A stretch of DNA of 64,000 bases. It comes from Myxococcales bacterium. Lineage in GTDB: Bacteria > Myxococcota_A > Polyangia > Palsa-1104 > JAEUJZ01. Under the pieces are notes generated by a model. That model worked only from the letters and a program-made list of their open reading frames with translations. It searched no databases and was not told the DNA's origin. The number at the start of each line of letters is the position of its first letter. Position 1 is the first letter of the stretch. This document shows, one piece after another, positions 1-64,000 of this stretch. The position numbers and the translations under genes were made by a program. The stretch spans positions 136 through 64,135 of the forward strand of contig JAEUJZ010000049.1 of the NCBI GenBank assembly GCA_016794505.1, in the 5' to 3' direction.

Positions 1-421
1 GGCTGCCATGGCCGCCTTCGCCGGGTATCTGGTCATCTTGGTGAAGCAGGTCTTGGACGTGCTGAAAGAGACAGACTCGCAAGGCCGGGCTGCACTGGTC
101 GGTGTGCAGCGGCTGGGCTGGCAGGCGCTGGCCTTGGCGCCTGTTGCAGCGCTGGCCTATGGCGGGGCCTGGCTCTGTGGGCAGCAGCTAGCCAATGCTG
201 CAACGCGCGATCTGCGCAACGACCTCTTGGCGCACTTGGTGCAACTCGACTTGGGCTTTCACCAGCGCATGTCGCGCGGCGATCTGCTGAGCCGCATGAC
301 CGCCGATGTCGAAACCACAGGTGAGCTCTTTGGTCAGATTTTCGGCAAGCTGCTGCAGCGTCCTGCCGAGGCCATCGGGACGGTGTTTTTTCTGTTCTAT
401 GTGTCTTCAAATCAAGGCTAG
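1..421 (+). pseudogene. 5' portion of an MsbA-like ABC exporter gene (transmembrane domain, TM2-TM3 region), truncated by insertion; element-derived tail SNQG-stop
   Basis: ORF 8..421 translation has the ABC-exporter TMD motif RNDLLAHLVQLDLGFHQRMSRGDLLSRMTADVE; the reading frame runs off the window start; it ends FYVS + 4 foreign codons; the continuation of the same protein is at 36950. Confidence 0.6.
392..403. repeat. att-like junction 1 (ctgttctatgtg), left boundary of inserted DNA
   Basis: 12-bp sequence repeated at 6020-6031 and contained in 8371-8400; lies at the point where the ABC reading frame diverges. Confidence 0.55.
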
Positions 422-510
422 CGAGCCCTGCGATTTCGCGGACTTGTGGCGCAGGTACGAAAAGCAAGCGGTGTGCGGCTGGCGATCTCGACGGGCCGCG
501 CAGGCCAGCC

Positions 511-532
511 ATGGGATCAAGATGGGATCAAC
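511..532 (+). promoter_or_regulatory. tandem 11-bp direct repeats atgggatcaa(g/c) upstream of integrase 1
   Basis: two adjacent copies, about 35 bp upstream of the int start; candidate arm-type or regulatory sites. Confidence 0.25.
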
Positions 533-564
533 AAGCGTGATACGATGGCGCGCGGGGGCGGCCT

Positions 565-1647
565 GTGGGCGAAGTACTAAAGCGGGGTGGCGGCTGGAGC
601 CTGCGCTTCTATGAAGGAGGCAAGCGCCGCGTGCTGGCGAGCAAGCAGCGAAGCCATGCTGACGCCAAGCGCATGCTGCTGGAAATCGAAGCGCGGATCG
701 CGCGTGGTGAGCTCGGAATCGCCGAGCGTCGCGCGTCCTGGCCCACGGTTGCTGCGCTCATCGAACAGTTCCTGACAACGTACAGTCGTCCGTCGCTGAA
801 GGATGTCGAGCGATATCGGGCCCGTACCCGAGCCGTGCTGCAAAAAGTGTTGCCGGTCTTGGGATCGCTCTCGGTGAATAGGGTTCAGTCGAGTGACGTC
901 GCCGCGCTGCGCGATCAGCTTGCCCAGATGTCCAAAGCGGGCACGGTTCGCAACACATTGATGTGTCTAAGTGCCGCCTTCTCTTGGGCCGTGCGGCAGG
1001 GACTGGCGCCGCACAATCCCTGCCGGGGCGTCGAGAAGCCTGCGCATCGAGAGAACCTCGACTTTTTCAGCCGCGAAGAAGTCAGCGCGTTGATTCGCTG
1101 CTGTGAAGAGCGGGCAAGGTCTGGTGCGCTGCTTGATCAGCTGCAGCACGCACGCGTGCTGGTGGCGCTGCACACCGGCCTGCGTAAGGGCGAGCTGTGT
1201 GGTCTGCGCTGGCGTGATCTGGATATCCCGACGCGTCGTCTGACGGTGGCTCGCAGCTATGCGAGCACGCCGAAGTCAGGAAAGTCGCGCCATCTGCGCT
1301 TGCCTGAAGTGGTTGTTCCCGTTTTGACGGACTGGGCGCAGCGCTGTCCGCGCACCGATCAAGGGTTGGTCTTTCCACACCGCGGCCGGCAGGGCTGGAC
1401 TCTTTCGACCAACACCAGCGACTTGCTGGATCTGCCGTCGCTCCTGGAAGCTGCTGGCTGCCGACGCGTCAGCCATCCCTGGCACGTCCTGCGTCACACC
1501 TTCGCCAGTCACTTCATCATGTCGGGGGGCAATATTCTCACCCTGCAAAAGATCTTGGGACACAGCGATGTGAAGATCACCCTGATCTATGCGCACCTCG
1601 CTCCCGACTTTTTGGGAGACGAGATGAATCGAGTGAGGTTTGGGTAG
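565..1647 (+). CDS. tyrosine site-specific recombinase (phage-type integrase)
   Basis: C-terminal catalytic region HVLRHTFASHFIMSGG...LGHSDVKITLIYAHL (R..H..R..Y box); GTG start; about 60-85% similar to the second integrase at 7123-8256. Confidence 0.85.
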   Translation: MGEVLKRGGGWSLRFYEGGKRRVLASKQRSHADAKRMLLEIEARIARGELGIAERRASWPTVAALIEQFLTTYSRPSLKDVERYRARTRAVLQKVLPVLGSLSVNRVQSSDVAALRDQLAQMSKAGTVRNTLMCLSAAFSWAVRQGLAPHNPCRGVEKPAHRENLDFFSREEVSALIRCCEERARSGALLDQLQHARVLVALHTGLRKGELCGLRWRDLDIPTRRLTVARSYASTPKSGKSRHLRLPEVVVPVLTDWAQRCPRTDQGLVFPHRGRQGWTLSTNTSDLLDLPSLLEAAGCRRVSHPWHVLRHTFASHFIMSGGNILTLQKILGHSDVKITLIYAHLAPDFLGDEMNRVRFG

Positions 1648-1812
1648 CGCAACTCTCACGTTGCCCGCGCCGAGCGTGTGCCGACGCGCAGGGTGTGACG
1701 CATCCACCATGGCAGGCTGCGCCGTACTGGCTCTGAGCACGCTTCGACGCATGAAAGGTGATTGCATCGGCGCGTCGCGTTATGCGAACCTACTAACATA
1801 GGAGGAATTTTT

Positions 1813-3591
1813 ATGTCGACTCGTATGCATCCACTAAGAAACAACAAGCGCTGGTGTGCGCTGCTGGCTCCGCTGGTTCTCGCCGCTTCGCTCTTTGGCA
1901 GCACTGCGCACGCGCGGACGGATGTCTGCTATCAGGGCGGAGTCAATCTTCCCAACTTCAAGCTGAACGGAACGGCCAAGCTGAACGGCACGACGCTGCT
2001 GGTTACTCCAGATCTGAACAACCAGCTTGGCTCGGCCATGTTTACTCCGACGTTTGCTGCGAACTCAGACATCCACATTCAGCTGCAGCTTCAGATCACA
2101 ACGAGTGCAGGAGGCGGCGGTGGGGCCGATGGCATGGCCTTTGTCATGCATCGCGACCCGCGTGGCGCTGCCGCACTGGGGGATCCCGGTGGAGCGATTG
2201 GGTATGGCGGCGGCACCAAGATTACGCCGAGCGTAGCGGTCGAGATGGATACGTTCACCAACGGTGGGGATCCCAACGCCAACCACATCGGTGTGACGTT
2301 GGACGGGGACACGATGACGCACGTTGCCGCGTACACTCCGCCGTTTGTGATGAAGACCGTTGGCACTCCGTTTTATGTCTGGATCGATTACACGGCGGCA
2401 AACACGCTGCTCGAAGTCTTTGTGTCGCAGAATGCCACCAAGCCAGCGACGGCACAGCTGACGACCAACATCAACATCGCGCAGCGCTTCGGCAATCAGC
2501 CCTTCTACATGGGCTTTACCGGATCGACGGGTGGGGCGAGATCGCAGCACGAGATTCTGAACTTCATCGCGTCCGACACAGCCGCGACCGTCTGCTGTAC
2601 GCAGAACAGTGACTGCGCGGGCAATCCACTGGGCGGAATCTGCGACACCGTGAAGCACGTCTGTGGCCAGTGTACGCCGACCAACTTGAGCGCATGCACC
2701 ATGGCGATGCCGGGCTGTGACATTGGCGGCGCCAGCAACGTCTGCATCGGCGGCTGCATGGGCAATCACATGAGCGGCAACGCGGCAGCCTGCCAGAATG
2801 CATCGGCTCCCTTCTGCATTCCCAGTGGGCCCACGGCTGGCTCATGCGTCGGCTGCAATGGCAACAACGGATCGGGCGCACTCTTCGAGTGCCCGGCTGG
2901 TGCTCCGAGCTGCAATGCGAGCGGCTTCTGCGGTCTGTGCAACAGCAATGCGGACTGCACAGCGACCTGTGACATGACCAGCAAGACCTGTCAGCCCTGC
3001 AATGGCGACAACGGCAGTGCAGCCAGCAATGCCTGCCCCAATTCGGCGTCACCGCTTTGTGATGCGCTGGGCAACTGCCGCAAGTGTACTCGCGACACTG
3101 ACTGCACGACGGGGACGCACGCCGGTCCGTTCTGCAACACCACATCGGGTATTTGCTCGACGAGCTGCTCGAACGATGCACAGTGCGGCGCGGGCATGTG
3201 GTGCAACACGAACAGCGGCGACGGTACGAAGTGTGAAAACGTTCTCACCAATGGCCAGCCTCTACCCGGCACCACCGTATGCACGCCCGAGCTTGCCCTG
3301 CGCGCCTGCGAAAGCCAGGCATGCAACCCGAGCAACAACCAGTGTGTGGAGTGTGCCGTCGATTCAGACTGCGACACTGCGGGCCAGGTCTGCAGCAACT
3401 TCGTCTGCAAAGCGGCGCCGATGCCCCCAGCGGATGTGTTTTCGTTCGCGGGTGGTGGCTTTGGCTGTAGCTGCAACGTCGGAAGCCACACCAGCAGCAG
3501 CGCGTCCACGCTCGCAGTCGCGGCATGCCTGGCACTGCTGGCTGCACGGACGTGGCGCCGCCGACGGCAGGACCGCGTATCCGCTAACTAG
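1813..3591 (+). CDS. secreted L-type (legume-like) lectin domain protein with Cys-rich repeats and C-terminal MYXO-CTERM sorting signal
   Basis: SD aggagg before the ATG at 1813; signal peptide; ConA-like lectin region; many C..C.N.N.DC repeats; C-terminal GGFGCSCN...hydrophobic...RRRRQ tail. Confidence 0.7.
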   Translation: MSTRMHPLRNNKRWCALLAPLVLAASLFGSTAHARTDVCYQGGVNLPNFKLNGTAKLNGTTLLVTPDLNNQLGSAMFTPTFAANSDIHIQLQLQITTSAGGGGGADGMAFVMHRDPRGAAALGDPGGAIGYGGGTKITPSVAVEMDTFTNGGDPNANHIGVTLDGDTMTHVAAYTPPFVMKTVGTPFYVWIDYTAANTLLEVFVSQNATKPATAQLTTNINIAQRFGNQPFYMGFTGSTGGARSQHEILNFIASDTAATVCCTQNSDCAGNPLGGICDTVKHVCGQCTPTNLSACTMAMPGCDIGGASNVCIGGCMGNHMSGNAAACQNASAPFCIPSGPTAGSCVGCNGNNGSGALFECPAGAPSCNASGFCGLCNSNADCTATCDMTSKTCQPCNGDNGSAASNACPNSASPLCDALGNCRKCTRDTDCTTGTHAGPFCNTTSGICSTSCSNDAQCGAGMWCNTNSGDGTKCENVLTNGQPLPGTTVCTPELALRACESQACNPSNNQCVECAVDSDCDTAGQVCSNFVCKAAPMPPADVFSFAGGGFGCSCNVGSHTSSSASTLAVAACLALLAARTWRRRRQDRVSAN

Positions 3592-3635
3592 GGTTTAACC
3601 AGCTCGAACTCGCACTCCGCAAAGGGGGTTCCATC

Positions 3636-5843
3636 GTGCGTCGCCTTGCTTATCTTCGACAGGTATCGGCCATCGCTGCGTTCGTCGGTGGTCTTGGCAG
3701 CGTCGTCTCGACGGCGCAGGCTCAGACTGCGACGCCGGCCAACGGCTTCCAGGTCAATCGCTACGAGCCCACAAGTGCCGGTGAGTGGTCACTCATGGTC
3801 GACCACCCTTGGTACAGCTCGATGCGCTACTTCGCCGCCGGCATTACTCTGAACTATGCACATGCACCGCTGGTCGTCGGCACGCGCGACGCCAACGGGG
3901 TGTTCACGCGAAACGGGGCGGCGATTGCGCATCAGCTCTTGGGGCACGTCGATCTCGCTGGGTCCTTTTTGGATCGCGTGCAGATCTCGGCGACGCTGCC
4001 GATCACGCTGCTGGAACGCGATGATCCGATGGGTATCGCGGCGATGCGTGGTGTATCGCTGGTGTCCTCTGTGGCAGTGGGAGATCCGCGCTTCGGGCTC
4101 AAGGTGCGGCTGTTTGGCCAGCCGTACCGCGGCGCTATCTCGATGAGCTTGGGGGCCGATGTCTGGGTGCCGGTGAATGCGCTCGCCGGCAATCCGTTTC
4201 CGGCGCAGGTCGGCGAAAGTAGCGTGCGTATCCTGCCTAAGCTGATGCTGGGCGGGCTGTCGCACGGTGTGATGTGGTCGCTGAACGCGGGCTTCCTGTA
4301 CCGGCCGTTTGGCACGGTGGCGGGTCAGGCGGCAGCACCGGGCAACACCATGGACTCTGAGCTGCAGATCGGAGCCATGATTGGCTACGCCAGCTATGAG
4401 AAGCGCTTCGCGATCGGACCGGAAGCGCTGCTTAGCACCATGGTGGGGCTGAACCAGCCGGGCACGGCCTTTAAGCAGGACTACACCAGCCTCGAAGTCC
4501 TGCTCGGCATCCACTACAACATCGCCAAGATTCTGCAGCTCAGCATCGGCGGTGGCGTGGGCCTATTGCGTGAACCTGGCACGCCGGACGCTCGCGGGCT
4601 CTTGCGCCTGTCCTATGCGCCGATCCGCGAAGAGAAGCCCAAGGATCGCGACGGCGACAGCATCCCAGATAAGCGCGATGCTTGTCCCGATGAGCCGGGG
4701 GTCGTGACGACGGATCCGATGACCAATGGCTGCCCGCCGCCGCCCAAGGATAGCGATGGCGATGGCATCGTTGATCCGCAGGATCAGTGCCCGACCGAGC
4801 CGCAGGGCAAGCATCCGCACCCAAGTCGCCGAGGCTGCCCGAACACGGACAAAGACGGCGATGGTGTCTTCGACAACGAAGACAAGTGCATCGACGAACC
4901 CGCAGGCAAGGACGCCGATGCCGACCTGCCCGGCTGCCCGCTGCGTGACAAGGATGGCGACGGCTTCTTCGACAAGCAGGATCAGTGTGTCGACACGCCC
5001 GCTGGCGCCAACCCCGATCCAAGCAAGCCCGGTTGCCCAGACAAGGACAGCGACAACGACGGAGTCTATGACGCCAAGGATCAGTGCAAGGACGTGCCGT
5101 CGGGCTTCAATCCTGACCCTGAAAAGCCCGGCTGCCCCTTGCCCGACCGCGACAACGACAAGGTGCCGGACAAGGTCGACGCTTGCCCGGACAAGCCTGG
5201 TGCGCCGAACACCGACCCGAAGAAGAACGGCTGCCCTGGCTTGGTCGAGATGAAGGACGGCCAGATCGTGATCCTCAAGCAGGTGTTCTTCGCGACCAAC
5301 AAAGACGTCGTGCTGAAGAACAGCTTCCCGGTGCTGGATGCGGTGGTTGCGACGCTGAAGATCATGACCCAGGTCAAGAAGGTCGCCGTCGAAGGACACA
5401 CCGACAACAAGGGCCAGGCCGACAAGAACCGCGATCTGTCAAACCGCCGCGCCAAGAGCGTCGTGAAGTACTTGGTCGATCACGGCATCGACGCCGGCCG
5501 CCTTGAGGCCATGGGCTATGGCCCGGATCGCCCGATCGCGGACAACAAGACGGAAAAAGGCCGCGCCAAGAACCGTCGCACGGATTTCCGTATCGTCGAT
5601 CCGCCTTCAGCAAATCCCGCGCAGGCGCCTGCCCCCAGCGCAAGCCCGCCGGCCAACACGCAGTCTGAGGCTCCTGCCAAGCAGCCGTCTGAGGTCAAAA
5701 AGACGGACAAGGCGGACAAGGCCGGCAAGGGCAAGCCCGCTCAGAAGGCGCCGTCGAGCCAACCCGCCAAACAGAAGAATGCTGCAGCGCCCAAGGCGGC
5801 CGCTGCGGCCAAGGCGGGCAAGGCGCCCAAGAAGGCCAAGTAG
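3636..5843 (+). CDS. OmpA-family outer-membrane protein with thrombospondin type-3 (Ca-binding) repeats and Lys/Ala-rich tail
   Basis: GTG start after aaaggggg; signal peptide; repeated D.D.DG..D..D motifs; OmpA_C motif GHTDNKG...NRRAKSV...NRRTDFRIV. Confidence 0.8.
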   Translation: MRRLAYLRQVSAIAAFVGGLGSVVSTAQAQTATPANGFQVNRYEPTSAGEWSLMVDHPWYSSMRYFAAGITLNYAHAPLVVGTRDANGVFTRNGAAIAHQLLGHVDLAGSFLDRVQISATLPITLLERDDPMGIAAMRGVSLVSSVAVGDPRFGLKVRLFGQPYRGAISMSLGADVWVPVNALAGNPFPAQVGESSVRILPKLMLGGLSHGVMWSLNAGFLYRPFGTVAGQAAAPGNTMDSELQIGAMIGYASYEKRFAIGPEALLSTMVGLNQPGTAFKQDYTSLEVLLGIHYNIAKILQLSIGGGVGLLREPGTPDARGLLRLSYAPIREEKPKDRDGDSIPDKRDACPDEPGVVTTDPMTNGCPPPPKDSDGDGIVDPQDQCPTEPQGKHPHPSRRGCPNTDKDGDGVFDNEDKCIDEPAGKDADADLPGCPLRDKDGDGFFDKQDQCVDTPAGANPDPSKPGCPDKDSDNDGVYDAKDQCKDVPSGFNPDPEKPGCPLPDRDNDKVPDKVDACPDKPGAPNTDPKKNGCPGLVEMKDGQIVILKQVFFATNKDVVLKNSFPVLDAVVATLKIMTQVKKVAVEGHTDNKGQADKNRDLSNRRAKSVVKYLVDHGIDAGRLEAMGYGPDRPIADNKTEKGRAKNRRTDFRIVDPPSANPAQAPAPSASPPANTQSEAPAKQPSEVKKTDKADKAGKGKPAQKAPSSQPAKQKNAAAPKAAAAAKAGKAPKKAK

Positions 5844-5901
5844 TCGGTACTTCCTGTATTCTTCCGTTTTCATTCCTTTTTCCCCGAAATGACAACTCGA
5901 T

Positions 5902-5940
5902 GAGCCTGCTTCCATCAGGGGAAGCAGGCTCTGCTTTGCC
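5902..5940 (+). terminator. rho-independent terminator hairpin downstream of the OmpA-TSP3 gene
   Basis: perfect 12-bp stem gagcctgcttcc/ggaagcaggctc with a 6-nt loop, followed by a T-rich tgctttg. Confidence 0.6.
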
Positions 5941-6018
5941 GCAGAGTCTCGCGGGATCAGCACGGGATCGCGTTCACCCGTCTCCGTCGGCGATTGCGTC
6001 GAGGCGCCAGCTTGTGTG

Positions 6019-6036
6019 CCTGTTCTATGTGAACTG
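6019..6036. repeat. att-like junction 2 (cctgttctatgtgaactg) between E1 and E2
   Basis: shares 12 bp with junction 1 and 16 bp (tgttctatgtgaactg) with junction 3. Confidence 0.55.
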
Positions 6037-6431
6037 AAGGCACGAGGCATGCAGCGACGGCTGAGCAGAGCAATTCGGCAGGCGTCGTCCCAGGAGCGTC
6101 CGGTTCCCAACGGCTGCCTGCGAAGTCCGTTTTCCATCCTGGGCATCACCGAAGCTCGGACTGGATCGGCCCGACAGCCGCGGGCTGCAGGTTGAACAAG
6201 GTTGGGCAGAGCGCCGCATGTCCCAGGCGAACCAGGCACGAGGCGCAGGCGACCGCGAAAAGACCCAGGACCATATTGTGCCGCCTAGCGCACTTCGTTA
6301 TGGTGTGCGCCTCACCAAGCCACTCCTATGTCGAGCTGTGCGGTGTCTGACGATCAGCCCCGATGCCGCCTGACCCGAGCGGCAGTCTGAGCCGCTCTTC
6401 CACAAAGCCTGCTAGCCAAGGAGGTCCGTTC

Positions 6432-7043
6432 ATGTGTACACCGACGCTTCGCCGTATTGCCCCCTTCTGTCTTCTCGGACTGTTTGCCGCCTGTGGTCAG
6501 CCCGTCGATGATCCAGCAGCGCAGCAGCCCGAAGAGGCGCTAGAGAACACGCCGCCCGGTCTGATCGTCTTCGATGAAGGCGCACCGCTGCCGGCGGACT
6601 TCGTCATCCAGGCGCTCACCGCCAGCGAGCAGACCACGATGCTTAGCACGGTCAACGCCAAGCGAACCCGCGGCGCCACCTGCGGCACCACGGCCTACTC
6701 GGCTGCACCGGCTCTGGTCACCAATGCCAAGCTGGTACAGGCGGCCGAAGGCCATGCCGCGGACATGGCGGCGCGCAACTACTTCAGCCACTACACCCAG
6801 GGGACCAACGCCAATCCGGGGCAGCGCATCACGGCCACCGGATACAAGTGGTCAACCTACGGCGAAAACATCGCCGCCGGGCAGACCTCGATCGCCGCCG
6901 CCGTCGATAGCTGGTACAAGAGCGCGGGGCACTGCGCGAACTTCATGAACAAGAACTTCACGCAGGCTGGCTTCGGCAAGGGCTACAGCGCTAGCTCGAC
7001 GTACAAGAACTATTGGGTCGCGGTGATGGCGAAGCCGCTCTAG
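6432..7043 (+). CDS. CAP/SCP/PR-1-like domain lipoprotein
   Basis: SD aaggagg before the ATG at 6432; lipobox LFAAC; CAP signature region GHCANFMNKNFTQAGFGKGYS and GENIAAG. Confidence 0.65.
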   Translation: MCTPTLRRIAPFCLLGLFAACGQPVDDPAAQQPEEALENTPPGLIVFDEGAPLPADFVIQALTASEQTTMLSTVNAKRTRGATCGTTAYSAAPALVTNAKLVQAAEGHAADMAARNYFSHYTQGTNANPGQRITATGYKWSTYGENIAAGQTSIAAAVDSWYKSAGHCANFMNKNFTQAGFGKGYSASSTYKNYWVAVMAKPL

Positions 7044-7122
7044 CCCACGTGCAGGTGCCCCTGTGATGTGGGCGCCTGGGTGGCTTTCATCGCGGGGGCT
7101 TTGCGAACGCCAAGACAGCGCT

Positions 7123-8256
7123 CTAGAAGTCGACGCGATTCATCTCGTCCCCAAGAAAGTCGGGGGCCAAGTGGGCGTAGAGTAGCGTGGTCTTGACGTC
7201 GCTGTGCCCGAGGATCTTCTGCAGCGCCAAGAGGTTGCCACCGTTCATGATGTAGTGGCTCGCGAACGTGTGGCGCAGCGCATGCCAGGGATTGGGTAGG
7301 ACGCGAACCCCCGCCGCACGCAGCAGCGCCGGCAAGCCCAAAAGGGCGCTGCTGCGTGATTCCATACCCCAGGTTCCTCGTCGCTGTTTCACTGGAAACA
7401 CCAGCCCCGCATCGGTCTTGGGGCAGCACTGTGCCCAGTCTTGAAGGTGCGAGATCACGGCATCCGGCAGACGCAGGTGGCGCGCCTTGCCGGACTTGGG
7501 TGTACCGCGATAGCTGCGGGCGATGGTCAGACGCTTGCTCGTAACGTCCAGATCGCGCCAGCGCAGGCCCAAGAGCTCGCCTTTGCGGACGCCGGTATGC
7601 AGCGTAAAGAGCACACGCAGATAGAGCAGCTTGGCGTCGACATCGCTCTGCGCTTCCGGGCGAGCAGCGCCAAGCAGCGTGCGAACCTCGTCCTTGCTCC
7701 AAAAGTCCAGAGCGCTGGGTGAGGCTGGCTTTTCGATCCCGCGCGTTGGGTTGCTTGGCACCAGTCCCTGACGCACGGCCCATGAAAAAATCAGGCCCAG
7801 CGTGCTGAGTACGTTGCGCACGGTTCCGGCACCTCGCGTTGCGGCCAAGCGATCTCGCAGCCGAGTGACATCTGTGGCGCGCAGGGCATGCGCGGGTGTG
7901 CTGCCGATCGCTGACAAGGCCGTAGACAGCACGGCGCGCACGCGTGCTCGATAGGCAGCCAGATCCTTGATGCGAGGCCGGCTGTATTCGACAAGAAATC
8001 GCTCGGTCAGCTCGGCCAATGTCAGCTTGGTCTGATGCGCAGGGACGCCCACCTCGCCACGAGCGATGCGCGCCTCGATCTGCACGAGCAGCTTGCGCGC
8101 CTCGGCATACGTTGGCTGCTTGCTCGCGATCTGACGACGCCTGCCCTGTTCATAGAAGCGCAGATAGAAGCCGATGAAGCGACCGCGGCGAACGCACTTG
8201 ATGACTTCGCCCAAGACATCCCCCGTGGCGATCGTAGCACGCGAGCGTCGTCCCAC
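7123..8256 (-). CDS. tyrosine site-specific recombinase (phage-type integrase), paralog of 565-1647
   Basis: WHALRHTFASHYIMNGG...LGHSDVKTTLLYAHLAPDFLGDEMNRVDF; N-terminal LRFYEQGRRRQIASKQ matches int1. Confidence 0.85.
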   Translation of the reverse strand: MGRRSRATIATGDVLGEVIKCVRRGRFIGFYLRFYEQGRRRQIASKQPTYAEARKLLVQIEARIARGEVGVPAHQTKLTLAELTERFLVEYSRPRIKDLAAYRARVRAVLSTALSAIGSTPAHALRATDVTRLRDRLAATRGAGTVRNVLSTLGLIFSWAVRQGLVPSNPTRGIEKPASPSALDFWSKDEVRTLLGAARPEAQSDVDAKLLYLRVLFTLHTGVRKGELLGLRWRDLDVTSKRLTIARSYRGTPKSGKARHLRLPDAVISHLQDWAQCCPKTDAGLVFPVKQRRGTWGMESRSSALLGLPALLRAAGVRVLPNPWHALRHTFASHYIMNGGNLLALQKILGHSDVKTTLLYAHLAPDFLGDEMNRVDF

Positions 8257-8370
8257 CGTCGTCCTCTAGCCAGGTGTATTCTGCGTCGAGAACGAGCGCT
8301 GGAGCCTTGCCGAAGTGGGACCGCAGTGCCGTAACCCCGCGAAACCACAGCGAGCCGCGACCATTCAGTC

Positions 8371-8400
8371 TTGTTCTATGTGAACTGGCAATTTTCTGCC
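8371..8400. repeat. att-like junction 3; contains an intact copy of the inferred target sequence ttctatgtgaactggcaattttctgcc (encodes FYVNWQFSA)
   Basis: left 16 bp match junction 2 and left 11 bp match junction 1; right 19 bp gaactggcaattttctgcc (8382-8400) are repeated at 36946-36964. Confidence 0.6.
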
Positions 8401-8497
8401 GGCGAAGCGCGATGACGACGGTGAGGGGAGGGAGCAGCGAGCCGAGTGCGGCGCTGGGTATCCCGCGGGCCCGGCGATGGATCGTGGATGAGGGGGA

Positions 8498-9409
8498 CTA
8501 CTCTGCGCCCGGCTCGGTGCTGCGCTCGTTTCGTGCAGCCAGCAGGGCATCGCTGGCCGACGGCGACATCATGGCCGCATCGGTGGCGCGCAAGCCGTCG
8601 AAGCCGACGAAGGCTACGGTGCGGTGGGGGCGAAGCTGCGAAAGCTCATAGAGCGTGTTGTACGCAGCAAAGACGGCCGCATTCTGCTTCAGCTCGGAAA
8701 AGACCTCTCCCATGGCCAGCGGATACTGCGACTTGGCATCGGCGACTAGCTTGGCCACCTTGGCGTCGGTCTCGGCATCCAGCATGGCCACAGCCAAGCG
8801 GCCTTCTTCTTCGATGCGCGCCTTCGCTCGCTCTTTGCGCGCCGCGACCGTCTCGAACATCAGGCGAGAGACTTCCGGCAGCAGGCGCACGTGGCGGACA
8901 AAGGCATTGCTGACCAAGAGGCCCCAGCGCTGACACTCGTCGTGCAGATCGCGCTTGAGGCGTTCGCACAGATCGGTGCGGTCGGTGAGGATGTGATTGA
9001 AGTCGAGGTTTGAAAGGATGGCGCGCGTGGCATGGGACGCCACATTGCGCAAGCTGCGATCCCAGTCCTGGACCGCGAACGCAGCCTTGGCTGGATCGAC
9101 AATGCGGAACTCTAACCACAGATCGACGATCAACGTCGTACCGGTGGCGTCGTTGATCTGGATGTTGTCGATCTCGCGAAAGTCCACTTGCTGTGACACG
9201 CGGCGCAGCGAGATCCACGGCAGCAGCAGGCCAGGGAAGATGTGCAGACCCGGCTCGGTCAGCACGCGATCCAGCTTGCCAAAGCGCGTAATCAGCACGG
9301 CCTCCTCGTCGGGTACTGCGACCACCATCATGCGGAAGATGCGCCACAGGATCAGCGCGCCACCGAGCGCGAGAGACAGCCCAAGGATGAATGCAATCTG
9401 CGGGCTCAT
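8498..9409 (-). CDS. SPFH/band-7 (stomatin/HflC-like) membrane protein
   Basis: N-terminal TM helix plus SPFH domain; 4-bp ATGA start/stop overlap with the upstream paralog. Confidence 0.7.
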   Translation of the reverse strand: MSPQIAFILGLSLALGGALILWRIFRMMVVAVPDEEAVLITRFGKLDRVLTEPGLHIFPGLLLPWISLRRVSQQVDFREIDNIQINDATGTTLIVDLWLEFRIVDPAKAAFAVQDWDRSLRNVASHATRAILSNLDFNHILTDRTDLCERLKRDLHDECQRWGLLVSNAFVRHVRLLPEVSRLMFETVAARKERAKARIEEEGRLAVAMLDAETDAKVAKLVADAKSQYPLAMGEVFSELKQNAAVFAAYNTLYELSQLRPHRTVAFVGFDGLRATDAAMMSPSASDALLAARNERSTEPGAE

Positions 9410-10314
9410 GCGGCCTCCTTCGCGGGGACTGTGGCAATGTTTTCTGGCTCGTGAATAAACAGCGAGCGCGCCTCGCCATAGACTTCAGCGCGACGTCGCG
9501 CAATGTACGCATCGAGCACGCCCGCTGCATGCAGTTGGCTTAAGTGAGCGGCCAAGACGCGCGCTTCTTCGGCAGCGGCTTGCGCGTGCGAGTGCGCGAT
9601 GGCGACACCGCGCTCGGCTGCGAGCAGCTTCTGCTGGTTGTCTGCTTCGGCTCGCGCATGCAGGGCATCGGCTTCTGCGTGCGCATTGATGACGGCATTC
9701 AGGGCATCGGCCAGCTCATCTGGGGGCAGGATGTCCGTTAGATCGACGGCGTGGAAGCGCACACCATAGTGTTCGCCGATGCGCTCGCGCACGAAGCGCT
9801 CAATACGGCTGTGCAGGCGCTGACGATCGCGGCGCAAAAGAGCATAGGAGCCAACCTCTGGCGTGGCCTCTTCTCCCTCGGGCCGGAAGTTGGCGATCTC
9901 GTTGCGCAGCAGGCAGGCGAACAAGCCCGTGATGTGCTCCATCGGAGCGCGTAGCTCAAACAAGTAGTCGTACAAGCGCTCGCGCAGCGGCGAAAAACGC
10001 AGGTTCGAGTCGAAGCGCAGCAGCGTCCCGTCCTCGGTCATGGCCGTCAGGCCGCGATGGTCACCGGACAGATCGAGATTCTGTTCCATCATCGACACCA
10101 AGTGGACGTAGTGCCATGGCGCTTTGCGGTTCAAGCCGGGCGAATAGATGCGCAGCGCCCGCTTGTCGGGACCGTCCGCCAGTGCCCGGCCAAAGCTGGA
10201 CAGCACCGCAAGGTGGCCTTCGGGGACGCGAAAGAAGCAGCGCGACAGCAGCACCAGGGCCAGGACACCTAGGCCGCAAAAGAACCCCCAGGTTGCATAG
10301 AGATTGCTCAACAC
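9406..10314 (-). CDS. SPFH/band-7 (HflK-like) membrane protein
   Basis: N-terminal TM plus SPFH domain; forms an operon with 8498-9409. Confidence 0.7.
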   Translation of the reverse strand: MLSNLYATWGFFCGLGVLALVLLSRCFFRVPEGHLAVLSSFGRALADGPDKRALRIYSPGLNRKAPWHYVHLVSMMEQNLDLSGDHRGLTAMTEDGTLLRFDSNLRFSPLRERLYDYLFELRAPMEHITGLFACLLRNEIANFRPEGEEATPEVGSYALLRRDRQRLHSRIERFVRERIGEHYGVRFHAVDLTDILPPDELADALNAVINAHAEADALHARAEADNQQKLLAAERGVAIAHSHAQAAAEEARVLAAHLSQLHAAGVLDAYIARRRAEVYGEARSLFIHEPENIATVPAKEAA

Positions 10315-10341
10315 GATTCGTTCCTTTCTGCGTCTGTGGTT

Positions 10342-12561
10342 CTAGAAGCGGGCGACATGGGCCCTAGACGCCGCCGCGGTATGGGCGCGCACTGGATCAT
10401 CGTCGGTGATCAGGCTGCCACGATGGATGTGGGCGCGATACGCTGCGGCCAGGCCGCGGTTGACTTCGACGACGTCTTCGTTGAACTCGATCTGCTTTTC
10501 GTTGATCAGTGGCAGCGTTTTGACCGCGTCTTGCGTGTCGATGATGCGGCCGTGCGGGACGAAGCGCCCTTCGGGGAGCTCGACGCCAACAACCACCGCG
10601 CCGATGCCGATAAAGCAGCGGCTGCCGATAATTGAGTCATGCACGACGGCCTTGAATCCAACGAACGTCTCGTCACCGATATAGCAGGGGCCATGGACAA
10701 GCGCGTCGTGCGCAATGGACACATTGCGGCCGATGAAGATGGCCCAGCGTTCGTTGCCGACGTAGACGTATTTGTCTTTCAGCGCGTGCAGGACGACGCC
10801 GTCTTGGATGTTGGTGTTGTCACCGATAAAAAACGGCGAGCCTTCATCGGCGCGCACCGACGATCCAGCGGCAAGATGCACATGATCGCCGAGCACGACA
10901 CGTCCAATCAGCACGGCTTGGTGATGCACGAACGCCGATCTCGCCATGATGGCCCGCCCGCGGATGTTCGACAGCCACTTCTGCCGCTCGGGGGGCGACT
11001 CGTAGTGACCGGAGTGCCGAGTGTGCTGCGTTTCTTCACGGTGCAGCGTGGCGCGAATGCCTCCGGCGCGCTGTTTTTCAAGCTGCTCGGCCACGGATTT
11101 TTCTCCGCGATGCAGATAGGCATGCACCGCATGCAGCGCGATGCCACCGATGAGGCCCCACATCAAGTGACCCGTGACTGTGCCCACGGCGGCAGCCAGA
11201 AATGCAAGCGCCTCGATGCGGCTCTCGTGATACAGCTTGACCAGCGTGCCGACCTCGATCAGGCGGCCACCGACGACGCACAGCAGCCCAGCCAAGGCCG
11301 CCAGCGGAATCTGCGCAATGTACTTGCTGCCGTACAGCATCGCGACAAGCAGCGCCAGCGCATGAACCAAGGCAGAAAGCCGACTGCGACCTCCCGACTG
11401 CACGTTGACGCCCGAGCGCACGATGACGCCTGTGACCGGCATGCCAGAAAACAGGCCCGAGCCCAGGTTGGCCAAGCCCTGACCGAAGAGCTCTAGGTTC
11501 GGGTCGTGATGCGAGCCGTCGCCTTTCATGCGATCGATGGCGCTCGCCGATAGCAGCGACTCGACCGAGGCCAACAGAGCCAGAGGTACGGCGCGGACGA
11601 ACAAGTCGAGCCACTTTTCATCCGGTTCGACGGGCAGCTTGGGCATCGGCAGCGACGATGGAATGGCACCGACTCGCTCGATGTTCCAGCCCAGGTATAC
11701 GGCGACGAAGGTCGCGACGATGACGCCGACCAGCGCCGCTGGAAAGCGCTTGAATCGCGACATGCCGATGGTGAACAGCGCCACCATCAGGCCGCAGACG
11801 ACGGCCAGCCAGACCACGTGATGCAGCCACAGAGGCTGATGCATCATCTTGGCCAGCTCAGACACTTTGTAGTCAAAGCCCAGAAGCTCGGGAATTTGCG
11901 TGTCGAGCAGCTTGAGGCCGACTCCGGTCGTGAAGCCCGCGAGTACGGACTCGGGCACTAGCTTGCCGTAACGACCGGCCATGGCGAAGCCCAAGATCAG
12001 CTGCAGAGCACCGATCATCAGAGCGACGGTGGCTACGCCTTCGGCGCCAAAGTCGGCGGTGATTGCGGCCACCATGACTTGCAGCGCCGCGGCCGGGCCG
12101 GTCACTTGCAATGGGGCGCCGCCAAAGATCGACGCCAGTGCGCCACCGATGGCCCCCGCCAAGAGCCCGGCACTCGGCGGTAGACCGCAGGCGACAGCCA
12201 GCGCCACGTTCAGTGGCAGCGCCACCGCCGCGACGGTCAGGCCAGCCAAGATATCCGACGGCAAGCCCTGACCCCGATGCACCGCGGCCCAGCTATTTAG
12301 CCAGTAGCGAGCGGCCGCCCGCACATCGCGGTGCCAGGCCTCGACGTACTCGCGCTGGTCGAAGGGACGGCCTATGCGCGCTGCTTTGCCTGGGGCGCCA
12401 CCTCGCGACGCGCTGGCTTTCGGGGGCGCCCGATACGGAACACCATGCTTTACAGGGGGCGCTGACGACGGGGGCATTGACGAGAGAGGCCGTGAAGATG
12501 CCGGAGCCTGCATGGCGCGCATTGTGCCGAACAAATGACGAAATCGTAATCCTTTCGTCAT
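10342..12561 (-). CDS. SulP-family anion (sulfate/bicarbonate) transporter fused to a C-terminal gamma-class carbonic anhydrase-like (left-handed beta-helix) domain; no STAS domain
   Basis: SulP TMD with LPSDILAGLTVAAVALP start motif; the C-terminal 200 aa match the gamma-CA family (IGDNTNIQDGVVLH, His ligands in VLHAL and SIAHDALVHG); single ORF with no intervening stop; start chosen at MTKGL, so the 112-aa upstream extension is rejected. Confidence 0.6.
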   Translation of the reverse strand: MTKGLRFRHLFGTMRAMQAPASSRPLSSMPPSSAPPVKHGVPYRAPPKASASRGGAPGKAARIGRPFDQREYVEAWHRDVRAAARYWLNSWAAVHRGQGLPSDILAGLTVAAVALPLNVALAVACGLPPSAGLLAGAIGGALASIFGGAPLQVTGPAAALQVMVAAITADFGAEGVATVALMIGALQLILGFAMAGRYGKLVPESVLAGFTTGVGLKLLDTQIPELLGFDYKVSELAKMMHQPLWLHHVVWLAVVCGLMVALFTIGMSRFKRFPAALVGVIVATFVAVYLGWNIERVGAIPSSLPMPKLPVEPDEKWLDLFVRAVPLALLASVESLLSASAIDRMKGDGSHHDPNLELFGQGLANLGSGLFSGMPVTGVIVRSGVNVQSGGRSRLSALVHALALLVAMLYGSKYIAQIPLAALAGLLCVVGGRLIEVGTLVKLYHESRIEALAFLAAAVGTVTGHLMWGLIGGIALHAVHAYLHRGEKSVAEQLEKQRAGGIRATLHREETQHTRHSGHYESPPERQKWLSNIRGRAIMARSAFVHHQAVLIGRVVLGDHVHLAAGSSVRADEGSPFFIGDNTNIQDGVVLHALKDKYVYVGNERWAIFIGRNVSIAHDALVHGPCYIGDETFVGFKAVVHDSIIGSRCFIGIGAVVVGVELPEGRFVPHGRIIDTQDAVKTLPLINEKQIEFNEDVVEVNRGLAAAYRAHIHRGSLITDDDPVRAHTAAASRAHVARF

Positions 12562-12700
12562 GTTGGCCGCGACACGCGCGCTCGGCCACTGCGGTGCGCC
12601 ATGACCGGATTCGTTCTTAGGGACTGCCTTTGATCTCGGCAGAGCAGAAAAAACTTCAAAAAATTTGCTCTGGTGATCCCTGCACGGCAGCATCTCTTGT

Positions 12701-13738
12701 GTGCCGATCTTTGCGCAATCCACCGAGCGCTCTCTGCGGGTATCTAGGCCTGTATTGGCCCCCGCGGCGGTTCCTGCCGATCCGTCGATATTTACCCCCA
12801 AGCTTACGCGGCAATCTTCGACCCGTCGACAGCCGGCTGTAGAGCCCGCGTTTGCCGGTATCGAGGCGCGGCCTTTCCTAAAGTGGGCGGGAGGCAAGCG
12901 ACAGCTCTTGCCGCAGCTTCTGTCGCGCGTGCCGGGGGCTTTCCGCCGCTACCACGAGCCATTTGTCGGTGGCGGGGCGCTGTTCTTCGCGCTACAAGCC
13001 CGGCAGCAGCTGCCGCAGGGGGCGCGGCTTTCGGATATCAACCCCGAGCTGGTGAATGCCTATCAGGTCGTCCGCGATCGCGTCGAGACCTTGATTGTTC
13101 TACTTGGTGCATTTCGCAATGAAGAGGATTTCTATTACGAAATCCGCGCGCAAGATCCCCAGACCTTAGATCCGGTACAGCGAGCCGCTCGTCTGCTTTA
13201 TCTAAACCGGACCTGTTTCAATGGTCTGTTTCGGGAAAACCGCGATGGCCGCTTCAATGTGCCGTTTGGGCGCTATCGCAATCTGCAGATCCTGCGAGAG
13301 AACGATCTGCGCGCCGCCAGCCGGGCCCTGCGCGGCATCTGCATCGAGCAGTCTTCGTTCGACGCGCTGGCCGACTGCGTCGAGCCGGGCGACTTCGTGT
13401 ACTTCGACCCGCCCTATGCGCCGCTGTCGCGTACGGCTTCGTTCACGTCGTACAGTCGAGGCGGCTTCGACGATGAGGCGCAGCGACGCCTGGGGGCGCT
13501 GGTGCGTGCGCTTTCGGCTCGCGGCGTTCACGTGCTTTTGTCGAACTCGTCGGCGCCGCTCATCTTCGACATCTATGACCACCCCGAGCACTTGGTCGAG
13601 CAGGTGCTGGCATCGCGCGCCATCAACAGCCGCGCCGACCGCCGCGGCAAAGTCCACGAAGTGCTGGTCGCCGCCGGCCCCCACGTCGACAGCCTGCGCC
13701 GCCGCCAAGCCTCCCAGCCGCTCTCGCTGTCTGCCTAG
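12701..13738 (+). CDS. Dam-family (D12 class) N6-adenine DNA methyltransferase, orphan
   Basis: RPFLKWAGGKRQLLPQL and DPPY motifs, collinear with E. coli Dam; no adjacent restriction endonuclease; GTG start, so the N-terminal extension is uncertain. Confidence 0.75.
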   Translation: MPIFAQSTERSLRVSRPVLAPAAVPADPSIFTPKLTRQSSTRRQPAVEPAFAGIEARPFLKWAGGKRQLLPQLLSRVPGAFRRYHEPFVGGGALFFALQARQQLPQGARLSDINPELVNAYQVVRDRVETLIVLLGAFRNEEDFYYEIRAQDPQTLDPVQRAARLLYLNRTCFNGLFRENRDGRFNVPFGRYRNLQILRENDLRAASRALRGICIEQSSFDALADCVEPGDFVYFDPPYAPLSRTASFTSYSRGGFDDEAQRRLGALVRALSARGVHVLLSNSSAPLIFDIYDHPEHLVEQVLASRAINSRADRRGKVHEVLVAAGPHVDSLRRRQASQPLSLSA

Positions 13739-14098
13739 CCAGCAGTTGGGCGGTCGCCCGCTGCAGCCTCGTTTCATGCTTTCTGTCACAGCTCCCAACG
13801 GCCATGACTGTCAGCCGAGCAAGGCGTGCGCCACGCAGTGTGGTGTGATAGCGCGCAGACCTTGCTGGCGCTGCGGGTCGGCCAGGCGATGTGCGGCACC
13901 GTCGCAACGGCGAGTCGGAGCAGCTTTCTTTGCGCGATCGCAGTCGATGCATGAGCGGCTGCGCGGGTCGAACGAACGCACTCGTGGGTTGAGCGGCCGC
14001 GTCGGCTTTCCACGGACTCCGACCGCCGGCTCGACGTCGCTCCTTCGTAGACTTGGCTTGCCGAGACGCGAATCCTGCTGCGAAGGTTATCGGAAGCG

Positions 14099-14125
14099 GA
14101 AGGTGTTTAATTTAAAAACACCTTC
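14099..14125. terminator. AT-rich perfect hairpin between the convergent Dam and C39-like genes (candidate bidirectional terminator)
   Basis: 10-bp stem gaaggtgttt/aaacaccttc with the 7-nt loop aatttaa; lies 3' of the minus-strand gene ending at 14167. Confidence 0.4.
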
Positions 14126-14166
14126 TTAGCCAGATCCGACTCATCTACGCTGGAAAATGGACCCAA

Positions 14167-15357
14167 TTATGCAGAATAGCCCTTGCGTGCAATCAGATCC
14201 GCGAGCTGATCAACGCCGAGCCAATATTGCGATTCGAAACCGGGGCGGTAATTGAACTTGGCAGGATCTGCGATAAGTGCAGCTTGCTCACTCTTATCGT
14301 ATCCGATGATACTTACATAGTGATAAATTGTCTCATCATCGGGATAGCCAGGAGGATTGGTATCGCCCGGCGGCGCAACAATATTGGCAACGATCGGATA
14401 GTTGTTATCGATGTCGGTGACGATGTCTTTCCACAAAAGATCGCGCTCTTCATCAGTCGCCGTTGCACCGGGAATGACCTTGTTTTCGTAATAACCAGTG
14501 CCCAGCCGTTCGTTTAGAGCCGACGTAATCAGGCCAATATGGGCTGTACCGACGACGTCGTTGGTGCCCAGCTGGTCGGCTAGCTCGCCCTGCGTCGGTG
14601 GGTTGTCCATCCGGGCCGACAGCGCAATTCGCGTCGAGGCCGGCCCGCACCAGTGACCCCATTCTTGCTGCTGGAAGTCGACATCGAGAATCTTGCGGTC
14701 CTCTTCGGTTGCTTCGGGACCACCGCCTCCCGTCTGCGGCATCGGAGCCCGTGCGGGCGGCGCGCCCCCACCCAGAGCGGGAGCAAAGTGCGAGACCTTG
14801 TGCCCCGCAGAGGCCTCCATTCCCGCCGTCGCAGCCGCCACTTTCTTCAGCAGATCGGCCTTCTTGCCATCGGGAGCCGCCTGGACCGCCGCCGCAAGGT
14901 TTTCCTTCAGAGCCGCTTTCTGTTCGGACGGGGCGTCCGGTCCCGTGGCCTTCGCTGCCCTCTTCGCCGCGATCGCGACTTTCTGGTCGGGAGGTGCCGC
15001 CTTTCCGAGCGTCTTGGCGGCCATCTTGGCGGCGAGCTCGACCTTTTGTGGATCGGGCGCAGTCTTGGACGCAGGTGCCCCACCGGGAGCCGCCCCAGCC
15101 TTCTGGGCGAGTGCTGGTTCCAGCTTGGCCAGCGCCTGAGGAGCCGCCTTGGCTGCACCGCCAGCATCGGTCATATGACCAAACAAGCTGGACAGAGCTT
15201 GGCTCGTCTTGGCCTGGGCCACAGGCTCGGCGACGGGTGCCGGAACGGCTGCGGACACAGGCGCGGCGGCCGATGGCGCAACCGACTTTGGAGCGGCACT
15301 GGACGGTGGGCTGGTCGGATGTACAGCAGCCTTCTTGAGCGCACCATCGAACGACAT
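14167..15357 (-). CDS. protein with Ala/Pro-rich low-complexity N-terminal half and C-terminal papain-fold cysteine peptidase domain (Peptidase_C39-like)
   Basis: Gln...WCGPAS...HYVSIIGYD arrangement (Gln/Cys/His); the C-terminal domain DNA (14167-14700) is clearly lower GC than the N-terminal-half DNA. Confidence 0.55.
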   Translation of the reverse strand: MSFDGALKKAAVHPTSPPSSAAPKSVAPSAAAPVSAAVPAPVAEPVAQAKTSQALSSLFGHMTDAGGAAKAAPQALAKLEPALAQKAGAAPGGAPASKTAPDPQKVELAAKMAAKTLGKAAPPDQKVAIAAKRAAKATGPDAPSEQKAALKENLAAAVQAAPDGKKADLLKKVAAATAGMEASAGHKVSHFAPALGGGAPPARAPMPQTGGGGPEATEEDRKILDVDFQQQEWGHWCGPASTRIALSARMDNPPTQGELADQLGTNDVVGTAHIGLITSALNERLGTGYYENKVIPGATATDEERDLLWKDIVTDIDNNYPIVANIVAPPGDTNPPGYPDDETIYHYVSIIGYDKSEQAALIADPAKFNYRPGFESQYWLGVDQLADLIARKGYSA

Positions 15358-15688
15358 GGAACAGTCCCCCGAAATGCTCGCAGCACAGCGAAATACTAAT
15401 AGTATCGCTGACTCAGCATTTCAGTTGCGCGGCTTTTTTCCGGTGATGTTCCCCCTACAGCGCGGCCCTTATCGCACTGGTTACCTCGATAGTCGTCTAC
15501 TGGTTCAATCCTATGTGCTCGGATATGGAGTCAGCGCCGAGCCCGCTGCACGGGTGACAAGCTACCTGTGCGCCGTGTTTTTCGGCGTGCTTCCGTTTGC
15601 GGCCTGGATGGTGCGATTGCGCGTTAGGCGCAACGCAGCGCTGCTCCGCTTGGCACATGCCGAGCGCGTCAGACCGCGACCGCGTGGG

Positions 15689-16612
15689 TCATGGCTTGGG
15701 GTGGGCCATTAGGAAGTCGTAGATGGAACCGGGCCACTGGGCGTTGAAGGCAGGAATGTGGCCGCCTCCTTCGAGGGTCCACAGCTCGACGGCCCCATCG
15801 CTGGCGCAGCCGGAATAGGACTCGACCTTGGTTTCCGCACCAGCCAGAGTGGACTCGATGTCGAGTCGGACGCCGTTCGTTGTGAGGGGGCCAAGGCAGG
15901 CGTTGCGGTTGGCCCAGATAGCGACGGTCTGGCGTGCCCCCGGTGTGAGCGGAGTGCCGTCATAGGCAACGTTGGTGTCGGCGGTGCCGTGGACTTGCAG
16001 CACCGAGACTTTGCCGACGGGACGACACTTGCTGGAATCAATCCACTGGCCACCGGCCAAGCTCACGATGCCAGCAATTTTCGCACTGCGATCACAGGCC
16101 ATGCGATGCGCCATGTAGCCGCCATTGGAGTGCCCCACGAGGAAGACCCGCTGGGGGTCGACCGTGTACCGGCTGGATAGGTCATCAATGACCGCGGTCA
16201 AGTAAGCAACGTCGTCGACCTTGCTACCAAAGAAATCGCAGCAGCCATCGGTGGCATTCCAAAAGCGCACGCCGACGGGGTCTTTGGTTCCATCCGGGTA
16301 GGCGTAGAGAAACGTGCGGGCATCGGCCAGCGGAGCCAGGTGCAGGACCAGCTCATTGAGCTCACCGCTGGCTGACAGACCGTGCAGCATCACGACAAGC
16401 GGAGTCGGTTTCTTGGCATCATAGCCCTTCGGTACTTTGTGCTTGTACGGGCGTGCCATGATCAGCGCGGCGGCTTCGGGGGACAAAGAAGCCGCTGCGG
16501 GCGGACTGCTGCCGGACGACGCTTGGCCGTCGCAAGCAGACAGACCGACAGCGAGTCCAGCCAACAACAGAGACAGTGGTGCCGCTCGGCGCATGAAGAC
16601 CCCTTTGCTCAA
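15689..16612 (-). CDS. lipoprotein alpha/beta-hydrolase (PHB-depolymerase/esterase family)
   Basis: signal peptide with lipobox LSAC; GHSNGG nucleophile elbow; VMLHG motif. Confidence 0.65.
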   Translation of the reverse strand: MSKGVFMRRAAPLSLLLAGLAVGLSACDGQASSGSSPPAAASLSPEAAALIMARPYKHKVPKGYDAKKPTPLVVMLHGLSASGELNELVLHLAPLADARTFLYAYPDGTKDPVGVRFWNATDGCCDFFGSKVDDVAYLTAVIDDLSSRYTVDPQRVFLVGHSNGGYMAHRMACDRSAKIAGIVSLAGGQWIDSSKCRPVGKVSVLQVHGTADTNVAYDGTPLTPGARQTVAIWANRNACLGPLTTNGVRLDIESTLAGAETKVESYSGCASDGAVELWTLEGGGHIPAFNAQWPGSIYDFLMAHPKP

Positions 16613-16710
16613 GCCATACTACAAAGAAAGCCTGGGCGTCTCGGGCAGTGCTACAAGCGGGTCGTGTTGTCTCTTTTGGCATGCTGCGCCTCTAGAGACA
16701 CTCCATCCGT

Positions 16711-17616
16711 CTAGCGGCTAGGCAGAGCCGGCTCGGTCTGTGCAGCCAATCGAGCGCCGCCGGCCCGCCCGCCTGAGCTGCTCGTCGCCTCGATTACCTG
16801 CACCAGCTTTGCCCACGTGCGGCCGCATGCGTCCAGTCGATCGCCGAAGTCGGCTGGGTTGAGCACGGTGGCCGTGATGAAACCGCAGTCATGCAGCGCA
16901 GCAGCGACGTCCTGCGAAGTTCCAACGTGAATATGCACGCGGCTGCGCACGAAGATCGAAAGCAGCAGCAAAAAGGCGTCCGTCATCGGCCCGTGGTTCG
17001 CGCTGTTTGTGTGGATGTCGGCAAGGTAGAGCCCATGCGGGAAGCCAGCGAGTGCGTGCGCGAAGCGGTCCCACATGCCGAGCACGTCGTCGCGGCCGAA
17101 ATAGTTGAGCAGGCCCTCGGTGACAATCGCAACGCCACGGGACGGATCGAGCGTCTTTACGAGCTCCGCCAGCGAGTCAGGTCCGTGGTCGGCCAAGGCA
17201 TTGACCGTCGTCACCCGGTGGTTGAGCGGTGTCGCGCCGAGCAGCTGGCGCTTGTGCGTGGCCATGCCCTGCAGGTCGGCCTCGATGTACGTGACGCGGT
17301 CACCGTACTTGCGGGTGATGCGCAGGCCACGTGGCGAGAGTCCGGCGGCGATCTCGATCACCTGCGATACCCGGCCAGCCTCAATGGCGTCGGTAAGGCG
17401 CAGGTCGATGAGTTCGTGGCGCGCCAGCAGAAAGTCCTCCAGCGTCGGGCCGCCTACCCACCTTGACACCGCCATGGCCGGGGCCAGCAGGTGCCAGAGG
17501 GCGTTGCCCTGCGGCGTGCTCAGTCGCTCGTCGGACAGACCGTTGCGCAGCCACACCTGCGCTGTGTAGTGAGCGGTTGGGCTGATGGTGGCGCTGTTGC
17601 GCGCGGAATCGCTCAT
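16711..17616 (-). CDS. class I SAM-dependent O-methyltransferase (leucine carboxyl methyltransferase / TcmP-like family)
   Basis: VIEIAAGLSPRG SAM-binding region; overall LCM-family layout. Confidence 0.55.
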   Translation of the reverse strand: MSDSARNSATISPTAHYTAQVWLRNGLSDERLSTPQGNALWHLLAPAMAVSRWVGGPTLEDFLLARHELIDLRLTDAIEAGRVSQVIEIAAGLSPRGLRITRKYGDRVTYIEADLQGMATHKRQLLGATPLNHRVTTVNALADHGPDSLAELVKTLDPSRGVAIVTEGLLNYFGRDDVLGMWDRFAHALAGFPHGLYLADIHTNSANHGPMTDAFLLLLSIFVRSRVHIHVGTSQDVAAALHDCGFITATVLNPADFGDRLDACGRTWAKLVQVIEATSSSGGRAGGARLAAQTEPALPSR

Positions 17617-17890
17617 CGGGGAACTCCGGCATCGCGGAAAGACGGCCACCCATCCTACTCGATGACCGAATCGTGGCCGGCCAAAGCGGTCTCCGGCGCT
17701 GCTGGCCAGTCATGCAGCCAGACCCCAGGATGGAAGTGGCGCCATGAGCCACCGGATCGAGCCTGCTCGGCCTAACGACTGCACCGGCATCCTTTGGGTG
17801 TTGCGCCCAAGCAGTCTTTGCGCCCCCCTCCGAATCCTCCAAATCGGAGGCCCTAGTTTCTCCCTCACCGGAGCTGCGGGGCGTTTGCTG

Positions 17891-18820
17891 CTAGTCGACC
17901 GACGCTGCCCCCCGGCGGCAAAAGCACACCACCAGCGCGGAGTAGAGCAGCAGGAAGGCGAGCGGTATCGTCACGGCCATCCGCAAGCTGTGCGCCTGTC
18001 GCAGCTCGGCTTCGGTCGCGAAGACCTCGACCGTGCGCTTTGCTGCACCTTCCGCAATCGCAATCCCGGCGCTCTGACACTTCGCGATCGCCAAAGCCAG
18101 TCCGGGACCGCACTCGACCGGGCCCGATCCAGTCCATGCCTCACTCGACAGCACCCATGCTCCGTTTTTGCGGGGCGGCGCCTGCATGCTCCGGCAGTGA
18201 AAGCCAACCACCTGCTGCACGGCGGGGTCGAACAGCGGGGTCACGATCATGCGGGTGGTCGAGGCGGACTTGCCCGAGCCGCGCTGCAGGCGGGCCCATC
18301 CCTCCTGATGGCGCAGATGGCGCAGCTCGCCAACGCGCAAGGCGATGATGTCGCTGCGTGGATCCCAGTCCGAAAGAGAGGGCTGTTCGACGATCGCAGC
18401 GTTTGCTGCGACGAGGGCGCGGTGACCTTCCAGCGCCATGCCCAGCGACGCGATGAAGCCGATTAGACCAGCGCCCACGCCCGCACCACCAATGCGCGAC
18501 GCAGCCCACGCACTGCCGCCAAGAAATATACCCAGGGCACCCAGGATCAGGCCAACCCACGGCCTCGATAGCGCTCCGGCGAACCCGACAACCCAGCCCA
18601 GAATCACAAACAGCGCACCGATCGCCAGCGCGCGGCGCACCCAGGCAAACGGTGACAGTGCAGGCTGGCTCACGCGTTCGGCTGAGCTCCCTGCTGTGCG
18701 GGTCGGGCAGCTGGCCACAGCGTGGCCGCAAGATCGCGCGCAAGGAACGACACCCAGGATGCTTGAGACGCGTACGGGCCCACCAAATCCAGAGTGCATG
18801 CAAGGCGCCACTCTGCACAA
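17891..18820 (-). CDS. hypothetical integral membrane protein
   Basis: several predicted TM helices (ALAIGALFVILGWVVGFAGAL, LILGALGIFLGGSAWAA); long ORF, but GC-rich ORF artefacts are possible. Confidence 0.35.
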   Translation of the reverse strand: MCRVAPCMHSGFGGPVRVSSILGVVPCARSCGHAVASCPTRTAGSSAERVSQPALSPFAWVRRALAIGALFVILGWVVGFAGALSRPWVGLILGALGIFLGGSAWAASRIGGAGVGAGLIGFIASLGMALEGHRALVAANAAIVEQPSLSDWDPRSDIIALRVGELRHLRHQEGWARLQRGSGKSASTTRMIVTPLFDPAVQQVVGFHCRSMQAPPRKNGAWVLSSEAWTGSGPVECGPGLALAIAKCQSAGIAIAEGAAKRTVEVFATEAELRQAHSLRMAVTIPLAFLLLYSALVVCFCRRGAASVD

Positions 18821-19230
18821 GCCGCTCGCGCGAACCGTGGGCCAACGCGTCCGCTGGGCGAGTCGGTCCCGTGCGGACCAAGCGCCTCTACGGCAACCCG
18901 TTCTTCGCCACGCAGCTTCTGCGCACGCTTTACGAGGAGAAACAGATCTTCTTCGACGTCGACGCTAGCGCCTGGACGTGGAGCATCGAGAGCTGGAGCA
19001 AGCTGGCGCTCGCCGACAGCGTCGTCGAATTCATGTCGGGCCGGAGCAAGCTCTTGTCCGCGGACGCGCAGGAGGCGCTCAAGCTCGCGTCCTGCAGCGG
19101 ACACTCATTCAGTCAACGCTCGACGGCGGAAGTGTCCCGTTGACCACTCCGCTCCTCCGTCTTGCCGCTTGAGGTCCTGGCTCACGTTGGCAGCCCGCTG
19201 CTCGGACTCTGTCGGCGCAGGGCTGCAGGG

Positions 19231-22125
19231 CTAGGGGACGACGATCGGGAACAGGTTCAGATCGACCGCCAGGAAGGCCCCGACGCGGATCATCGAGAAC
19301 GGATCGCTGTGCTCCATCGGCTGGTTGTCGACATAAAAGTACGTGCGTAGCTGCGGTGCATACGACGCGCCCACGCCGAAGGTAAGCGGCGTCTTGTCGG
19401 CGCCGAACTTGAGGTACAGGCCCGGCGACAGCACACTCAGAAAGCTGACTTCGCTGGCGACGTTGACCCGCGTCTGCGTGTTGGTCATGGTGTTGGCCGG
19501 CTGTCCGTTGTTGCTCACCCGCGCCCAGGCAAGCTGTCCGACGTCCAGCACCGTGGCAAAGAAGCCCCAGGACCAGTTGCGGTTGTGGTGAACGGGGAAC
19601 TGCAGATCCAGGCCCAGCGCCGCCATGGGGCCGAGCGCGAAGCCGCCCGCGAGACCCGGCTGCGAATAGCCGGGCGCCACCACTTCACCGCCGATCTGCA
19701 CGCCGACCACGCCGGTCACGGTGAGGCTGGTGCCCTGTCGCTTGCTGCGCCACGAACCGACTGGCGCCGCCGCCGCGCTGAGCGCCGCCGAGACATCCTT
19801 GGGATCCTTGGCCGCGGCCAGATCCGAAATGAGCGTGATGTATTTCCGTACGCTGTCGGGCAGGCTGGCTGTCTCGCCGACCGCGGCCAGGGCCACCAAG
19901 ACCTGACGAACGCCGTCGGCATAGGCGCCGCGCAGCATGTCTTGGCTGGCGTGCATCAGCGAAAGCAGCGCGTCGAGCTTGGGCGTATCTCGGACCGCGA
20001 CCAGCGTGGCGCCGGACTCGATGAGGTCGGCCACCAGACTCAGCGTCTCGGCGGCAACCTGTGCGGCGGGTGGAGGGCTGCCAGTACGCCACTTTTGAAT
20101 CCGCTGTTCCAGATCAAACACCGCCAGCGCCAGCGCCCGTACTTCGCGATAGCCCTTCTCATTGGAAGGCGTGCTTGAGCACGTTACATTCTGTGTGTTG
20201 GTAAAGAATTCTTTTAGTGGGCTTGGGATCTTGTCTTCGCCACCGAAGAATCGCCCAATAATGATGTGATCCGCTGGCGAAACACCAAGCTGCTTCAGTG
20301 CAGTGCAGACCGTCTCTTCATTCCATGTCAAGGAACCAGAGGCATGCACACTGCTTTGAATCGCGGCCACCAGGCCGCCAAACCGACTGGCGAACACGCT
20401 GGTTGCGGCAATTGCGCAGAAGGCATCCATGCCCTGATCGCTCGCAGCGTCAATCGCATGGGCGCATAGCGACTGTGAATCCAGGGTCGAATAGGCTTTT
20501 CCTAGCGTCGTACCCAACCCTGCCAGCAGCTCAAGAGCGGGTGTTCCCTTGCGCAGCCCAGCGAACACCGAATAGAGCCCCTCGACGGTATATGTGGCAG
20601 CGATGGCCATGCGCAGCTCTCGCGTCGGCACCGTCGCCGGCCAGAGCAGATCGATCGTCACGTGAAACAGGGACGCCGTGTTTTGCATCACCGAGTCAGC
20701 ACTGGGGTTACGGGCTAGCGCATTAATATAGTCATACGTCAATACCAACTCTTCCAGCTCTGGGGGTGTGGCGGGAGAGGCTTCGCACGAGAGGGGAGTC
20801 TCGGGCTTGAGCAGCTTCTGCATTTTTTCGGAGAGATGCGAAAAAACCGTGGGCTTCGTCAGGTCGACGATGTACTGTAGGGTTTTGTCGCGTAGAACGG
20901 TAGTCACAGTCTTGCAAAACTCACCGCGGTTCTTGGGTTTTGACTTCATGACTGTGGTGACTAGTTCCAGCAAACGATGGGCAAGCACCAACTGACATTT
21001 GTGTGTATGCCAAAGGCCATTCGGATTGTCTTTGGTGTCTTCGCATTGCGTTTCAATAGCTTTGGCTGGATTGGGGATCACGTGGGAAACTGCGTCCGCA
21101 ATGCGATGGACATCGCGCTGGCGCAGGGCCTGCAGCAAGTGGCTGATATTCCCACCCAATCCATACAGATATCCAAAGCTGGCAATCGGCATGCCTTCCA
21201 AGTCCGCACGGATCGCCGAAGAAAGCAGCGCACCGTGGCTGGCTGGCGAGTCCTCTGTCGCGCTTAGCAGCGAGCAGGTCTGAGGAAACAGCGCAGACGA
21301 TTCTGCGCACAGCTTCTTTTTAAACGCAGACACGAACCAGAGCACAAGCTCTTGATTGGCGCGATCCACCATAAAATCCGCCAGGCCGGTCACAAGGGTG
21401 CCTTGCCAAGACATGCCACTGGCGCTGCCTGCCGTAGTCGGTGGCGGTGATCCGCCGCGTTCCGCAAGAGTGGCCTTCCCCCACGCATTACATTTGGCTC
21501 TTAGAGCCTTCTCTTCTTGCGTTGAGAGGGGGGCCGCGGGAAGCTTGAGGTATGATTTGAATTCCAGTAACTTGTTGGAAGAGATGTGGTTGACGGCTGC
21601 CAGGAATATTTCGATATATCTGGTCGCTAGAATCACATGAGCTTCACTGAGAGGTTTCTTATCGTACGTCGCAAGGCTATCAGATAATGCCTTGACCTGT
21701 TCGGCGGTAGCATAGAGCTTCTTGCGCTCGATGTCTACTTCCTTGTCTGCTTGGGCCTTTTCGCCATCAAAGTATTGTTGCAGTAAGGAACCCAATTCTT
21801 TCTTGTCACGCTGACTAATTTGCAATATTGTATATAATTTGGTGTCTTTATTAGATCTGTTTTCCGCGACGCGTACCCAAATGCCAATATCATTTCCTCC
21901 TTCGGGAGATTTGTTTAGTTCTTGCTTTGCTGCATGCGCGATAGATTCTATATCTGCGAGCCTTAGAATGGATTCGCACGATGGTATGCTGGTTGGCGGT
22001 GTTGCCAGGGGAATCGGCTGCAACCGCATAGGTGCTGCTTGTGCGGGGTATGAAATAGACAGCAGGACAAAGGCCACGATGTGGCCTAGCGCTGTGCGTA
22101 TAGATGGATATTTCCGGGGCATCAT
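19231..22125 (-). CDS. large (964 aa) secreted protein of unknown function with possible C-terminal beta-strand-rich (barrel-like) region
   Basis: N-terminal signal peptide; alternating hydrophobic pattern in the last 190 aa ending LNLFPIVVP; strong GC gradient (5' coding end about 45% GC, 3' end about 70%). Confidence 0.6.
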   Translation of the reverse strand: MMPRKYPSIRTALGHIVAFVLLSISYPAQAAPMRLQPIPLATPPTSIPSCESILRLADIESIAHAAKQELNKSPEGGNDIGIWVRVAENRSNKDTKLYTILQISQRDKKELGSLLQQYFDGEKAQADKEVDIERKKLYATAEQVKALSDSLATYDKKPLSEAHVILATRYIEIFLAAVNHISSNKLLEFKSYLKLPAAPLSTQEEKALRAKCNAWGKATLAERGGSPPPTTAGSASGMSWQGTLVTGLADFMVDRANQELVLWFVSAFKKKLCAESSALFPQTCSLLSATEDSPASHGALLSSAIRADLEGMPIASFGYLYGLGGNISHLLQALRQRDVHRIADAVSHVIPNPAKAIETQCEDTKDNPNGLWHTHKCQLVLAHRLLELVTTVMKSKPKNRGEFCKTVTTVLRDKTLQYIVDLTKPTVFSHLSEKMQKLLKPETPLSCEASPATPPELEELVLTYDYINALARNPSADSVMQNTASLFHVTIDLLWPATVPTRELRMAIAATYTVEGLYSVFAGLRKGTPALELLAGLGTTLGKAYSTLDSQSLCAHAIDAASDQGMDAFCAIAATSVFASRFGGLVAAIQSSVHASGSLTWNEETVCTALKQLGVSPADHIIIGRFFGGEDKIPSPLKEFFTNTQNVTCSSTPSNEKGYREVRALALAVFDLEQRIQKWRTGSPPPAAQVAAETLSLVADLIESGATLVAVRDTPKLDALLSLMHASQDMLRGAYADGVRQVLVALAAVGETASLPDSVRKYITLISDLAAAKDPKDVSAALSAAAAPVGSWRSKRQGTSLTVTGVVGVQIGGEVVAPGYSQPGLAGGFALGPMAALGLDLQFPVHHNRNWSWGFFATVLDVGQLAWARVSNNGQPANTMTNTQTRVNVASEVSFLSVLSPGLYLKFGADKTPLTFGVGASYAPQLRTYFYVDNQPMEHSDPFSMIRVGAFLAVDLNLFPIVVP

Positions 22126-22140
22126 TTGGACTCTCCTTGT

Positions 22141-23304
22141 TTACCCACGTACTTCTAGGGAAAGGCTGGTAAAGATCGCGCCGTCGACCCGCACGTACAA
22201 AGAGCCGCGTGGCGACTGCAGGTGCCAAAACGGCAGCGTCGGTGAGCAGGACTGCAGGCAGGGCTGCCAGACAAGCTCGGGGCGAAGCAGAGGCAAGTCG
22301 CGCAGCCAGGAACGATACCTGGCTATTGAGGGATCGCGCAACAGGTGTGGCAACAGCTGTACTAGAGAAGGAAGTAGCTGAAGGCGAGGCTCAGTCAGTG
22401 TATGATAACTTAACAATGTGCCATCATGCGCGTCGAATGCGGCGACCCCATGGATCAATCGCTCGGACGTCATGGGAACCAATGCATAGTATTTGTTCCC
22501 TTGATCGAGATAGCGCACAAAGCGTGGAATTCCGACATCCAGCAAGCGATGCACATCATCCAGACGGTGCATCTCTGCAGCCAGCGCGGGATACATGGCG
22601 AGCGTTTTCTGGACGAGAGAGAGTAATTCGTCGGTTTTGAGTCGTCGTCGACGCAATGATGAAGGGATCAGCTTCGGAAAGCGCGGCAATGGAACCGCGG
22701 GCGACTGCGCGCTGCACAGTGCGACATATTGCTCCACGAAGCCAGTGGCGGCACAGGTGATTGGAAATGAATATTGAGTAATCCAAGAATTATATGTGAC
22801 ATATACGCGGCCATAGCCATGAGCAGCGTTGCACTGATCGCTGTCACTGTGATTTCCAATGGATTTATGGAATGGAATATTTAGCCATAAGCCTTGCATG
22901 CCATATCCATATGGATCGTCGGGCGTGTTGTCTAATAGAACGCCTTGCACTACAGACCAGTGGTGATTTTTGTATATGGGAACAACGCAGGGACGGCGAT
23001 GCGTGACGATCGTGTCAATGATATAGTGCAATGAGTCGTATACGGTTTCAAATTGCGAATATGAGTATTTGAATGCATCGTCCCGTGGCAATAACTCGTT
23101 AATGGCCGCGGTGAGCCCTGCTGGATCTGAATGCCAGGTAGAATCCTGTTTGTTGTGTTCGATAATCTCAGCAATTTGCGCTTGATTGACGGTTTGACTG
23201 GGGACGCCCTGCGTCGCTAGCAGCATCATGGCGCTTGCCGGACCACAGTATGTTCGACCGTCTTGATGGTGATACTTACAAGTCACTTCTTGTTGCCAAG
23301 TCAT
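22141..23304 (-). CDS. papain-fold cysteine peptidase-domain protein (Peptidase_C39-like N-terminal domain plus unknown C-terminal domain)
   Basis: HHQDGRTYCGPASAMMLL ... NHHWSVVQGV; low-GC DNA; 15-bp gap to the downstream 964-aa gene (operon). Confidence 0.55.
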   Translation of the reverse strand: MTWQQEVTCKYHHQDGRTYCGPASAMMLLATQGVPSQTVNQAQIAEIIEHNKQDSTWHSDPAGLTAAINELLPRDDAFKYSYSQFETVYDSLHYIIDTIVTHRRPCVVPIYKNHHWSVVQGVLLDNTPDDPYGYGMQGLWLNIPFHKSIGNHSDSDQCNAAHGYGRVYVTYNSWITQYSFPITCAATGFVEQYVALCSAQSPAVPLPRFPKLIPSSLRRRRLKTDELLSLVQKTLAMYPALAAEMHRLDDVHRLLDVGIPRFVRYLDQGNKYYALVPMTSERLIHGVAAFDAHDGTLLSYHTLTEPRLQLLPSLVQLLPHLLRDPSIARYRSWLRDLPLLRPELVWQPCLQSCSPTLPFWHLQSPRGSLYVRVDGAIFTSLSLEVRG

Positions 23305-23544
23305 CGAAGCCTCGTGTGATCAGAGAGAGGGTTTGAGAGTCGGAGTATGCGTGAATCGCGCAGCGAGCTGAGCCGAGGCAGAGCAACCATTGTGCCATTT
23401 TACGCAGGGGAGGACGCGGAGGGATTTGCGCGGGTCTGCGCAAAGACTGCAGGCAAGCTGGCTGCCTGCGAACAAGCTGCGGGCAGGCAGGCGAGGGGCG
23501 ATACCACGAAGCCACGGGAAATGCGGGCTGCTGCGCGATGCCGC

Positions 23545-25092
23545 TTATTCCCACTCGATGGTGCCGGGGGGCTTGCTGGTCAGGTCGTAGACGACGCGGT
23601 TGATGCCGGCGACTTCGTTGACGAGCCGGCTGGCGATGGCTTTGAGGTCCGAAAGAGGAAGCTCGCTGGCCTCGGCGGTCATGGCGTCGACCGAGGACAC
23701 GGCGCGGATGCACAGGGCTGACTCATAGCTGCGGCTGTCGCCCATGACACCGACGCTGCGAACCGGCAAAAGCACGACGAAGGCCTGCCAGGTGCGGTCG
23801 TACAAGCTGCGGGCCAGAAGCTCGTCGTGGAAGATGGCGTCGGCGCGGCGCAGGATCTCGATGCGATCGGGCTCTAGCGGGCCCAGGCAGCGAATGGCCA
23901 GGCCGGGGCCGGGGAAGGGATGCTGGTGCAGGATGTATGGGTCGATGCCGAGCAAGGCGCCGATCTCGCGCACCTCGTCTTTGAAGAAGCGGCGCAGCGG
24001 CTCGATCAGCTGCAGGCGGTTCCACTCGTCGGGAAAGCCACCGACGTTGTGGTGGCTTTTGATGGTGTGGGCGCGGGCCAGCTTGTTGTCGGCGCTTTCG
24101 ATGACGTCGGAATAGATCGTGCCCTGCGCCAGGTGCGAAAACTGGCTGTGGCCGACGTGATCGGCGAAGGTCTCGACGAACAGGCGGCCCATACCGCGGC
24201 GCTTGGTCTCGGGGTCGGCGATGCCGGCCAGCGTCCCCCAGAAGCGATCCTTGGCGTCGATGACTTCCAAGCGAATCGTCGGGTACTGGTCAAAGACGCG
24301 CCGCAGGTTGGTCAGGTCATAGGCGCGCAAAAAGCCGTGATCGACGAACAGCGCACGCACGTGGGTGACCTTGGACAAGAGCACGGCCATCACCGTTGAG
24401 TCGACGCCTCCTGAGACGGCGCAGACGACCTCGGGCACGTGGGCTAGCTCGACGCGAAGCTGGGCCTGCACGTGCTCAAGCTCGCTGCGCAGGTTCCAGT
24501 CGGGCGACAGGCGACAGATGTCGCGGGCGAAGGCCTCAAGCAGCACCTTGCCCTCGGGCGTGTGATAGACCTCGGGGTGGAACTGCAGACCCCACAGGCG
24601 GCGGCCTGGACCCAACGAGGTCTCGACGCGAAAGGCCGATGGCTTGCCGTTTGACTCCAGCAACAAGGTGGCGCCAGCGGGCAGCGCGACGACCGAGTCG
24701 CCGTGGCTCATCCAGACCTGCGTCTTTGGCGACAGCTTGGCCGTCAGAAGATCGCTGCGGCCGGCCGGCGTCTTTTGCACCTGCGCCGCGCCGTACTCGC
24801 GATGCGTGGCGCAGACGACCTGGCCACCGAGCACCTTGGCTAGCCACTGATAACCAAAGCACAGACCCAAGATGGGAATGCCCAGATCCAAGATGGCGGG
24901 ATCGGGATCGTGTCCCTGTCCCACGCTGGCGGGTGAGCCCGACAGAATGATGCCGTCGGGACGCGGCGTGCGCTGGGCCAAGGTGCGGGCGTCGGTCTGA
25001 CCGGATAGCACCTCGGTCGCGAAGCCCTGGCTGCGCAGGCGACGGGCGATGAGCTGGGTGTACTGCGAGCCAAAGTCGAGGACGGCGATCAT
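23545..25092 (-). CDS. guaA: GMP synthase (glutamine-hydrolysing)
   Basis: class-I glutamine amidotransferase N-terminus [20 protein letters not shown] plus ATP-PPase/GMP synthase C-terminal domain ending TIEWE. Confidence 0.9.
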   Translation of the reverse strand: MIAVLDFGSQYTQLIARRLRSQGFATEVLSGQTDARTLAQRTPRPDGIILSGSPASVGQGHDPDPAILDLGIPILGLCFGYQWLAKVLGGQVVCATHREYGAAQVQKTPAGRSDLLTAKLSPKTQVWMSHGDSVVALPAGATLLLESNGKPSAFRVETSLGPGRRLWGLQFHPEVYHTPEGKVLLEAFARDICRLSPDWNLRSELEHVQAQLRVELAHVPEVVCAVSGGVDSTVMAVLLSKVTHVRALFVDHGFLRAYDLTNLRRVFDQYPTIRLEVIDAKDRFWGTLAGIADPETKRRGMGRLFVETFADHVGHSQFSHLAQGTIYSDVIESADNKLARAHTIKSHHNVGGFPDEWNRLQLIEPLRRFFKDEVREIGALLGIDPYILHQHPFPGPGLAIRCLGPLEPDRIEILRRADAIFHDELLARSLYDRTWQAFVVLLPVRSVGVMGDSRSYESALCIRAVSSVDAMTAEASELPLSDLKAIASRLVNEVAGINRVVYDLTSKPPGTIEWE

Positions 25093-26576
25093 GAGCCACT
25101 CTGCCCGGACGCGCCGGAGTAGTTGGGCGCCTCTGCGGTGATGGTGACGTCGTGGACGTGACTTTCACGCAAGCCGCCGGGGGTCAGACGTCGGAAGCGC
25201 GCCTTGCGCTTTAGCTCGTCGAGATCGCGAGCGCCGACGTAGCCCATGCCGGCGCGCAAGCCCCCCATAAGCTGTTCCACGACCTGCTTGAGCGGGCCGC
25301 GATAGGGCACGCGCGCCTCGACGCCTTCGGGCACCAGCTTGCCGGTCTGATCGACGTCTTGCTGACGATAGCGGTCGCGGCTGCCTTTCTTCATCGCGGC
25401 CAGCGAACCCATGCCGCGATACGACTTGTAGCTTCTGCCTTGGTACAGGACGATTTCGCCTGGGCTCTCGTCGGTGCCGGCGAACAGGCTGCCGATCATG
25501 ACGGCATCGGCGCCGGCCGCCAAGGCCTTGGTGATGTCGCCAGAATAGCGGACACCGCCGTCGGCAATGATGCCGATACTCGGCTCGCCTGGCTTGCGGG
25601 GATGGCGCTGGCGCACGGCCTCGGCGACTTCGACGACGGCGCTCCACTGCGCGACGCCGACGCCGGACACGACGCGCGTTGTGCAGATGGATCCAGGGCC
25701 CATGCCGATCTTTACGATCGATGCGCCGGCCTCGACGAGCGCGAGGGCTCCTTCGGCGGTTCCGACGTTGCCACCGATGATCGGCAGCGCGGGATAGCGA
25801 CTGCGCAGCATGCTCAGTGTGCCAAGTACCCCGTCGCTGTGCCCATGTGCTGAGTCAAGCACCAGGCAGTCCACGCCGGCTTCGACCTGCATGGCCGCGC
25901 GGTGCAGGCCTTCATCGCCAACGCCAATGGCGGCGGCAACCATTAGGCTGCCTTGCGAGTCGCGCAGCGAAAACGGGTGCGACTCGGATTCGCGCCAGTC
26001 GCGCGAGGTGATCAGCCCACCCAGCTTGCCCTCCGCATCGACAAGAGGGAGCTTTTCCAGCTTCCACTTGCGAAAGAATGCCTCGGCGTCGGCGCGCGTG
26101 GCCGAGATCGGCAGGCTGTGTACCGGCGTCGACATGATGTCGGCAACCTTGGCCTTGCCATCGGTGACATAGCGAATATCGCGCCCGGTGCAGATACCGA
26201 CCAGCACGCCGCGATCGTCGACAACTGGGAAGCCAGTCACGCCGCTCTCGGCGATCAGCTGATGCACTTCTTCGATCGTCTGGTTGGCCTTGATCGTAAG
26301 CGGGCTGTGGATGACGGCGTGCTGGAACTTCTTTACGCGTCGCACCATGCGCGCTTGCTCTTCCGGTGGGCAGTTGCGGTGAAGGACGCCCAGGCCTCCG
26401 AACAGCGCCATCGCGATCGCGGTCTGTGATTCGGTGACGGTGTCCATGGCGGCGGACAAAAGCGGAATCTTTAGGCGCAGAGTTCCAAGCTGCGTCTCGA
26501 TCTGGCATTCCGACGGCAACACCTGCGAGAAGCCGGGCATCAAGAGTACGTCGTCGAAGGACAGCGACAGCTCCAT
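25089..26576 (-). CDS. guaB: IMP dehydrogenase
   Basis: [15 protein letters not shown] start; CBS pair; catalytic loop [11 protein letters not shown]; overlaps the guaA start by 4 bp. Confidence 0.9.
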
Positions 26577-26789
26577 GGCTTCCCCGGCGAAGCTGGGCGG
26601 CGGCGGCGTCCCCTGCGAGGCGTGCGGCCCAAGCGGGCTGAGCGCTGCATTCGACGACGTAGAACTGTGACGAACGTGTGACGGAAATGGCGGCTCAGAA
26701 GAGGGCGGGTTCGGCATGGCCCGCTCGTATACACAAAGCCTCGGCCATAGTCATTGAGCATTTGACAGCGTCGCGGTACGTTAAGAACG

Positions 26790-28442
<1,653 letters not shown>

Positions 28443-28557
28443 GCTCTGTTTTCGCGGGGGGAAGACTCGCTGCGGTTGGCTATCGACCGATGAGGAGACT
28501 CGCTGCAGCCGTCTGCTTTCCCGACCCAGAAACCCGATTCACCGGTTCAGGAGTGCC

Positions 28558-29022
28558 ATGTCTGCCAAGAATTCGCCGATTTCCAAAGAGGCCTTTTCGA
28601 GCTATCTGCGCAGTCGCTTCACGCCCGCTGGCTTCGATGTCAGCGAGTCCGGCGACGCCCCGTACAAAGAGCTGGTCAGGCACCTGCCCGAGGGCTTTTC
28701 ATTCGGCATGACCATCGCGCGCAATGACGCTGGGGCAGGGGACAAGGCCCGCTTAGGGGTGTGGTTCCGACCGGCTGGCAAGGGTGGGATCCAGGATCTT
28801 GCGGCGCTGCGTACGCACTATCAGGTGAAGTTGCAGCAGCAGGGACGGGGCTGCCGGATACACAGCTGTGCGCCACCCGTGGGCAGCTTCTTTCTGTTCT
28901 GGGAAACCACCGCGCCACTGCCCGAGGGGGTTGTCTCGGGCTGGGTCGAGATGGTAGAGGAGCTGTCTGCTCTGTGCTTCGATACCGACGCACTCGACGC
29001 ATTCCTAAGCGAACAAGCCTAA
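28558..29022 (+). CDS. hypothetical protein
   Basis: ORF with plausible start; no recognisable motifs. Confidence 0.35.
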   Translation: MSAKNSPISKEAFSSYLRSRFTPAGFDVSESGDAPYKELVRHLPEGFSFGMTIARNDAGAGDKARLGVWFRPAGKGGIQDLAALRTHYQVKLQQQGRGCRIHSCAPPVGSFFLFWETTAPLPEGVVSGWVEMVEELSALCFDTDALDAFLSEQA

Positions 29023-29034
29023 CGGAGCCTTGCC

Positions 29035-29985
29035 ATGAAGCCGTGTGCCCGTCCCGGAAACCTGCCCTCGTGGGCCCACTCGTCGAGAGAGCATCGCTTG
29101 GACGCGCCGCAAAGCAAGGCGACAAGGGGCGGGCAGCATCGGCGTTGTGCGAGGATCGAGACCCGCTTGCTGTCCGCGCTGTCCTCCCTTTTGCTGTGCG
29201 GCGTGGGCTGTGATCCCGGCGGGAACAACGGCTCGATGGACATGGCGCCGCCTGCCGATCCGCAGGTGCGCTTTGCTCACTTCTTGGTCGATATTCCTGC
29301 GTTCGACATCTGCCTGAAGGCCCCCGGCGAGACTGACTTCACGGGGCCGCTCATCCGCACCATGCTGCAGCGCTCAGGCGGCGTGCCCTATGGCTATGAG
29401 ACGGCGTACGTGACGCTGAAGCCGGTATCGTATCAAGCGCACGTCGTGTCGGGGCTGGCTACGTCATGCACCGGGCCGTCGCTGGGAGGGGTGCCGGACG
29501 TGAACTTGAACCAGCTCAGCGCGGGACGGCAGTACACCATCGCTGCGATTGGCAATCCGCTGAAGACATTCAAGCTGCCGGTGGTGTCGCTTCTTGAAGA
29601 CGATATGACGGTGACGGCAGGCCAGGCCCGACTGCGCTTCGTTCACGCCGCCGATGGGCAGGGCGGACTGGAGCTCGGCAGCGGCAGCAGCGGCACGTAC
29701 AGCAAGCTGTTTACCGCCAACGACTATGGCAAGGCTGGCAGCACAGGCAGTGGCGCCTATGCGACGGTGCCGCCCATCGCCAACGGCACGTACAGCCTGC
29801 GCTCTGCCGGAGCCGGAGGGGACCTGCTTGCCCTGATGAACAAGGTGACCTTGGTGGCTGGATCGGTGTACACCGCGACGGTGATGGGGGAAGCGGGTGG
29901 TGGAACGTCGCCTCTTGCGATCTCGCTGTGCAATGACTCTGCTGCGGCGATGAGCGGCCTTGCCCCGTGCAGCGAGCTGCGCTGA
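29035..29985 (+). CDS. secreted/lipoprotein of unknown function (DUF4397-like beta-sandwich repeat); start uncertain
   Basis: LLLCGVGC lipobox-like region; Gly/Ser/Thr-rich repeats. Confidence 0.4.
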   Translation: MKPCARPGNLPSWAHSSREHRLDAPQSKATRGGQHRRCARIETRLLSALSSLLLCGVGCDPGGNNGSMDMAPPADPQVRFAHFLVDIPAFDICLKAPGETDFTGPLIRTMLQRSGGVPYGYETAYVTLKPVSYQAHVVSGLATSCTGPSLGGVPDVNLNQLSAGRQYTIAAIGNPLKTFKLPVVSLLEDDMTVTAGQARLRFVHAADGQGGLELGSGSSGTYSKLFTANDYGKAGSTGSGAYATVPPIANGTYSLRSAGAGGDLLALMNKVTLVAGSVYTATVMGEAGGGTSPLAISLCNDSAAAMSGLAPCSELR

Positions 29986-30001
29986 GCCCAAGCCCGCGCG
30001 A

Positions 30002-30652
30002 CTACAGCCGCTCGTCCGCTTCGAACTCGGCCGTGTACTTTTCGAGATCGATGCCTTGATCTTGAAGCGGCTTGCGCACGCGATAGCGTGTGACTTTCGC
30101 GCTCGACAGGATGAAGGAACGAATTACTTCCTCGCGCCCGACGATACGAGTCGATTCGGCCAGGTATTCGGCGTTCTTTGAAACGCGCCAGCGCACCAGT
30201 GCGCGGAACAGCGCCGGCACGCTCTTGAGCAGCACTTTGAGCAGCTCTTCTGCCTCGGGACGCCACGACAGCTCTTTTGGCAGCTCGGGCGTATAGCCGT
30301 ACTCGTCTTCGCTGAGCTCGCGCCACAGAACCAGGCTATTCCCGTCGCTGTCTGCGACCTGAGAAAACAGCTCGTGTTCTTCGGTGCGCATCGGCTCATA
30401 GCGCACGCGCAGCCCTAGATCGACCAGTTTCTGGGTCGTTTCCTCGACGTTGTTGACCTGGATGCGCAGCGTAACCGGGTGTTCCACGTGGCGCGTCTTG
30501 AGCAGCCGCAAGATGCAGGTTCCGGTGTCGACATCGACATACCCTTCGCCGCGGCGCTTGACCCAAAACGGCAAGTGCTGCGTGAACAGCTGTTCGCTGT
30601 GTTCCAAGCTGGTCACCGGCACATCAATGTGGCTTAACCCGAGGATTCCCAT
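30002..30652 (-). CDS. VOC/glyoxalase-family domain protein with C-terminal extension
   Basis: N-terminal glyoxalase-like beta-alpha-beta-beta-beta module. Confidence 0.45.
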   Translation of the reverse strand: MGILGLSHIDVPVTSLEHSEQLFTQHLPFWVKRRGEGYVDVDTGTCILRLLKTRHVEHPVTLRIQVNNVEETTQKLVDLGLRVRYEPMRTEEHELFSQVADSDGNSLVLWRELSEDEYGYTPELPKELSWRPEAEELLKVLLKSVPALFRALVRWRVSKNAEYLAESTRIVGREEVIRSFILSSAKVTRYRVRKPLQDQGIDLEKYTAEFEADERL

Positions 30653-30756
30653 GGCGATCTCTTGGCAGGCGAGATCAGCGTATCAACATTTCCAAGCGTC
30701 CGGGCTTTTGTCTGCGCTGTCCTCGGAAGGGATGCGAAAACGAGGCGCCTTTGCGG

Positions 30757-31848
30757 CTAGCGCAGCTTGAGAGCGGTGGCTTCTTGTTCGGCGCTGAGTC
30801 CAGCGCGCAGCTTGGCTTGACGCTCGGCAGGCAGCGTCTGCCACCACGCTAGCGTGTCGGCGATCGTCGTCGCGAGCGGCCGAAACGTCAGCCCGGTCTT
30901 GATGGCGCGTGCATGACTGACCTGGGCCATTCCGATGTCACTGGGCGGGACCCAGATCGGCACATGGTCGAGGACCCCTGCTTGCTTGAGCTTGTCGGCT
31001 GAGATCCACACGAAGCGCGCATCGGACTTGGTGACGCGCTTACACGTCTCAAGCAGCTCGCCCATGCTCAGTTTTTTTTCTGGGCCGACCAAGTTGAACA
31101 CGCCGCTTTGACCTGCGATCGCTTGCGTCACCATCCAGTCGCCCAGATCGCGCACATCGATGATCTGCACAGGGTCGCTGGCGGTGCCGGGCGCCAGCAT
31201 CTCTCCACCGCGGCGTACACGCAGAGGCCACGATGTGAAGCGATCCGTGGGGTCGCGTGGGCCGACGATGTAACCGGGTCGGACGATCAGTGCAGCCCCT
31301 GGGAAGGCGGCCTGCGCGGCTTGCTCACAGAGCACTTTCAATCCGCCGTACGTGCCCTCGGTGATCTTTTCCACTGTCGGATCGCTGAGCGTCGCAAGCT
31401 CAGAGTCTTCCGCGAGCGGCTTGGTCATGTCTTTGTACGCCGAGACCGACGAGACAAAGACATAGGACTTCGCGCGCCCCTTGAGCGCCGCAGCCATGTT
31501 GCGAATCTGTCGCGGGTAATAGCCTGAGGTATCGATGACCGCATCGAAGCTGCGGCCCGCAAACAAGCTGGTCAGCGTAGCGACATCGGCGTTGCGGTCG
31601 CCGTGAATCTTTTCCAGTTCGGGAAACAGGCCGGGGTTGGTTTTACCGCGATTGAACAGCGTGATCTTGGCGCCGCGGCGCTTGGCTTCCTCGACGAATG
31701 CTGGGCCGACAAAGCTCGTGCCACCAATCATCAAGAAGTGCTTGCCGGCACCCGATGCGGCGGCTGCAGCGTCGCTGTGCGCGGGCCAAAAGGGCAGCGA
31801 GAGCGCTGCGCCAGCCGAGGACAAAAGAAAAGTTCGACGAGACTGCAT
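30757..31848 (-). CDS. NAD-dependent epimerase/dehydratase (SDR family) with twin-arginine signal
   Basis: SRRTFLL Tat motif; GGTSFVG Rossmann motif. Confidence 0.7.
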   Translation of the reverse strand: MQSRRTFLLSSAGAALSLPFWPAHSDAAAAASGAGKHFLMIGGTSFVGPAFVEEAKRRGAKITLFNRGKTNPGLFPELEKIHGDRNADVATLTSLFAGRSFDAVIDTSGYYPRQIRNMAAALKGRAKSYVFVSSVSAYKDMTKPLAEDSELATLSDPTVEKITEGTYGGLKVLCEQAAQAAFPGAALIVRPGYIVGPRDPTDRFTSWPLRVRRGGEMLAPGTASDPVQIIDVRDLGDWMVTQAIAGQSGVFNLVGPEKKLSMGELLETCKRVTKSDARFVWISADKLKQAGVLDHVPIWVPPSDIGMAQVSHARAIKTGLTFRPLATTIADTLAWWQTLPAERQAKLRAGLSAEQEATALKLR

Positions 31849-31913
31849 GGGGGCTCCTTTTTTTCAGCAGACAAGACGGGGACGCAGGCATCCCGGAAGC
31901 GGGCCGCGAGTAC

Positions 31914-33335
31914 TCAGCGCAGGGCCAAGCGCAGCACGTGGGCTGCCGCGCGCAGCGGCGCATCAAGGCGCAGTCGTTCCTGCACATCGCTTGTGTGCAG
32001 AACGCGCGAGAGCTGCCGCTCGTACGTCCGTCCGTCGGGCACGCTCAACGCCACTTCGACATCCGGCACCAGCCCCTGACCTTCGATGACGTCACCGCGC
32101 GGCAACAGAAAGTGGCTGGCCGTGAACTTGTAAGCATAGCCATTCGGCAGCTCTTCCAAGCGCTGCACCGTGCCTTTGCCATAGGTTCGCGCACCGACGA
32201 GATGAGCACCGGCTCCATCATGCAGCGCTCCGGCCAAGAGCTCGGCACTCGACGCCGTCTCGCGATCGACCAAGAGCGCAAGCGGCCACTTCACCTTGTC
32301 TCCACTTTTCTGCGCGGCGATGGTCTCGATCTGACCGCCGCGGTGGCGCAGCTTGGTGACCGGCGTGCCCTTGGGCAGGAACAGCTCGGCAGTCGCGATG
32401 GCTTTTTCAAAAAGCCCTCCTTGGTTGCCGCGCAGATCGACCACCAGCGCCCGCGTCTGTTTCTGTGCCAGCTCGCGCAGCGCTTGCTCGATCGCGGCCG
32501 GCGTTCCTTCGGTGAACTGACGGATAAACAGATAGCCAATTCCGTCGGGAAAAACGATCGGCTGCACCAGATCGTAGGCAACGCGCTCGCGGCGAATGGA
32601 AAGCGTCAGCACGTCCGCGCCACGCAGGGCCGTCAAGCTCACCACTTCCCCTGGCTTGCCGCGCAGGTCGCCCACGACATCGCGCAGGCTCTTGCCCTTG
32701 TACAGCTTGCCGCCGACGGTGAGGATCTTGTCGCCATCGCGCATGCCCGCTCGCTCGGCCGGCGATCCCGGAATGACTGCCAGAACATCCGAGATCCCGC
32801 TGTCTGCATCAAAGCGGATTTCGACGCCGATGCCGACGATGCTGCCCTGCATATCGGCCTGTAACTCGCGCAGCTCCTCTGGCGACATCAGCTTGTTCCA
32901 TGCGGCAAGCTGCGGTTCCAGAAGCTGCAACATGCCGGCGGTGGCAGCGCGGTACAGCTCTTCTTCTGTGAGGCCCGCGCGATAGTATTTGCTGCGCAGC
33001 GTGTCTTTGACAGCGCGGAACGCCTGCTCACCGCCGAGGAAAGGCACGCTAGACAGCGTCGCCAGATCGGTCGGCGACGGGGGCCCTGCGCTGCCTGTCG
33101 AAGCCAAAGACGAAGAGCCCGGTGCGCTGCTCGCAGGGTCGCTGGCCTGCTGTGCGCTGGGCGGTGGGGCGCTGGCTTTTGGCGCCTTGGCAGGCAGTCG
33201 CTGGCAGCCACTGCCGAAAAACAGCGCGCAGGATCCCAACAAGGCCGACAGCCAGCCAAGCGCGCTCGGCCGAGCTGGTTTGGTTCGCTGTATCCGTCGC
33301 TGCAGCGTCTGTGATCGAGGCGTTGAACGGTGCAT
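31914..33335 (-). CDS. carboxyl-terminal processing protease (S41 family, PDZ-containing)
   Basis: GNQGGL and TASSAELLAGAL...GTVQ motifs. Confidence 0.8.
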   Translation of the reverse strand: MHRSTPRSQTLQRRIQRTKPARPSALGWLSALLGSCALFFGSGCQRLPAKAPKASAPPPSAQQASDPASSAPGSSSLASTGSAGPPSPTDLATLSSVPFLGGEQAFRAVKDTLRSKYYRAGLTEEELYRAATAGMLQLLEPQLAAWNKLMSPEELRELQADMQGSIVGIGVEIRFDADSGISDVLAVIPGSPAERAGMRDGDKILTVGGKLYKGKSLRDVVGDLRGKPGEVVSLTALRGADVLTLSIRRERVAYDLVQPIVFPDGIGYLFIRQFTEGTPAAIEQALRELAQKQTRALVVDLRGNQGGLFEKAIATAELFLPKGTPVTKLRHRGGQIETIAAQKSGDKVKWPLALLVDRETASSAELLAGALHDGAGAHLVGARTYGKGTVQRLEELPNGYAYKFTASHFLLPRGDVIEGQGLVPDVEVALSVPDGRTYERQLSRVLHTSDVQERLRLDAPLRAAAHVLRLALR

Positions 33336-33349
33336 GATGTCCCCCTGGT

Positions 33350-33877
33350 TTAGTAGTAGGTGATGCTGATGGCTTGCATGCGGGCGCTGTCGAACTCGCA
33401 GCCGAGCGGTGTGCCGTCGGGCACGAGACGCACAGGCGTCGGCTCGGACGGCGCTGTGAACGTGGGCTCAGGCTGCGAGTGCTGCGTCTGGCCTTGTACC
33501 TGCAAAAGGACCAGGCTGCTGACCGCCGTGATCGCGATCGCACCGACGGCAGCGCGATACCGCGGCAGCGGCTGCGAGAGCCACGTCGAAAACGACTGCA
33601 CGATGTGGTGCATGCGAGATGCGCGTGGCTCGGGCAACTTGGCTGGCTCAGGTGGCAGCAGCCAGGCCTGGACATCCCGTCGCAGTCGAGCGTGGCAGCG
33701 CGCTGACGGCTGCTCGGCCATGGCCTCTGCGCTGTCGATATCCAGCTTGAGGTCGAAGTACGCCTGTGCGCACGCTCCGCAGCTTCGCAGGTGTTCGCGC
33801 AGCGCCTCTCGCGCGCCCTGAGTGCAGCTTGCAAAGTGAAATGACACCAGTTCGTCTTGAACGTCCGCGCACTGCAT
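33350..33877 (-). CDS. putative zinc-finger anti-sigma factor
   Basis: HxxxCxxC motif (HLRSCGAC); single TM; immediately downstream of the ECF sigma gene. Confidence 0.55.
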   Translation of the reverse strand: MQCADVQDELVSFHFASCTQGAREALREHLRSCGACAQAYFDLKLDIDSAEAMAEQPSARCHARLRRDVQAWLLPPEPAKLPEPRASRMHHIVQSFSTWLSQPLPRYRAAVGAIAITAVSSLVLLQVQGQTQHSQPEPTFTAPSEPTPVRLVPDGTPLGCEFDSARMQAISITYY

Positions 33878-33883
33878 GCGCAG

Positions 33884-34486
33884 CTACTCCTTCTTGGTTG
33901 TGTCGTCGCTGAGCTGCGCTTGCAGCCGCGACGTCATTTGGTTCATTCGCGACTTCACCGTGCCGAGCGGAAGCCCCAGCCGCGCGGCCATCTCTTCGTA
34001 CGAAAGACCTGCCGTGCGCAGGCGATAGATCTCGGAAAGCGGCGCTGGCAGAGCATCGACGGCGCGGCCTAGCTGTGCGGCTGTCTCGCTCTGGCTCAGG
34101 GCTTCGTCTGCGATGGCATGGTCGGACGCCGACAGCGATTCGGACGAAGCATGCGCCGCGCTGCGTCGGCGCTGGGTGCGCAAATGATTCAGCGCCGCGT
34201 TGCGTGCGATGCGGTACAGCCACGTCGCAAAGCTCGCGCGGTCCAGCGTGACCTGTCGGCTGCGCAGCACGCTCAGGAACGCTTCATGGAACAGATCTTC
34301 CGCATCGTGGTGGTTGTGAACCATGCGCACTAGAAAGCCGAAAAGCCGCAGCTCGTACCGACGATACAGAGCATCAAAGGCACGCAGATCGCCGGCCCAG
34401 ATGCGTTGGTACAGCACCTCGTCCGCTACATCGAAAGAAGGCTCATCTGCGGGGGCCGGCACGGCAGGTCTTGTGTGTACCAACAC
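33884..34486 (-). CDS. ECF (sigma-70 family) RNA polymerase sigma factor
   Basis: region 2 (DLFHEAFLSVL...YRIARNAALN) and region 4 HTH (LSYEEMAARLGLPLGTVKSRM). Confidence 0.85.
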   Translation of the reverse strand: MLVHTRPAVPAPADEPSFDVADEVLYQRIWAGDLRAFDALYRRYELRLFGFLVRMVHNHHDAEDLFHEAFLSVLRSRQVTLDRASFATWLYRIARNAALNHLRTQRRRSAAHASSESLSASDHAIADEALSQSETAAQLGRAVDALPAPLSEIYRLRTAGLSYEEMAARLGLPLGTVKSRMNQMTSRLQAQLSDDTTKKE

Positions 34487-34680
34487 CGCGGCCGGGGTTT
34501 TGTTCAGAAAAAATGCAGCTCACGCGTGGGCACCATCCGCAGTGACGAAACGCGGCGCTGTTACGCGACGAGCGCGCTGCGCCGATGGGTCACGATCCCC
34601 TAAAGAACGCGAGGCCGCGAGGCCGAGAGGCGAGTTTGCGGTGGAATGGGGTCGGAAATTTTGATGTAATTCAAATTACT

Positions 34681-36246
34681 ATGAAATTTCTTGCAAATAG
34701 CGCTGGCGGAGTGGCTCTGCTCCTTTGCATGAGTGCCGCGCTGGCTCCGGCTGCGCAGGCGCAGGTGCCCGCTGCGGCCCGAGGGCACTTTCAGCGGGGC
34801 AGCGAGCACTATCGCAAAGGTCAGTTCGACCAAGCTGTGCGTGAGTTTTCGGCTGCGTACGAGACGTATCCGTCGGCGCGTCTGATCTATGACGTGGCTC
34901 AGGCCGAGCGCAAGCAGGGCTTGCTGGCAGACGCGGCGCGTCACTATGAGCAGTTTCTGAAGCAAGAAAAAGCCATCACGCCTCTGACGCGCGGCGTGGT
35001 TCAAAGCTATCTGCAGCGACTGCGAGGCACTGCCGCGGGTCGTAAGCCTCCGGTTCCACCGCGCAACATGCCTGAGCTGTTTGATCCAGCGCTCGGTGCG
35101 CCGCTGGGTTCAGGGGCTGGCTCACCGTCGGCACAGCCTGCTTCTGCGCCAGCCAGTCCGCCTGTCGCGCCCCCGGCGATGCCGGCTGTGGCAGCAACCC
35201 CAAGTGGGCAGCCAGCTTCTTCTGCGGCGCCCGCACGCGTCGAGCAGAAGCCCGCGGTCGCAGCGGCAGCCCCCCCGCCAGCAGCACCTGCGTCCGCGGT
35301 TGCTTCTGCAGCTTCTGCAGCTTCTGCGTCCCCGGCTGCGCCGGCCGGGCCGACCCCGAGCTATGGCATTGTCAGGCTGCAGCAAGGCGCCCCTGCAGCG
35401 ACGGTAGCAGCACCCAGCAAGCCGATCAGTGGGCGCTGGCTGCCGGTGCCGGTCAATCCGTCATTCACTCTGCGTGATGTCGTTGTTCAAGGGGATGCTC
35501 TGTTTGCGGTGGGCGACGGAGGCGTCTTTTTTGTCGCGCTGCAGGATGGGATCTTTCGAGCGGTGCGCAGCGGCGTGAACAACTGGCTGTCGGGCGTGTG
35601 GGGCGTCGGCAACGAGCTCTTCATGACGGGCGACAGCGGCACCATTCTGCGTCGCTTTGGCGGTCGCATGAAGCCAGTGGTCAGCGGCACGACCAAGACT
35701 CTATTTGCCATCGGTGGCACGGCCAACGAATGGTTTGCCGTTGGCGAGGCGGGTGTGGCAGTGCGCTGGAATGGCAGCGGTTTTTCACCCGTGCCCACGG
35801 GAACGCGGCAGCCCCTTTTCGCCGTGCAGGCCCTCGACGGCGAAGTCTTTGCGAGCGGCGGTGGCGGTCTGATCCTGCGCTGGAACGGCGCCGCCTTTGT
35901 GCCGATGGAGAGCGGCACGTCAAGCTGGCTGCATGCGATGTGGGGGACTTCGCGCAGCGACGTCTTTGCGGTGGGCGCGCGTGGCACGATCCTGCACTTC
36001 GATGGGCGCGCATGGACCCAGCAGGCCAGCGGCACGAACGAGACGCTCTTGGCCATCTGGGGAACGGCAGCCGATCGCGTGGTAGCCGTCGGATCGCGCG
36101 GCACGATCCTGCACTATCACGGCGGCAGCTGGCGACCGGCCAAGAGCGGCACGCAGGCCAGCCTGTTTGGGGTCGTGGGTCGCGATGTGGACACGATCTA
36201 TGCCGTGGGCGACGCGGGCACGGTGCTGCGCCTGCAGCCCGAATAG
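34681..36246 (+). CDS. secreted Ycf48-like/BNR-type beta-propeller repeat protein with Ala/Pro-rich linker
   Basis: signal peptide; repeated W..G....V.AVG..GTIL..DG..W blades. Confidence 0.65.
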   Translation: MKFLANSAGGVALLLCMSAALAPAAQAQVPAAARGHFQRGSEHYRKGQFDQAVREFSAAYETYPSARLIYDVAQAERKQGLLADAARHYEQFLKQEKAITPLTRGVVQSYLQRLRGTAAGRKPPVPPRNMPELFDPALGAPLGSGAGSPSAQPASAPASPPVAPPAMPAVAATPSGQPASSAAPARVEQKPAVAAAAPPPAAPASAVASAASAASASPAAPAGPTPSYGIVRLQQGAPAATVAAPSKPISGRWLPVPVNPSFTLRDVVVQGDALFAVGDGGVFFVALQDGIFRAVRSGVNNWLSGVWGVGNELFMTGDSGTILRRFGGRMKPVVSGTTKTLFAIGGTANEWFAVGEAGVAVRWNGSGFSPVPTGTRQPLFAVQALDGEVFASGGGGLILRWNGAAFVPMESGTSSWLHAMWGTSRSDVFAVGARGTILHFDGRAWTQQASGTNETLLAIWGTAADRVVAVGSRGTILHYHGGSWRPAKSGTQASLFGVVGRDVDTIYAVGDAGTVLRLQPE

Positions 36247-36453
36247 GATCCGGTGCAGCCCGCGCATGGTCTCGTCTTGTGGCGTGCGTGCGCTGCGATT
36301 CAGGCGTGTTTCCTGCTTGCGTGTCTGTCGCTGACGACGTAGCTATAGGCCACGAAACGGTATGGACGGCCACTTCGTGAACGATCCGCTGGCTGCTTTG
36401 CTGCGGCGAGTGGGCTGCGACATGGCTGGCCAGCCCTCTTACAAGGACGCCTC

Positions 36454-36744
36454 ATGGAGCCGCTGGAACGAGAAGAAGACATCACCGCCAGGCAGTGCTT
36501 GGCGGCGCGTACGCTGTTGGGCTGGTCGCAGGCTCGACTCGCTGAGCTAGCCGGGGTGCCGCTGCGCAGCGTGCGCGCGTTTGAAGACTTGGTCGCGCAG
36601 CCTCTTGAGAAAGAAATCGTCGCCCTTCGATTGGCTCTTGAAGCAGGTGGCATCGTATTCAGCGCGGGTCCGCAAGGCAGCGAAGGAGCGCGCCTGCGAC
36701 GCTCAGACGAGCCGGCTCGGCCGCCCCATGTCACCTTGCACTAG
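36454..36744 (+). CDS. small HTH (XRE-like) DNA-binding protein
   Basis: ARTLLGWSQARLAELAGVPLRSVRAFE helix-turn-helix. Confidence 0.4.
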   Translation: MEPLEREEDITARQCLAARTLLGWSQARLAELAGVPLRSVRAFEDLVAQPLEKEIVALRLALEAGGIVFSAGPQGSEGARLRRSDEPARPPHVTLH

Positions 36745-36945
36745 GCGCGTTCATCCTGGGCAAGGGATGCTGGAATCGGTCGCGTAACGCCAGCCAGCTA
36801 TAGGTCGCCGACTTCCTTATCATCCCGTGGTTATCCCTCGATCATCGCGCGGCGCTCGTCTGGGACATTTGTCGATGGAGCCGCTGGCTGATCTCGTCTT
36901 TTGCCAACCCCGCGAACACAGAGCCCTTTTCCGCCCAGCCACATA

Positions 36946-36964
36946 GAACTGGCAATTTTCTGCC
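36946..36964. repeat. att-like junction 4 (gaactggcaattttctgcc), 19-bp direct repeat of 8382-8400; right boundary of inserted DNA
   Basis: exact 19/19 match; the ABC reading frame resumes immediately (NWQFSAVIF...). Confidence 0.6.
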
Positions 36965-38218
36965 GTCATCTTTTTGGCGCTGCTGCCGGCGGCGTTTGGG
37001 CTGAGCATGCTGCTGCGCAAGGTGAGCCGGCGGTCGCGTCGGGCTCGGCGGCGCCAAGCTGAAAACTTCACGGCGCTGGAACAGATCGCGAGCGGCATCA
37101 AGGTGATCAAAGCCATGGGCTCGGCCGCGGCCGAGCGGGCGCGTTATGAGCGGACCAACAGCGCTCTTTACGCCGCCAAGATGAAGATCGCGCTCGCCCG
37201 TGCCGAGAGTGATGCGCTGATTGGAGGCCTGTCGTTTGCTCTGATCGGCGTTGTGGTGCTGGGCAGCGCGGCAGCGATTGCACATGCGCGGATGGATAGC
37301 TCTAGCGTGCTCACGTTCATCACCGCGCTGATTCGTCTGACGACGTTGATGAAGACCGGCACCAAGGCCTATGGCGAGATCCAGGAAAATCTGCCAGCGG
37401 CCGCGCGCTTGTTCGCCGTGCTGAACCAAGAGAGCCGCATCACCGATCGCGCCGGAGCCCCTCCATGTCCGCGACCCCAGCAGGCGATCCAACTTCACAA
37501 CGTGCGCTTCGGCTATGGCGTCGGTGCGGAAGTCCTGCGTGGGGTCAACTTGACGCTGCCGGTGGGCAAGATCGTGGCTCTGGTGGGCGAGTCGGGATCG
37601 GGAAAGTCCACGCTCATCGATCTGATCTTGCGCTTTCGTGATGTCACAGGCGGCTGTATCAGCGTCGACGGTGTCGACATTCGCAGCGTGCAACAGGCCA
37701 GCTTGGTGCAGCACTGTGCCTTGGTCTCGCAGGACCTGTTTCTGTTCAACGACACGATCGAAAACAACATCCGCTATGGCCGGCCGGATGCGACAGCCGC
37801 CGAAGTCGAGGAAGCAGCACGACGCGCCCACATCCACGACACCATCTTGAAGCTGCCCGGCGGGCAGGGATATCAGACAGTGGTCGGGGATCGCGGCGAT
37901 CGCCTGTCAGGAGGCCAGCGGCAGCGCATCGCGATTGCCCGTGCCCTATTGCGCAATGCTCCGGTGCTGCTGCTCGATGAGCCGACGAGTGCGCTAGATG
38001 CCGAGAGCGAACATCATGTGCAAGCCGCGCTGCGCGAGCTTATGCGCGGGCGTACCTGCTTGGTGATTGCGCATCGCCTGAGCACGGTGCAGCACGCCGA
38101 CTGCATCTGCGTCCTGAGCCGCGAGACGGGAAACGTCGTCGAGACTGGCACCCATCAAGAGCTGCTCTCACGCGGCGGTGAGTACGCGCGCTTGGTCCAG
38201 ATGCAGCAGCTTGGCTGA
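36950..38218 (+). pseudogene. 3' portion of the same MsbA-like ABC exporter (TM4-TM6 plus nucleotide-binding domain)
   Basis: an in-frame stop at 36944-36946 precedes NWQFSAVIFLALLPAAFG; Walker A GESGSGKST, signature LSGGQRQR, Walker B LLLDEPTSALD; with 1-421 it forms a continuous ABC protein. Confidence 0.7.
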
Positions 38219-38723
38219 TGTATGCAGCGAGCCGGTGCATGTGTGCAGCCGACGTCCTTCACCCGTGCGACCACTATTTGCTTGACGCTGCCGCAGCCGA
38301 CCGCGCAATATCTCAGTCTCTGAGTGGTTGAAGGCTGCGATTCTCGTCGTTGAGTTCGCTTGATTCAGGTTCTTGTTTTCCTGCCGATGGCATAGCGAAC
38401 ACGCCCCAGAATGACTGCCGGAAGTACGAAACGCGACCGCCTAGATGACCGATTCCTGACCGACTTCTGACCGATAGAGAGCCGAGATACGTGCGGCTCC
38501 AAGCTGTGGCAAAACGACGCAGACGCGATGCTTGTTCAACTGTCCTTTTCGGAGCTGACTTTGGCTCCGCCCTCTTGCTGCCCTGGGTTCGCGACGATCA
38601 CGGCGACCCGCATCGGCAGCGTATGCCTGACGAAGCTCTGCCGACCGAACTCGCTCTTTGGCAGAGTGGCCACGCACCGGCACCGCCGTTCGACTGCCGG
38701 TCCCTGCAACTGAGGAACGTACG

Positions 38724-39131
38724 ATGACCATGAAGCTGTATGTTGGCAACCTGCCCTATTCAACCACCAGCCCCGATCTGGAACGCCTCTTCACTCCCTA
38801 TGGCGCGGTGACTAGCGCTCAGGTGATCGAGGATCGCCTAACTGGCAAGAGCAAGGGCTTTGGCTTTGTCGAGATGACCGCATCGGAAGATGGCCAGAAG
38901 GCGATTGCGGCGCTCAATGGCAAGCAGTTCGAGGGCCGTACGCTGACGGTCAATGAGGCACGTCCTCGCGAAGATCGCGGCGGTGGCGGCGGTGGCGGTG
39001 GCCGTGGTTTTGGCGGCGGTGATCGTGACTTCGGCGGTGGCGGCGGCCGTGGTGGCCGTGGTGGCCGCGGTGGTGGCGGTGGCGGTCGCGGTGGCTTCGG
39101 CGGCGGTGGCCGCGGCGGCGATCGCTACTAG
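38724..39131 (+). CDS. RRM-type RNA-binding protein with Gly/Arg-rich C-terminal tail
   Basis: RNP2 LYVGNL and RNP1 KGFGFVEM; GGGRGG repeats; about 500-nt upstream leader. Confidence 0.85.
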   Translation: MTMKLYVGNLPYSTTSPDLERLFTPYGAVTSAQVIEDRLTGKSKGFGFVEMTASEDGQKAIAALNGKQFEGRTLTVNEARPREDRGGGGGGGGRGFGGGDRDFGGGGGRGGRGGRGGGGGGRGGFGGGGRGGDRY

Positions 39132-39222
39132 TTCTGCGGCCCGCTCTACACAGCGAATAAGAGCACCGCTGGATCGATCTCTCGGTCCACGGCTGCTCTT
39201 TTTTTTTGTCTGCCTGGCGACC

Positions 39223-40488
39223 CTACTTCCCGCGTCCTTCCACGATAAAGCAGACACTGGTGCTGGCGCTGCCGCCGATGTTGAGCGTTGCGACGCGGCG
39301 TGCGTGTGCAACTTGCAGCTCGCCGGCTTGCCCGCGCACTTGCCGCACAGCGTCGAGCACCATGCGCACGCCGGTTGCACCGACGGGATGGCCACCACCC
39401 AGCAGGCCTCCGCTGGGGTTCACGGGCGTCCGTCCGCCAAAGAACACGCGCCCGTCTTCGATGGCCTGCATCGGCCAGCCCGGCGGTCCAAAGCCGAAGT
39501 GATCGAGGATCATGTACTCCATCACCGTGAAGCAGTCGTGACACTCGATTGCGTCGAGCTCTTCCACGCCACGCAAGCCGGCGCGAGCAAACGCATCCGT
39601 GATCGTGCCCCGCACGTGCGGGAACATGTACGGCTCGTTGGCGCTGTCGTGCAGCTTGCTGGTCAGGCGCATGCGCGCCGTGCGATGACCAAAGCCACTG
39701 ATGCGGGGCAGTGCATCCAGCGGAACACCGCGCTTGCGCGCAAACGGAGCGGCAAAGGGCGCAGTCGCCAAGACCAGCGCCACCGCTCCGTCGGTCACGG
39801 GGCAGCAGTCATAGCGTCGCAACCGTCCGTGGATCACTGGGTTTAGCTGATCGTCGAACGAAAAATGGCGGTCATCTAGCTTCCAGCCGCGGCCTTGGGC
39901 GCGGGGGTTTTTGCGGGCGCAGGCAAAGTTGTTGCGGGCGATGGCGCGCAGGTGCAGCGGATCCAGGCCGTAGCGTCGCGCATATTCATCCCCGACATCG
40001 GACAAGAGCTTGGGCCAGTGATAGGTGATCCCGGTTGTCTCTTCGGGAACCAAGGCCGCGCAGCCCAGAAGCGCTTGAGCTTCGACGGCGTTCTTGTTGC
40101 GCATGATCTCTAGACCAAGCACCAAGGCGACGTCATAGCGGCCGCTCTGCAGATCCGCCATCGCCGCCAAGGTGGCCACACTGCCCGAGGCACAAGCCGC
40201 CTCATGTCGGCTGGTCGGCAGGCCAGAAAAGCGCGGCTCGGCTTCTAGCAGCAAGGCGCCCAAGTGCCCTTGCTGGCAGGCTAGCTCTCCGACGAAGTTG
40301 GCGACGTGTGCGACTTGGATATCGCTGGGTTCTAGCTGCGCATCGGTCAGCGCACCTTGCGAGGCTTCTTGCAGAAGATCCGTAAGCCCCTTGCCTTCGC
40401 GCGTAATGTGGCGGGCGAAGTCCGATTGATACCCCCCCAAGACATAGACCGGAGGCAGCGACTGCAGACTTTGCATGATGACGCTCAC
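39223..40488 (-). CDS. thiolase-like protein (acetyl-CoA acetyltransferase / SCP-x thiolase family)
   Basis: thiolase fold with active-site Cys region EAACASGS and C-terminal GGGHPVGATG. Confidence 0.65.
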   Translation of the reverse strand: MSVIMQSLQSLPPVYVLGGYQSDFARHITREGKGLTDLLQEASQGALTDAQLEPSDIQVAHVANFVGELACQQGHLGALLLEAEPRFSGLPTSRHEAACASGSVATLAAMADLQSGRYDVALVLGLEIMRNKNAVEAQALLGCAALVPEETTGITYHWPKLLSDVGDEYARRYGLDPLHLRAIARNNFACARKNPRAQGRGWKLDDRHFSFDDQLNPVIHGRLRRYDCCPVTDGAVALVLATAPFAAPFARKRGVPLDALPRISGFGHRTARMRLTSKLHDSANEPYMFPHVRGTITDAFARAGLRGVEELDAIECHDCFTVMEYMILDHFGFGPPGWPMQAIEDGRVFFGGRTPVNPSGGLLGGGHPVGATGVRMVLDAVRQVRGQAGELQVAHARRVATLNIGGSASTSVCFIVEGRGK

Positions 40489-40522
40489 TCTAAGCCAAGG
40501 ACCTCCATGATACGATGAAAGA

Positions 40523-41311
40523 ATGCAGAACTCTGATATTGCGACCCTTAGTTCTCCACGTGATCCTCTTCACTCTTCCTCTCGGCCGCAGGCTTGGTCT
40601 TCGCGTATTCGTCGCTGGGCTTGTGGGCTTATGCTTTCGCTGGGTCTAGTCGGATCGAGTGGCTGCGGCACCCTGGGCACGACGGAAATGAACATCAACT
40701 TGGCCGAGCAGACCATCAACTACGACTTGATGAACAGCTTCCCGCTGACGATTCCGCCGATCCAGTGCCCCAATGACGCGCCCTGCATCGATCTAGTGCG
40801 CAACACGCTGCGCATCATCGATGGCCGCGTCACGCCGAAGTGCGACTTGACCAAGATGCAGTGCGTTGCCGATGTCTTCGTCGGTGTAGTCGTCATCATC
40901 GACTTCTCGCAAGACATGGCATTTACCTCCGGCCTCGCGCAGAGCTCTGCCGATGCCGTGCGCGATATGACGCTTAACTACGCGTTCACCAACAACACCA
41001 ACTTCCAGATCGACAAGCTCGATATCTATGTCGGGCCGGATCGCCTCGTGAACTCACGCGATCCGCGTGCGGTGTATCTCGACTGGATTGGCCCTATCCC
41101 CAAGGGCGCAGTCTATACACAAGAGCAGAAGCCGCTGGTCATTGTCGATCAGACTCCGCCGCATGCCGTCATGGTTGAAGCCATTCGCAACCCCGCGGTG
41201 CCGCTCAACTTCCTGGTGCAGTCGTACGTGCATTTGAAGGCTGGAGATCAGCTACCCGCGGGGGGCTTCTCACTCAAGCTGACGCCGCAGGTGCGTTTTC
41301 TGAAGCGCTAG
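40523..41311 (+). CDS. hypothetical secreted protein/lipoprotein
   Basis: hydrophobic signal region ending SGCG. Confidence 0.4.
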   Translation: MQNSDIATLSSPRDPLHSSSRPQAWSSRIRRWACGLMLSLGLVGSSGCGTLGTTEMNINLAEQTINYDLMNSFPLTIPPIQCPNDAPCIDLVRNTLRIIDGRVTPKCDLTKMQCVADVFVGVVVIIDFSQDMAFTSGLAQSSADAVRDMTLNYAFTNNTNFQIDKLDIYVGPDRLVNSRDPRAVYLDWIGPIPKGAVYTQEQKPLVIVDQTPPHAVMVEAIRNPAVPLNFLVQSYVHLKAGDQLPAGGFSLKLTPQVRFLKR

Positions 41312-41800
41312 GTGCCGCCCATGCCTTCTCTGCTCGATGTCGCTGAGCGCTTCTTTGTCGACGAGAACTGGGAATGCAGCCGCCTGGATGCCCGCGGCAT
41401 CTTGCGCATGGGTTTTACTGGCGACCAGGGTAACTGGATGTGCTTCGTGCAGGCTCGCGAGGCGCAGCGTCAGATCGCGTTTTATTCCGTCTGTCCGCTG
41501 CGTGTGCCCGCCGCCAAGCGGCCGTTGGTGGCGGAGTTTTTGACGCGCGCCAACTATGGCTTGGTGATCGGCAACTTCGAGCAGGACTGGGATGATGGCG
41601 AGGTGCGCTACAAGACCAGCCTAGATGTCGAAGACTGCGAGCTAAGCGCGATGCTGTTTGCGCACATCGTCTTTGCCAACGTCACCGCGATGGATCGCTA
41701 TCTGCCCGGCCTCGTCGCGGTCATCGCGGGAAGCCAGACCCCCAGCGAAGCCGTGGCTGCCGTCGAAGCGTCGCGCGAGCCAGACCTAAGCAAGTCGTAG
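41312..41800 (+). CDS. YbjN-like (putative sensory transduction regulator / T3SS-chaperone-like) protein
   Basis: size and overall pattern of YbjN-domain proteins; adjacent to the preceding gene. Confidence 0.4.
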   Translation: MPPMPSLLDVAERFFVDENWECSRLDARGILRMGFTGDQGNWMCFVQAREAQRQIAFYSVCPLRVPAAKRPLVAEFLTRANYGLVIGNFEQDWDDGEVRYKTSLDVEDCELSAMLFAHIVFANVTAMDRYLPGLVAVIAGSQTPSEAVAAVEASREPDLSKS

Positions 41801-41855
41801 TGATGCCCAACACTGCCTGCGCGCTTGCGCTCGCGATCCGCTTCATCTTCGCTGG

Positions 41856-43475
41856 CTAGGCTCGCCGGTTCCCTGGCCGTGTCGCGGGCCTACCCTCTGC
41901 ATCACGTGCTTCCTCGCGGGGGTCTTCGGGCAGGTAAAGCGTCACGCAGCAGCCGCGCTCAGGCTGGTTGCTCGCTCCTTCTTCGTGCGCTGCGGTGACC
42001 GATATATGACCGCCGTGCGCCTCGGCGACGCGGCGAGCCAGAGTCAAGCCCAAGCCAAAGCCCTGCTTGTCACCGCGATGCGCGCCACTGGGGCTGGGCG
42101 TATGCGCTTTGTCGGCGCGATAAAACGGCTCTAGCACTCGCTCGCGCTCGCTTTCGGGGATGCCTTCGCCTTCGTCCATGACTGCAATCTCAACGAACCC
42201 AGCCGCGCGACGGGCGGATACGACGATGGGTGGGGCACCATACTTGCCCGCGTTTTCGATCAGGTTAAGAACGGCGCGCTTGAGCAGGTTGGCATCGGCA
42301 AACAGCGTCAGATCAGCATCCTGATCGGCCAGCTTCAGACGAACGTCTTTGCCCGCGGTGTGCGGATGACTGCGGGCGCGCTCGATCACCTGGGCCAGCA
42401 AGGGACGCAGCGCGATCGACGCAGGATGCGTCGGCAGCCCGGTCGCCTGCAAGCGCGAGGTGATCAGCACGTCTTCGATCAAGCGATCCAGCTCGCCTAG
42501 ATCCGCTTCGATCTCGCCGATGCGCGCTTCCGAAGCGGCGTCACGTGGCAAGAGCTCAAGCGCCAATCGCACACGAGCCAGTGGCGAGCGCAGCTCATGC
42601 GAGACATTGGCCAAGAGCTCGCGCTGTCCCAAGAGCAAGCGCTCGATGTGGTCTGCCATGTCGTTCCACGCTTGCATGAGCTGAAACAGCTCGTCGCGGT
42701 GGTGGTGATGCAGCGGGGATGATCCCCACCGCGGGGTGTGACGGCAGAATGGGCCACCGGGCGGCATGGGCGGCAGCGGGCGGCTCTGCGGCGAGGCTTT
42801 TCCGACGCTGCGCGGCGTGTGCCAGGGCGGCGGCGCGTGGGCACACTCTGCCGGCAGTGGAATGCGATAGCTCAGCTCTCCTTGGCCCAGGCGACGCGAG
42901 GCTTCGGTCAAAAGATCGATGGGCCGCGTGATGCGGCGGGCCAGCGGGCGACTGGCCACTGCAACCAGCAGCAACACCAGCGCCACGCCAAGAAAGGGTC
43001 GCCAGAGCCAGGTGACGCCACTCGTCGACAAGCGTCGCGGCGGTGACATCTGCAAGATGGCGATCAGTGTTCCCGTCGCTGGTTCACGAATCGGGGCGGC
43101 AGCGGCGGCGGCACGTCGCTGATAGATATCCTGGCCCCGCTGCAGCGCGAGCAGCTCGTCATCGGCTGGCGGTGGCAGGGGGCGTCCTGCGCTGGCCAGC
43201 GGGACTCCTTGCAGATCACAGACCGAAAGATCGATCTCGAAGTTGTGGTGAAGTTGAGTGATGACGTGTCGCAGGCGTGCGCGCTCGGCGTCGCCACTTT
43301 TGGTCAGAAGCGGTCGATCGCCCAGCTCGCTGGCCAGGTATCGCGCCAGGCGCTGCGTCACTTCGCGCAGGACCAAGCCGCGCTGGCCCAAAGAAAACAC
43401 CAAGCTGGTCGCCAACCCAACGACGAGCAGCACAGCCAACATGTGCAGATAGATTCGCGAGTGCAGGCGGGTCAT
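41856..43475 (-). CDS. sensor histidine kinase (HAMP-HisKA-HATPase)
   Basis: LANVSHELRSPL H-box; GFGLGLTLARRV G2 box; 4-bp overlap with the response regulator. Confidence 0.85.
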   Translation of the reverse strand: MTRLHSRIYLHMLAVLLVVGLATSLVFSLGQRGLVLREVTQRLARYLASELGDRPLLTKSGDAERARLRHVITQLHHNFEIDLSVCDLQGVPLASAGRPLPPPADDELLALQRGQDIYQRRAAAAAAPIREPATGTLIAILQMSPPRRLSTSGVTWLWRPFLGVALVLLLVAVASRPLARRITRPIDLLTEASRRLGQGELSYRIPLPAECAHAPPPWHTPRSVGKASPQSRPLPPMPPGGPFCRHTPRWGSSPLHHHHRDELFQLMQAWNDMADHIERLLLGQRELLANVSHELRSPLARVRLALELLPRDAASEARIGEIEADLGELDRLIEDVLITSRLQATGLPTHPASIALRPLLAQVIERARSHPHTAGKDVRLKLADQDADLTLFADANLLKRAVLNLIENAGKYGAPPIVVSARRAAGFVEIAVMDEGEGIPESERERVLEPFYRADKAHTPSPSGAHRGDKQGFGLGLTLARRVAEAHGGHISVTAAHEEGASNQPERGCCVTLYLPEDPREEARDAEGRPATRPGNRRA

Positions 43476-44185
43476 GAGCTGCCCCCATCGCGCGACAAGA
43501 CATAGCCGACGCCGCGCACGGTCTTTATGTAGCGCGGCTCGCGCGGGTTCGGCTCGATCTTGCCGCGCAGCTTCGAGACATGAACATCGATCGAGCGATC
43601 GAACGACTCGTACTCTTCGCCTTTCAGATCGTCGAGAAGCTGCTCGCGCGAGAGCACACGCCCCGCGGCCTTGGCCAGTGTCACCAGCAGCTGATATTCA
43701 TAGCTGGTCAGCGCGATGGGCTTGCCATCCAGAAATGCGCTGCGCGCGTCATAGTCGATCTCAAGCGCGCCACTTTTGAAGCGCGGACGACTGCTCTGCG
43801 GCGCTGCCCCGCGTCGCAAAACAGCGCGGATGCGGGCCAGAAGCTCACGCGGGTTGAAGGGCTTGGGCAGGTAGTCGTCTGCGCCGAGTTCGAGCCCGAC
43901 AATGCGATCGACGTCATCGCCCTTGGCCGTGAGCATCAGCACCGCAGTCTGGGCTAGATCGGGCGTGGCGCGAATGCGGCGACACACTTCCAGGCCATCA
44001 AGCCCCGGCAACATCAGATCCAAAAGCACGACATCAAACGCGCTGCGCCGCAGGACAGACAGCCCCCGCTCGCCGTCTTCGACGTGCTGCACGTCGATCT
44101 CTTGCTTGCCCAGATATTCCTTGAGCAACGCAGCCAAGCGGACGTCGTCATCGATCAGCAGGGCGGTGATGCGAACTGCGGGCAT
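43472..44185 (-). CDS. OmpR-family response regulator
   Basis: receiver domain (LLIDDD...DLMLPGLDG) plus winged-helix YIKTVRGVGYVL. Confidence 0.9.
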   Translation of the reverse strand: MPAVRITALLIDDDVRLAALLKEYLGKQEIDVQHVEDGERGLSVLRRSAFDVVLLDLMLPGLDGLEVCRRIRATPDLAQTAVLMLTAKGDDVDRIVGLELGADDYLPKPFNPRELLARIRAVLRRGAAPQSSRPRFKSGALEIDYDARSAFLDGKPIALTSYEYQLLVTLAKAAGRVLSREQLLDDLKGEEYESFDRSIDVHVSKLRGKIEPNPREPRYIKTVRGVGYVLSRDGGSS

Positions 44186-44233
44186 GGGGACAAGATATCG
44201 CAGGCGGAAATGGGCGGGTGGCGCAGCGGTCGA

Positions 44234-44698
44234 CTATTCGCTGTGCGAGCGCTTGAACTGGCGGATGTGATCGGTCACGACGCGGCGCTGCTGCGGCGAC
44301 AGCGTGTCGTGAGCCTCGACCAGAGCCTGCGTCACGACATCGGCAAGTGCCTTGCGCTCGACTTCGTGTGCGCCGCGCAGCGCGCTGATCTGGTTGGCAT
44401 CGACCTGATCGGATTCGAACAACGTCAGCGCTTGTTCCAGTGAGCCACCTGTCTTCTTCCGGTGATCTTCAAAGGCGGCGAACACGCGATCGCGGGCGGC
44501 ATGGATGCGCTGGCGCTGCCCGTCGTTGACCTTGGCATCGTCGAGAACCTCGTCGATGTGAGCGCTGACGATGCGCTTCATGATGGCGGCCTTGCGACCG
44601 TGGCCGAAGCCGGCGTGCGCGCTCTTGTACGCGACGCCTCCAACCAGAAGGGCCATGGCCAGGGCGATGAAGCTGATCTTGATGCGGCGGCGTGTCAT
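44234..44698 (-). CDS. CpxP/Spy-like periplasmic stress protein
   Basis: signal peptide; helical LTxxQ-like repeats; upstream of the two-component pair. Confidence 0.5.
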   Translation of the reverse strand: MTRRRIKISFIALAMALLVGGVAYKSAHAGFGHGRKAAIMKRIVSAHIDEVLDDAKVNDGQRQRIHAARDRVFAAFEDHRKKTGGSLEQALTLFESDQVDANQISALRGAHEVERKALADVVTQALVEAHDTLSPQQRRVVTDHIRQFKRSHSE

Positions 44699-44891
44699 GG
44701 GGCGACTCCTTTTTTCGTCTGTGGGCTTCGGCTCTCGCAGTGGCGAGCGCCACATCCACAAGCATGATCGGCGCCTGTAAACGCCGCCTGTCGCGCACGT
44801 AAATTTTTGTAAAGACACACCGCGGTAGCGGTTTGAGGAAGGTCAAAGCCAAGCCGAGCAATCGTCGGCAGCGTCGCTGAAAAACGTCTGC

Positions 44892-45404
44892 CTAGCCATC
44901 CTGCGGGGGACGAGACTTGCTTTTGATGCGCGAAACCAAGCGCTGGTTGGTGAGGATCGACCACTGCAGACGCACCGCGAGATCCACGGCTTCCACGAGC
45001 TTTTGAATGCTGTCGCCCTTGGTGATGTATGCGAAGGGGCGGAAGTCATTGATGATGCGATAGGGATCCTTGCTGTCCTGATATGCGGAATAAAAGATGA
45101 CCGGCAGGTTGGGGTGGCTTGCGCGGATCTTTTCACAGACGGAAAAGCCATCCATTCCCGCCATGCGCACATCCAAGATGACGGCGCAGATTTCGTCGCT
45201 TAGTACAGCGAGCGCATCCGGCCCGTTTTGGCACAAGTGCAAGTTGTACCGCTTGCCAAACAGCCCCTCGATGCCGCGCAGGATGTCGCGATCGTCGTCG
45301 ACGGCAATGATCGTGGGTAGCTCTGCGCTGCTCTTGGCGGCGCCTTGCTTGCTGGGCTTGTTGCCAGAGGCTCCGAGGAGCTCGTCGAGTTCGGTGAAGG
45401 CCAT
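44892..45404 (-). CDS. single-domain response regulator (CheY-like receiver)
   Basis: IIAVDDD...LDVRMAGMDG...FYSAY. Confidence 0.75.
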   Translation of the reverse strand: MAFTELDELLGASGNKPSKQGAAKSSAELPTIIAVDDDRDILRGIEGLFGKRYNLHLCQNGPDALAVLSDEICAVILDVRMAGMDGFSVCEKIRASHPNLPVIFYSAYQDSKDPYRIINDFRPFAYITKGDSIQKLVEAVDLAVRLQWSILTNQRLVSRIKSKSRPPQDG

Positions 45405-45419
45405 GTGCGCCTTATTACA

Positions 45420-47837
45420 CTAGGGCGAAGCGCGCAGAATGGCACGCCCGCTGCCCACTGCGATGGCTGTGCCGGAATAGGCTGCGACGCCAAACAGTGT
45501 CTGGGTCGAAAGCCCGCTATCGAGGCGCGAGAATGTGGAGCCATCACTGCTGCGCAGCATGGTTCCCCCCGTTCCAACGGCCCAGATTGCGCCGTTTCCC
45601 AAGTTGGCGACGGCACGAAGCACAGGATACATCGACAAGTCGACCTGACGATCGTACGAGCCCGATGTGAACTTAAGAAGGGTGCCGCGGGTCATGGCGT
45701 TGTCATAGCCGACGAAGGTCACGTCGTTCGGCGAGGCAGCCGAGACGCCATACAGCGTGGCATTGGGCAAGGGACGAACGACGGTGGCGTTGCCGGCGCC
45801 ATTGTATTTGAGCACGCAGGCGATGGTCGCCGTCATGTTCATGGGGTCGGCAATGGCGGTGCCGCCGGCCCAGACATCGTTGGGGCTGGTGGCTGTCACG
45901 GCCAGCAGGTTCGACGAAACGGCCGTGCCGATGGACACAAATGCGCTGCCATTCCAGCGCAAGAGCGTGCCGGCGTTGCCGACGGCATAGACGACTCCGG
46001 GACCGGCGCCGCCGATCGCGTTTAGGCGCTGCGAAACGGGCAGGTTCTCGGGATTGAAGGCGCTGCCGTTCCAGCGCAGCACGATCGGCAGGCCGGCGCT
46101 GTTGTTGTAGCCGGTGACCCAAACCTCAGTCGCACTGGCCGCGAAGACGCCCGTGTAATCGACGCTCGCGGGCTGGCCGGTGACGACGGGCAGCCAGCCT
46201 TGCCCGGTGTTGCGAACGACCGAGTTGCTATTTCCCACCACCCACAGATCTTTGGGACCGGTGCCCGAGATGGCCCCGAAGGCGCTGACGCCGGGATCAG
46301 CGGGGCGGCCGTACGCAGTCCAGGATGTGCCGTCATAGTGCAAGAGCGTGCCGCGCGAGCCGACGGCCCAGACATCGCTTTCGGTGACGGCGTAGACGCC
46401 GTTTAGATAACTGGTGCTGGGCACGGGATGGCGGATCAGTGTGTCTCCGTCGAAGTGCAGCACCGAACCGTCGATGCCGACCAGCCACGCATCACGCGAT
46501 GCACGGAAGTGGACGCCGTGAAGCGCGCTGGCGCTGGGATAGGCGGGCAGGGCGCGGTAGTTCTGCCCATCAAACAGTCCGATGGCCCCAGAGTCGCCTG
46601 AGAACAAGACGTTGGTCGCCGACAGTCCGCTGATGCCATAGAGCGGCCCTCCCATCGTCGGAGTGCTGACAAACATGCTGCCGTTCCAGCGCATGGCCTG
46701 GCCCAGTACCGAGGTGATAAACGCGGTGCCATCCGGCGCGACATACAGGCCAATCAAGTTGCCGCCAGGGCCGCCGGCCTGCGTGGCCCACTGCGTGCCG
46801 TTGAAGCGGTACAGAGTCGCAGCGTTGCCGATGGCCCAGACATCGCTGGCGCTGCTGCCGCGCACTGCCGTCAGGTTGGTGGTGCTGCCGCCGGGGGCGG
46901 GGACTTGGCTCCATGCCGTGCCGTCGAAGTGCAGGATGGTTCCCTGATCGCCGACGGCCCAGATGTCACTCGCAGAAGAGCCCCAGACCGACTGCAGGTT
47001 GCGCGTCACGCCCGAGGGCTGCAGGCTCCATGTCGTGCCATCGAAGTGCAGGATCTGACCACCATCACCGACGGCCCAGAGGTTGTCCGTGGCGAAGCCC
47101 CAGATCGCGTTCATCGTCACGTCCAAGGGCAGAGGACTTTCCCAGCAGACCTTGCCTGCGGTGCAGATCTGCTGCGCAAAGCGGGCCTGTGCCGACAGCG
47201 GTCGCGTCACGACCAAGTCGCAGAGGCCGCTGCCAGCGCAGGCGCCGCTCCAGCCAGCAAAGTACGACTTGGCACCGGGGCTGACGCTGAGCGTGATGCG
47301 GCTGCCTGCCGGCGCATCCAAGCGGCACTGCATGCCGCAGGAAAGTCCGGTCGGGTTCGACGTGATGATGCCGTCTCCGCTGGTCGAGACCTCGACGCTG
47401 CACAAGGGCGGTGTGTGCGCTTGCAGCGCGACGGTGACGAGCTGTCTGCCGCCCGCGACGCTGACCTCGCCGCGGCCGCTGGCTTGGGCGCAGCCATCGG
47501 CTGCGATGGCTCGCACATCGACGACAAAGGTGCCGCTGCTGCCGCTGGGCAGGGGATACTGCGCTTGCCGCACGTCGCTCGGCAGGTTTTCGGCGGCGCG
47601 CACCGGCTGGCCAGCGAGCGTCGCGCTGTAGCGCAGGGCCACGGTCTTTTCCGGGACTCCGCTCACCTCAACGACGACGGTGGGGGGAACGCTGCCGCAG
47701 CTTGCCAGATACGCGATCAGCAGACCAAAAAGCAGTTGGACGGCTCGAATGCTTGTCCAGCGCGCACTTGGCTGCGAGCGTGGTTCTGATCGAGCCCGCG
47801 AACGCGAGACAAGCGGCGAGTTCGTAGTGCGCTGCAT
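45420..47837 (-). CDS. large Ycf48-like/BNR-type beta-propeller repeat lipoprotein, paralog of 34681-36246
   Basis: lipobox LASCG; many GTILHFDG..W blades. Confidence 0.65.
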   Translation of the reverse strand: MQRTTNSPLVSRSRARSEPRSQPSARWTSIRAVQLLFGLLIAYLASCGSVPPTVVVEVSGVPEKTVALRYSATLAGQPVRAAENLPSDVRQAQYPLPSGSSGTFVVDVRAIAADGCAQASGRGEVSVAGGRQLVTVALQAHTPPLCSVEVSTSGDGIITSNPTGLSCGMQCRLDAPAGSRITLSVSPGAKSYFAGWSGACAGSGLCDLVVTRPLSAQARFAQQICTAGKVCWESPLPLDVTMNAIWGFATDNLWAVGDGGQILHFDGTTWSLQPSGVTRNLQSVWGSSASDIWAVGDQGTILHFDGTAWSQVPAPGGSTTNLTAVRGSSASDVWAIGNAATLYRFNGTQWATQAGGPGGNLIGLYVAPDGTAFITSVLGQAMRWNGSMFVSTPTMGGPLYGISGLSATNVLFSGDSGAIGLFDGQNYRALPAYPSASALHGVHFRASRDAWLVGIDGSVLHFDGDTLIRHPVPSTSYLNGVYAVTESDVWAVGSRGTLLHYDGTSWTAYGRPADPGVSAFGAISGTGPKDLWVVGNSNSVVRNTGQGWLPVVTGQPASVDYTGVFAASATEVWVTGYNNSAGLPIVLRWNGSAFNPENLPVSQRLNAIGGAGPGVVYAVGNAGTLLRWNGSAFVSIGTAVSSNLLAVTATSPNDVWAGGTAIADPMNMTATIACVLKYNGAGNATVVRPLPNATLYGVSAASPNDVTFVGYDNAMTRGTLLKFTSGSYDRQVDLSMYPVLRAVANLGNGAIWAVGTGGTMLRSSDGSTFSRLDSGLSTQTLFGVAAYSGTAIAVGSGRAILRASP

Positions 47838-48062
47838 GATGCCCCCCTGATCGTGCGCGGTCCGGTGGTTGCGCCCCGGCGAGTCTGCTGACAGCCCCGC
47901 TTTTCCGCGTGCTGAGGCGCCGCCGTTCGTCGGACAGACACGTCCGATCATCTTAGCGTGGTTGCGTCGAGTGCAGCGAGAGGAATTGTGGCGCGCTTGC
48001 GGCTTCCTGTGCCCCGCAGTCTGGGTGCTGCACCCGCGACGCGGTGGCCGGCGAAGCGACGA

Positions 48063-49013
48063 CTATGGGGCGTCTTCTTCGCGCTCGTCGTACGTGCGTG
48101 CCAACAGATGAAAGCGACTGCCCGCGATGCGCAGCTCGTTGAGCGGGCAGAGGGTCTTTTTGCCGCACAGCTCGGATAGCTCGGACAGGCGCTCGCGATC
48201 GTGCGCGTACACGTTCCAGTCGCCTTCTTTGGGCTCGACGATGTCGAACAGCCAGTCAACCCGATGGCCTTGTCCTTGGGCTGCACAGTCGCTGCGCTCG
48301 GCGTCGCTGCGCTCGCTGCCGCACACGCCATGGGCAGCGTCCGAGGGCGCGTGGCTGTCGGCGAATTCGATCACCGCGTGCCGCATGTATTCGAGATCCG
48401 TCTCGGACAGCACGCCTTGCGTGACGTCGCCTTCGGGGTGTGTGTGATAGGTGCCGATGAAGAACTCGCCTGCGCCCAGCGGGCCCAGATCGGCGGCCGC
48501 AAAGGTCAGCGTGGCATCGCCAAAGCGAAACGGCGGCACGACAATCCGCGAGACATCGACGTCGACGATGTGTTGGTCTCCAACGCGCGGCACCGCGATG
48601 CGACGCCCCAGAACAAACGCTGCGACCTCGGCGACACCGCGCGGGCCGAAGCCGGGCTGTGCCACTGAGATCTCTTTCAGTCGGCGAAGCTGACAGACCG
48701 AGCGAGCACCGAAGCGCACCCGCGACAAGCGCCCCTGAAGCTGCACCGCGAAGCTGCGTGCGGGCGCCTGGCAGCTTCGGCCTGCACGTGGGAAGTCAGG
48801 ATGCGGCACGTCCGCGAGCAGCGCGTTCAGCAGCGCGGCATTGGCCATCGCGTCATTTCCGTCGAGACGCGGAATATCCGGGGCGACTTCACCGCGCAGG
48901 CGAGCGCGTTCCAAGGAATGCACGGCGGGCCGCGGTCGTTCCGTGCGCAGGAAATACCCCGCGCAAAGAGCCACGATGCCAAGCCCATATGCAAGAAGCG
49001 CCCAGAGCCGCAT
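48063..49013 (-). CDS. hypothetical membrane-anchored protein with JAMM/MPN-like H.H...S..D motif
   Basis: N-terminal TM helix; GTYHTHPEGDVTQGVLSETD resembles a metal-binding JAMM motif, but the spacing is atypical. Confidence 0.3.
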   Translation of the reverse strand: MRLWALLAYGLGIVALCAGYFLRTERPRPAVHSLERARLRGEVAPDIPRLDGNDAMANAALLNALLADVPHPDFPRAGRSCQAPARSFAVQLQGRLSRVRFGARSVCQLRRLKEISVAQPGFGPRGVAEVAAFVLGRRIAVPRVGDQHIVDVDVSRIVVPPFRFGDATLTFAAADLGPLGAGEFFIGTYHTHPEGDVTQGVLSETDLEYMRHAVIEFADSHAPSDAAHGVCGSERSDAERSDCAAQGQGHRVDWLFDIVEPKEGDWNVYAHDRERLSELSELCGKKTLCPLNELRIAGSRFHLLARTYDEREEDAP

Positions 49014-49167
49014 GCCCCCCGTCCAGGCCAGCGCACGGGCCGCGAGCGGGCGCTGGATTGCCTAAATATGACTGATGTTTTTGTAATTCAGAATCCAAAA
49101 AATCTAGAAAATCATCGCTCTACGCGCCGAACGGGGCACAATGATCTCATCTTCAAATGGAGAAGCC

Positions 49168-51390
49168 ATGTCGCGAACGCTAGCCGCTCTCTCGCTGACC
49201 ACCTTGCTTGGGGCCGTGTCACTGCCCTGCGGCCAGGCCCACGCCGAGGAGGGTATGTGGACCCTGACCGACCTGCCGCGCGGCAGCCTGCGCCAGCGCT
49301 ACGGCTTTGAGCCCAGCGACGACTGGCTGCTGCACGTGCAGCGAGCGGCGGTGCGCCTGGGCAACGGCTGCTCGGGCAGCTTTGTCTCGCCGCAGGGCCT
49401 GGTCATGACGAACCATCACTGCGCCGTGTCCTGCATTACGGAACATTCATCGGCCGGTCAGGACCTGATGAAGAACGGCTTCTATGCCCAGAGCCGCGAG
49501 CAAGAAAAGCGCTGCACCGGGCTGGAAGTAAACCAGCTTGTCGAGGTCGACGACGTCACGCAGTACGTCCATGGCGCGACACAGGGCCTAAGCGGCGAGC
49601 AGTTCGGCAAGGCACAGCGCGCCGAGATGAGCCGCATCGAGAAGCTGTGTGGCGAAGCGACCGGCCTGCGCTGCGACGTCGTCAGCCTGTACCACGGCGG
49701 CAAGTACCACTTGTACAAGTACCGTCGCTATTCTGACGTGCGACTGGTCTTTGCACCCGAATCGGGGGCGGCCTCCTTCGGCGGCGATCCCGACAACTTC
49801 AACTATCCCCGCTATGCGCTCGACGTGACGTATCTGCGCGCGTACGGCCCGAACAACCAGCCGATCTCGCCCGAGCGCTTCCTGGCGTACAACCCTCAGG
49901 GGGCCCGCAGCGAGGGAGATCTGGTCATGGCGGTCGGGCATCCCGGCTCGACGCAGCGCCTGTTGACCGTGGCGCAGCTTGAGTTTCTGCGCGATGTCGT
50001 GCTGCCCGAAAAGCTTCTTTACATGGCGGAACAGCGCGGCCGCCTGATCGAGTTCGGCAAGCGCGGTATCGAACAAAAGCGCCAGGCTGCCGAGCCGCTG
50101 CAGTATCTGGAGAACAGCTACAAGGCCAACTATGGCCAGCTGCAGACGCTGCTCGATCGCAACTTCATGAACGCCAAGGCCACGGCCGAGCAGGCGATGC
50201 GGGCGCGTGTGGCGCGCGATCCGGCGCTGCAAGCGCAGTACGGCGCGGCCTGGGATGGCCTGAGCAAAGCGCAGGAACAAGCGCGCCGCCTGTACAAGCT
50301 GTTCGTGTTTTTGGAGGCCGGGCGGGCGTTCGATTCGACGCTGTTCCGCTATGCGCGGACACTGGTGCGCGCCGCCGATGAGCGTCTGAAAGAAAACGGC
50401 GACCGCCTGCGCGAGTATCGCGAGTCGGCTCTGCCGTCGCTGAGCATGCGGCTCTTGAGCAAGCGTCCGATCTATTCGCAGGTCGAAGAGCTGAGCTTGA
50501 GCTATTCGCTGACCAAGCTGCGCGAAGCACTGGGCCCGGATCATCCGGTGGTGCGCCAGGTGTTGGGCGTCGAGTCGCCGGAAGAGCTCGCCCGCCGCGT
50601 CGTGCAGGGCAGCAAGCTTGGGGACAGCGCCCTGCGCAAGCAGCTGTATGAAGGCGGCCTGCGCTTGGTGTCGACGTCGTCCGATCCGATGATCCAGTTG
50701 GCGCGGGCCATCGACGGCGAAGCGCGGCAGATCCGTAAGCAGTGGGAAGACGAAGTCGATGCGCTGGAAGACAAAAACGGCGAGCTGGTGGCGCGGGCGA
50801 TGTTCGCGGTGCTGGGCACCAGCATCTATCCCGATGCGACGTTTACGCTGCGTCTGACGTACGGCACGGTGAAGGGCTACAACGATGGCTCGCGTGTCAT
50901 CGCTCCGTTCACCTATTTCGGTGGCGCATTCGAGCGTCACACGGGCCGCGATCCCTTCGTGCTGCCGCAGACCTGGCTGGGTAAAAAAGCGGCGCTCAAG
51001 CTCGACACGCCGTACGACTTTGTCAGCACGCTCGACATCATCGGCGGCAACTCAGGCAGCCCGGTGATCAGCCGCGATGCGCACATCGTCGGGCTGGCAT
51101 TCGACGGCAACTTGCAGTCACTGGGGGGCGCATACCACTTCGATGAAGCGGTGAATCGCTGCGTTTCGCTGCATGCAGCAGGCCTGATCGAAGCGCTGCG
51201 CGTGGTCTATCGCACCGAGCGCATCCTCAAAGAGATCATCGTCCTTGGACCCGACGGTCGACCGATGACGATGAGCGTCCCGCCAGCGCCCACTGCGCCG
51301 GCCGCGGCTCCTGCTACAAACCCTGGGGCTGCGGTCGCTAAGCCAGCCGCCCCAGGCGCTCCGGCGGCTGCTCCGGCGGGCCCGCGCTAG
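49168..51390 (+). CDS. S46-family dipeptidyl-peptidase (DPP7/DPP11-like)
   Basis: signal peptide; GMW...GCSGSFVSPQGLVMTNHHC N-terminal hallmark; C-terminal GGNSGSPV. Confidence 0.85.
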   Translation: MSRTLAALSLTTLLGAVSLPCGQAHAEEGMWTLTDLPRGSLRQRYGFEPSDDWLLHVQRAAVRLGNGCSGSFVSPQGLVMTNHHCAVSCITEHSSAGQDLMKNGFYAQSREQEKRCTGLEVNQLVEVDDVTQYVHGATQGLSGEQFGKAQRAEMSRIEKLCGEATGLRCDVVSLYHGGKYHLYKYRRYSDVRLVFAPESGAASFGGDPDNFNYPRYALDVTYLRAYGPNNQPISPERFLAYNPQGARSEGDLVMAVGHPGSTQRLLTVAQLEFLRDVVLPEKLLYMAEQRGRLIEFGKRGIEQKRQAAEPLQYLENSYKANYGQLQTLLDRNFMNAKATAEQAMRARVARDPALQAQYGAAWDGLSKAQEQARRLYKLFVFLEAGRAFDSTLFRYARTLVRAADERLKENGDRLREYRESALPSLSMRLLSKRPIYSQVEELSLSYSLTKLREALGPDHPVVRQVLGVESPEELARRVVQGSKLGDSALRKQLYEGGLRLVSTSSDPMIQLARAIDGEARQIRKQWEDEVDALEDKNGELVARAMFAVLGTSIYPDATFTLRLTYGTVKGYNDGSRVIAPFTYFGGAFERHTGRDPFVLPQTWLGKKAALKLDTPYDFVSTLDIIGGNSGSPVISRDAHIVGLAFDGNLQSLGGAYHFDEAVNRCVSLHAAGLIEALRVVYRTERILKEIIVLGPDGRPMTMSVPPAPTAPAAAPATNPGAAVAKPAAPGAPAAAPAGPR

Positions 51391-51510
51391 TCCGCTGCCC
51401 TCGCGCCGCCTTCGTGCGGGCTTTCCGCTTTTTTCCGGCCGTCCAGCCTCCAGCGAAATCGGTAGTGCTCAAGTTTGGTTGTCGGACCAAGCTAGACCGC
51501 TCTTGCATCC

Positions 51511-51864
51511 ATGACCCCCGCGTGTCACCTTCGCCGCATGCCTAGACGGAAGAAGGAAGAGGACTTCAACACGCAGATCCATGCGCTGTACGAGCGCATA
51601 GCCGGCGGCGAGTCATCGCACGACGACGAACCCCCGGCGGAACCCGCGCCCACTCCAGAGAAGACGGAGAAGCCCAAGAAGGCCGACAAGGTCTTTGACC
51701 CTACCGTGAGCCCGGCTCAATGGCTAGGACAGCGCGGCGGCAAGAAGGGTGGCAAAGCGCGCACGGATGCCATGACGGCAGAGCAGCGCAAGGAACTTGC
51801 CCAGAAGGCCGCCGCCGCTCGCTGGGCCACCGCCAAGACCGGCGATCGCAAGGGCAACGGCTAG
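51511..51864 (+). CDS. hypothetical Lys/Glu-rich protein
   Basis: ORF only. Confidence 0.3.
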   Translation: MTPACHLRRMPRRKKEEDFNTQIHALYERIAGGESSHDDEPPAEPAPTPEKTEKPKKADKVFDPTVSPAQWLGQRGGKKGGKARTDAMTAEQRKELAQKAAAARWATAKTGDRKGNG

Positions 51865-52106
51865 CCCTTCAATTTCTCCCCCCACCCTTTCGGCGCTTTC
51901 CCGTCGCCGTAAGCCAGCCAGCATCGTTCCACCTTCAGCGCAGTAGCCAACCTCTCCACCGTGTCAGTGCGCGGCGTGCGGCTGTCTAGTTCCACGTCAG
52001 TGATGGAGCTGGGCGCGATGCCGGCTCGCTGCGCCAACTCGCGCACGGTCCAGTCCGCTTTTTCGCGTGCCCACTTCAGACGTTCTCCGATGGTGCTGCT
52101 GCTCAC
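51861..52106 (-). CDS. XRE/Cro-C1-type HTH transcriptional repressor
   Basis: LKWAREKADWTVRELAQRAGIAPSSITDVE; divergent from a rightward operon, with operators in between. Confidence 0.75.
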   Translation of the reverse strand: MSSSTIGERLKWAREKADWTVRELAQRAGIAPSSITDVELDSRTPRTDTVERLATALKVERCWLAYGDGKAPKGWGEKLKG

Positions 52107-52129
52107 GGCGGTTTCTTAGTACTGCCGCC

Positions 52130-52175
52130 GTTCCCTTTGGGGAACAGAAATTTGCTCTTGTTCCTTTCAGGGAAC
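52130..52175. promoter_or_regulatory. two GTTCC-N6-GGAAC palindromic operator-like sites in the divergent promoter region
   Basis: gttccctttggggaac (52130-52145) and gttcctttcagggaac (52160-52175); centres 30 bp apart; between the XRE gene and the rightward operon. Confidence 0.55.
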
Positions 52176-52209
52176 ATTCTGGCGTCCTCATCCATGAGGG
52201 AGGTCACCA

Positions 52210-52568
52210 TGAACCGCGTCGCCAGCAAGCCCCATCCCCGCAGCAAGACCCCACGCATCGTCGCCACGTTAGACTTGGCAAGCGAAGACCAGCGACGACT
52301 TCACGATCTGCTACACCGCTTCCACTCTGGCCGCTGGCCGCTGTTTCGGTGCCTGGGAATGCGACAGATCAACGGCGTGCTCTGTGAAGCCGTGGAGTGG
52401 CTACGGGTGGCCAAGCCCAGTTTTGGCGTGGTGACGTGGCGATCGGACGGGCTCGGGCTGTCGTGGCGCGATGCAGGGAGCGCCCAGGAGGCCAAGGTCA
52501 ATCTCATGCGCAGCGCGGCGAAGGCAGCCTCAGCGACGGTCGGAATAAAAAATGGAATAAAAGTATAG
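52210..52568 (+). CDS. hypothetical protein (first gene of rightward operon)
   Basis: SD gagggagg, 6 nt, then ATG at 52210; no recognisable motifs. Confidence 0.4.
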
Positions 52569-52636
52569 CCAGTAGGTAAACCTCGTGGTACTGACTCCTC
52601 AGTTTTCCTGGTTCACAGGTTACGCGAGGAGTATCG

Positions 52637-53257
52637 ATGCTTTATACCAAGGACCAAGTCGCCGAAATTGTCGCCCCCCATGTCCATAATCTCAGGGAGT
52701 GCGTCAATGGCGGCTGGTGTCAGTACCGCCGTGACTATTCAGCAGAACTCAGAAAAGTTCACTCAGCGCGGGCCAGGGCATCCGTCGTCCATGATCACAT
52801 TGTCCAGACTGCCGTGCGGAATCTGGAGGGCGTGCCTGGTATCAGAGTCCCTCTCTATCATTCTGGGCGTCCACTGCTGATTGAGATCGACAAAAAACTG
52901 ACGGTGCGATTTAAGAAACTCGACAACGAACGCCGTCCGCGAAACATCATGACCAGGCAGCAGCGCGGGCTCCTTGCCCAAGCCACCCTGCCACACATAG
53001 AAGGCACCATGCATCTTGTGGTCGGCTATGAGCTGGACCAGTTGCAACAGAATATCGCGCATATTTCGTTGCTCTGCCCTCATCCCACTAGGCTCTCTCC
53101 GCTATGGGATTTGCCACTCGATGACCGACTGAATGGCTTTGATAGCATGCCGCTGTTTACACACGCTACCCAAGCCCAGGATAACCCGGCGAATCTTATT
53201 ACCATTCGTCCTGATGCTGCTCGGAAGGAGGGGCGCGAACGCAATGGAAACAAATAG
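52637..53257 (+). CDS. hypothetical protein (206 aa), lower-GC DNA
   Basis: ORF overlaps the downstream gene start by 14 bp; no recognisable motifs. Confidence 0.45.
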   Translation: MLYTKDQVAEIVAPHVHNLRECVNGGWCQYRRDYSAELRKVHSARARASVVHDHIVQTAVRNLEGVPGIRVPLYHSGRPLLIEIDKKLTVRFKKLDNERRPRNIMTRQQRGLLAQATLPHIEGTMHLVVGYELDQLQQNIAHISLLCPHPTRLSPLWDLPLDDRLNGFDSMPLFTHATQAQDNPANLITIRPDAARKEGRERNGNK

Positions 53258-54314
53258 CGTCAACTACAAGATGGTCACACTTGCGCGTCAATCACGCGGA
53301 TTGACACAGAGCGAAATGGCAGAGCGTCTCGGTGTTACTCAAAGCAAGTTATCCAAGATTGAAGGGGGTCTTCTGAGTGTTTCCGGTGACATGCTGACTG
53401 GATTCAGCAAACTTCTGGACTATCCGGTCAGCTTCTTTATGCGACAAGATGAAATCTATGGCATTGGCTCAAGCCTGTTGTTTCATCGGAAACGGGAGAA
53501 TGTACCAGCCAAAACTCTCGATTGCATGCATGCGATGATCAACATTCGACGAATTGAGATATCGCGAATGTTGCTCTCGCTGAATCCTCCGCCATGCAAG
53601 GTTAAAAGGCTTCTAATTGATGAGTTCGACGGTAACGTCGAACGCATCGCCGCGATTGTGCGCGACGCATGGATGCTACCCAGGGGCCCTGTGGATAATT
53701 TAACGCGGCGCATTGAGTCTGCCGGTGGGATAATAATCAAATGCAATTTGGGAACCAGGCAGATTGACGCAATAGGACATTGGCCGCCGGCCATGCCGCC
53801 CATGATATTTGTTAATCAGGATATTCCAGCAGATCGTTATCGCTTCACTGTCGCTCATGAGCTTGGGCATCTTGTGATGCACGATTCACCAAACCCAGAC
53901 ATGGAGGCTCAGGCAGATCGGTTTGCGGCCGAGTTCCTGATGCCGACTGAGCAAATACTACCTGATTTGTATAATATCACTCTGCCGAAGTTGGCGGAGT
54001 TGAAGGCGTACTGGAAAGTGGCCATGAGTTCGCTATTAAGAAAGGCGCGCGATTGTAATCGCATTTCCCAAAACCAGTACAAATACCTTACGATCCAGAT
54101 GTCCAAAATGGGTTATCGGACAAGCGAGCCTGTTATTTTGCCATCCGAGGAACCCACCGTGCTGGATGGTCTTACCCAATTACATTTAACATCATTGGGC
54201 TACTCCATTGATGAATTGACGCGGATAATGGATCTTAATAAGGAGGAATGCACATCTATTTATGTCCGACCGACTCAGCCGCGCCAAGGAACAGGTCATT
54301 TGCGGCTGGTTTGA
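53244..54314 (+). CDS. XRE-HTH fused to an ImmA/IrrE-family (COG2856, DUF955) zinc metallopeptidase
   Basis: N-terminal HTH LARQSRGLTQSEMAERLGVTQSKLSKIE; HEXXH motif TVAHELGHLVMH; SD ggaaggagggg before the ATG. Confidence 0.8.
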   Translation: METNSVNYKMVTLARQSRGLTQSEMAERLGVTQSKLSKIEGGLLSVSGDMLTGFSKLLDYPVSFFMRQDEIYGIGSSLLFHRKRENVPAKTLDCMHAMINIRRIEISRMLLSLNPPPCKVKRLLIDEFDGNVERIAAIVRDAWMLPRGPVDNLTRRIESAGGIIIKCNLGTRQIDAIGHWPPAMPPMIFVNQDIPADRYRFTVAHELGHLVMHDSPNPDMEAQADRFAAEFLMPTEQILPDLYNITLPKLAELKAYWKVAMSSLLRKARDCNRISQNQYKYLTIQMSKMGYRTSEPVILPSEEPTVLDGLTQLHLTSLGYSIDELTRIMDLNKEECTSIYVRPTQPRQGTGHLRLV

Positions 54315-54323
54315 CGAGGCATT

Positions 54324-55281
54324 GGCCCGACCAGTGAACTCTAACATTAGAGGTTGACATGCTAGAGCGGTCTGGTATGTTTCTCGGCATGAACAAGCTC
54401 GATTCCGCCAAGCGCTGCCAAGTTTTGAAGGCTCTCGTCGAGGGCTGCTCAGTGAACTCGACGGCGCGGCTGACGGATGTGTCGGTGCCGACGATTCTGA
54501 AGCTGCTTGTCGATGCTGGCGAGGCTTGCGCCGAGACGCACGATTACATGGTGCGTGATGTGAAGTCCCGTCGCGTGCAGGCTGACGAGATTTGGTCGTT
54601 CGTCGGGAAGAAGGCCAAGAACACCGACGAGACCGATCGCGCTTGCGGTATGGGCGATGCGTGGGTCTGGACGGGGATGGATGCGGACAGCAAGTTGATC
54701 GTCTCGTACCTCGTCGGCGGTCGCGATGCCGAGTGCGCCAAAGAGTTCATCATCGACCTGGCCTCGCGCCTCAAGAGCCGCGTGCAACTCACGACGGACG
54801 GCCTCAAGGTCTACGTGGATGCAGTCGAGTACGCTTTCGGCGCCGACGTGGACTACGCGCAGCTTGTGAAGTCGTACACCTCGGTTATCGAAGGCCAGAA
54901 GCGCTACAGCCCGGCGCAGTGCTGCGGAGCAGTCAAAAGCACCGTGACCGGCAGCCCTGACCATGCGCACGTCAACACGTCGTACAGCGAGCGCTTGAAC
55001 CTGACGATCCGCATGCAGGACCGTCGCTTCACCCGCCTAACCAACGCGTTCTCGAAGAAGCTCGCGAACCACGTCGCCTCGGTTCACCTGCACAACTTCT
55101 TCTACAACTTCTGCCGCATCCACAAGACGCTGCGCACCACTCCCGCCATGGCCGCTGGCATCACCGATCGCGTGTGGGGCGTAGAAGACATCATCGCGAT
55201 CATGGAGAAGCGGGAAGCCCCGGTCGCGAAGCCAAGCGGCCTAGTTCCTGTCCGTCGGAAGTCGGCCTAATTGGTCGGACA
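54324..55281 (+). mobile_element. compact IS element (single DDE transposase ORF 54359-55270, IS1/IS1595-like) with short imperfect terminal inverted repeats
   Basis: 303-aa transposase-like ORF (DEIWSFVGKK...TDG...YSERLNLTIRMQDRRFTRLTNAFSKK); 7-bp inverted repeat ccgacca/tggtcgg at 54327-54333 and 55272-55278. Confidence 0.55.
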
Positions 55282-55306
55282 AGGAAAGTTGAGCACTACC
55301 GCGAAA

Positions 55307-56782
55307 TCAGGTGCCACAGAACGTTCGATACGCGCCGAAGCTCGACGGTGGAGGCTCGGCATACTCGGCGTGCATCGGCTGGTCCGCGTAGGGGGCGGAA
55401 AGCACCTGAGCCAAGCGCTCAAATGCACGGAGATCGCCGTTTCGCACCGCTTGTTCAAGCGCATGCTCGACGCGGTGGTTGCGCGGAATAAAGGCCGGAT
55501 TGACAGCACGCATGGCCTGCGCTCGCTCGGCCGGTGAGCCTGCTTCGTGCGCACAGCGCGCCTGCCAGCGCTGCAGCCACTTGCTAAAGCGCGCGGGGTC
55601 ATGGAACTGGCAGCGTAGATCCTCTGCATCCGCCCCGCCTGCGACGGCTGCGAGGCGACGAAAGGTGCAGGTGAAGTCCGCTGCGCTGCGGTGCATGTGG
55701 TCGAGCAGATCCTGCACCAGCGCATCATCGCCGGGCTGCTCGCTTGTCAGCCCCAGCTTCGTGCGCATCCCGGAAAGCCAGCGCGCTGCAAACCGCGTTT
55801 CAAACTGGCCTAGGTGTTCGGTGGCGAGGGCGATGGCGCGGCTGCGATCGGGATCGAAAAGCGGCAGCAGCGTCTCGGCCAAGCGCGCAAGATTCCACAG
55901 CGCAATCGGCGCCTGGTTGGCATAGGCATAGCGCCCGCCTTCATCGATCGAGCTGAACACCGTGCCCGGATCGTAGGCATCCATGAAGGCACACGGGCCA
56001 AAGTCGATCGTCTCGCCCGAGATCGCCATGTTGTCGGTGTTCATGACGCCATGGATGAAGCCAACCAGCAGCCAGCGCGCGACCAGATCGATCTGCCGAT
56101 CCATAACCGCATCGAGCAGCGCCAGATACGGCTGCTCGGCAGAAACCAGCGCGGGATCGTGGCGCAGAAGCACATAGTCGGCGAGCCGCTTGACGTCGGC
56201 GGGCTCGGCGTGACGCGCGAAGAACTGAAACGTTCCGACGCGAATGTGGCTCTGCGCAACGCGGGTGAACACCGCTCCCGGTAAGACAGACTCGCGATAG
56301 ACCGGCTCGCCCGTCGCGACGGCGGCTAGAGCGCGCGTCGTGGGAATGCCCAGGGCGTGCATCGCTTCGCTGATCAGGTACTCGCGCAGGACGGGACCCA
56401 GCGCGGCTCGCCCGTCGCCGCGGCGTGAAAACGGCGTCTGCCCCGCGCCTTTTAGCTGGATGTCACGACGCTGCCCGGCACGATCGCGGACCTCACCGAG
56501 TAGGATGGCGCGCCCGTCGCCAAGCTGCGGCACAAAGTGGCCGAACTGATGCCCGGCATAGGCGAGCGCAATCGGCTCGGCATCGCTGGGCAGCGCGCAG
56601 CCAGAAAAGATCGCGGCTCCGTGCGTGGCTTGCAGCGCGCGTGCATCCAGACCTAGCTCGTCGCACAGCGCATGGTTGAGCTTGAGCAGCGTGGGCGCTC
56701 GCACGCGGCTGGGCGCGACCTTGGCATAGAAGCCGGGCAGCGCCCGCGCATAGCTGTGTTCAAAACCAAACGAGATGCTCAT
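55307..56782 (-). CDS. selO: protein adenylyltransferase SelO (YdiU/UPF0061)
   Basis: GHQFG...QLGDGRA..LGE...QLKGAGQTPFSRRGDGRAALGPVLREYLISEAMHALGIPTTRAL hallmark. Confidence 0.9.
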   Translation of the reverse strand: MSISFGFEHSYARALPGFYAKVAPSRVRAPTLLKLNHALCDELGLDARALQATHGAAIFSGCALPSDAEPIALAYAGHQFGHFVPQLGDGRAILLGEVRDRAGQRRDIQLKGAGQTPFSRRGDGRAALGPVLREYLISEAMHALGIPTTRALAAVATGEPVYRESVLPGAVFTRVAQSHIRVGTFQFFARHAEPADVKRLADYVLLRHDPALVSAEQPYLALLDAVMDRQIDLVARWLLVGFIHGVMNTDNMAISGETIDFGPCAFMDAYDPGTVFSSIDEGGRYAYANQAPIALWNLARLAETLLPLFDPDRSRAIALATEHLGQFETRFAARWLSGMRTKLGLTSEQPGDDALVQDLLDHMHRSAADFTCTFRRLAAVAGGADAEDLRCQFHDPARFSKWLQRWQARCAHEAGSPAERAQAMRAVNPAFIPRNHRVEHALEQAVRNGDLRAFERLAQVLSAPYADQPMHAEYAEPPPSSFGAYRTFCGT

Positions 56783-56822
56783 TGTGACCTAGATCCCTGA
56801 TGCTGCTGTGCGCTCTGCGGCG

Positions 56823-58106
56823 TCATAAGGGCCTGGCAGATCGCAACAGTGGATGGATGGGCGTGGCAGCCTGACCTGAAAGCGCCGCAGCCAGCTGCGC
56901 CAGGCTTTCCAGGTTGTGAACGGGGCGGAATTCGTCGACGTGCGGCAGCATCGCGACGATGCCTTGAGCGCGCGGGGCAAAGCCGGCAAAGCCAAGCAGT
57001 GGATTCAGCCACACCAAGCGCCGGCAGGATCGCCGCAAGCGCGCTGTCTCGGCGGCCAGATCAACGGTGTTTTCGGGCTCGGGCTCGCGTTCTAGACCGT
57101 CGGTGATCAGCAGCACGATGGCCCCCTGCGACAGCACGCGACGCGACCAGGATTGGTTGAATTCGCGCAGGCATGCCCCCAGCCGCGTGCCGCCACCCCA
57201 GTCCTTCACGTTCTGGCCGCAGCGGGCCAGCGAGCGCTCGATGTCGCGACCGCGCAGCCAGCGCGTGGCATTGGAAAGCCGCGTGCCCAACAGAAAACAC
57301 TGCACGCGGCGACGCGCTTGCATCAGCGTGTGGACAAAGCGCAGCAGCATTTCGGTGTACCGGTTCATCGATCCGCTGATATCGCAGAGCACGACCAGCG
57401 GCGGTGGCTGCGTGACCGGGCCGGCAAAGCACAGCGGCAGCGACTGGCCGAACGTGCGTAGGCTCTGCCGCAGAGTCTGTCGCAGATCCAGCCGCGTTCC
57501 CGTTCCGCGATGCCGCACGGGCCGCATGCGTCGCGTCGGCAGCGCATCCAGGGCAAAGCGCAGTCGCGAAAGCAGCAGGCGTGCTTCGGCAAGCTCGGCA
57601 GCAGACATGTCGGCGAAGTCGCGCTGGCGCAAGATCTCTAGGCTCGATGCGGTCTCGCTGGCGTCGAGCTCGACTTGATCCTCAGGGGATGCGGCCGGGC
57701 GCTTTTTCGGCGGCATGCGCGCAGGCGGGCTCGGCATGGCTTCGGCCACGCGGCGCGCGATCGGATCGGCGCGGTCCTGCGGAAACGGGCTCTGCGGCAG
57801 CAGCATGGACAGCGCAGCGCGCAGATCGTCATGGCCTTGGAAAAACAGCTGAAACGCCTGATCGAACAGGGCCAGATCTTCCTGCCGGCGCACAAACAGC
57901 GATCGCAGGCAGGCGCGCACGTCGTGCCGCAGCGACAGATCAATGAGCGGCAGCGCCTGCAGCGCAGCGACGACACTGGCTGGCCCAATGACCAGGCCCG
58001 CGGCCCGCAGCGTTCGCGCGAACAGCACGATGTTTTCGGCCAAGCAGCCGGTGTCCGCGGCGAGCGCGGGCGGGGCCGGCGAAAACGACGCGCGATCAGC
58101 GACCAT
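56823..58106 (-). CDS. VWA-domain protein (CoxE-like)
   Basis: MIDAS-like DISGSM plus TDG; start placed at MVADRASF. Confidence 0.65.
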   Translation of the reverse strand: MVADRASFSPAPPALAADTGCLAENIVLFARTLRAAGLVIGPASVVAALQALPLIDLSLRHDVRACLRSLFVRRQEDLALFDQAFQLFFQGHDDLRAALSMLLPQSPFPQDRADPIARRVAEAMPSPPARMPPKKRPAASPEDQVELDASETASSLEILRQRDFADMSAAELAEARLLLSRLRFALDALPTRRMRPVRHRGTGTRLDLRQTLRQSLRTFGQSLPLCFAGPVTQPPPLVVLCDISGSMNRYTEMLLRFVHTLMQARRRVQCFLLGTRLSNATRWLRGRDIERSLARCGQNVKDWGGGTRLGACLREFNQSWSRRVLSQGAIVLLITDGLEREPEPENTVDLAAETARLRRSCRRLVWLNPLLGFAGFAPRAQGIVAMLPHVDEFRPVHNLESLAQLAAALSGQAATPIHPLLRSARPL

Positions 58107-58222
58107 GGCTTTCACAATACAGGACCGTGACCAGGTGGTCTGTACGCGGTGCAGTGCGTGGGCTTGATCTTCGCTGCGCATGATTCGCTGCGAGCGAACT
58201 ACTCTGTGACTACGGTGTCGGG

Positions 58223-60472
58223 TTGCAGTCCTTCGGTCCGAACATAGACGCCCTGCTTTCGGCAGGCGATCTGCGCGGCGCTGCAGTCGCGCTGGCCGCG
58301 CAAGGCGAGCTAACGCGTGCGCGCGAGCTGTTCGAGCGCATCGGTGACTGGTCACGCGCCCGCGAGATCGCAAACACCCAAGGGGACCGGCTGAGCGAGC
58401 TGCGGATCGCGCTGCGCTCCGACGATCCGCAACGCGCAAGCGAGCTAGTCGCGGCGCTGCACACGGCCGAGCGTACCCTGAAAGAGCAAGCGGCTGAGCT
58501 GTGCGAGCGAGAGCGAGCCTGGTCGCAGGCTGCGACGCTGCGCTTGGCGCTCCACGACATCGATGCGGCCCTGCGTCTGTTGCAGCGCGCAGGCGATCAC
58601 CTGGCCATCGCTCGAATCAACGAGCAACAAGGGAAGCTGCAGGCCGCCGTGCAGTCCTATCGCGCCTTCTTGGCGGAGCGAGCCGCTGTCGAGCCAGTGG
58701 CAGGGCAGAGCAGCGACGAGTACCTGGCCGCTCTGCGCGGCTGTGCGCGGCTGCTTCTGCGTTCGGGGCAGGCTGAATCGGCGATTCCTCTTCTGCAAGC
58801 CGCCAGGCGATTGCTTCTTTCGGGCGATCGGGATGCGTGGCGAGACGCGCGGCGAGGCGCGCTGAGCGGTGTCGAGTCCGATCTGATGGAGTGCTTTTTC
58901 TCCATCGATGAGCCAGGGCTTGCCGAGCGCGTATTCGCCCAGCACATGCGCTGGCAGACCGACGCACAGCCTGCCGGATCAGCGATCGAGTACCTGCGTC
59001 GCCGGGTGCAGGTGTCCGGGGCAGCGCTGGCCGCGTCGAGAGAACGCCCCCTGTTGCTCGGCCGCTATCGTCTGGGGCGCTTGCTTGGCGCGGGCAGCGT
59101 CGGGCGCGTCTATGAAGCAGAGGATCTGTGCAGCGGTCGTCGTGTGGCGCTCAAGCTCTTGGTCTTGGCGGGATCGAGCTCGGCGCGAGCCAGCGCGCTG
59201 TACGATCGCTTCTGTCGCGAGGCCAAGACGCTGTCGGCGCTGCGTCACCCCAAGCTGGTGCAGATCGAGGCCTTCTTCCCCGCGGCCGGCGTGCTGGCCC
59301 TCGAATACATGGCGGGTGGCGCGGTCCATGACGCGGCACTGCCGCTTTCGCTGGGGCGCGTGCGTCGCCTGCTGCTCGACGTCCTCGACGCGCTTTCCGG
59401 GATGCACGCAGCCTCGGTTCTGCATCGTGACATCAAGCCGCACAACCTGTTCTTCGATGCGCTAGGTGGCGTCAAGCTGGGGGACTTTGGCATCGCTTCG
59501 CTGAAAGACCTGGGCGTCACACAGACCGAAGGGCTCGTCGGCACGCTGGCCTACATGGCTCCCGAGCAGATTCGTGGCGGCGTGCTGACGACGGCCACCG
59601 ATGTCTATGGCTTGGGGGTCACGGCGTATCAGCTAGCGACGGGACGTCTGCCGTTTGCTGGGCCCGATTTTCTGACGCAGCATCTGCACAGCCCTCCGCC
59701 CGATGCGCGAAGTGTCCTGCCCGATCTACCTCAGCCGTGGGCGCTTCTGCTTTTGCGCATGCTGCACAAAGATCCGCACGAGCGCTGCCAGCGGCTCGAC
59801 GCGCTGCGCAGCGAAGTGGCCAAGCTGCCCGTGCCCGAGGGGTTGACGCGGTCGGGTCCTGAGCCGATTCCACCGGCCACGCCAGAGCGACCGGCACCCG
59901 ATGTCACCACCGCGCTGGCTGCGCCGACTGACACCGAGCGCGCCGAGCCCGGCGTGCGCATCGCAGGCACGGCCCACAGCGAAGTGTTTGTCGGCACCGA
60001 CGCGCTGGCTGGCCGAACCGTGCTGCGCGAGCGCTTTGCGTCCGCCCGTTTGCACAGTGATCTGGGGGCAGCTCAGCTGACTTGGCTGCGGCAGCTGGCG
60101 GCGCTGTCCGGGCCTGGGCTGCAGCGCATCTATTCCATTCAGCCGACGGTCGCAGCGCCGAATGGCGAGCGATCTTCAGCTTTGCCAAGCGAGCCAGCGT
60201 TCACCGAGGTCGAGTTCCAGTACATCGATCCGGCAGCGTCTGTGTCCCTGGCCGAGCTATTGCCCCACGAGCGGGCGCAGCTTGGCCGCGTCCTTGCGCG
60301 TCTGCGCCATGCTGGAGTGACGCACGGCAGCGTGCAACGCGCGCTGGCCCGAACCTCTGGCCATATCACGCTGCTTTTGCACGCCTGCGGGCCCCTGTCC
60401 TGGCCTGGCCCCGTCGAGGATCCCGACCTGCTAGAGCCATCTACGATTCCTGAAAAGCCACATAAAGAGTGA
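58223..60472 (+). CDS. Ser/Thr protein kinase with N-terminal TPR-like helical region
   Basis: LGAGSVGRVYEA, HRDIKPHN, DFGIAS, YMAPE. Confidence 0.8.
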   Translation: MQSFGPNIDALLSAGDLRGAAVALAAQGELTRARELFERIGDWSRAREIANTQGDRLSELRIALRSDDPQRASELVAALHTAERTLKEQAAELCERERAWSQAATLRLALHDIDAALRLLQRAGDHLAIARINEQQGKLQAAVQSYRAFLAERAAVEPVAGQSSDEYLAALRGCARLLLRSGQAESAIPLLQAARRLLLSGDRDAWRDARRGALSGVESDLMECFFSIDEPGLAERVFAQHMRWQTDAQPAGSAIEYLRRRVQVSGAALAASRERPLLLGRYRLGRLLGAGSVGRVYEAEDLCSGRRVALKLLVLAGSSSARASALYDRFCREAKTLSALRHPKLVQIEAFFPAAGVLALEYMAGGAVHDAALPLSLGRVRRLLLDVLDALSGMHAASVLHRDIKPHNLFFDALGGVKLGDFGIASLKDLGVTQTEGLVGTLAYMAPEQIRGGVLTTATDVYGLGVTAYQLATGRLPFAGPDFLTQHLHSPPPDARSVLPDLPQPWALLLLRMLHKDPHERCQRLDALRSEVAKLPVPEGLTRSGPEPIPPATPERPAPDVTTALAAPTDTERAEPGVRIAGTAHSEVFVGTDALAGRTVLRERFASARLHSDLGAAQLTWLRQLAALSGPGLQRIYSIQPTVAAPNGERSSALPSEPAFTEVEFQYIDPAASVSLAELLPHERAQLGRVLARLRHAGVTHGSVQRALARTSGHITLLLHACGPLSWPGPVEDPDLLEPSTIPEKPHKE

Positions 60473-60550
60473 TCTCTGTCATGTGATTTTATTTTTATAA
60501 ATCAATATAAATCTAAATTATAGATATAATAAATTATCGAGACTTCGTGC

Positions 60551-62389
60551 TTAGCGCACGGGGCGAATGCGCAGCTTGGGCGTACGCGGGGGCGGTGCCT
60601 TGACCAGCTTGCCGGCCTTGTTTTCGAGGATGTCGAAGGTCTTGCAGACTGAAAGCAGCTCGCGACGGGCTTCTGCGGTGTCGCGGCGCGGATCGGGCAG
60701 CTTGGCTAGGGCTTGGTTGGCGATGCTCAGACGGTCCTTGCGGCAGGCCAGCTGACCGAGCGCGCTCCACAGCTGGGGGTGCGGGTGCTGCGCCAGGGCG
60801 CGGCGCAGCGCTTTGATCGCGTCGTTGGTATCGCCGGCTCGCAGCAGCGCGTCGCTTTGCAGGATGGCTTTGCTGACCTTCGGCGGCAGGGGCGGCGCAG
60901 CAGGCGGCGGCACAGGCTGCGCAGCGACGGGCGGTACAGGTGCAGGGGGAACGGGCGCCGGGCTCGCTGGCACCTGCAGGCGTGGCGGATCGGCTTTGAC
61001 TGGCTCGCGCTTGACGCTCGATCGCCCCAGAAAAAACGGTCCCAGAACACCGCCGACAATCAGGCCCAGCAGCGCTACGGCCGAGACGATGCGGCGCTTC
61101 TTGCCGCGCCGGATCATGAGCGACCACAGCTCTTCGCCGATCTCGCGCTGACGGGTAAACGAGCGCCGCCCTGCCTCGCGCAGCCGTCCCAGCACGCGCT
61201 CTCCCAAGCTGGGTGAGCTGTTGGACGACTGCGAGCTGGGCGATTCCGTGGCGGGCGCGGCGCGGGCCTGGCGCTCGGCGTCCGCGACCTGCGTGTCGGC
61301 GCGCACCGATACCGGCGGCTCCTCGGGGCGCGGCACCACGGCTGCTTCCAGCGTGGCCGCCGTCGCTGCCGCCATGTCCGATGGCGAAGGGGCCGGGGCG
61401 TTCCGCGGCGCGGCCTTGCGCAGATCCAGCTCGAACGACCCTTGATCGGCGATCGATCCCGACAGATCGCGCAGCACGCGCACGACCGCGCTCATGGCGG
61501 GCCGGCGCTCTGGGGTCTTGTCGAGCATGGAATCCACCAGCGTCTGCAGCGACGGACTGCTGCTGGGCACCAGGCTTCCGAGTGGCGGCGCTGGCTCGTA
61601 CATATGCAGCACGATGTACTCGCCGGGATCCTTGGCCAGAAACGGCAGCCGCCCGGCCAGAAGCTCGAACAAGATCGTCCCCAGCGCATAGACATCCGAG
61701 CGATCGGTGGTGTTGCGACTGCTGCGGCACTGCTCGGGCGACATGTACATCGGCGTGCCCATCAGCATGTTGCTGCCGGTGCGCACGCTGTCCATGGCCG
61801 CCTGCAGCTTGGCCAGCCCGAAGTCCAGCACCTTGACGCGCTCGCCTCCCGGCGCCTCGGGCTCAGGAACGATCAAGATGTTTTCCGGCTTGAGGTCGCG
61901 ATGGATGACGCCCTTTTGGTGGGCGGCGGCGAGGGCGGCGGCGATCTGGCGTCCCAGGCGGATGGTATCGGCGCTGCTGAGCTGCTTCTGGCGCTTGAGG
62001 CGCTTGTACAGCGTCTCGCCTTCCAGAAATTCCATGGCCAAAAAGATGGTCCCGTCGGGCTCGCGACCATAGTCGAAGATGCGGACGATGCCGGCGTGCT
62101 CGATGCGGTTGGCGGCGCGGGCTTCGTTGAGAAAGCGCGCCGCGATCTCGTGGTTGGCGGCGTACTCGGGTCGCAGGATCTTCAGGGCCGCGCGACTGCC
62201 GATGTCTTCGCGCGTGGCTTCGTACACGACGGCCATGCCGCCACGGCCGACCTCGCGAACGATCCGATAGTTGCGTATGCGCTGACCCAGCATGAGTGGC
62301 AGACTGCGACCCGTCGACGTTCCCAGGCGCGGCTCCGCGATGGCCGGTGCTCTGCGCGTATCCGTCGAGTAACGGGTTGGGGAGTCCAT
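60551..62389 (-). CDS. Ser/Thr protein kinase with TM segment and C-terminal TPR region; start uncertain (62389 or 62293)
   Basis: VGRGGMAVVYEA, HRDLKPEN, DFGLAK, SPEQ. Confidence 0.8.
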   Translation of the reverse strand: MDSPTRYSTDTRRAPAIAEPRLGTSTGRSLPLMLGQRIRNYRIVREVGRGGMAVVYEATREDIGSRAALKILRPEYAANHEIAARFLNEARAANRIEHAGIVRIFDYGREPDGTIFLAMEFLEGETLYKRLKRQKQLSSADTIRLGRQIAAALAAAHQKGVIHRDLKPENILIVPEPEAPGGERVKVLDFGLAKLQAAMDSVRTGSNMLMGTPMYMSPEQCRSSRNTTDRSDVYALGTILFELLAGRLPFLAKDPGEYIVLHMYEPAPPLGSLVPSSSPSLQTLVDSMLDKTPERRPAMSAVVRVLRDLSGSIADQGSFELDLRKAAPRNAPAPSPSDMAAATAATLEAAVVPRPEEPPVSVRADTQVADAERQARAAPATESPSSQSSNSSPSLGERVLGRLREAGRRSFTRQREIGEELWSLMIRRGKKRRIVSAVALLGLIVGGVLGPFFLGRSSVKREPVKADPPRLQVPASPAPVPPAPVPPVAAQPVPPPAAPPLPPKVSKAILQSDALLRAGDTNDAIKALRRALAQHPHPQLWSALGQLACRKDRLSIANQALAKLPDPRRDTAEARRELLSVCKTFDILENKAGKLVKAPPPRTPKLRIRPVR

Positions 62390-62927
62390 CTTCAAATGTA
62401 CATGGGCTGCGCGCTGAGCATTCAACAGTTCCGCACGGAACCATGGCTTCGAGGCTGCGGTCGAAGCTGCGCGTGTCCCGTCCCGCTCGCTCACCCAGGC
62501 ACACACCGCCGCCGCGGCACGAAGCCGGCACAGTAAATATTGATTAATAAACTGATGGCTGTCTTTTGTGTTGGGGGCCTGAGGAAGCTCAATTATCAAT
62601 TATAAAGAGAGGTGCGTAAAACCTTGCCAGCGCCGGACGTGGCGAGCGTTGTTTTATGATGAAAAGGATGCCGAGAGGCGGAGGCTCGTCACTGCTGAAG
62701 GTTAAGGGGGGCCCCTCGCTAGGGGGACGACGGCGTGGGGCGCTGCGCGAGCGGAGTCGCAAGCATCCTCGCCGAAATGAATGGGGCCGCGCGGCGCGGG
62801 AAAAAAGGAATCATTATAGGGACTTAGGACTGCGCACAGAGCGTCTGCGCAGCAAGTGTGTTGTCGAATCTAAGCGGCCATTGCTACTTACATGATTGGA
62901 ACGTAAAATAGTCTGCTCAGTACACAT

Positions 62928-64000
62928 ATGACCGGCCAGGTGATTGGAAAGTACCGCTTAGGTCGCAAGCTCGGCGAGGGCGGCATGGGGATGGTCTTTG
63001 AGGCGGTGCGTGAAGACATCGGAGGCCGTGCCGCAGTCAAGCTGTTGCACGCCGAGCTCGCGCGGAACGTCGAGATCTCGATGCGCTTCTTCAATGAAGC
63101 GCGGGCCGCCAACCTGCTTGAGCACCCGACGATCGTGCGGGTCTTCGACTACGGCAATCTGCCCGATGGCCGCGCCTATCTGGCGATGGAGTATCTAGAG
63201 GGCGAGTCGCTGGCCAGCCGCATCAAGCGCAGCGGTCGCCTGGCGATTCCCGATGTGCTGCGCCTGAGCCGTCAGATCGCCGCCGGACTTTCGGCCGCGC
63301 ACGCCAAGAAGGTGATCCACCGCGACCTGAAGCCAGCCAATGTCATGGTCGTCCCCGAGAGCGAGATGGCGGGCGGCGAGCGGGTGAAGATCCTCGACTT
63401 CGGTATCGCCAAGCTCAGCGAGTCAGAAGCGGGAAAGAACCTGCACACCAAGACCGGCGCGCTCATGGGAACCCCGATCTATATGTCGCCCGAGCAGTGC
63501 CGCGGCGCCGGACGCGTTGACGAGAAGACCGATGTCTACTCGCTGGGCATCATGCTGTTCGAGATGCTGGCCGGTGGCCCGCCGTTCTCGGCAGAGGGGC
63601 AGGGCGAAGTGATCGCGCTGCACATGTTTCAGCCGCCGCCGCCGCTTCAGCACTACGTCCCCGAGGCGCCGCCCGAGCTGGCGTCGCTGGTGTCGACGAT
63701 GCTGGCCAAGGACGCGACGGTGCGTCCGACGATGCAGCAGGTCGCGGCGACGCTTCAGTCGCTGGCGGCGCAGGGCGGACAGACGTCGATTCCACCGACG
63801 AGCGCAACGGCGCCCGTCGGCAGCTCGCCGCTCGCCAGCACGCTGCCGCCGAGCAGCATTCGCGGCAGCTTGCACAGCAACACGCGCAGCGGAGGCGGCA
63901 CGCGCATCGCCCTGCTCATCGCGAGTTGCGTCCTCATCCTTGGCGCGGGCGCGGCGCTGTTCCTCGTGCGCGATCCGTCGCCTGAGCCCGATGCGACGCG
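62928..64000 (+). CDS. Ser/Thr protein kinase, 3'-partial (runs off window)
   Basis: MTGQVIGKYRLGRKLGEGGMGMVFEA, HRDLKPAN, DFGIAK, SPEQ; no stop before the window end. Confidence 0.8.
   Translation, partial: MTGQVIGKYRLGRKLGEGGMGMVFEAVREDIGGRAAVKLLHAELARNVEISMRFFNEARAANLLEHPTIVRVFDYGNLPDGRAYLAMEYLEGESLASRIKRSGRLAIPDVLRLSRQIAAGLSAAHAKKVIHRDLKPANVMVVPESEMAGGERVKILDFGIAKLSESEAGKNLHTKTGALMGTPIYMSPEQCRGAGRVDEKTDVYSLGIMLFEMLAGGPPFSAEGQGEVIALHMFQPPPPLQHYVPEAPPELASLVSTMLAKDATVRPTMQQVAATLQSLAAQGGQTSIPPTSATAPVGSSPLASTLPPSSIRGSLHSNTRSGGGTRIALLIASCVLILGAGAALFLVRDPSPEPDAT

Follow-up and report, generated by a model that had tools for sequence, protein, structure and literature searches.

The guaA-dam locus

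Two genes were found directly after guaB-guaA, on the same strand and tightly linked, in the 64-kb stretch of DNA analysed here (the window). The open reading frame list placed them at 22141..23304(-) (gene 1, 387 aa) and 19231..22125(-) (gene 2, 964 aa) with a gap of 15 bp, and the public records verified both as real genes, as had been claimed in an earlier note on this DNA. Both are annotated as 'hypothetical protein' by NCBI. The features of the locus are listed from the upstream to the downstream flank.

25089-26717, minus strand: guaB, conserved upstream flank, same strand as the pair (ORF)
23545-25092, minus strand: guaA, conserved upstream flank, same strand as the pair (ORF)
23305..23544, minus strand: spacer of 240 bp from guaA stop to gene 1 start, where the variable island begins sharply on its 5' side
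22141..23304, minus strand: gene 1, cysteine peptidase without signal peptide (NCBI MBL9004680.1, JNJ46_10555; exact match to the public protein)
22705..23304, minus strand: peptidase N-domain, residues 1-200, papain-like or C39_2-like (PF13529 match, catalytic columns)
23263-23265, minus strand: Gln14 codon
23245-23247, minus strand: Cys20 codon (YCGPAS)
22960-22962, minus strand: His115 codon (HHWSVV)
22144..22704, minus strand: peptidase C-domain, residues 201-387, tentatively PepSY-like (conserved columns)
22131..22138, minus strand: Shine-Dalgarno-like AAGGAGAG, 5 nt 5' of the gene 2 ATG in the 15-bp gap (read from sequence)
19231..22125, minus strand: gene 2, exported protein (NCBI MBL9004679.1, JNJ46_10550; public record)
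22036..22125, minus strand: Sec-type signal peptide, residues 1-30, MMPRKYPSIRTALGHIVAFVLLSISYPAQA followed by AP (read from sequence)
21430..22035, minus strand: hypervariable N-terminal module, residues 31-232, Lys/Glu/Ser-rich and helical, ending in LAERGG before SPPPTTAGSASG
19741..21429, minus strand: Cys-rich alpha-helical region, residues 233-795 (low-confidence model, Cys positions)
19234..19740, minus strand: C-terminal beta domain, residues 796-964 (169 aa), preceded by AAPVGSWRSKRQ; putative small outer-membrane beta-barrel anchor
13741..19196, no strand: strain-specific insertion of 5.46 kb between gene 2 and dam, missing from L138 (same allele) and L134
12701..13738, plus strand: D12-class (Dam-like) DNA methyltransferase, conserved downstream flank (PF02086, E = 3e-57)

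The ribosome-binding site of gene 2 is strong and no terminator-like site was found between the two genes, which are presumably transcribed together. Neither an Rfam match nor a terminator was detected in the 240-bp spacer. The same guaB-guaA-pair-dam layout was observed in the related genome L134, whose flanks are 83–87% identical to the window in nucleotides and 90–95% in amino acids. In L134 and L138 the syntenic genes belong to the IMPDH and GMP-synthase Pfam families, and dam directly adjoins gene 2 in both. In a blastn comparison with the window, L138 aligned to 33310-19197 at 94% identity and to 13740-8382 at 92.7%; in L138 itself these two segments are only 115 bp apart. The slot downstream of guaA is an insertion hotspot. 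No named system was matched by the pair in PADLOC, NCBIfam, or Pfam, as the earlier note had supposed, and no toxin, immunity, or defence model was matched.

The peptidase and the exported protein

Gene 1 matched the HMM of an unnamed two-domain peptidase family over its full length (E = 1e-102). This family consists of 398 representative clusters, nearly all of 380–420 aa with full-length matches, and its architecture is a papain-like N-domain followed by a C-domain of ~190 aa that is weakly PepSY-like. The Gln/Cys/His arrangement described earlier, with YCGPAS around the Cys and HHWSVV around the His, was present in full, and Gln14, Cys20, and His115 are kept in 60, 64, and 66 of the 67 members, respectively. 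The N-domain matched PF13529 slightly above the Pfam cutoff of 24 (24.6 bits, E = 4.1e-5); 23 of 67 relatives also matched this entry, and the remaining Pfam matches were to other papain-clan families. Alignment to a genuine C39_2 protein by hhalign gave a probability of 77% (E = 2e-5), and the Cys region aligned below threshold with PCAT and phytochelatin-synthase-like structures. The C39-like assignment of the earlier note was thereby supported at the sequence and profile level; its papain fold is putative, with a pLDDT of 38 for the AlphaFold2 model. The absence of a signal peptide was also borne out (maximum 19-residue Kyte-Doolittle hydropathy, 1.06), and almost all of the 398 relatives likewise have no export signal. 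The sequence and profile evidence makes gene 1 a clan-CA cysteine peptidase of the C39_2-like type, located inside the cell. It would be active as a Cys-His dyad, in which Asn142 is predicted possibly to fill the third position. Every allele of this clade carries Ile143; Asn or Asp occupies this position in most relatives, including 55 of 55 that bear the partner gene described below and also 22 partner-less loci. Peptidase activity may therefore be altered or lost, since Ile143 stands where all 55 partner-bearing relatives have Asn/Asp.

The large extra C-terminal domain noticed earlier spans residues 201-387 and may regulate the peptidase. It carries the family motifs V.RLD....YaLVP...DAhdG and LVWqPC.qS.SP.LPF...YVRVDG.iF..L with a terminal Gly. 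Similar to C39 and Peptidase_C39_2 enzymes, including the peptidase domains of bacteriocin ABC exporters, gene 1 has Gln, Cys (YCGxA), and His (HWxVV) in the same order and spacing, a cytoplasmic location, and a Pfam score just above the gathering score. It differs from them in that it is neither fused to nor beside an ABC transporter, no leader-peptide substrate is evident, and it possesses a 190-aa C-domain unknown in C39, Ile143, and the extra conserved residues His152, Asp156, and Cys158.

The gene next to the peptidase was a paralogue of its C-domain in 55 of 82 family loci, with a median length of 142 aa and a start at a median of 11 nt after the peptidase stop. PepSY was the only recurrent Pfam match among these small partners (5 of 30, best E = 0.0074), all under the gathering score. 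Gene 1 shares the full length, all motifs, and the C-terminal Gly of the family. It lacks the small partner, whose place is taken by an exported protein of 964 aa, and it stands out by a strongly lowered GC3 and by extreme divergence. This long gene holds the small-partner position only in one Myxococcales clade; the usual partner in the family is a small cytoplasmic C-domain paralogue and not a large exported protein. Elsewhere the two-gene family cassette was observed in variable contexts in many phyla, with one copy between two IS transposase genes (L136), HigB and HTH genes in a peptidase neighbourhood (L135), and related genes that have CHAT and STAND neighbours (L007 and L009). The nearest out-group peptidase, also in L135, follows an 80-aa peptide ending in GAQGGGGGICPIINGHRMC.

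Gene 2 had no Pfam, NCBIfam, PADLOC, or PDB sequence match. It is exported through Sec: the signal peptide proposed in the earlier note was read from the sequence with an n-region (R4/K5/R10), an h-region at residues 12-26 whose hydrophobic core has a mean hydropathy of 2.42, and AQA/AP at 28-32, and signal peptides of the same type occur in all gene 2 homologues. Alleles A, B, and C have 12 conserved Cys in one-to-one correspondence, of which 10 are in residues 233-795 and two (Cys50 and Cys212) in the N-terminal module. A conserved patch in residues 233-795, GLADFMVDRANQELVLW...C...C, is common to the distant relatives P0006 and P0007. Distant gene 2 relatives overlap an upstream gene for a DsbA-like lipoprotein by 4–11 bp, which supports an oxidising, exported location. 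These distant homologues had no peptidase neighbour, and all known close homologues (at least 48% identity) follow a peptidase gene.

The helical middle and strand-rich C-terminus claimed for gene 2 appeared in the secondary structure of the AlphaFold2 model, at the low confidence of an overall pLDDT of 43. Its beta domain has 6 long strands (pLDDT 57–76), and a hydrophobic dyad alternation was found in 6 of 7 strands. The top Foldseek matches were the OmpA transmembrane domain, OmpW, OprG, PagP, and PagL, all with E > 1e-3; gene 2 resembles these proteins in its signal peptide and amphipathic strands, and its relatives in an aromatic C-terminal motif (...DLTLFPF), whereas the window protein ends in ...LFPIVVP with a non-aromatic last residue. 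The C-terminus is possibly a small amphipathic beta-barrel serving as an outer-membrane anchor. This barrel, the papain fold of gene 1, and the PepSY label are all tentative, as they rest on sequence patterns and sub-threshold matches. Gene 2 was also compared with BcsC, PgaA, and PelB, in which a helical periplasmic domain precedes a C-terminal barrel. Unlike such porins and autotransporters, its beta domain of ~169 aa is too short for barrels of 12–18 strands, and no TPR match and no Pfam or PDB sequence match was obtained. A translocator reading was not supported, because a domain with 6–8 strands is too small for a translocation pore.

Allele divergence and base composition

Amino acid identity to L134 was 94.5% for GuaB, 93.2% for GuaA, and 90.2% for Dam, but 36.4% for the peptidase and 47.5% for gene 2, in which it ranged from 28% at the N-terminus to 77% in the barrel. 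Nucleotide identity to L134 was 86.5% over 3.8 kb and stopped at window position 23546, the last base of guaA. The sample comprised three allele types from five genomes or contigs, and the three alleles are roughly equidistant from each other. Identity between them was 36–42% for the peptidase, 20–50% for the first two thirds of gene 2, and 64–77% for the beta domain, which is the most conserved part of gene 2. The N-terminal module is only 20–34% identical from one allele type to another, and even where the genomes are 94% identical this module reaches just 78%. The ratio dN/dS was 0.06–0.23, and both genes are under purifying selection within one allele type. Values of dS were 0.42 for the peptidase N-domain, 0.72–0.74 for the gene 2 N-module, and 0.06–0.09 for the gene 2 3' half, against 0.11–0.21 for four flanking genes. 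A local effect of mutation or composition, instead of imported alleles, could account for the raised dS, and the contiguous variability could be mere linkage inside one recombination tract.

The pair was found to recur, as the earlier note had asked of other genomes: two of the three allele types (the window with L138, and L134) sit in the same guaA-dam slot, and a second context (L001) has a PALP gene upstream and an FG-GAP gene downstream. Order, strand, adjacency, and a gap of 3–15 bp are kept across the three alleles, which have diverged to 36–50% identity. The pair is a hypervariable allelic cassette, AT-rich and fast-diverging, in a small group of myxobacteria. Its proposed horizontal acquisition needs rewording: the same slot is occupied in related genomes, and the locus is therefore resident; what was exchanged or diverged is the deeply different alleles, not the locus.

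Mean GC of the 64-kb window was 0.629 (sd 0.037, 1-kb windows), and GC fell below 0.56 in only two stretches, 20751-23750 and 52501-54750. The dip of 0.44–0.58 against a background of about 0.63–0.66 reaches its local minimum of 0.443 at 21600-21999, so that the drop reported earlier is real, with flanks at 0.61–0.69 rather than 0.70. The compositional mosaic ascribed to gene 2 was evident from its GC3, which rises from 0.49 (residues 1-232) through 0.63 (233-650) to 0.83 (651-964), the N-terminal module (residues 31-232) being the most AT-rich part of the gene. GC3 was 0.495 for the peptidase N-domain and 0.73–0.86 for the flanking genes. Low GC3 follows the same gradient as allele divergence, and the GC3 gradient is specific to this Myxococcales clade. 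Across the family, peptidase genes differed from their flanks by >3% in being GC-poorer at 38 loci and in the opposite direction at 9 loci.

Function of the pair

We consider a co-inherited cassette of a peptidase and an envelope protein, with a self/non-self or conflict function, the leading reading, at a confidence somewhat short of even. The cassette would be exchanged by recombination, with one breakpoint at the guaA end and a graded one inside gene 2, and the peptidase and the variable N-module would therefore be inherited as a matched set. The locus may serve in recognition, exclusion, or a toxin/immunity-like role. Since gene 2 lies in the usual small-partner position, its N-module is proposed to stand in for that partner, binding or regulating the peptidase in an allele-specific manner; gene 2 would then be neither a secreted substrate nor a pore. 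It is difficult to see how the two products, predicted in different compartments, could form a stable physical pair.

This difference in compartments also agrees with a fairly unlikely account in which the two genes are unrelated cargo hitch-hiking in the hotspot downstream of guaA; both would be variable and GC-poor because of the hotspot and not because of a joint function. The slot does take other DNA, such as the 5.46-kb insertion right after gene 2, and the families occur apart, the peptidases with small partners and gene 2 relatives with DsbA-like genes. Against it stand the conserved adjacency, order, strand, and short gap in the three diverged alleles, the pair retained in L001, the close gene 2 homologues that all follow a peptidase, and the purifying selection on both genes. 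Scarcely better placed, and still unlikely, is a toxin/antitoxin-like or defence cassette, in which the family peptidase would act as an effector that arrests growth and be inhibited by the small C-domain paralogue; the Myxococcales derivative would have lost the inhibitor and linked an enzyme attenuated by Ile143 to an envelope sensor or anchor. The self-contained cassette in variable contexts of many phyla, the IS-flanked copy, the HigB/HTH and CHAT/STAND neighbours, and the GC-poor peptidase genes (38 versus 9 loci) are consistent with this, as is Asn/Asp143 in all 55 partner-bearing loci and not in the partner-less Myxococcales clade. There are precedents in Spi, an inhibitor of SpeB that is homologous to the SpeB propeptide, and in staphostatins, which are encoded beside staphopains; the wider family likewise has a papain-type enzyme beside a small protein related to its own non-catalytic domain. 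These comparisons are of arrangement, with no homology shown, and the inhibitor-like partner is absent from the window. Toxicity is a proposal, no PADLOC, NCBIfam, or PHROG-type annotation supports it, Asn/Asp is also kept in the 22 partner-less loci, the residue 143 association comes from one clade, and the hypervariability of gene 2 is left unexplained.

The earlier view of a protease with a substrate- or translocator-like partner was not supported, because the peptidase has no export signal, its partner is exported by Sec, the beta domain is too small, and the family usually has a small cytoplasmic partner instead. A maturation or release module of this kind, in which the peptidase would cut gene 2 between the variable N-module and the conserved body, e.g., after Gly-Gly 223-224, is distinctly improbable. 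C39-type enzymes cleave after Gly-Gly, and GG occurs 4–14 residues before the conserved block in all alleles and distant relatives (ERGG/SPPP, KPGG/STPT, PSLGG/SAG, PSLGG/ATE, and QSGG/AES); the tight linkage in three alleles and the peptide preceding the L135 out-group peptidase also fit. However, a linker of Gly, Ser, and Pro would be expected to contain GG by chance, the preceding residues are unlike a double-glycine leader, and distant gene 2 homologues have no peptidase neighbour. If gene 2 were cut at residue 224 before its export, the barrel domain would be left behind in the cytoplasm, given an N-terminal Sec signal on gene 2 and none on the peptidase or nearly all its relatives. The module might be likened to double-glycine processing or to the release of LapA by LapG, but no ABC transporter, LapD/LapG-type partner, or Peptidase_C93 match (Pfam) was found. 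LapG-LapA is alike only as an idea, a papain-superfamily cysteine protease with a very large envelope-tethered protein; LapG is periplasmic and of Peptidase_C93, and LapA is a repeat adhesin that leaves the cell by type 1 secretion; the pair shows neither feature.

It is very improbable that the pair is a cell-wall (muralytic) module, in which a C39_2-like peptidoglycan peptidase without signal peptide, like an endolysin, would be held inactive by PepSY-like domains and positioned or admitted by gene 2. Such control might resemble that of the PepSY-containing YpeB over SleB, a likeness that lies in the weak PepSY signal of the wider family, with no homology shown. The PepSY matches are weak but recurrent, and YpeB and YpmB were among the non-significant Foldseek matches of the poor peptidase model. 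Peptidase_C39_2 is also one of the enzymatically active domains listed for the lysins of phages that infect Gram-positive bacteria (PMC8223927). Yet no holin, spanin, or phage genes lie nearby, the family cassettes consist of two genes only, the structural evidence is all below significance, and the peptidase model has too low a pLDDT to be of use.

The proposed cassette of co-inherited peptidase and envelope protein can be set beside polymorphic systems by pattern only. The gradient of gene 2 from a variable N-terminus to a conserved C-terminus resembles that of autotransporter passengers and barrels. The polymorphic recognition and toxin loci of myxobacteria, e.g., traA with its variable domain and sitA/sitI, differ from the pair in that no homology and no recognisable toxin/immunity domain was detected and in that the variability here lies at the N-terminal side and extends over an entire cytoplasmic enzyme. 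Similar to these loci and to polymorphic toxin systems, the pair has deeply divergent alleles between conserved flanks, variability in one module beside a conserved anchoring part, and each allele under purifying selection.

Resident gene pair with deeply divergent alleles

Both open reading frames of the earlier note were found at lengths of 387 and 964 aa, and ORF calling placed 15 bp between them. Their public source record is a Myxococcales MAG, and the elements of the pair are as follows:

22141–23304, reverse strand: gene 1, the peptidase, ORF of 387 aa (public MBL9004680.1, "hypothetical protein")
5 nt ahead of the gene 2 ATG: Shine-Dalgarno-like AAGGAGAG, read from the sequence
19231–22125, reverse strand: gene 2, the big protein, ORF of 964 aa (public MBL9004679.1, "hypothetical protein")

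The same pairing of peptidase and big protein, whose recurrence the earlier note had made a test of its proposal, was detected in related loci from other genomes (L037, L138, L134, and L001–L005). L037 and L138 carry the allele of the window (allele A) and are syntenic with it at approximately 93–94% nucleotide identity. A second allele (B) was located at L134, in which guaB, guaA, the peptidase, the big protein, and dam on the opposite strand follow the order of the window, as they do in L138. The third allele (C, L001–L005) lies in another context, with PALP upstream and FG-GAP downstream. Among about 90 loci of the peptidase family, the big protein stands beside a family peptidase only in these Myxococcales loci. 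The three allele types are roughly equidistant.

Comparison of L134 with the window gave amino-acid identities of 94.5% for GuaB, 93.2% for GuaA, and 90.2% for Dam, versus 36.4% for the peptidase and 47.5% for the big protein. Within the latter, identity was 28% in the N-module (residues 31–232), 41% in the middle, 65% at residues 651–795, and 77% in the beta domain (796–964). The flanks are 86.5% and 83% identical at the nucleotide level; this identity ends at window position 23546, the last base of guaA, and the next stretch with nucleotide identity is the final 950 bp of the big gene (74%). The pair is hence a resident, tightly linked, polymorphic locus, in which deeply divergent alleles occupy one slot between conserved flanks, and its variable tract begins abruptly on the 5′ side and fades gradually toward the 3′ side, within gene 2. 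Between the window and L037/L138, which share 94% identity, dS was 0.11–0.21 for the four flanking genes and 0.06–0.09 for the 3′ half of the big gene, while it reached 0.42 for the peptidase N-domain and 0.72–0.74 for residues 33–232 of the big protein. The dN/dS ratio was 0.06–0.23 throughout the locus, and positive selection was rejected on this ground as the driver of divergence; purifying selection acts on each allele.

Base composition follows the same tract. The GC dip described in the earlier note is real, with a minimum of 0.443, but the background is 0.61–0.69 instead of 0.70. In 1-kb windows, GC averaged 0.629 (sd 0.037) over the 64 kb and fell below 0.56 only at 20751–23750 and 52501–54750. 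The mosaic composition proposed for gene 2 was upheld at synonymous sites, where GC3 was 0.49 for residues 1–232, 0.63 for 233–650, and 0.83 for 651–964; the genes neighbouring the pair have values of 0.73–0.86. Alleles B and C exhibited the same low-GC3 gradient in a weaker form. Low GC was rejected as a general trait of the peptidase family, since family members from other high-GC hosts have a GC3 of approximately 0.85. Between 18500 and 23800, Rfam and repeat scans detected neither an RNA element nor flanking repeats, direct or inverted, and no terminator separates the two genes. The gradient from 0.49 to 0.83 would, if it holds, be a clear natural case of an intragenic recombination breakpoint zone.

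Loci shaped by balancing or frequency-dependent selection, among them those for recognition, exclusion, and conflict, typically combine conserved flanks with divergent cassette genes. Such loci are central to myxobacterial social behaviour, and to our knowledge only a few such myxobacterial loci are known. If this holds, one myxobacterial clade has a C39-like enzyme firmly tied to an orphan envelope protein, and the pair stands in striking contrast to its surroundings, with neighbours of approximately 93% identity, cassette genes of 36–48% identity, and an edge at the guaA stop codon. Together with the large unannotated peptidase family described below, this contrast is both surprising and testable.

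Two-domain peptidase family and its small partner

Gene 1 matched Peptidase_C39_2 (PF13529) marginally, over residues 10–98 only (E = 4.1e-5, 24.6 bits against a cutoff of 24). Among its 67 relatives, all Pfam matches belong to the papain clan: C39_2 in 23 (E < 0.01), DUF3335 in 9, Phytochelatin in 3, C39 in 2, and Guanylate_cyc_2 in 2. A profile of the family aligned in the Cys region with the unambiguous C39_2 protein of the window, the 396-aa product of 14167–15357 (hhalign probability 77%, E = 2e-5), and below threshold with phytochelatin-synthase-like and PCAT structures. The ordered catalytic Gln, Cys, and His of the earlier note correspond to Gln14, Cys20, and His115, which are kept in 60, 64, and 66 of the 67 relatives, respectively. 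Alleles B and C likewise have all three after correction of mis-called starts. The public starts of the homologues P0002 (L001, 1913) and P0003 (L007, 1534) are approximately 25 codons late and lose the catalytic Cys region; an upstream in-frame ATG restores MTW...YCGPA and MTT...YCGAA, respectively. In the 67-sequence alignment, a C-terminal Gly is near-invariant as well, as are His152, Asp156, Cys158, Trp174, Trp346, Pro348, Cys349, Ser352, Pro358, and Phe359. The third catalytic residue would be the Asn or Asp of an x-[DN]-P motif located C-terminal to His, but the window peptidase and all its close alleles have Ile143 ahead of the invariant Pro144; residue 143 is Asn or Asp in 53/67 relatives and in all 55 partner-bearing loci. 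The adjacent Asn142 could act as a substitute. The N-domain would resemble C39_2 and clan CA in its working, and it is marginally assigned to them. Its papain-like fold is putative: the AlphaFold2 model, built from a three-sequence alignment, gave a pLDDT of 38.1 and is unusable as a fold, and a Foldseek search with it is meaningless.

The catalytic domain begins directly at the N-terminus of the family proteins with no hydrophobic segment, which indicates that they are intracellular. Bacteriocin-processing C39 peptidases of the PCAT type are fused to, or neighbour, an ABC exporter and cleave substrates with a double-glycine leader, whereas gene 1 and its neighbouring ORFs contain no ABC domain and no gene for a leader-type peptide lies nearby. 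NCBIfam, PADLOC, and PDB sequence searches gave no match for gene 1, and PDB sequence and profile searches gave nothing significant for gene 1, gene 2, or the peptidase C-domain.

An exhaustive phmmer search with gene 1 retrieved 398 representative clusters (defined at 50% identity) at E ≤ 1e-3, of which 124 pass E ≤ 1e-10. With few exceptions they are 380–420 aa long and align with residues 1 to about 382, and this near-uniformity identifies a real two-domain family. The window peptidase matched the family HMM across both domains (hmmsearch E = 1e-102, HMM positions 1–392) and contains the family motifs YHxQD..YCGxA, HWxVV, PPPH..D.CG, and LVWxPCxxSxSPxxPF..YVRxDG. Searching species-representative genomes with a degenerate DNA motif for W.PC.[EQ]S.SP..PF yielded 120 loci from Proteobacteria, Actinobacteria, Acidobacteria, Planctomycetes, Bacteroidota, Cyanobacteria, archaea, and others. 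If this holds, a widespread unnamed intracellular papain-type family, reaching many bacterial phyla and some archaea and annotated only as "hypothetical protein", becomes a target for function discovery.

A small ORF lies directly 3′ of the peptidase in 55 of the 82 loci with sufficient downstream sequence; it has a median length of 142 aa, starts a median of 11 nt past the peptidase stop, and is a paralogue of the peptidase's own C-domain. No other conserved neighbour of the family peptidases was found. In the 64-kb window, hmmsearch --max detected no such ORF of approximately 142 aa, and its usual position is filled by the 964-aa gene. The N-terminus of gene 2 was rejected as a diverged small partner, as it gave no HMM signal with filters off. 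The sole recurrent Pfam match of the small partners is PepSY (PF03413), seen in 5 of 30 C-domain and partner sequences, in each case below the 24-bit gathering score (best E = 0.0074); the window peptidase has no PepSY match.

Several features of individual family loci were also observed. The small partners (L010–L129; e.g., L083 3312–3815 and L112 3137–3631) commonly terminate in ...PGG or ...RGG, in some cases with a short tail beyond it, and often have Ser at the position that corresponds to Cys349 of the peptidase C-domain; the C-terminus of the peptidases is G or Gx. At L136 (4679–9171), a canonical peptidase and a 164-aa partner are located between two DDE_Tnp_1 transposase genes in a composite-transposon-like arrangement. 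Three partner-less loci of divergent peptidases (L060 1819–2193, L084 2560–2898, and L117 2054–2404) have a Lys-rich ORF of 113–125 aa immediately upstream. Around P0012, the closest out-group peptidase (30% identity; L135, 2008–9697), the gene order starts with a 1204-aa protein that has a signal peptide, FecR and TPR matches, and the end ...VTVSF, followed by an 80-aa Lys-rich peptide ending in ...GAQGGGGGICPIINGHRMC; a CHASE2-cyclase lies 3′ of the peptidase. This layout is an architectural analogy to the window pair from a single case, and the 1204-aa barrel protein was excluded as a gene 2 homologue (hhalign probability 0.1%).

The big protein as a putative envelope protein

Gene 2 matched nothing in Pfam, NCBIfam, PADLOC, or PDB sequences. 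Its homologues are very rare, and a metagenome scan with the beta domain recovered only four copies of one already-known relative. Its N-terminus, with basic residues, a hydrophobic core, and AQA|A, reads as a Sec-type signal peptide, which is likewise present in all homologues. Twelve cysteines, located within residues 50–649, have one-to-one counterparts in all three allele types. The helical middle and strand-rich C-terminus of the earlier note reappeared in a poor AlphaFold2 model (eight sequences, pLDDT 43, unusable as a fold), which has helices to residue 795 and then six long strands of pLDDT 57–76. An outer-membrane barrel would have an even number of amphipathic transmembrane strands, eight or more; here, six of seven candidate strands exhibited the alternating hydrophobicity of membrane beta-strands, and the best, non-significant Foldseek matches were the OmpA transmembrane domain, OmpW, OprG, PagP, and PagL. 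The C-terminal beta-signal of outer-membrane barrels has an aromatic last residue; distant relatives end in ...DLTLFPF or ...LLPF, and the window protein and alleles B and C have three extra residues (...LFPIVVP, ...LFPLVVR, and ...LFPIYVR). We infer that gene 2 encodes an outer-membrane-anchored protein. It differs from type V autotransporters, whose 12-stranded beta domain covers approximately 250–300 aa, as against approximately 169 aa here, and no Pfam Autotransporter match was obtained at E ≤ 1–5.

The more distant relatives are approximately 34% identical across the final 220 residues and one further patch. Those at L006 (70–3509), L008 (1091–4484), and L130–L133 are 766–778 aa long with 10–11 Cys and end in ...FPF or ...LPF, and in place of the peptidase a gene for a DsbA/Thioredoxin_4 lipoprotein overlaps them upstream by 4–11 bp, which fits an oxidising, exported location. 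At L009 (1633–8333), a 330-aa protein with no signal peptide corresponds to the last third of the big protein only; ahead of it lies a reading frame in which a trypsin-like motif is truncated (TAAHC...DYALIL), and a CHAT protease and a NACHT-like STAND NTPase follow. The protein may be a decayed or repurposed piece of the big protein in the neighbourhood of a conflict system.

Possible function and the insertion slot

As the earlier note had supposed, the pair corresponds to no named system. Neither Pfam, NCBIfam, and PADLOC nor the literature that was searched describes the peptidase family with its two domains, the small paralogue that usually accompanies it, the orphan envelope protein, or the hypervariable pair. 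We tentatively favour a matched-set function of the pair in self/non-self discrimination or conflict. The peptidase and the distal two thirds of the envelope protein would be exchanged as a cassette by recombination, as in loci under balancing selection, and the variable N-module would replace the small regulatory partner of the family. The bolder proposal, that Myxococcales possess an undescribed polymorphic cassette of kin-recognition or toxin/immunity-like type and thus a categorically new recognition or conflict system, seems rather unlikely. Here, allele-specific cognate sets would comprise a cytoplasmic C39-like peptidase and the variable N-module of an outer-membrane-anchored protein; recombination would swap them at one fixed hotspot 3′ of guaA, and the envelope protein would stand in for the small paralogous regulator found elsewhere.

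The earlier note had paired the protease with a substrate or translocator. This is disfavoured because the predicted compartments of the two proteins differ, the barrel is small, and the family's usual partner is cytoplasmic. Proteolytic processing of gene 2 is very unlikely, although a Gly-Gly just ahead of the conserved body in all alleles speaks for it. A toxin/antitoxin-like or defence origin is improbable, and PADLOC matched neither gene nor the canonical family members. Fortuitous linkage is judged similarly improbable, given the recurrence of the pair in three allele types, and it would shrink the finding to two hypothetical genes in an insertion hotspot. C39_2 domains are known from phage lysins (PMC8223927), and a muralytic role for gene 1 would be the most improbable of all.

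The slot of the pair takes up other DNA as well. Compared with L138, whose allele is the same and whose flanks are 93–94% identical, the window carries a strain-specific 5.46-kb insertion (13741–19196) directly after the big gene, and the slot is therefore an insertion hotspot. The insertion contains the following genes, and also a gene remnant:

14167–15357, reverse strand: second papain-like gene, 396 aa, full-length Peptidase_C39_2 (E = 3e-19)
15689–16612: alpha/beta-hydrolase lipoprotein
16711–17649: LCM-type methyltransferase
17891–18820: ORF for a 309-aa membrane protein

The 396-aa product has an Ala/Lys/Pro-rich low-complexity N-terminus of approximately 240 aa, and the 3′ end of its gene, encoding the C39_2 domain, lies in a lower-GC patch. 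The ORF at 18652–19143 on the forward strand contains ...GNPFFATQLLRTLYEEK... and resembles by eye a fragment of a large STAND/AAA-type regulator; it had no Pfam match and probably represents a pseudogene remnant. Apart from the tract of the pair, the window has one strongly low-GC island, 52500–55270 (GC 0.48–0.53), which holds the following:

within 52500–55270: 206-aa ORF
53133–54314: HTH and ImmA/IrrE (Peptidase_M78) protein
54359–55270: IS1-like transposase

Follow-up and report, generated by a model that had tools for sequence, protein, structure and literature searches.

A probable RosmerTA-type toxin-antitoxin cassette carried by an IS1-family transposon in a Myxococcales bacterium

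Results and Discussion

Organization of the element

The window analyzed here is the whole 64,000-nucleotide stretch of contig JAEUJZ010000049.1. Positions 51461-55300 of the window form a single cargo-carrying transposon of the IS1 family, 3,840 bp long. The hallmarks of this family are ends that start GGnnnTG and an 8-bp target duplication, and the element has both. Its terminal inverted repeats of 30-31 nucleotides begin GGTAGTGCTCAA. The left repeat (51461-51490, forward strand, GGTAGTGCTCAAGTTTGGTTGTCGGACCAA) was located by a repeat search of the window and pairs with the right repeat (55271-55300, reverse strand), the 31 nucleotides of the left end being 87% complementary to 55271-55301. 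The 8-bp duplication GCGAAATC abuts the left repeat at 51453-51460, and the identical 8-mer abuts the right repeat at 55301-55308. Inverted repeats are thus found together with a target duplication in the 8-9 bp range of the IS1 family.

The element occupies a host spacer of 68 bp between the convergent genes of an S46 peptidase and selO. The insertion point has the terminator of the S46 peptidase gene on one side and the selO stop codon on the other; the right duplication shares two bases with this stop codon, and the selO reading frame ends at 55307. Identical ends are present in the sister elements L006, L008 and L010, whose 8-bp duplications differ from copy to copy (CGCGCGCC, AACAAGTG and GACTGCGC, respectively). 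In all, 38 delimited copies of the element clade besides that of the window have 8-bp duplications. The uninterrupted S46-selO junction was sought in metagenome contigs and no match was obtained, so that the case for insertion rests on the target duplication and the sister copies. Scans for tRNA genes and Rfam families gave nothing relevant. The element would have transposed into the S46 peptidase-selO spacer and brought with it the whole region from the XRE gene to the RmrA-type gene.

The element consists of four units: orfA, a divergent XRE/orfB pair with its candidate operators, a two-gene cassette, and a transposase gene with its own promoter. The original prediction had listed the genes and palindromes of the two central units, and every one of them was found at or near its predicted position.

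The transposase gene (54359-55270, forward strand) is a reading frame of 303 residues with a likely start at ATG 54389 (MNKLD...). Its product is a DDE transposase that matches IS1 profiles with scores under or barely at the curated cutoffs: 63.5 bits (E=2.4e-17) for NCBIfam transpos_IS1, below the 100-bit cutoff, and 25.0 bits for Pfam DDE_Tnp_IS1, where the cutoff is 24.1. Relatives at 53-59% identity bear the PGAP label "IS1 family transposase". In contrast to classical IS1, with its InsA/InsAB' organization and programmed -1 frameshift, the enzyme is one uninterrupted frame of 293-303 residues with an N-terminal HTH, lacking both the InsA/InsB frameshift and a zinc finger. Within the family, only the single-ORF subgroup (ISMhu11 in ISfinder, 0.9-4.6 kb) fits this organization. 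A promoter-like site (54354-54381, forward strand; TTGACA-16-TATGTT with TG upstream) ends 7 nucleotides before the conserved ATG 54389 and is conserved in both L006 and L008, where their right arms begin. An insertion sequence had been predicted immediately downstream of the genes of interest. The IS1-like transposase is there, but its inverted repeats enclose all of these genes; the "adjacent" transposase is the element's own, and the insertion sequence is the vehicle. The element is an IS1-family "transporter IS" (tIS), i.e. an insertion sequence with passenger genes inside its inverted repeats.

At the left end, orfA (51538-51864, forward strand; 108 residues starting MPRRKK, with a longer 117-residue frame from 51511) encodes a protein whose C-terminus is rich in lysine and glycine. 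It is 84% identical to the orfA product of L006 and 67% to that of L008, has no match in Pfam, and matches phrog_2384 of PHROGs weakly. This gene is additional to those of IS1 and extends through the clade: by the cargo count, all 39 delimited elements of our survey (1.3-4.8 kb long) carry at least orfA, the orfA profile matches 37 of them, and most carry further cargo. On the basis of these comparisons, orfA appears to be an accessory gene of the left end of the clade.

The two-gene cassette

It is important to compare the element with L006. Nucleotide similarity between the two ends at 52467 and returns at 54352; the arms, 51460-52467 and 54352-55300, are 88% identical, while the cargo differs. 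The cargo cassette of the window (52468-54351, forward strand, with its left edge between 52468 and about 52545) has a GC content of 51% and is made of only two genes, coding for proteins of 206 and 356 residues. Its GC3 is 0.52-0.59, compared with 0.73-0.82 for the backbone and host genes, and in composition it is foreign. A low-GC islet that began at the XRE gene, of about 50% GC against about 70% in the flanks, had been predicted. The low value holds for the cassette. However, the flanks have about 65% GC, and the XRE gene, the palindromes and most of orfB are host-like (63% GC in the arm, GC3 0.73-0.78). A simple scan of the 68-bp gap from orfB to the cassette found no terminator.

The first gene (52637-53257, forward strand) codes for the 206-residue protein, a putative RmrT-like toxin, and overlaps the second gene by 14 bp. 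The second (53244-54314, forward strand) codes for a 356-residue RmrA-type antitoxin, which joins an N-terminal XRE HTH to an M78 (ImmA/IrrE) Zn-peptidase carrying the motif HELGH at residue 205; this fusion had been predicted. This protein matches HTH_3, Peptidase_M78 (E=4.6e-18) and phrog_2439 (E=6e-77). It is also matched by 14 PADLOC RmrA profiles, the best with E=7.4e-59 over residues 7-340 and profile positions 3-333 of 363, and by profile it belongs to RmrA. An HTH combined with COG2856 and an antitoxin label are features that it shares with the spr1629-family repressor/antitoxin (NF052239) and with the predicted Xre-COG2856 TA pairs of Makarova et al. (2009). However, its score for NF052239 is 97 bits, far under the 335-bit cutoff, and it is therefore not an equivalog.

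[quoted passage not shown] 2022; Ernits et al. 2023). In the literature RmrA has many different toxin partners, the toxin gene comes first in 58% of cases, and transformation of a delta-rmrA mutant was not achieved. The cassette resembles these systems in having two overlapping genes with the toxin first, a toxin without recognizable domains, an antitoxin with an N-terminal XRE HTH and an M78 Zn-peptidase containing HExxH, and a location of the kind reported for them, on mobile elements and in defense or toxin-antitoxin islands. The co-oriented pair also appears to be conserved. In all six homologue loci examined, an RmrA-like gene comes right after the 206-residue homologue. These six partners are HTH-M78 genes of 352-366 residues that overlap it or lie within 4 bp, and the three compared with the RmrA-type protein of the window are 44-51% identical to it. 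Around these loci lie phage genes, SMODS/SLATT genes, type I restriction-modification, or toxin-antitoxin pairs of the Phd-PIN and TacAT kinds. Some of the pairs are located far from any transposase.

The principal differences from RosmerTA concern the toxin. The RmrT models of PADLOC v2.0.0 match neither the 206-residue protein nor any of 63 members of its family, while partner proteins in sister elements, which serve as a positive control, do match RmrT profiles. The RmrT families are heterogeneous by definition, and the missing match therefore indicates a new toxin family and is compatible with the RosmerTA type of system. Moreover, the putative toxin is a soluble protein whose predicted fold weakly resembles that of restriction endonucleases, whereas the RmrT of Gordonia phage Kita, the only one studied mechanistically, depolarizes membranes (Ernits et al. 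2023). We consider it probable that this cassette constitutes a type II toxin-antitoxin, or abortive-infection, module of the RosmerTA type within one IS1-family transposon. This bears out the earlier view of the HTH-ImmA/IrrE fusion and its unannotated upstream partner as a toxin- or defense-type module. Judged from profiles and gene order, the cassette appears to combine a new toxin family with a system type already named in the literature, and to have an IS1 transposon as its carrier.

The toxicity, neutralization and trigger that we infer for this module can be described as follows. In the uninfected cell, RmrA would hold the toxin inactive and repress the operon through its HTH, so that it is probably an autorepressor as well. 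A signal that derives from a phage or from stress would lift this control by way of the Zn-peptidase domain, and the freed toxin would arrest the cell. As a side effect, the cassette may stabilize the transposon in its host.

The 206-residue gene was at one point taken for an orphan, when a word-indexed search returned only the query itself. This was overturned by an exhaustive HMMER search, which gave 912 relatives (cluster representatives at 50% identity), all unannotated. The family profile yielded nothing significant against Pfam, PADLOC, PHROGs, NCBIfam or the PDB sequences. The best Foldseek matches of the AF2 model (pLDDT 84, pTM 0.75) are EcoRV, BglI and ThaI, and the predicted fold weakly resembles restriction endonucleases; the core of PD-(D/E)xK nucleases of this kind is alpha-beta-beta-beta-alpha-beta. 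The residues Arg47, Ala48, Asp53, Arg91, Phe92, Lys93, Lys94, Thr106, Gly130 and Tyr131 are nearly invariant in the family. The canonical catalytic motif of PD-(D/E)xK nucleases is not readily discerned, with Asp53 as the sole nearly invariant acidic residue and Asp96 variable, and the nuclease mechanism is therefore tentative. The predicted fold and the basic RFKK strand suggest that the protein may act on nucleic acid.

The family would enlarge the set of toxins partnered with RmrA-type Zn-peptidase antitoxins, and it comes with a structural model predicted with confidence and a nuclease hypothesis that can be tested. Since no RmrT model matches it, automated tools would not call a complete RosmerTA system at this locus; and since defense-finder profiles miss the family, such systems are under-counted in genomes.

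The XRE repressor, the palindromes and orfB

The gene of the XRE-family repressor (51861-52106, reverse strand; 81 residues, HTH_3 E=3.8e-13) is divergent from orfB (52209-52568, forward strand; 119 residues, preceded by GGAGG). Between them are two palindromic operator candidates, 52130-52145 (GTTCCCTTTGGGGAAC) and 52160-52175 (GTTCCTTTCAGGGAAC), with starts 30 bp apart. As predicted, both have the form GTTCC-N6-GGAAC; they are the only two matches in the whole 64 kb, where 0.03 would be expected by chance. We infer that an XRE dimer binds both sites, three helical turns apart, and it may control its own promoter and that of orfB independently of the cassette.

The original prediction regarded the XRE protein as guarding a three-gene operon formed by orfB and the two cassette genes. 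The region proved instead to be a composite of independent modules. The block of XRE gene, twin operators and orfB has 88% nucleotide identity to L006, where 80 of the 81 XRE residues are identical, the first palindrome is unchanged, and the second has one spacer change with its arms intact. In L006 this block is paired with a different RosmerTA pair, consisting of a 229-residue protein that is unrelated to the 206-residue one and matches PADLOC RmrT, and an HTH-M78 protein just 28% identical to that of the window. An XRE gene divergent from orfB is present in at least 14 loci besides that of the window, mostly with intergenic palindromes of other sequence (twin sites occur in L007 and L113). 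In at least 12 loci with the XRE/orfB pair, the sequence examined contains no RmrA-like gene, and integrase or transposase genes often adjoin. Judged by gene position, all six toxin/RmrA loci lack both a small divergent XRE gene immediately upstream and any gene in the place of orfB. In L008 the XRE gene is replaced by an unrelated 86-residue reverse-strand frame and the peptidase is absent.

The 206-residue/RmrA pair and the XRE/orfB pair therefore recur separately, and not as the predicted trio. Because the two pairs occur apart, the 119-residue protein would be a backbone protein of mobile elements and not an effector candidate of the peptidase; of the two candidates originally put forward, the 206-residue protein, as the conserved partner of RmrA, is retained. 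The orfB product belongs to a conserved family of mobile-element proteins of about 100 residues, outside the toxin-antitoxin pair, and the XRE gene, palindromes and orfB constitute a separate conserved module rather than a part of the peptidase system.

These results should be compared with the ImmR/ImmA (ICEBs1), DdrO/IrrE (Deinococcus) and CapH/CapP (regulators of CBASS) systems, in which an M78/COG2856 metallopeptidase is likewise combined with an XRE-family HTH. In a switch of this type, the HTH-M78 peptidase, activated by a signal of damage or phage, would cleave the 81-residue XRE protein off the palindromes and derepress the operon of orfB and the two cassette genes, and perhaps transposition. 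Cleavage of XRE repressors by peptidases is well documented in the literature, and a stand-alone XRE repressor with candidate operators does lie near the peptidase; both genes share one element in the window and in L006. At a paralogous locus (L003) an XRE gene and, right after it, a different HTH-M78 gene form one operon that diverges from an orfB homologue, and in L115 and L116 an RmrA-like gene is located about 2.5 kb or less from orfB. However, peptidase and repressor are separate and co-conserved in the known systems, which regulate rather than neutralize a toxin, whereas the window peptidase has its own fused HTH, like RmrA antitoxins, and is not co-conserved with the XRE gene. The six and the at least 12 loci described above, the different peptidase beside the same XRE gene and operators in L006, and the arrangement in L008 all argue against such a switch. 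In addition, the XRE protein has only about 15 residues past its HTH, which leaves scant room for the C-terminal dimerization or cleavage domain of ImmR, DdrO or CapH. We consider this explanation unlikely.

The XRE protein matches phage repressor families (PHROGs), the orfB homologues of L123, L124, L125, L128 and L130 are directly upstream of tyrosine integrases, and phage-like genes surround L006 and L010. These features would fit a remnant of a prophage or integrative element, in which the XRE gene and orfB formed a cI/Cro-like or repressor/excisionase-like switch, the other genes were decayed phage regulators, and the insertion sequence arrived later and independently. However, the S46 peptidase-selO interval contains neither integrase genes nor phage genes for structure or replication, and no tRNA or attachment-like repeat was found in the window. 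The inverted repeats and the exact 8-bp duplication bound the whole region, which recurs as a unit in unrelated flanks. Such a remnant is extremely improbable. It was rejected together with the notion of chance reading frames, given a conserved family for every gene and exact transposon ends for the unit. The independence of the modules also calls for caution in annotation: an XRE repressor with good operators may not belong to the peptidase system that it adjoins.

Distribution and cargo of the clade

RosmerTA-like pairs or an RmrA-like gene are found in 15 of the 39 delimited elements, in many cases just before the transposase promoter; a Hoeflea plasmid shows this layout too. Toxin-antitoxin pairs are described as integral passengers of Tn3-family transposons in work cited in PMC9330008. 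The cassette could thus serve the transposon itself, with the HTH-M78 protein acting mainly as a regulator of transposition or as part of an addiction module that makes expression of the transposase or retention of the element depend on stress, and anti-phage defense incidental or absent. Yet the RmrA-like gene may run with or against the transposase gene, and the transposase retains its own conserved promoter. An RmrA-like gene is missing from the other 24 elements, which carry different defense-type cargo instead, including SoFic, PDC candidates and HicB, and the same toxin/RmrA pair is also found far from any transposase. This role is very unlikely to be the main one.

In addition to the RosmerTA-type assignment, we suggest, tentatively and with more doubt than confidence, that a widespread, undescribed single-ORF clade of the IS1 family is a dedicated shuttle for small immune or toxin-antitoxin cassettes, and that the 206-residue protein founds a nuclease-like RmrT family. 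Such a shuttle would have a cassette slot upstream of the conserved transposase promoter, and near-identical backbones would swap cassettes. About 40% of the copies carry RosmerTA pairs, with several toxin families, and others carry SoFic, a HicB-type antitoxin, an SDH-type protease or PADLOC candidate systems. Defense or toxin-antitoxin cargo, and its exchange between otherwise near-identical backbones, are also features of Tn7-like (Benler et al. 2021) and Tn3-family transposons. In contrast to these, the present element has an IS1 transposase, a size of about 3-4 kb, a single cassette, and no resolvase or target-selection machinery. No description of IS1/ISMhu11 elements with RosmerTA or toxin-antitoxin passengers was found in the literature searched, which does not in itself prove newness.

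An IS1-type transposon of 3-4 kb can bring complete defense or toxin-antitoxin cassettes to chromosomes, plasmids and phage-like contexts, and exchange them. So compact a vehicle helps to explain lone defense modules between housekeeping genes, as at S46-selO. At least 595 relatives of the transposase are present among the GTDB species representatives.

Organization and boundaries of the element

The region between the S46 peptidase gene and selO is occupied by a single transposon of 3,840 bp (51461-55300), the anatomy and boundaries of which are directly visible. Every feature of the original prediction (the XRE gene, the palindromes, the 119-aa, 206-aa and HTH-M78 genes and the IS) was found in the window, the DNA of which comes from a Myxococcales metagenome-assembled genome. 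The IS had been placed immediately downstream of the islet; a transposase gene is indeed located there, but the IS ends enclose the whole islet. A blastn comparison with L006, a locus from another contig which has a homologue of the 119-aa gene, gave blocks of 88% identity at 51460-52467 and 54352-55300, and 30 nt at the right end of the window block also match the left end of L006 in inverted orientation. A repeat search of the window gave inverted repeats of 31 nt, 51460-51490 and 55271-55301, which are 87% complementary. The arms of the element start with GGTAGTGCTCAA, and immediately outside them the 8 bp GCGAAATC are repeated exactly, in direct orientation (51453-51460 and 55301-55308). 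GGnnnTG ends and an 8-bp duplication are hallmarks of IS1.

The elements of the comparison loci L006, L008/L009 and L010 are bounded by the same ends. Their 8-bp duplications (CGCGCGCC, AACAAGTG and GACTGCGC, respectively) and their flanking genes differ, and the copies are independent insertions of one element family. The window element is placed 3' of the S46 peptidase terminator (51416-51428 followed by a T-run), and its other side is located 6 bp beyond the selO stop codon. No empty insertion site was present in the metagenome collection.

The IS1-like transposase gene (54359-55270) is located 3' of the HTH-M78 gene. Its product matches the NCBIfam IS1 model with E=2.4e-17, which is under the cutoff, and is barely over the cutoff for Pfam DDE_Tnp_IS1; plasmid relatives with 53-59% identity carry the annotation "IS1 family transposase".

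The low-GC islet, as first described, is retained only for approximately 52468-54351 (51% GC, compared with 65% in the flanks), while the XRE gene, the operators and the 119-aa gene are host-like. The GC3 values of the two genes of the low-GC cassette are 0.59 and 0.52, and those of the host-like backbone (XRE, 119-aa and transposase genes) are 0.73-0.82. Three more brief GC dips (55-57% against about 65%) are found in the window at 44800-45400, 60200-60800 and 62600-63200.

The cassette

The cassette consists of a 206-aa ORF (52637-53257, JNJ46_10700), a putative toxin gene, and a gene for a 356-aa protein with HTH and Peptidase_M78 domains (53244-54314, HELGH at residue 205), which overlap by 14 bp. 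The HTH-M78 protein matches 14 RmrA profiles of the PADLOC defence collection, the best with E=7.4e-59 over residues 7-340, and phrog_2439 with E=6e-77. The match to the spr1629 antitoxin family is weak (97 bits versus a cutoff of 335). RmrA is the antitoxin of RosmerTA, a toxin-antitoxin anti-phage system with the toxin RmrT, and a delta-rmrA mutant is not transformable according to the RosmerTA literature. RmrA, a protease of the ImmA type that frequently has an HTH at its N-terminus, is partnered by many different toxins; the toxin gene comes first in 58% of the pairs, and defence has been validated for a phage-encoded RmrA-toxin pair (Ernits et al.).

A word-indexed search with the 206-aa protein gave no match beyond itself, and an exhaustive HMMER search gave 912 cluster representatives at E<=1e-3, including 226 at E<=1e-10. 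Nearly all family members are 190-220 aa long and keep the motifs TRA-IVHDH, RFKKLD, N-PT-Q and GY-L. The proteins from the family profile search all lack Pfam annotations and informative names. PADLOC models gave no match to any of the 63 aligned members, and PDB sequences gave none to the family profile. This would be a new, large RmrT-like family missing from the PADLOC profiles.

At all six homologue loci looked up (24-35% identity to the 206-aa protein), an HTH-M78 gene of 352-366 aa overlaps or abuts the 3' end, and the RmrA-like proteins of the three loci compared are 44-51% identical to that of the window. The six pairs are found with SMODS and SLATT genes and IS21, with type I restriction-modification, between Phd-PIN and TacAT toxin-antitoxin pairs, with an IS1595 element, in a phage-like region that includes a terminase gene, and in a polysaccharide locus. 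Neither a small divergent XRE gene directly upstream nor a gene in the position of orfB (the 119-aa gene) is present at any of the six. On these grounds the 206-aa/RmrA pair is a self-standing unit of two genes, of the toxin-antitoxin or defence-island type.

The AF2 model of the 206-aa protein, built from 57 sequences, is confident (pLDDT 84, pTM 0.75); in it a beta-sheet is accompanied by three helices at the N-terminus and by a disordered tail. The top Foldseek matches are EcoRV, BglI, ThaI, SfsA, NlaIV and NaeI, none of them reaching E<=1e-3, and no D...(D/E)xK motif of the canonical form is evident. A nucleic acid is the preferred candidate target of the putative toxin, with low confidence.

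Cargo of the wider IS1 clade

When a transposase alignment was used to scan GTDB, with one genome for each species, at least 595 relatives were found; 80 loci were retained. Inverted repeats (GGTAGTG..TCAGTTTGAAAT) with an 8-bp duplication delimited 39 elements by script. These range from 1.3 to 4.8 kb, and therefore every copy has more than the transposase gene. In 15 of the 39, an RmrA-like protein (>250 aa, HExxH) is found with a partner of 157-252 aa, in either orientation. The partners form several unrelated clusters, and several match PADLOC RmrT profiles, as does the 229-aa protein of L006 (PDLC03929). Other cargo (L020-L095) includes Fic proteins matching PADLOC SoFic (E=3.9e-49), SDH-type ClpP-like proteases, a HicB-type antitoxin, DUF6941, DUF4760 and DUF7689 proteins, and the PADLOC candidates PDC-S04, PDC-S24 and PDC-M64. 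A Hoeflea plasmid in RefSeq has the same layout: a hypothetical protein of 216 aa, a 395-aa "XRE family regulator" and an IS1 transposase.

The arms of the window element and L006 are 88% identical and hold different RosmerTA pairs (RmrA 28% identical, toxins unrelated), which is direct evidence for replacement of the cassette. The L006 and L010 transposons and a toxin/RmrA pair in L132 are located among phage-like genes (5'-3' exonuclease, DUF6948, terminase, amidase). These surroundings suggest that the cassettes also travel on phages or prophages.

RosmerTA is a known system type, and insertion sequences carrying passenger genes, Tn7-like transposons with defence cargo and Tn3-family transposons with toxin-antitoxin cargo are also known. 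What appears to be new is a single-ORF IS1 clade habitually carrying RosmerTA and other defence-type cassettes; no description of such a clade was found in the literature searched, and ISfinder may already catalogue such elements.

The XRE/orfB module

The XRE gene (51861-52106, minus strand) codes for an 81-aa repressor-like protein (HTH_3, E=3.8e-13), and orfB (52209-52568) has a GGAGG ribosome-binding site upstream. Between them, at 52130-52145 and 52160-52175, are two GTTCC-N6-GGAAC palindromes; the whole 64-kb window has no further match, and 0.03 matches would be expected. In L006, 80 of the 81 XRE residues are identical and both candidate operators are kept save for one spacer change. 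In L008/L010 the XRE slot is taken by an unrelated 86-aa ORF in the same orientation (5657-5917, minus strand), which is ribbon-helix-helix-like by eye (KTISVRLSEAEYADLERV) and has no Pfam match.

At least 55 orfB homologues of about 100-115 aa were found. Among 31 metagenome loci together with L003 and L007, at least 14 have a divergent XRE gene upstream of orfB. Most of these loci have no IS1 end. A tyrosine integrase gene is located 3' of orfB in L123, L124, L125, L128 and L130, and a SWIM-DDE transposase is near it in L114-L116. The intergenic palindromes have other sequences in most homologous loci; L007 has twin sites about 30 bp apart, and L113 has related GAACA/TGTTC sites. This variation fits operators co-evolving with their own repressors. 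We conclude that XRE/orfB is a self-contained regulatory module of mobile elements.

An ImmR/ImmA-like arrangement, in which the XRE protein would be the substrate of the M78 peptidase, has some support, as RosmerTA-like pairs adjoin XRE/orfB in the window, L006, L003 and L115/L116. It is weakened by the modular independence of the two pairs, neither of which depends on the other across the examined loci. In the RosmerTA-like mechanism, by analogy with the literature on that system, RmrA would neutralise the toxin and autoregulate via its own HTH, and a trigger that works via the peptidase domain, or upon it, would release the toxin and cause abortive growth arrest. The cassette may also stabilise the transposon. 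The XRE protein would separately bind both candidate operators and set its own expression and that of orfB.

The XRE/orfB pair adjoins four kinds of recombinase, namely IS1, IS1595 and SWIM-DDE transposases and tyrosine integrases (L123, L124, L125, L128, L130, L114-L116, L007, L003), and at the integrase loci orfB is in the slot usual for an excisionase. It could be a general mobility-control module. In L003-L005, from the same samples and the same MAG, an orfB paralogue (JNJ46_15245, 66% identical) is divergent from an XRE gene. This XRE gene is the first of an operon that also holds another, different HTH-M78 gene (368 aa) and the gene of a partner of 161 aa, which by eye is like the partner cluster of L056/L057/L070/L071.

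orfA and the transposase promoter

The left-end gene orfA (51538-51864) codes for 108 aa, and its homologues (L006, L008, L018-L095) begin with MPRKK. Its profile matches 37 of the 39 delimited elements, with the gene at the left end and 75-125 aa long. The C-terminus is GQRGGKKGGKAR...EERKELAKKAAAARW. No Pfam family was found for orfA and, unlike InsA of IS1, it has neither cysteines nor a zinc finger.

A promoter-like site of the transposase gene, TTGACA-16-TATGTT (54354-54381), coincides exactly with the restart of similarity to L006 and L008. The conserved ATG at 54389 follows the end of this conserved site by 7 nt, which suggests that the transposase mRNA is leaderless or near-leaderless and that the start at 54359 (303-aa ORF) is 10 codons too early. 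A near-palindromic 10-mer, AGA(C/G)CG(C/G)TCT, is located within the promoter spacer (54364-54373) and also next to the left inverted repeat on its inner side, 5' of orfA (51494-51503); the two belong to repeat pair I16 (15 nt, 93% complementary). The 10-mer may be a shared operator co-regulating orfA and the transposase. Its counterparts in L006 are AGAGCGCTCT, at the inner edge of the left inverted repeat, and AGAGCGGTCT, within the spacer of the transposase promoter.
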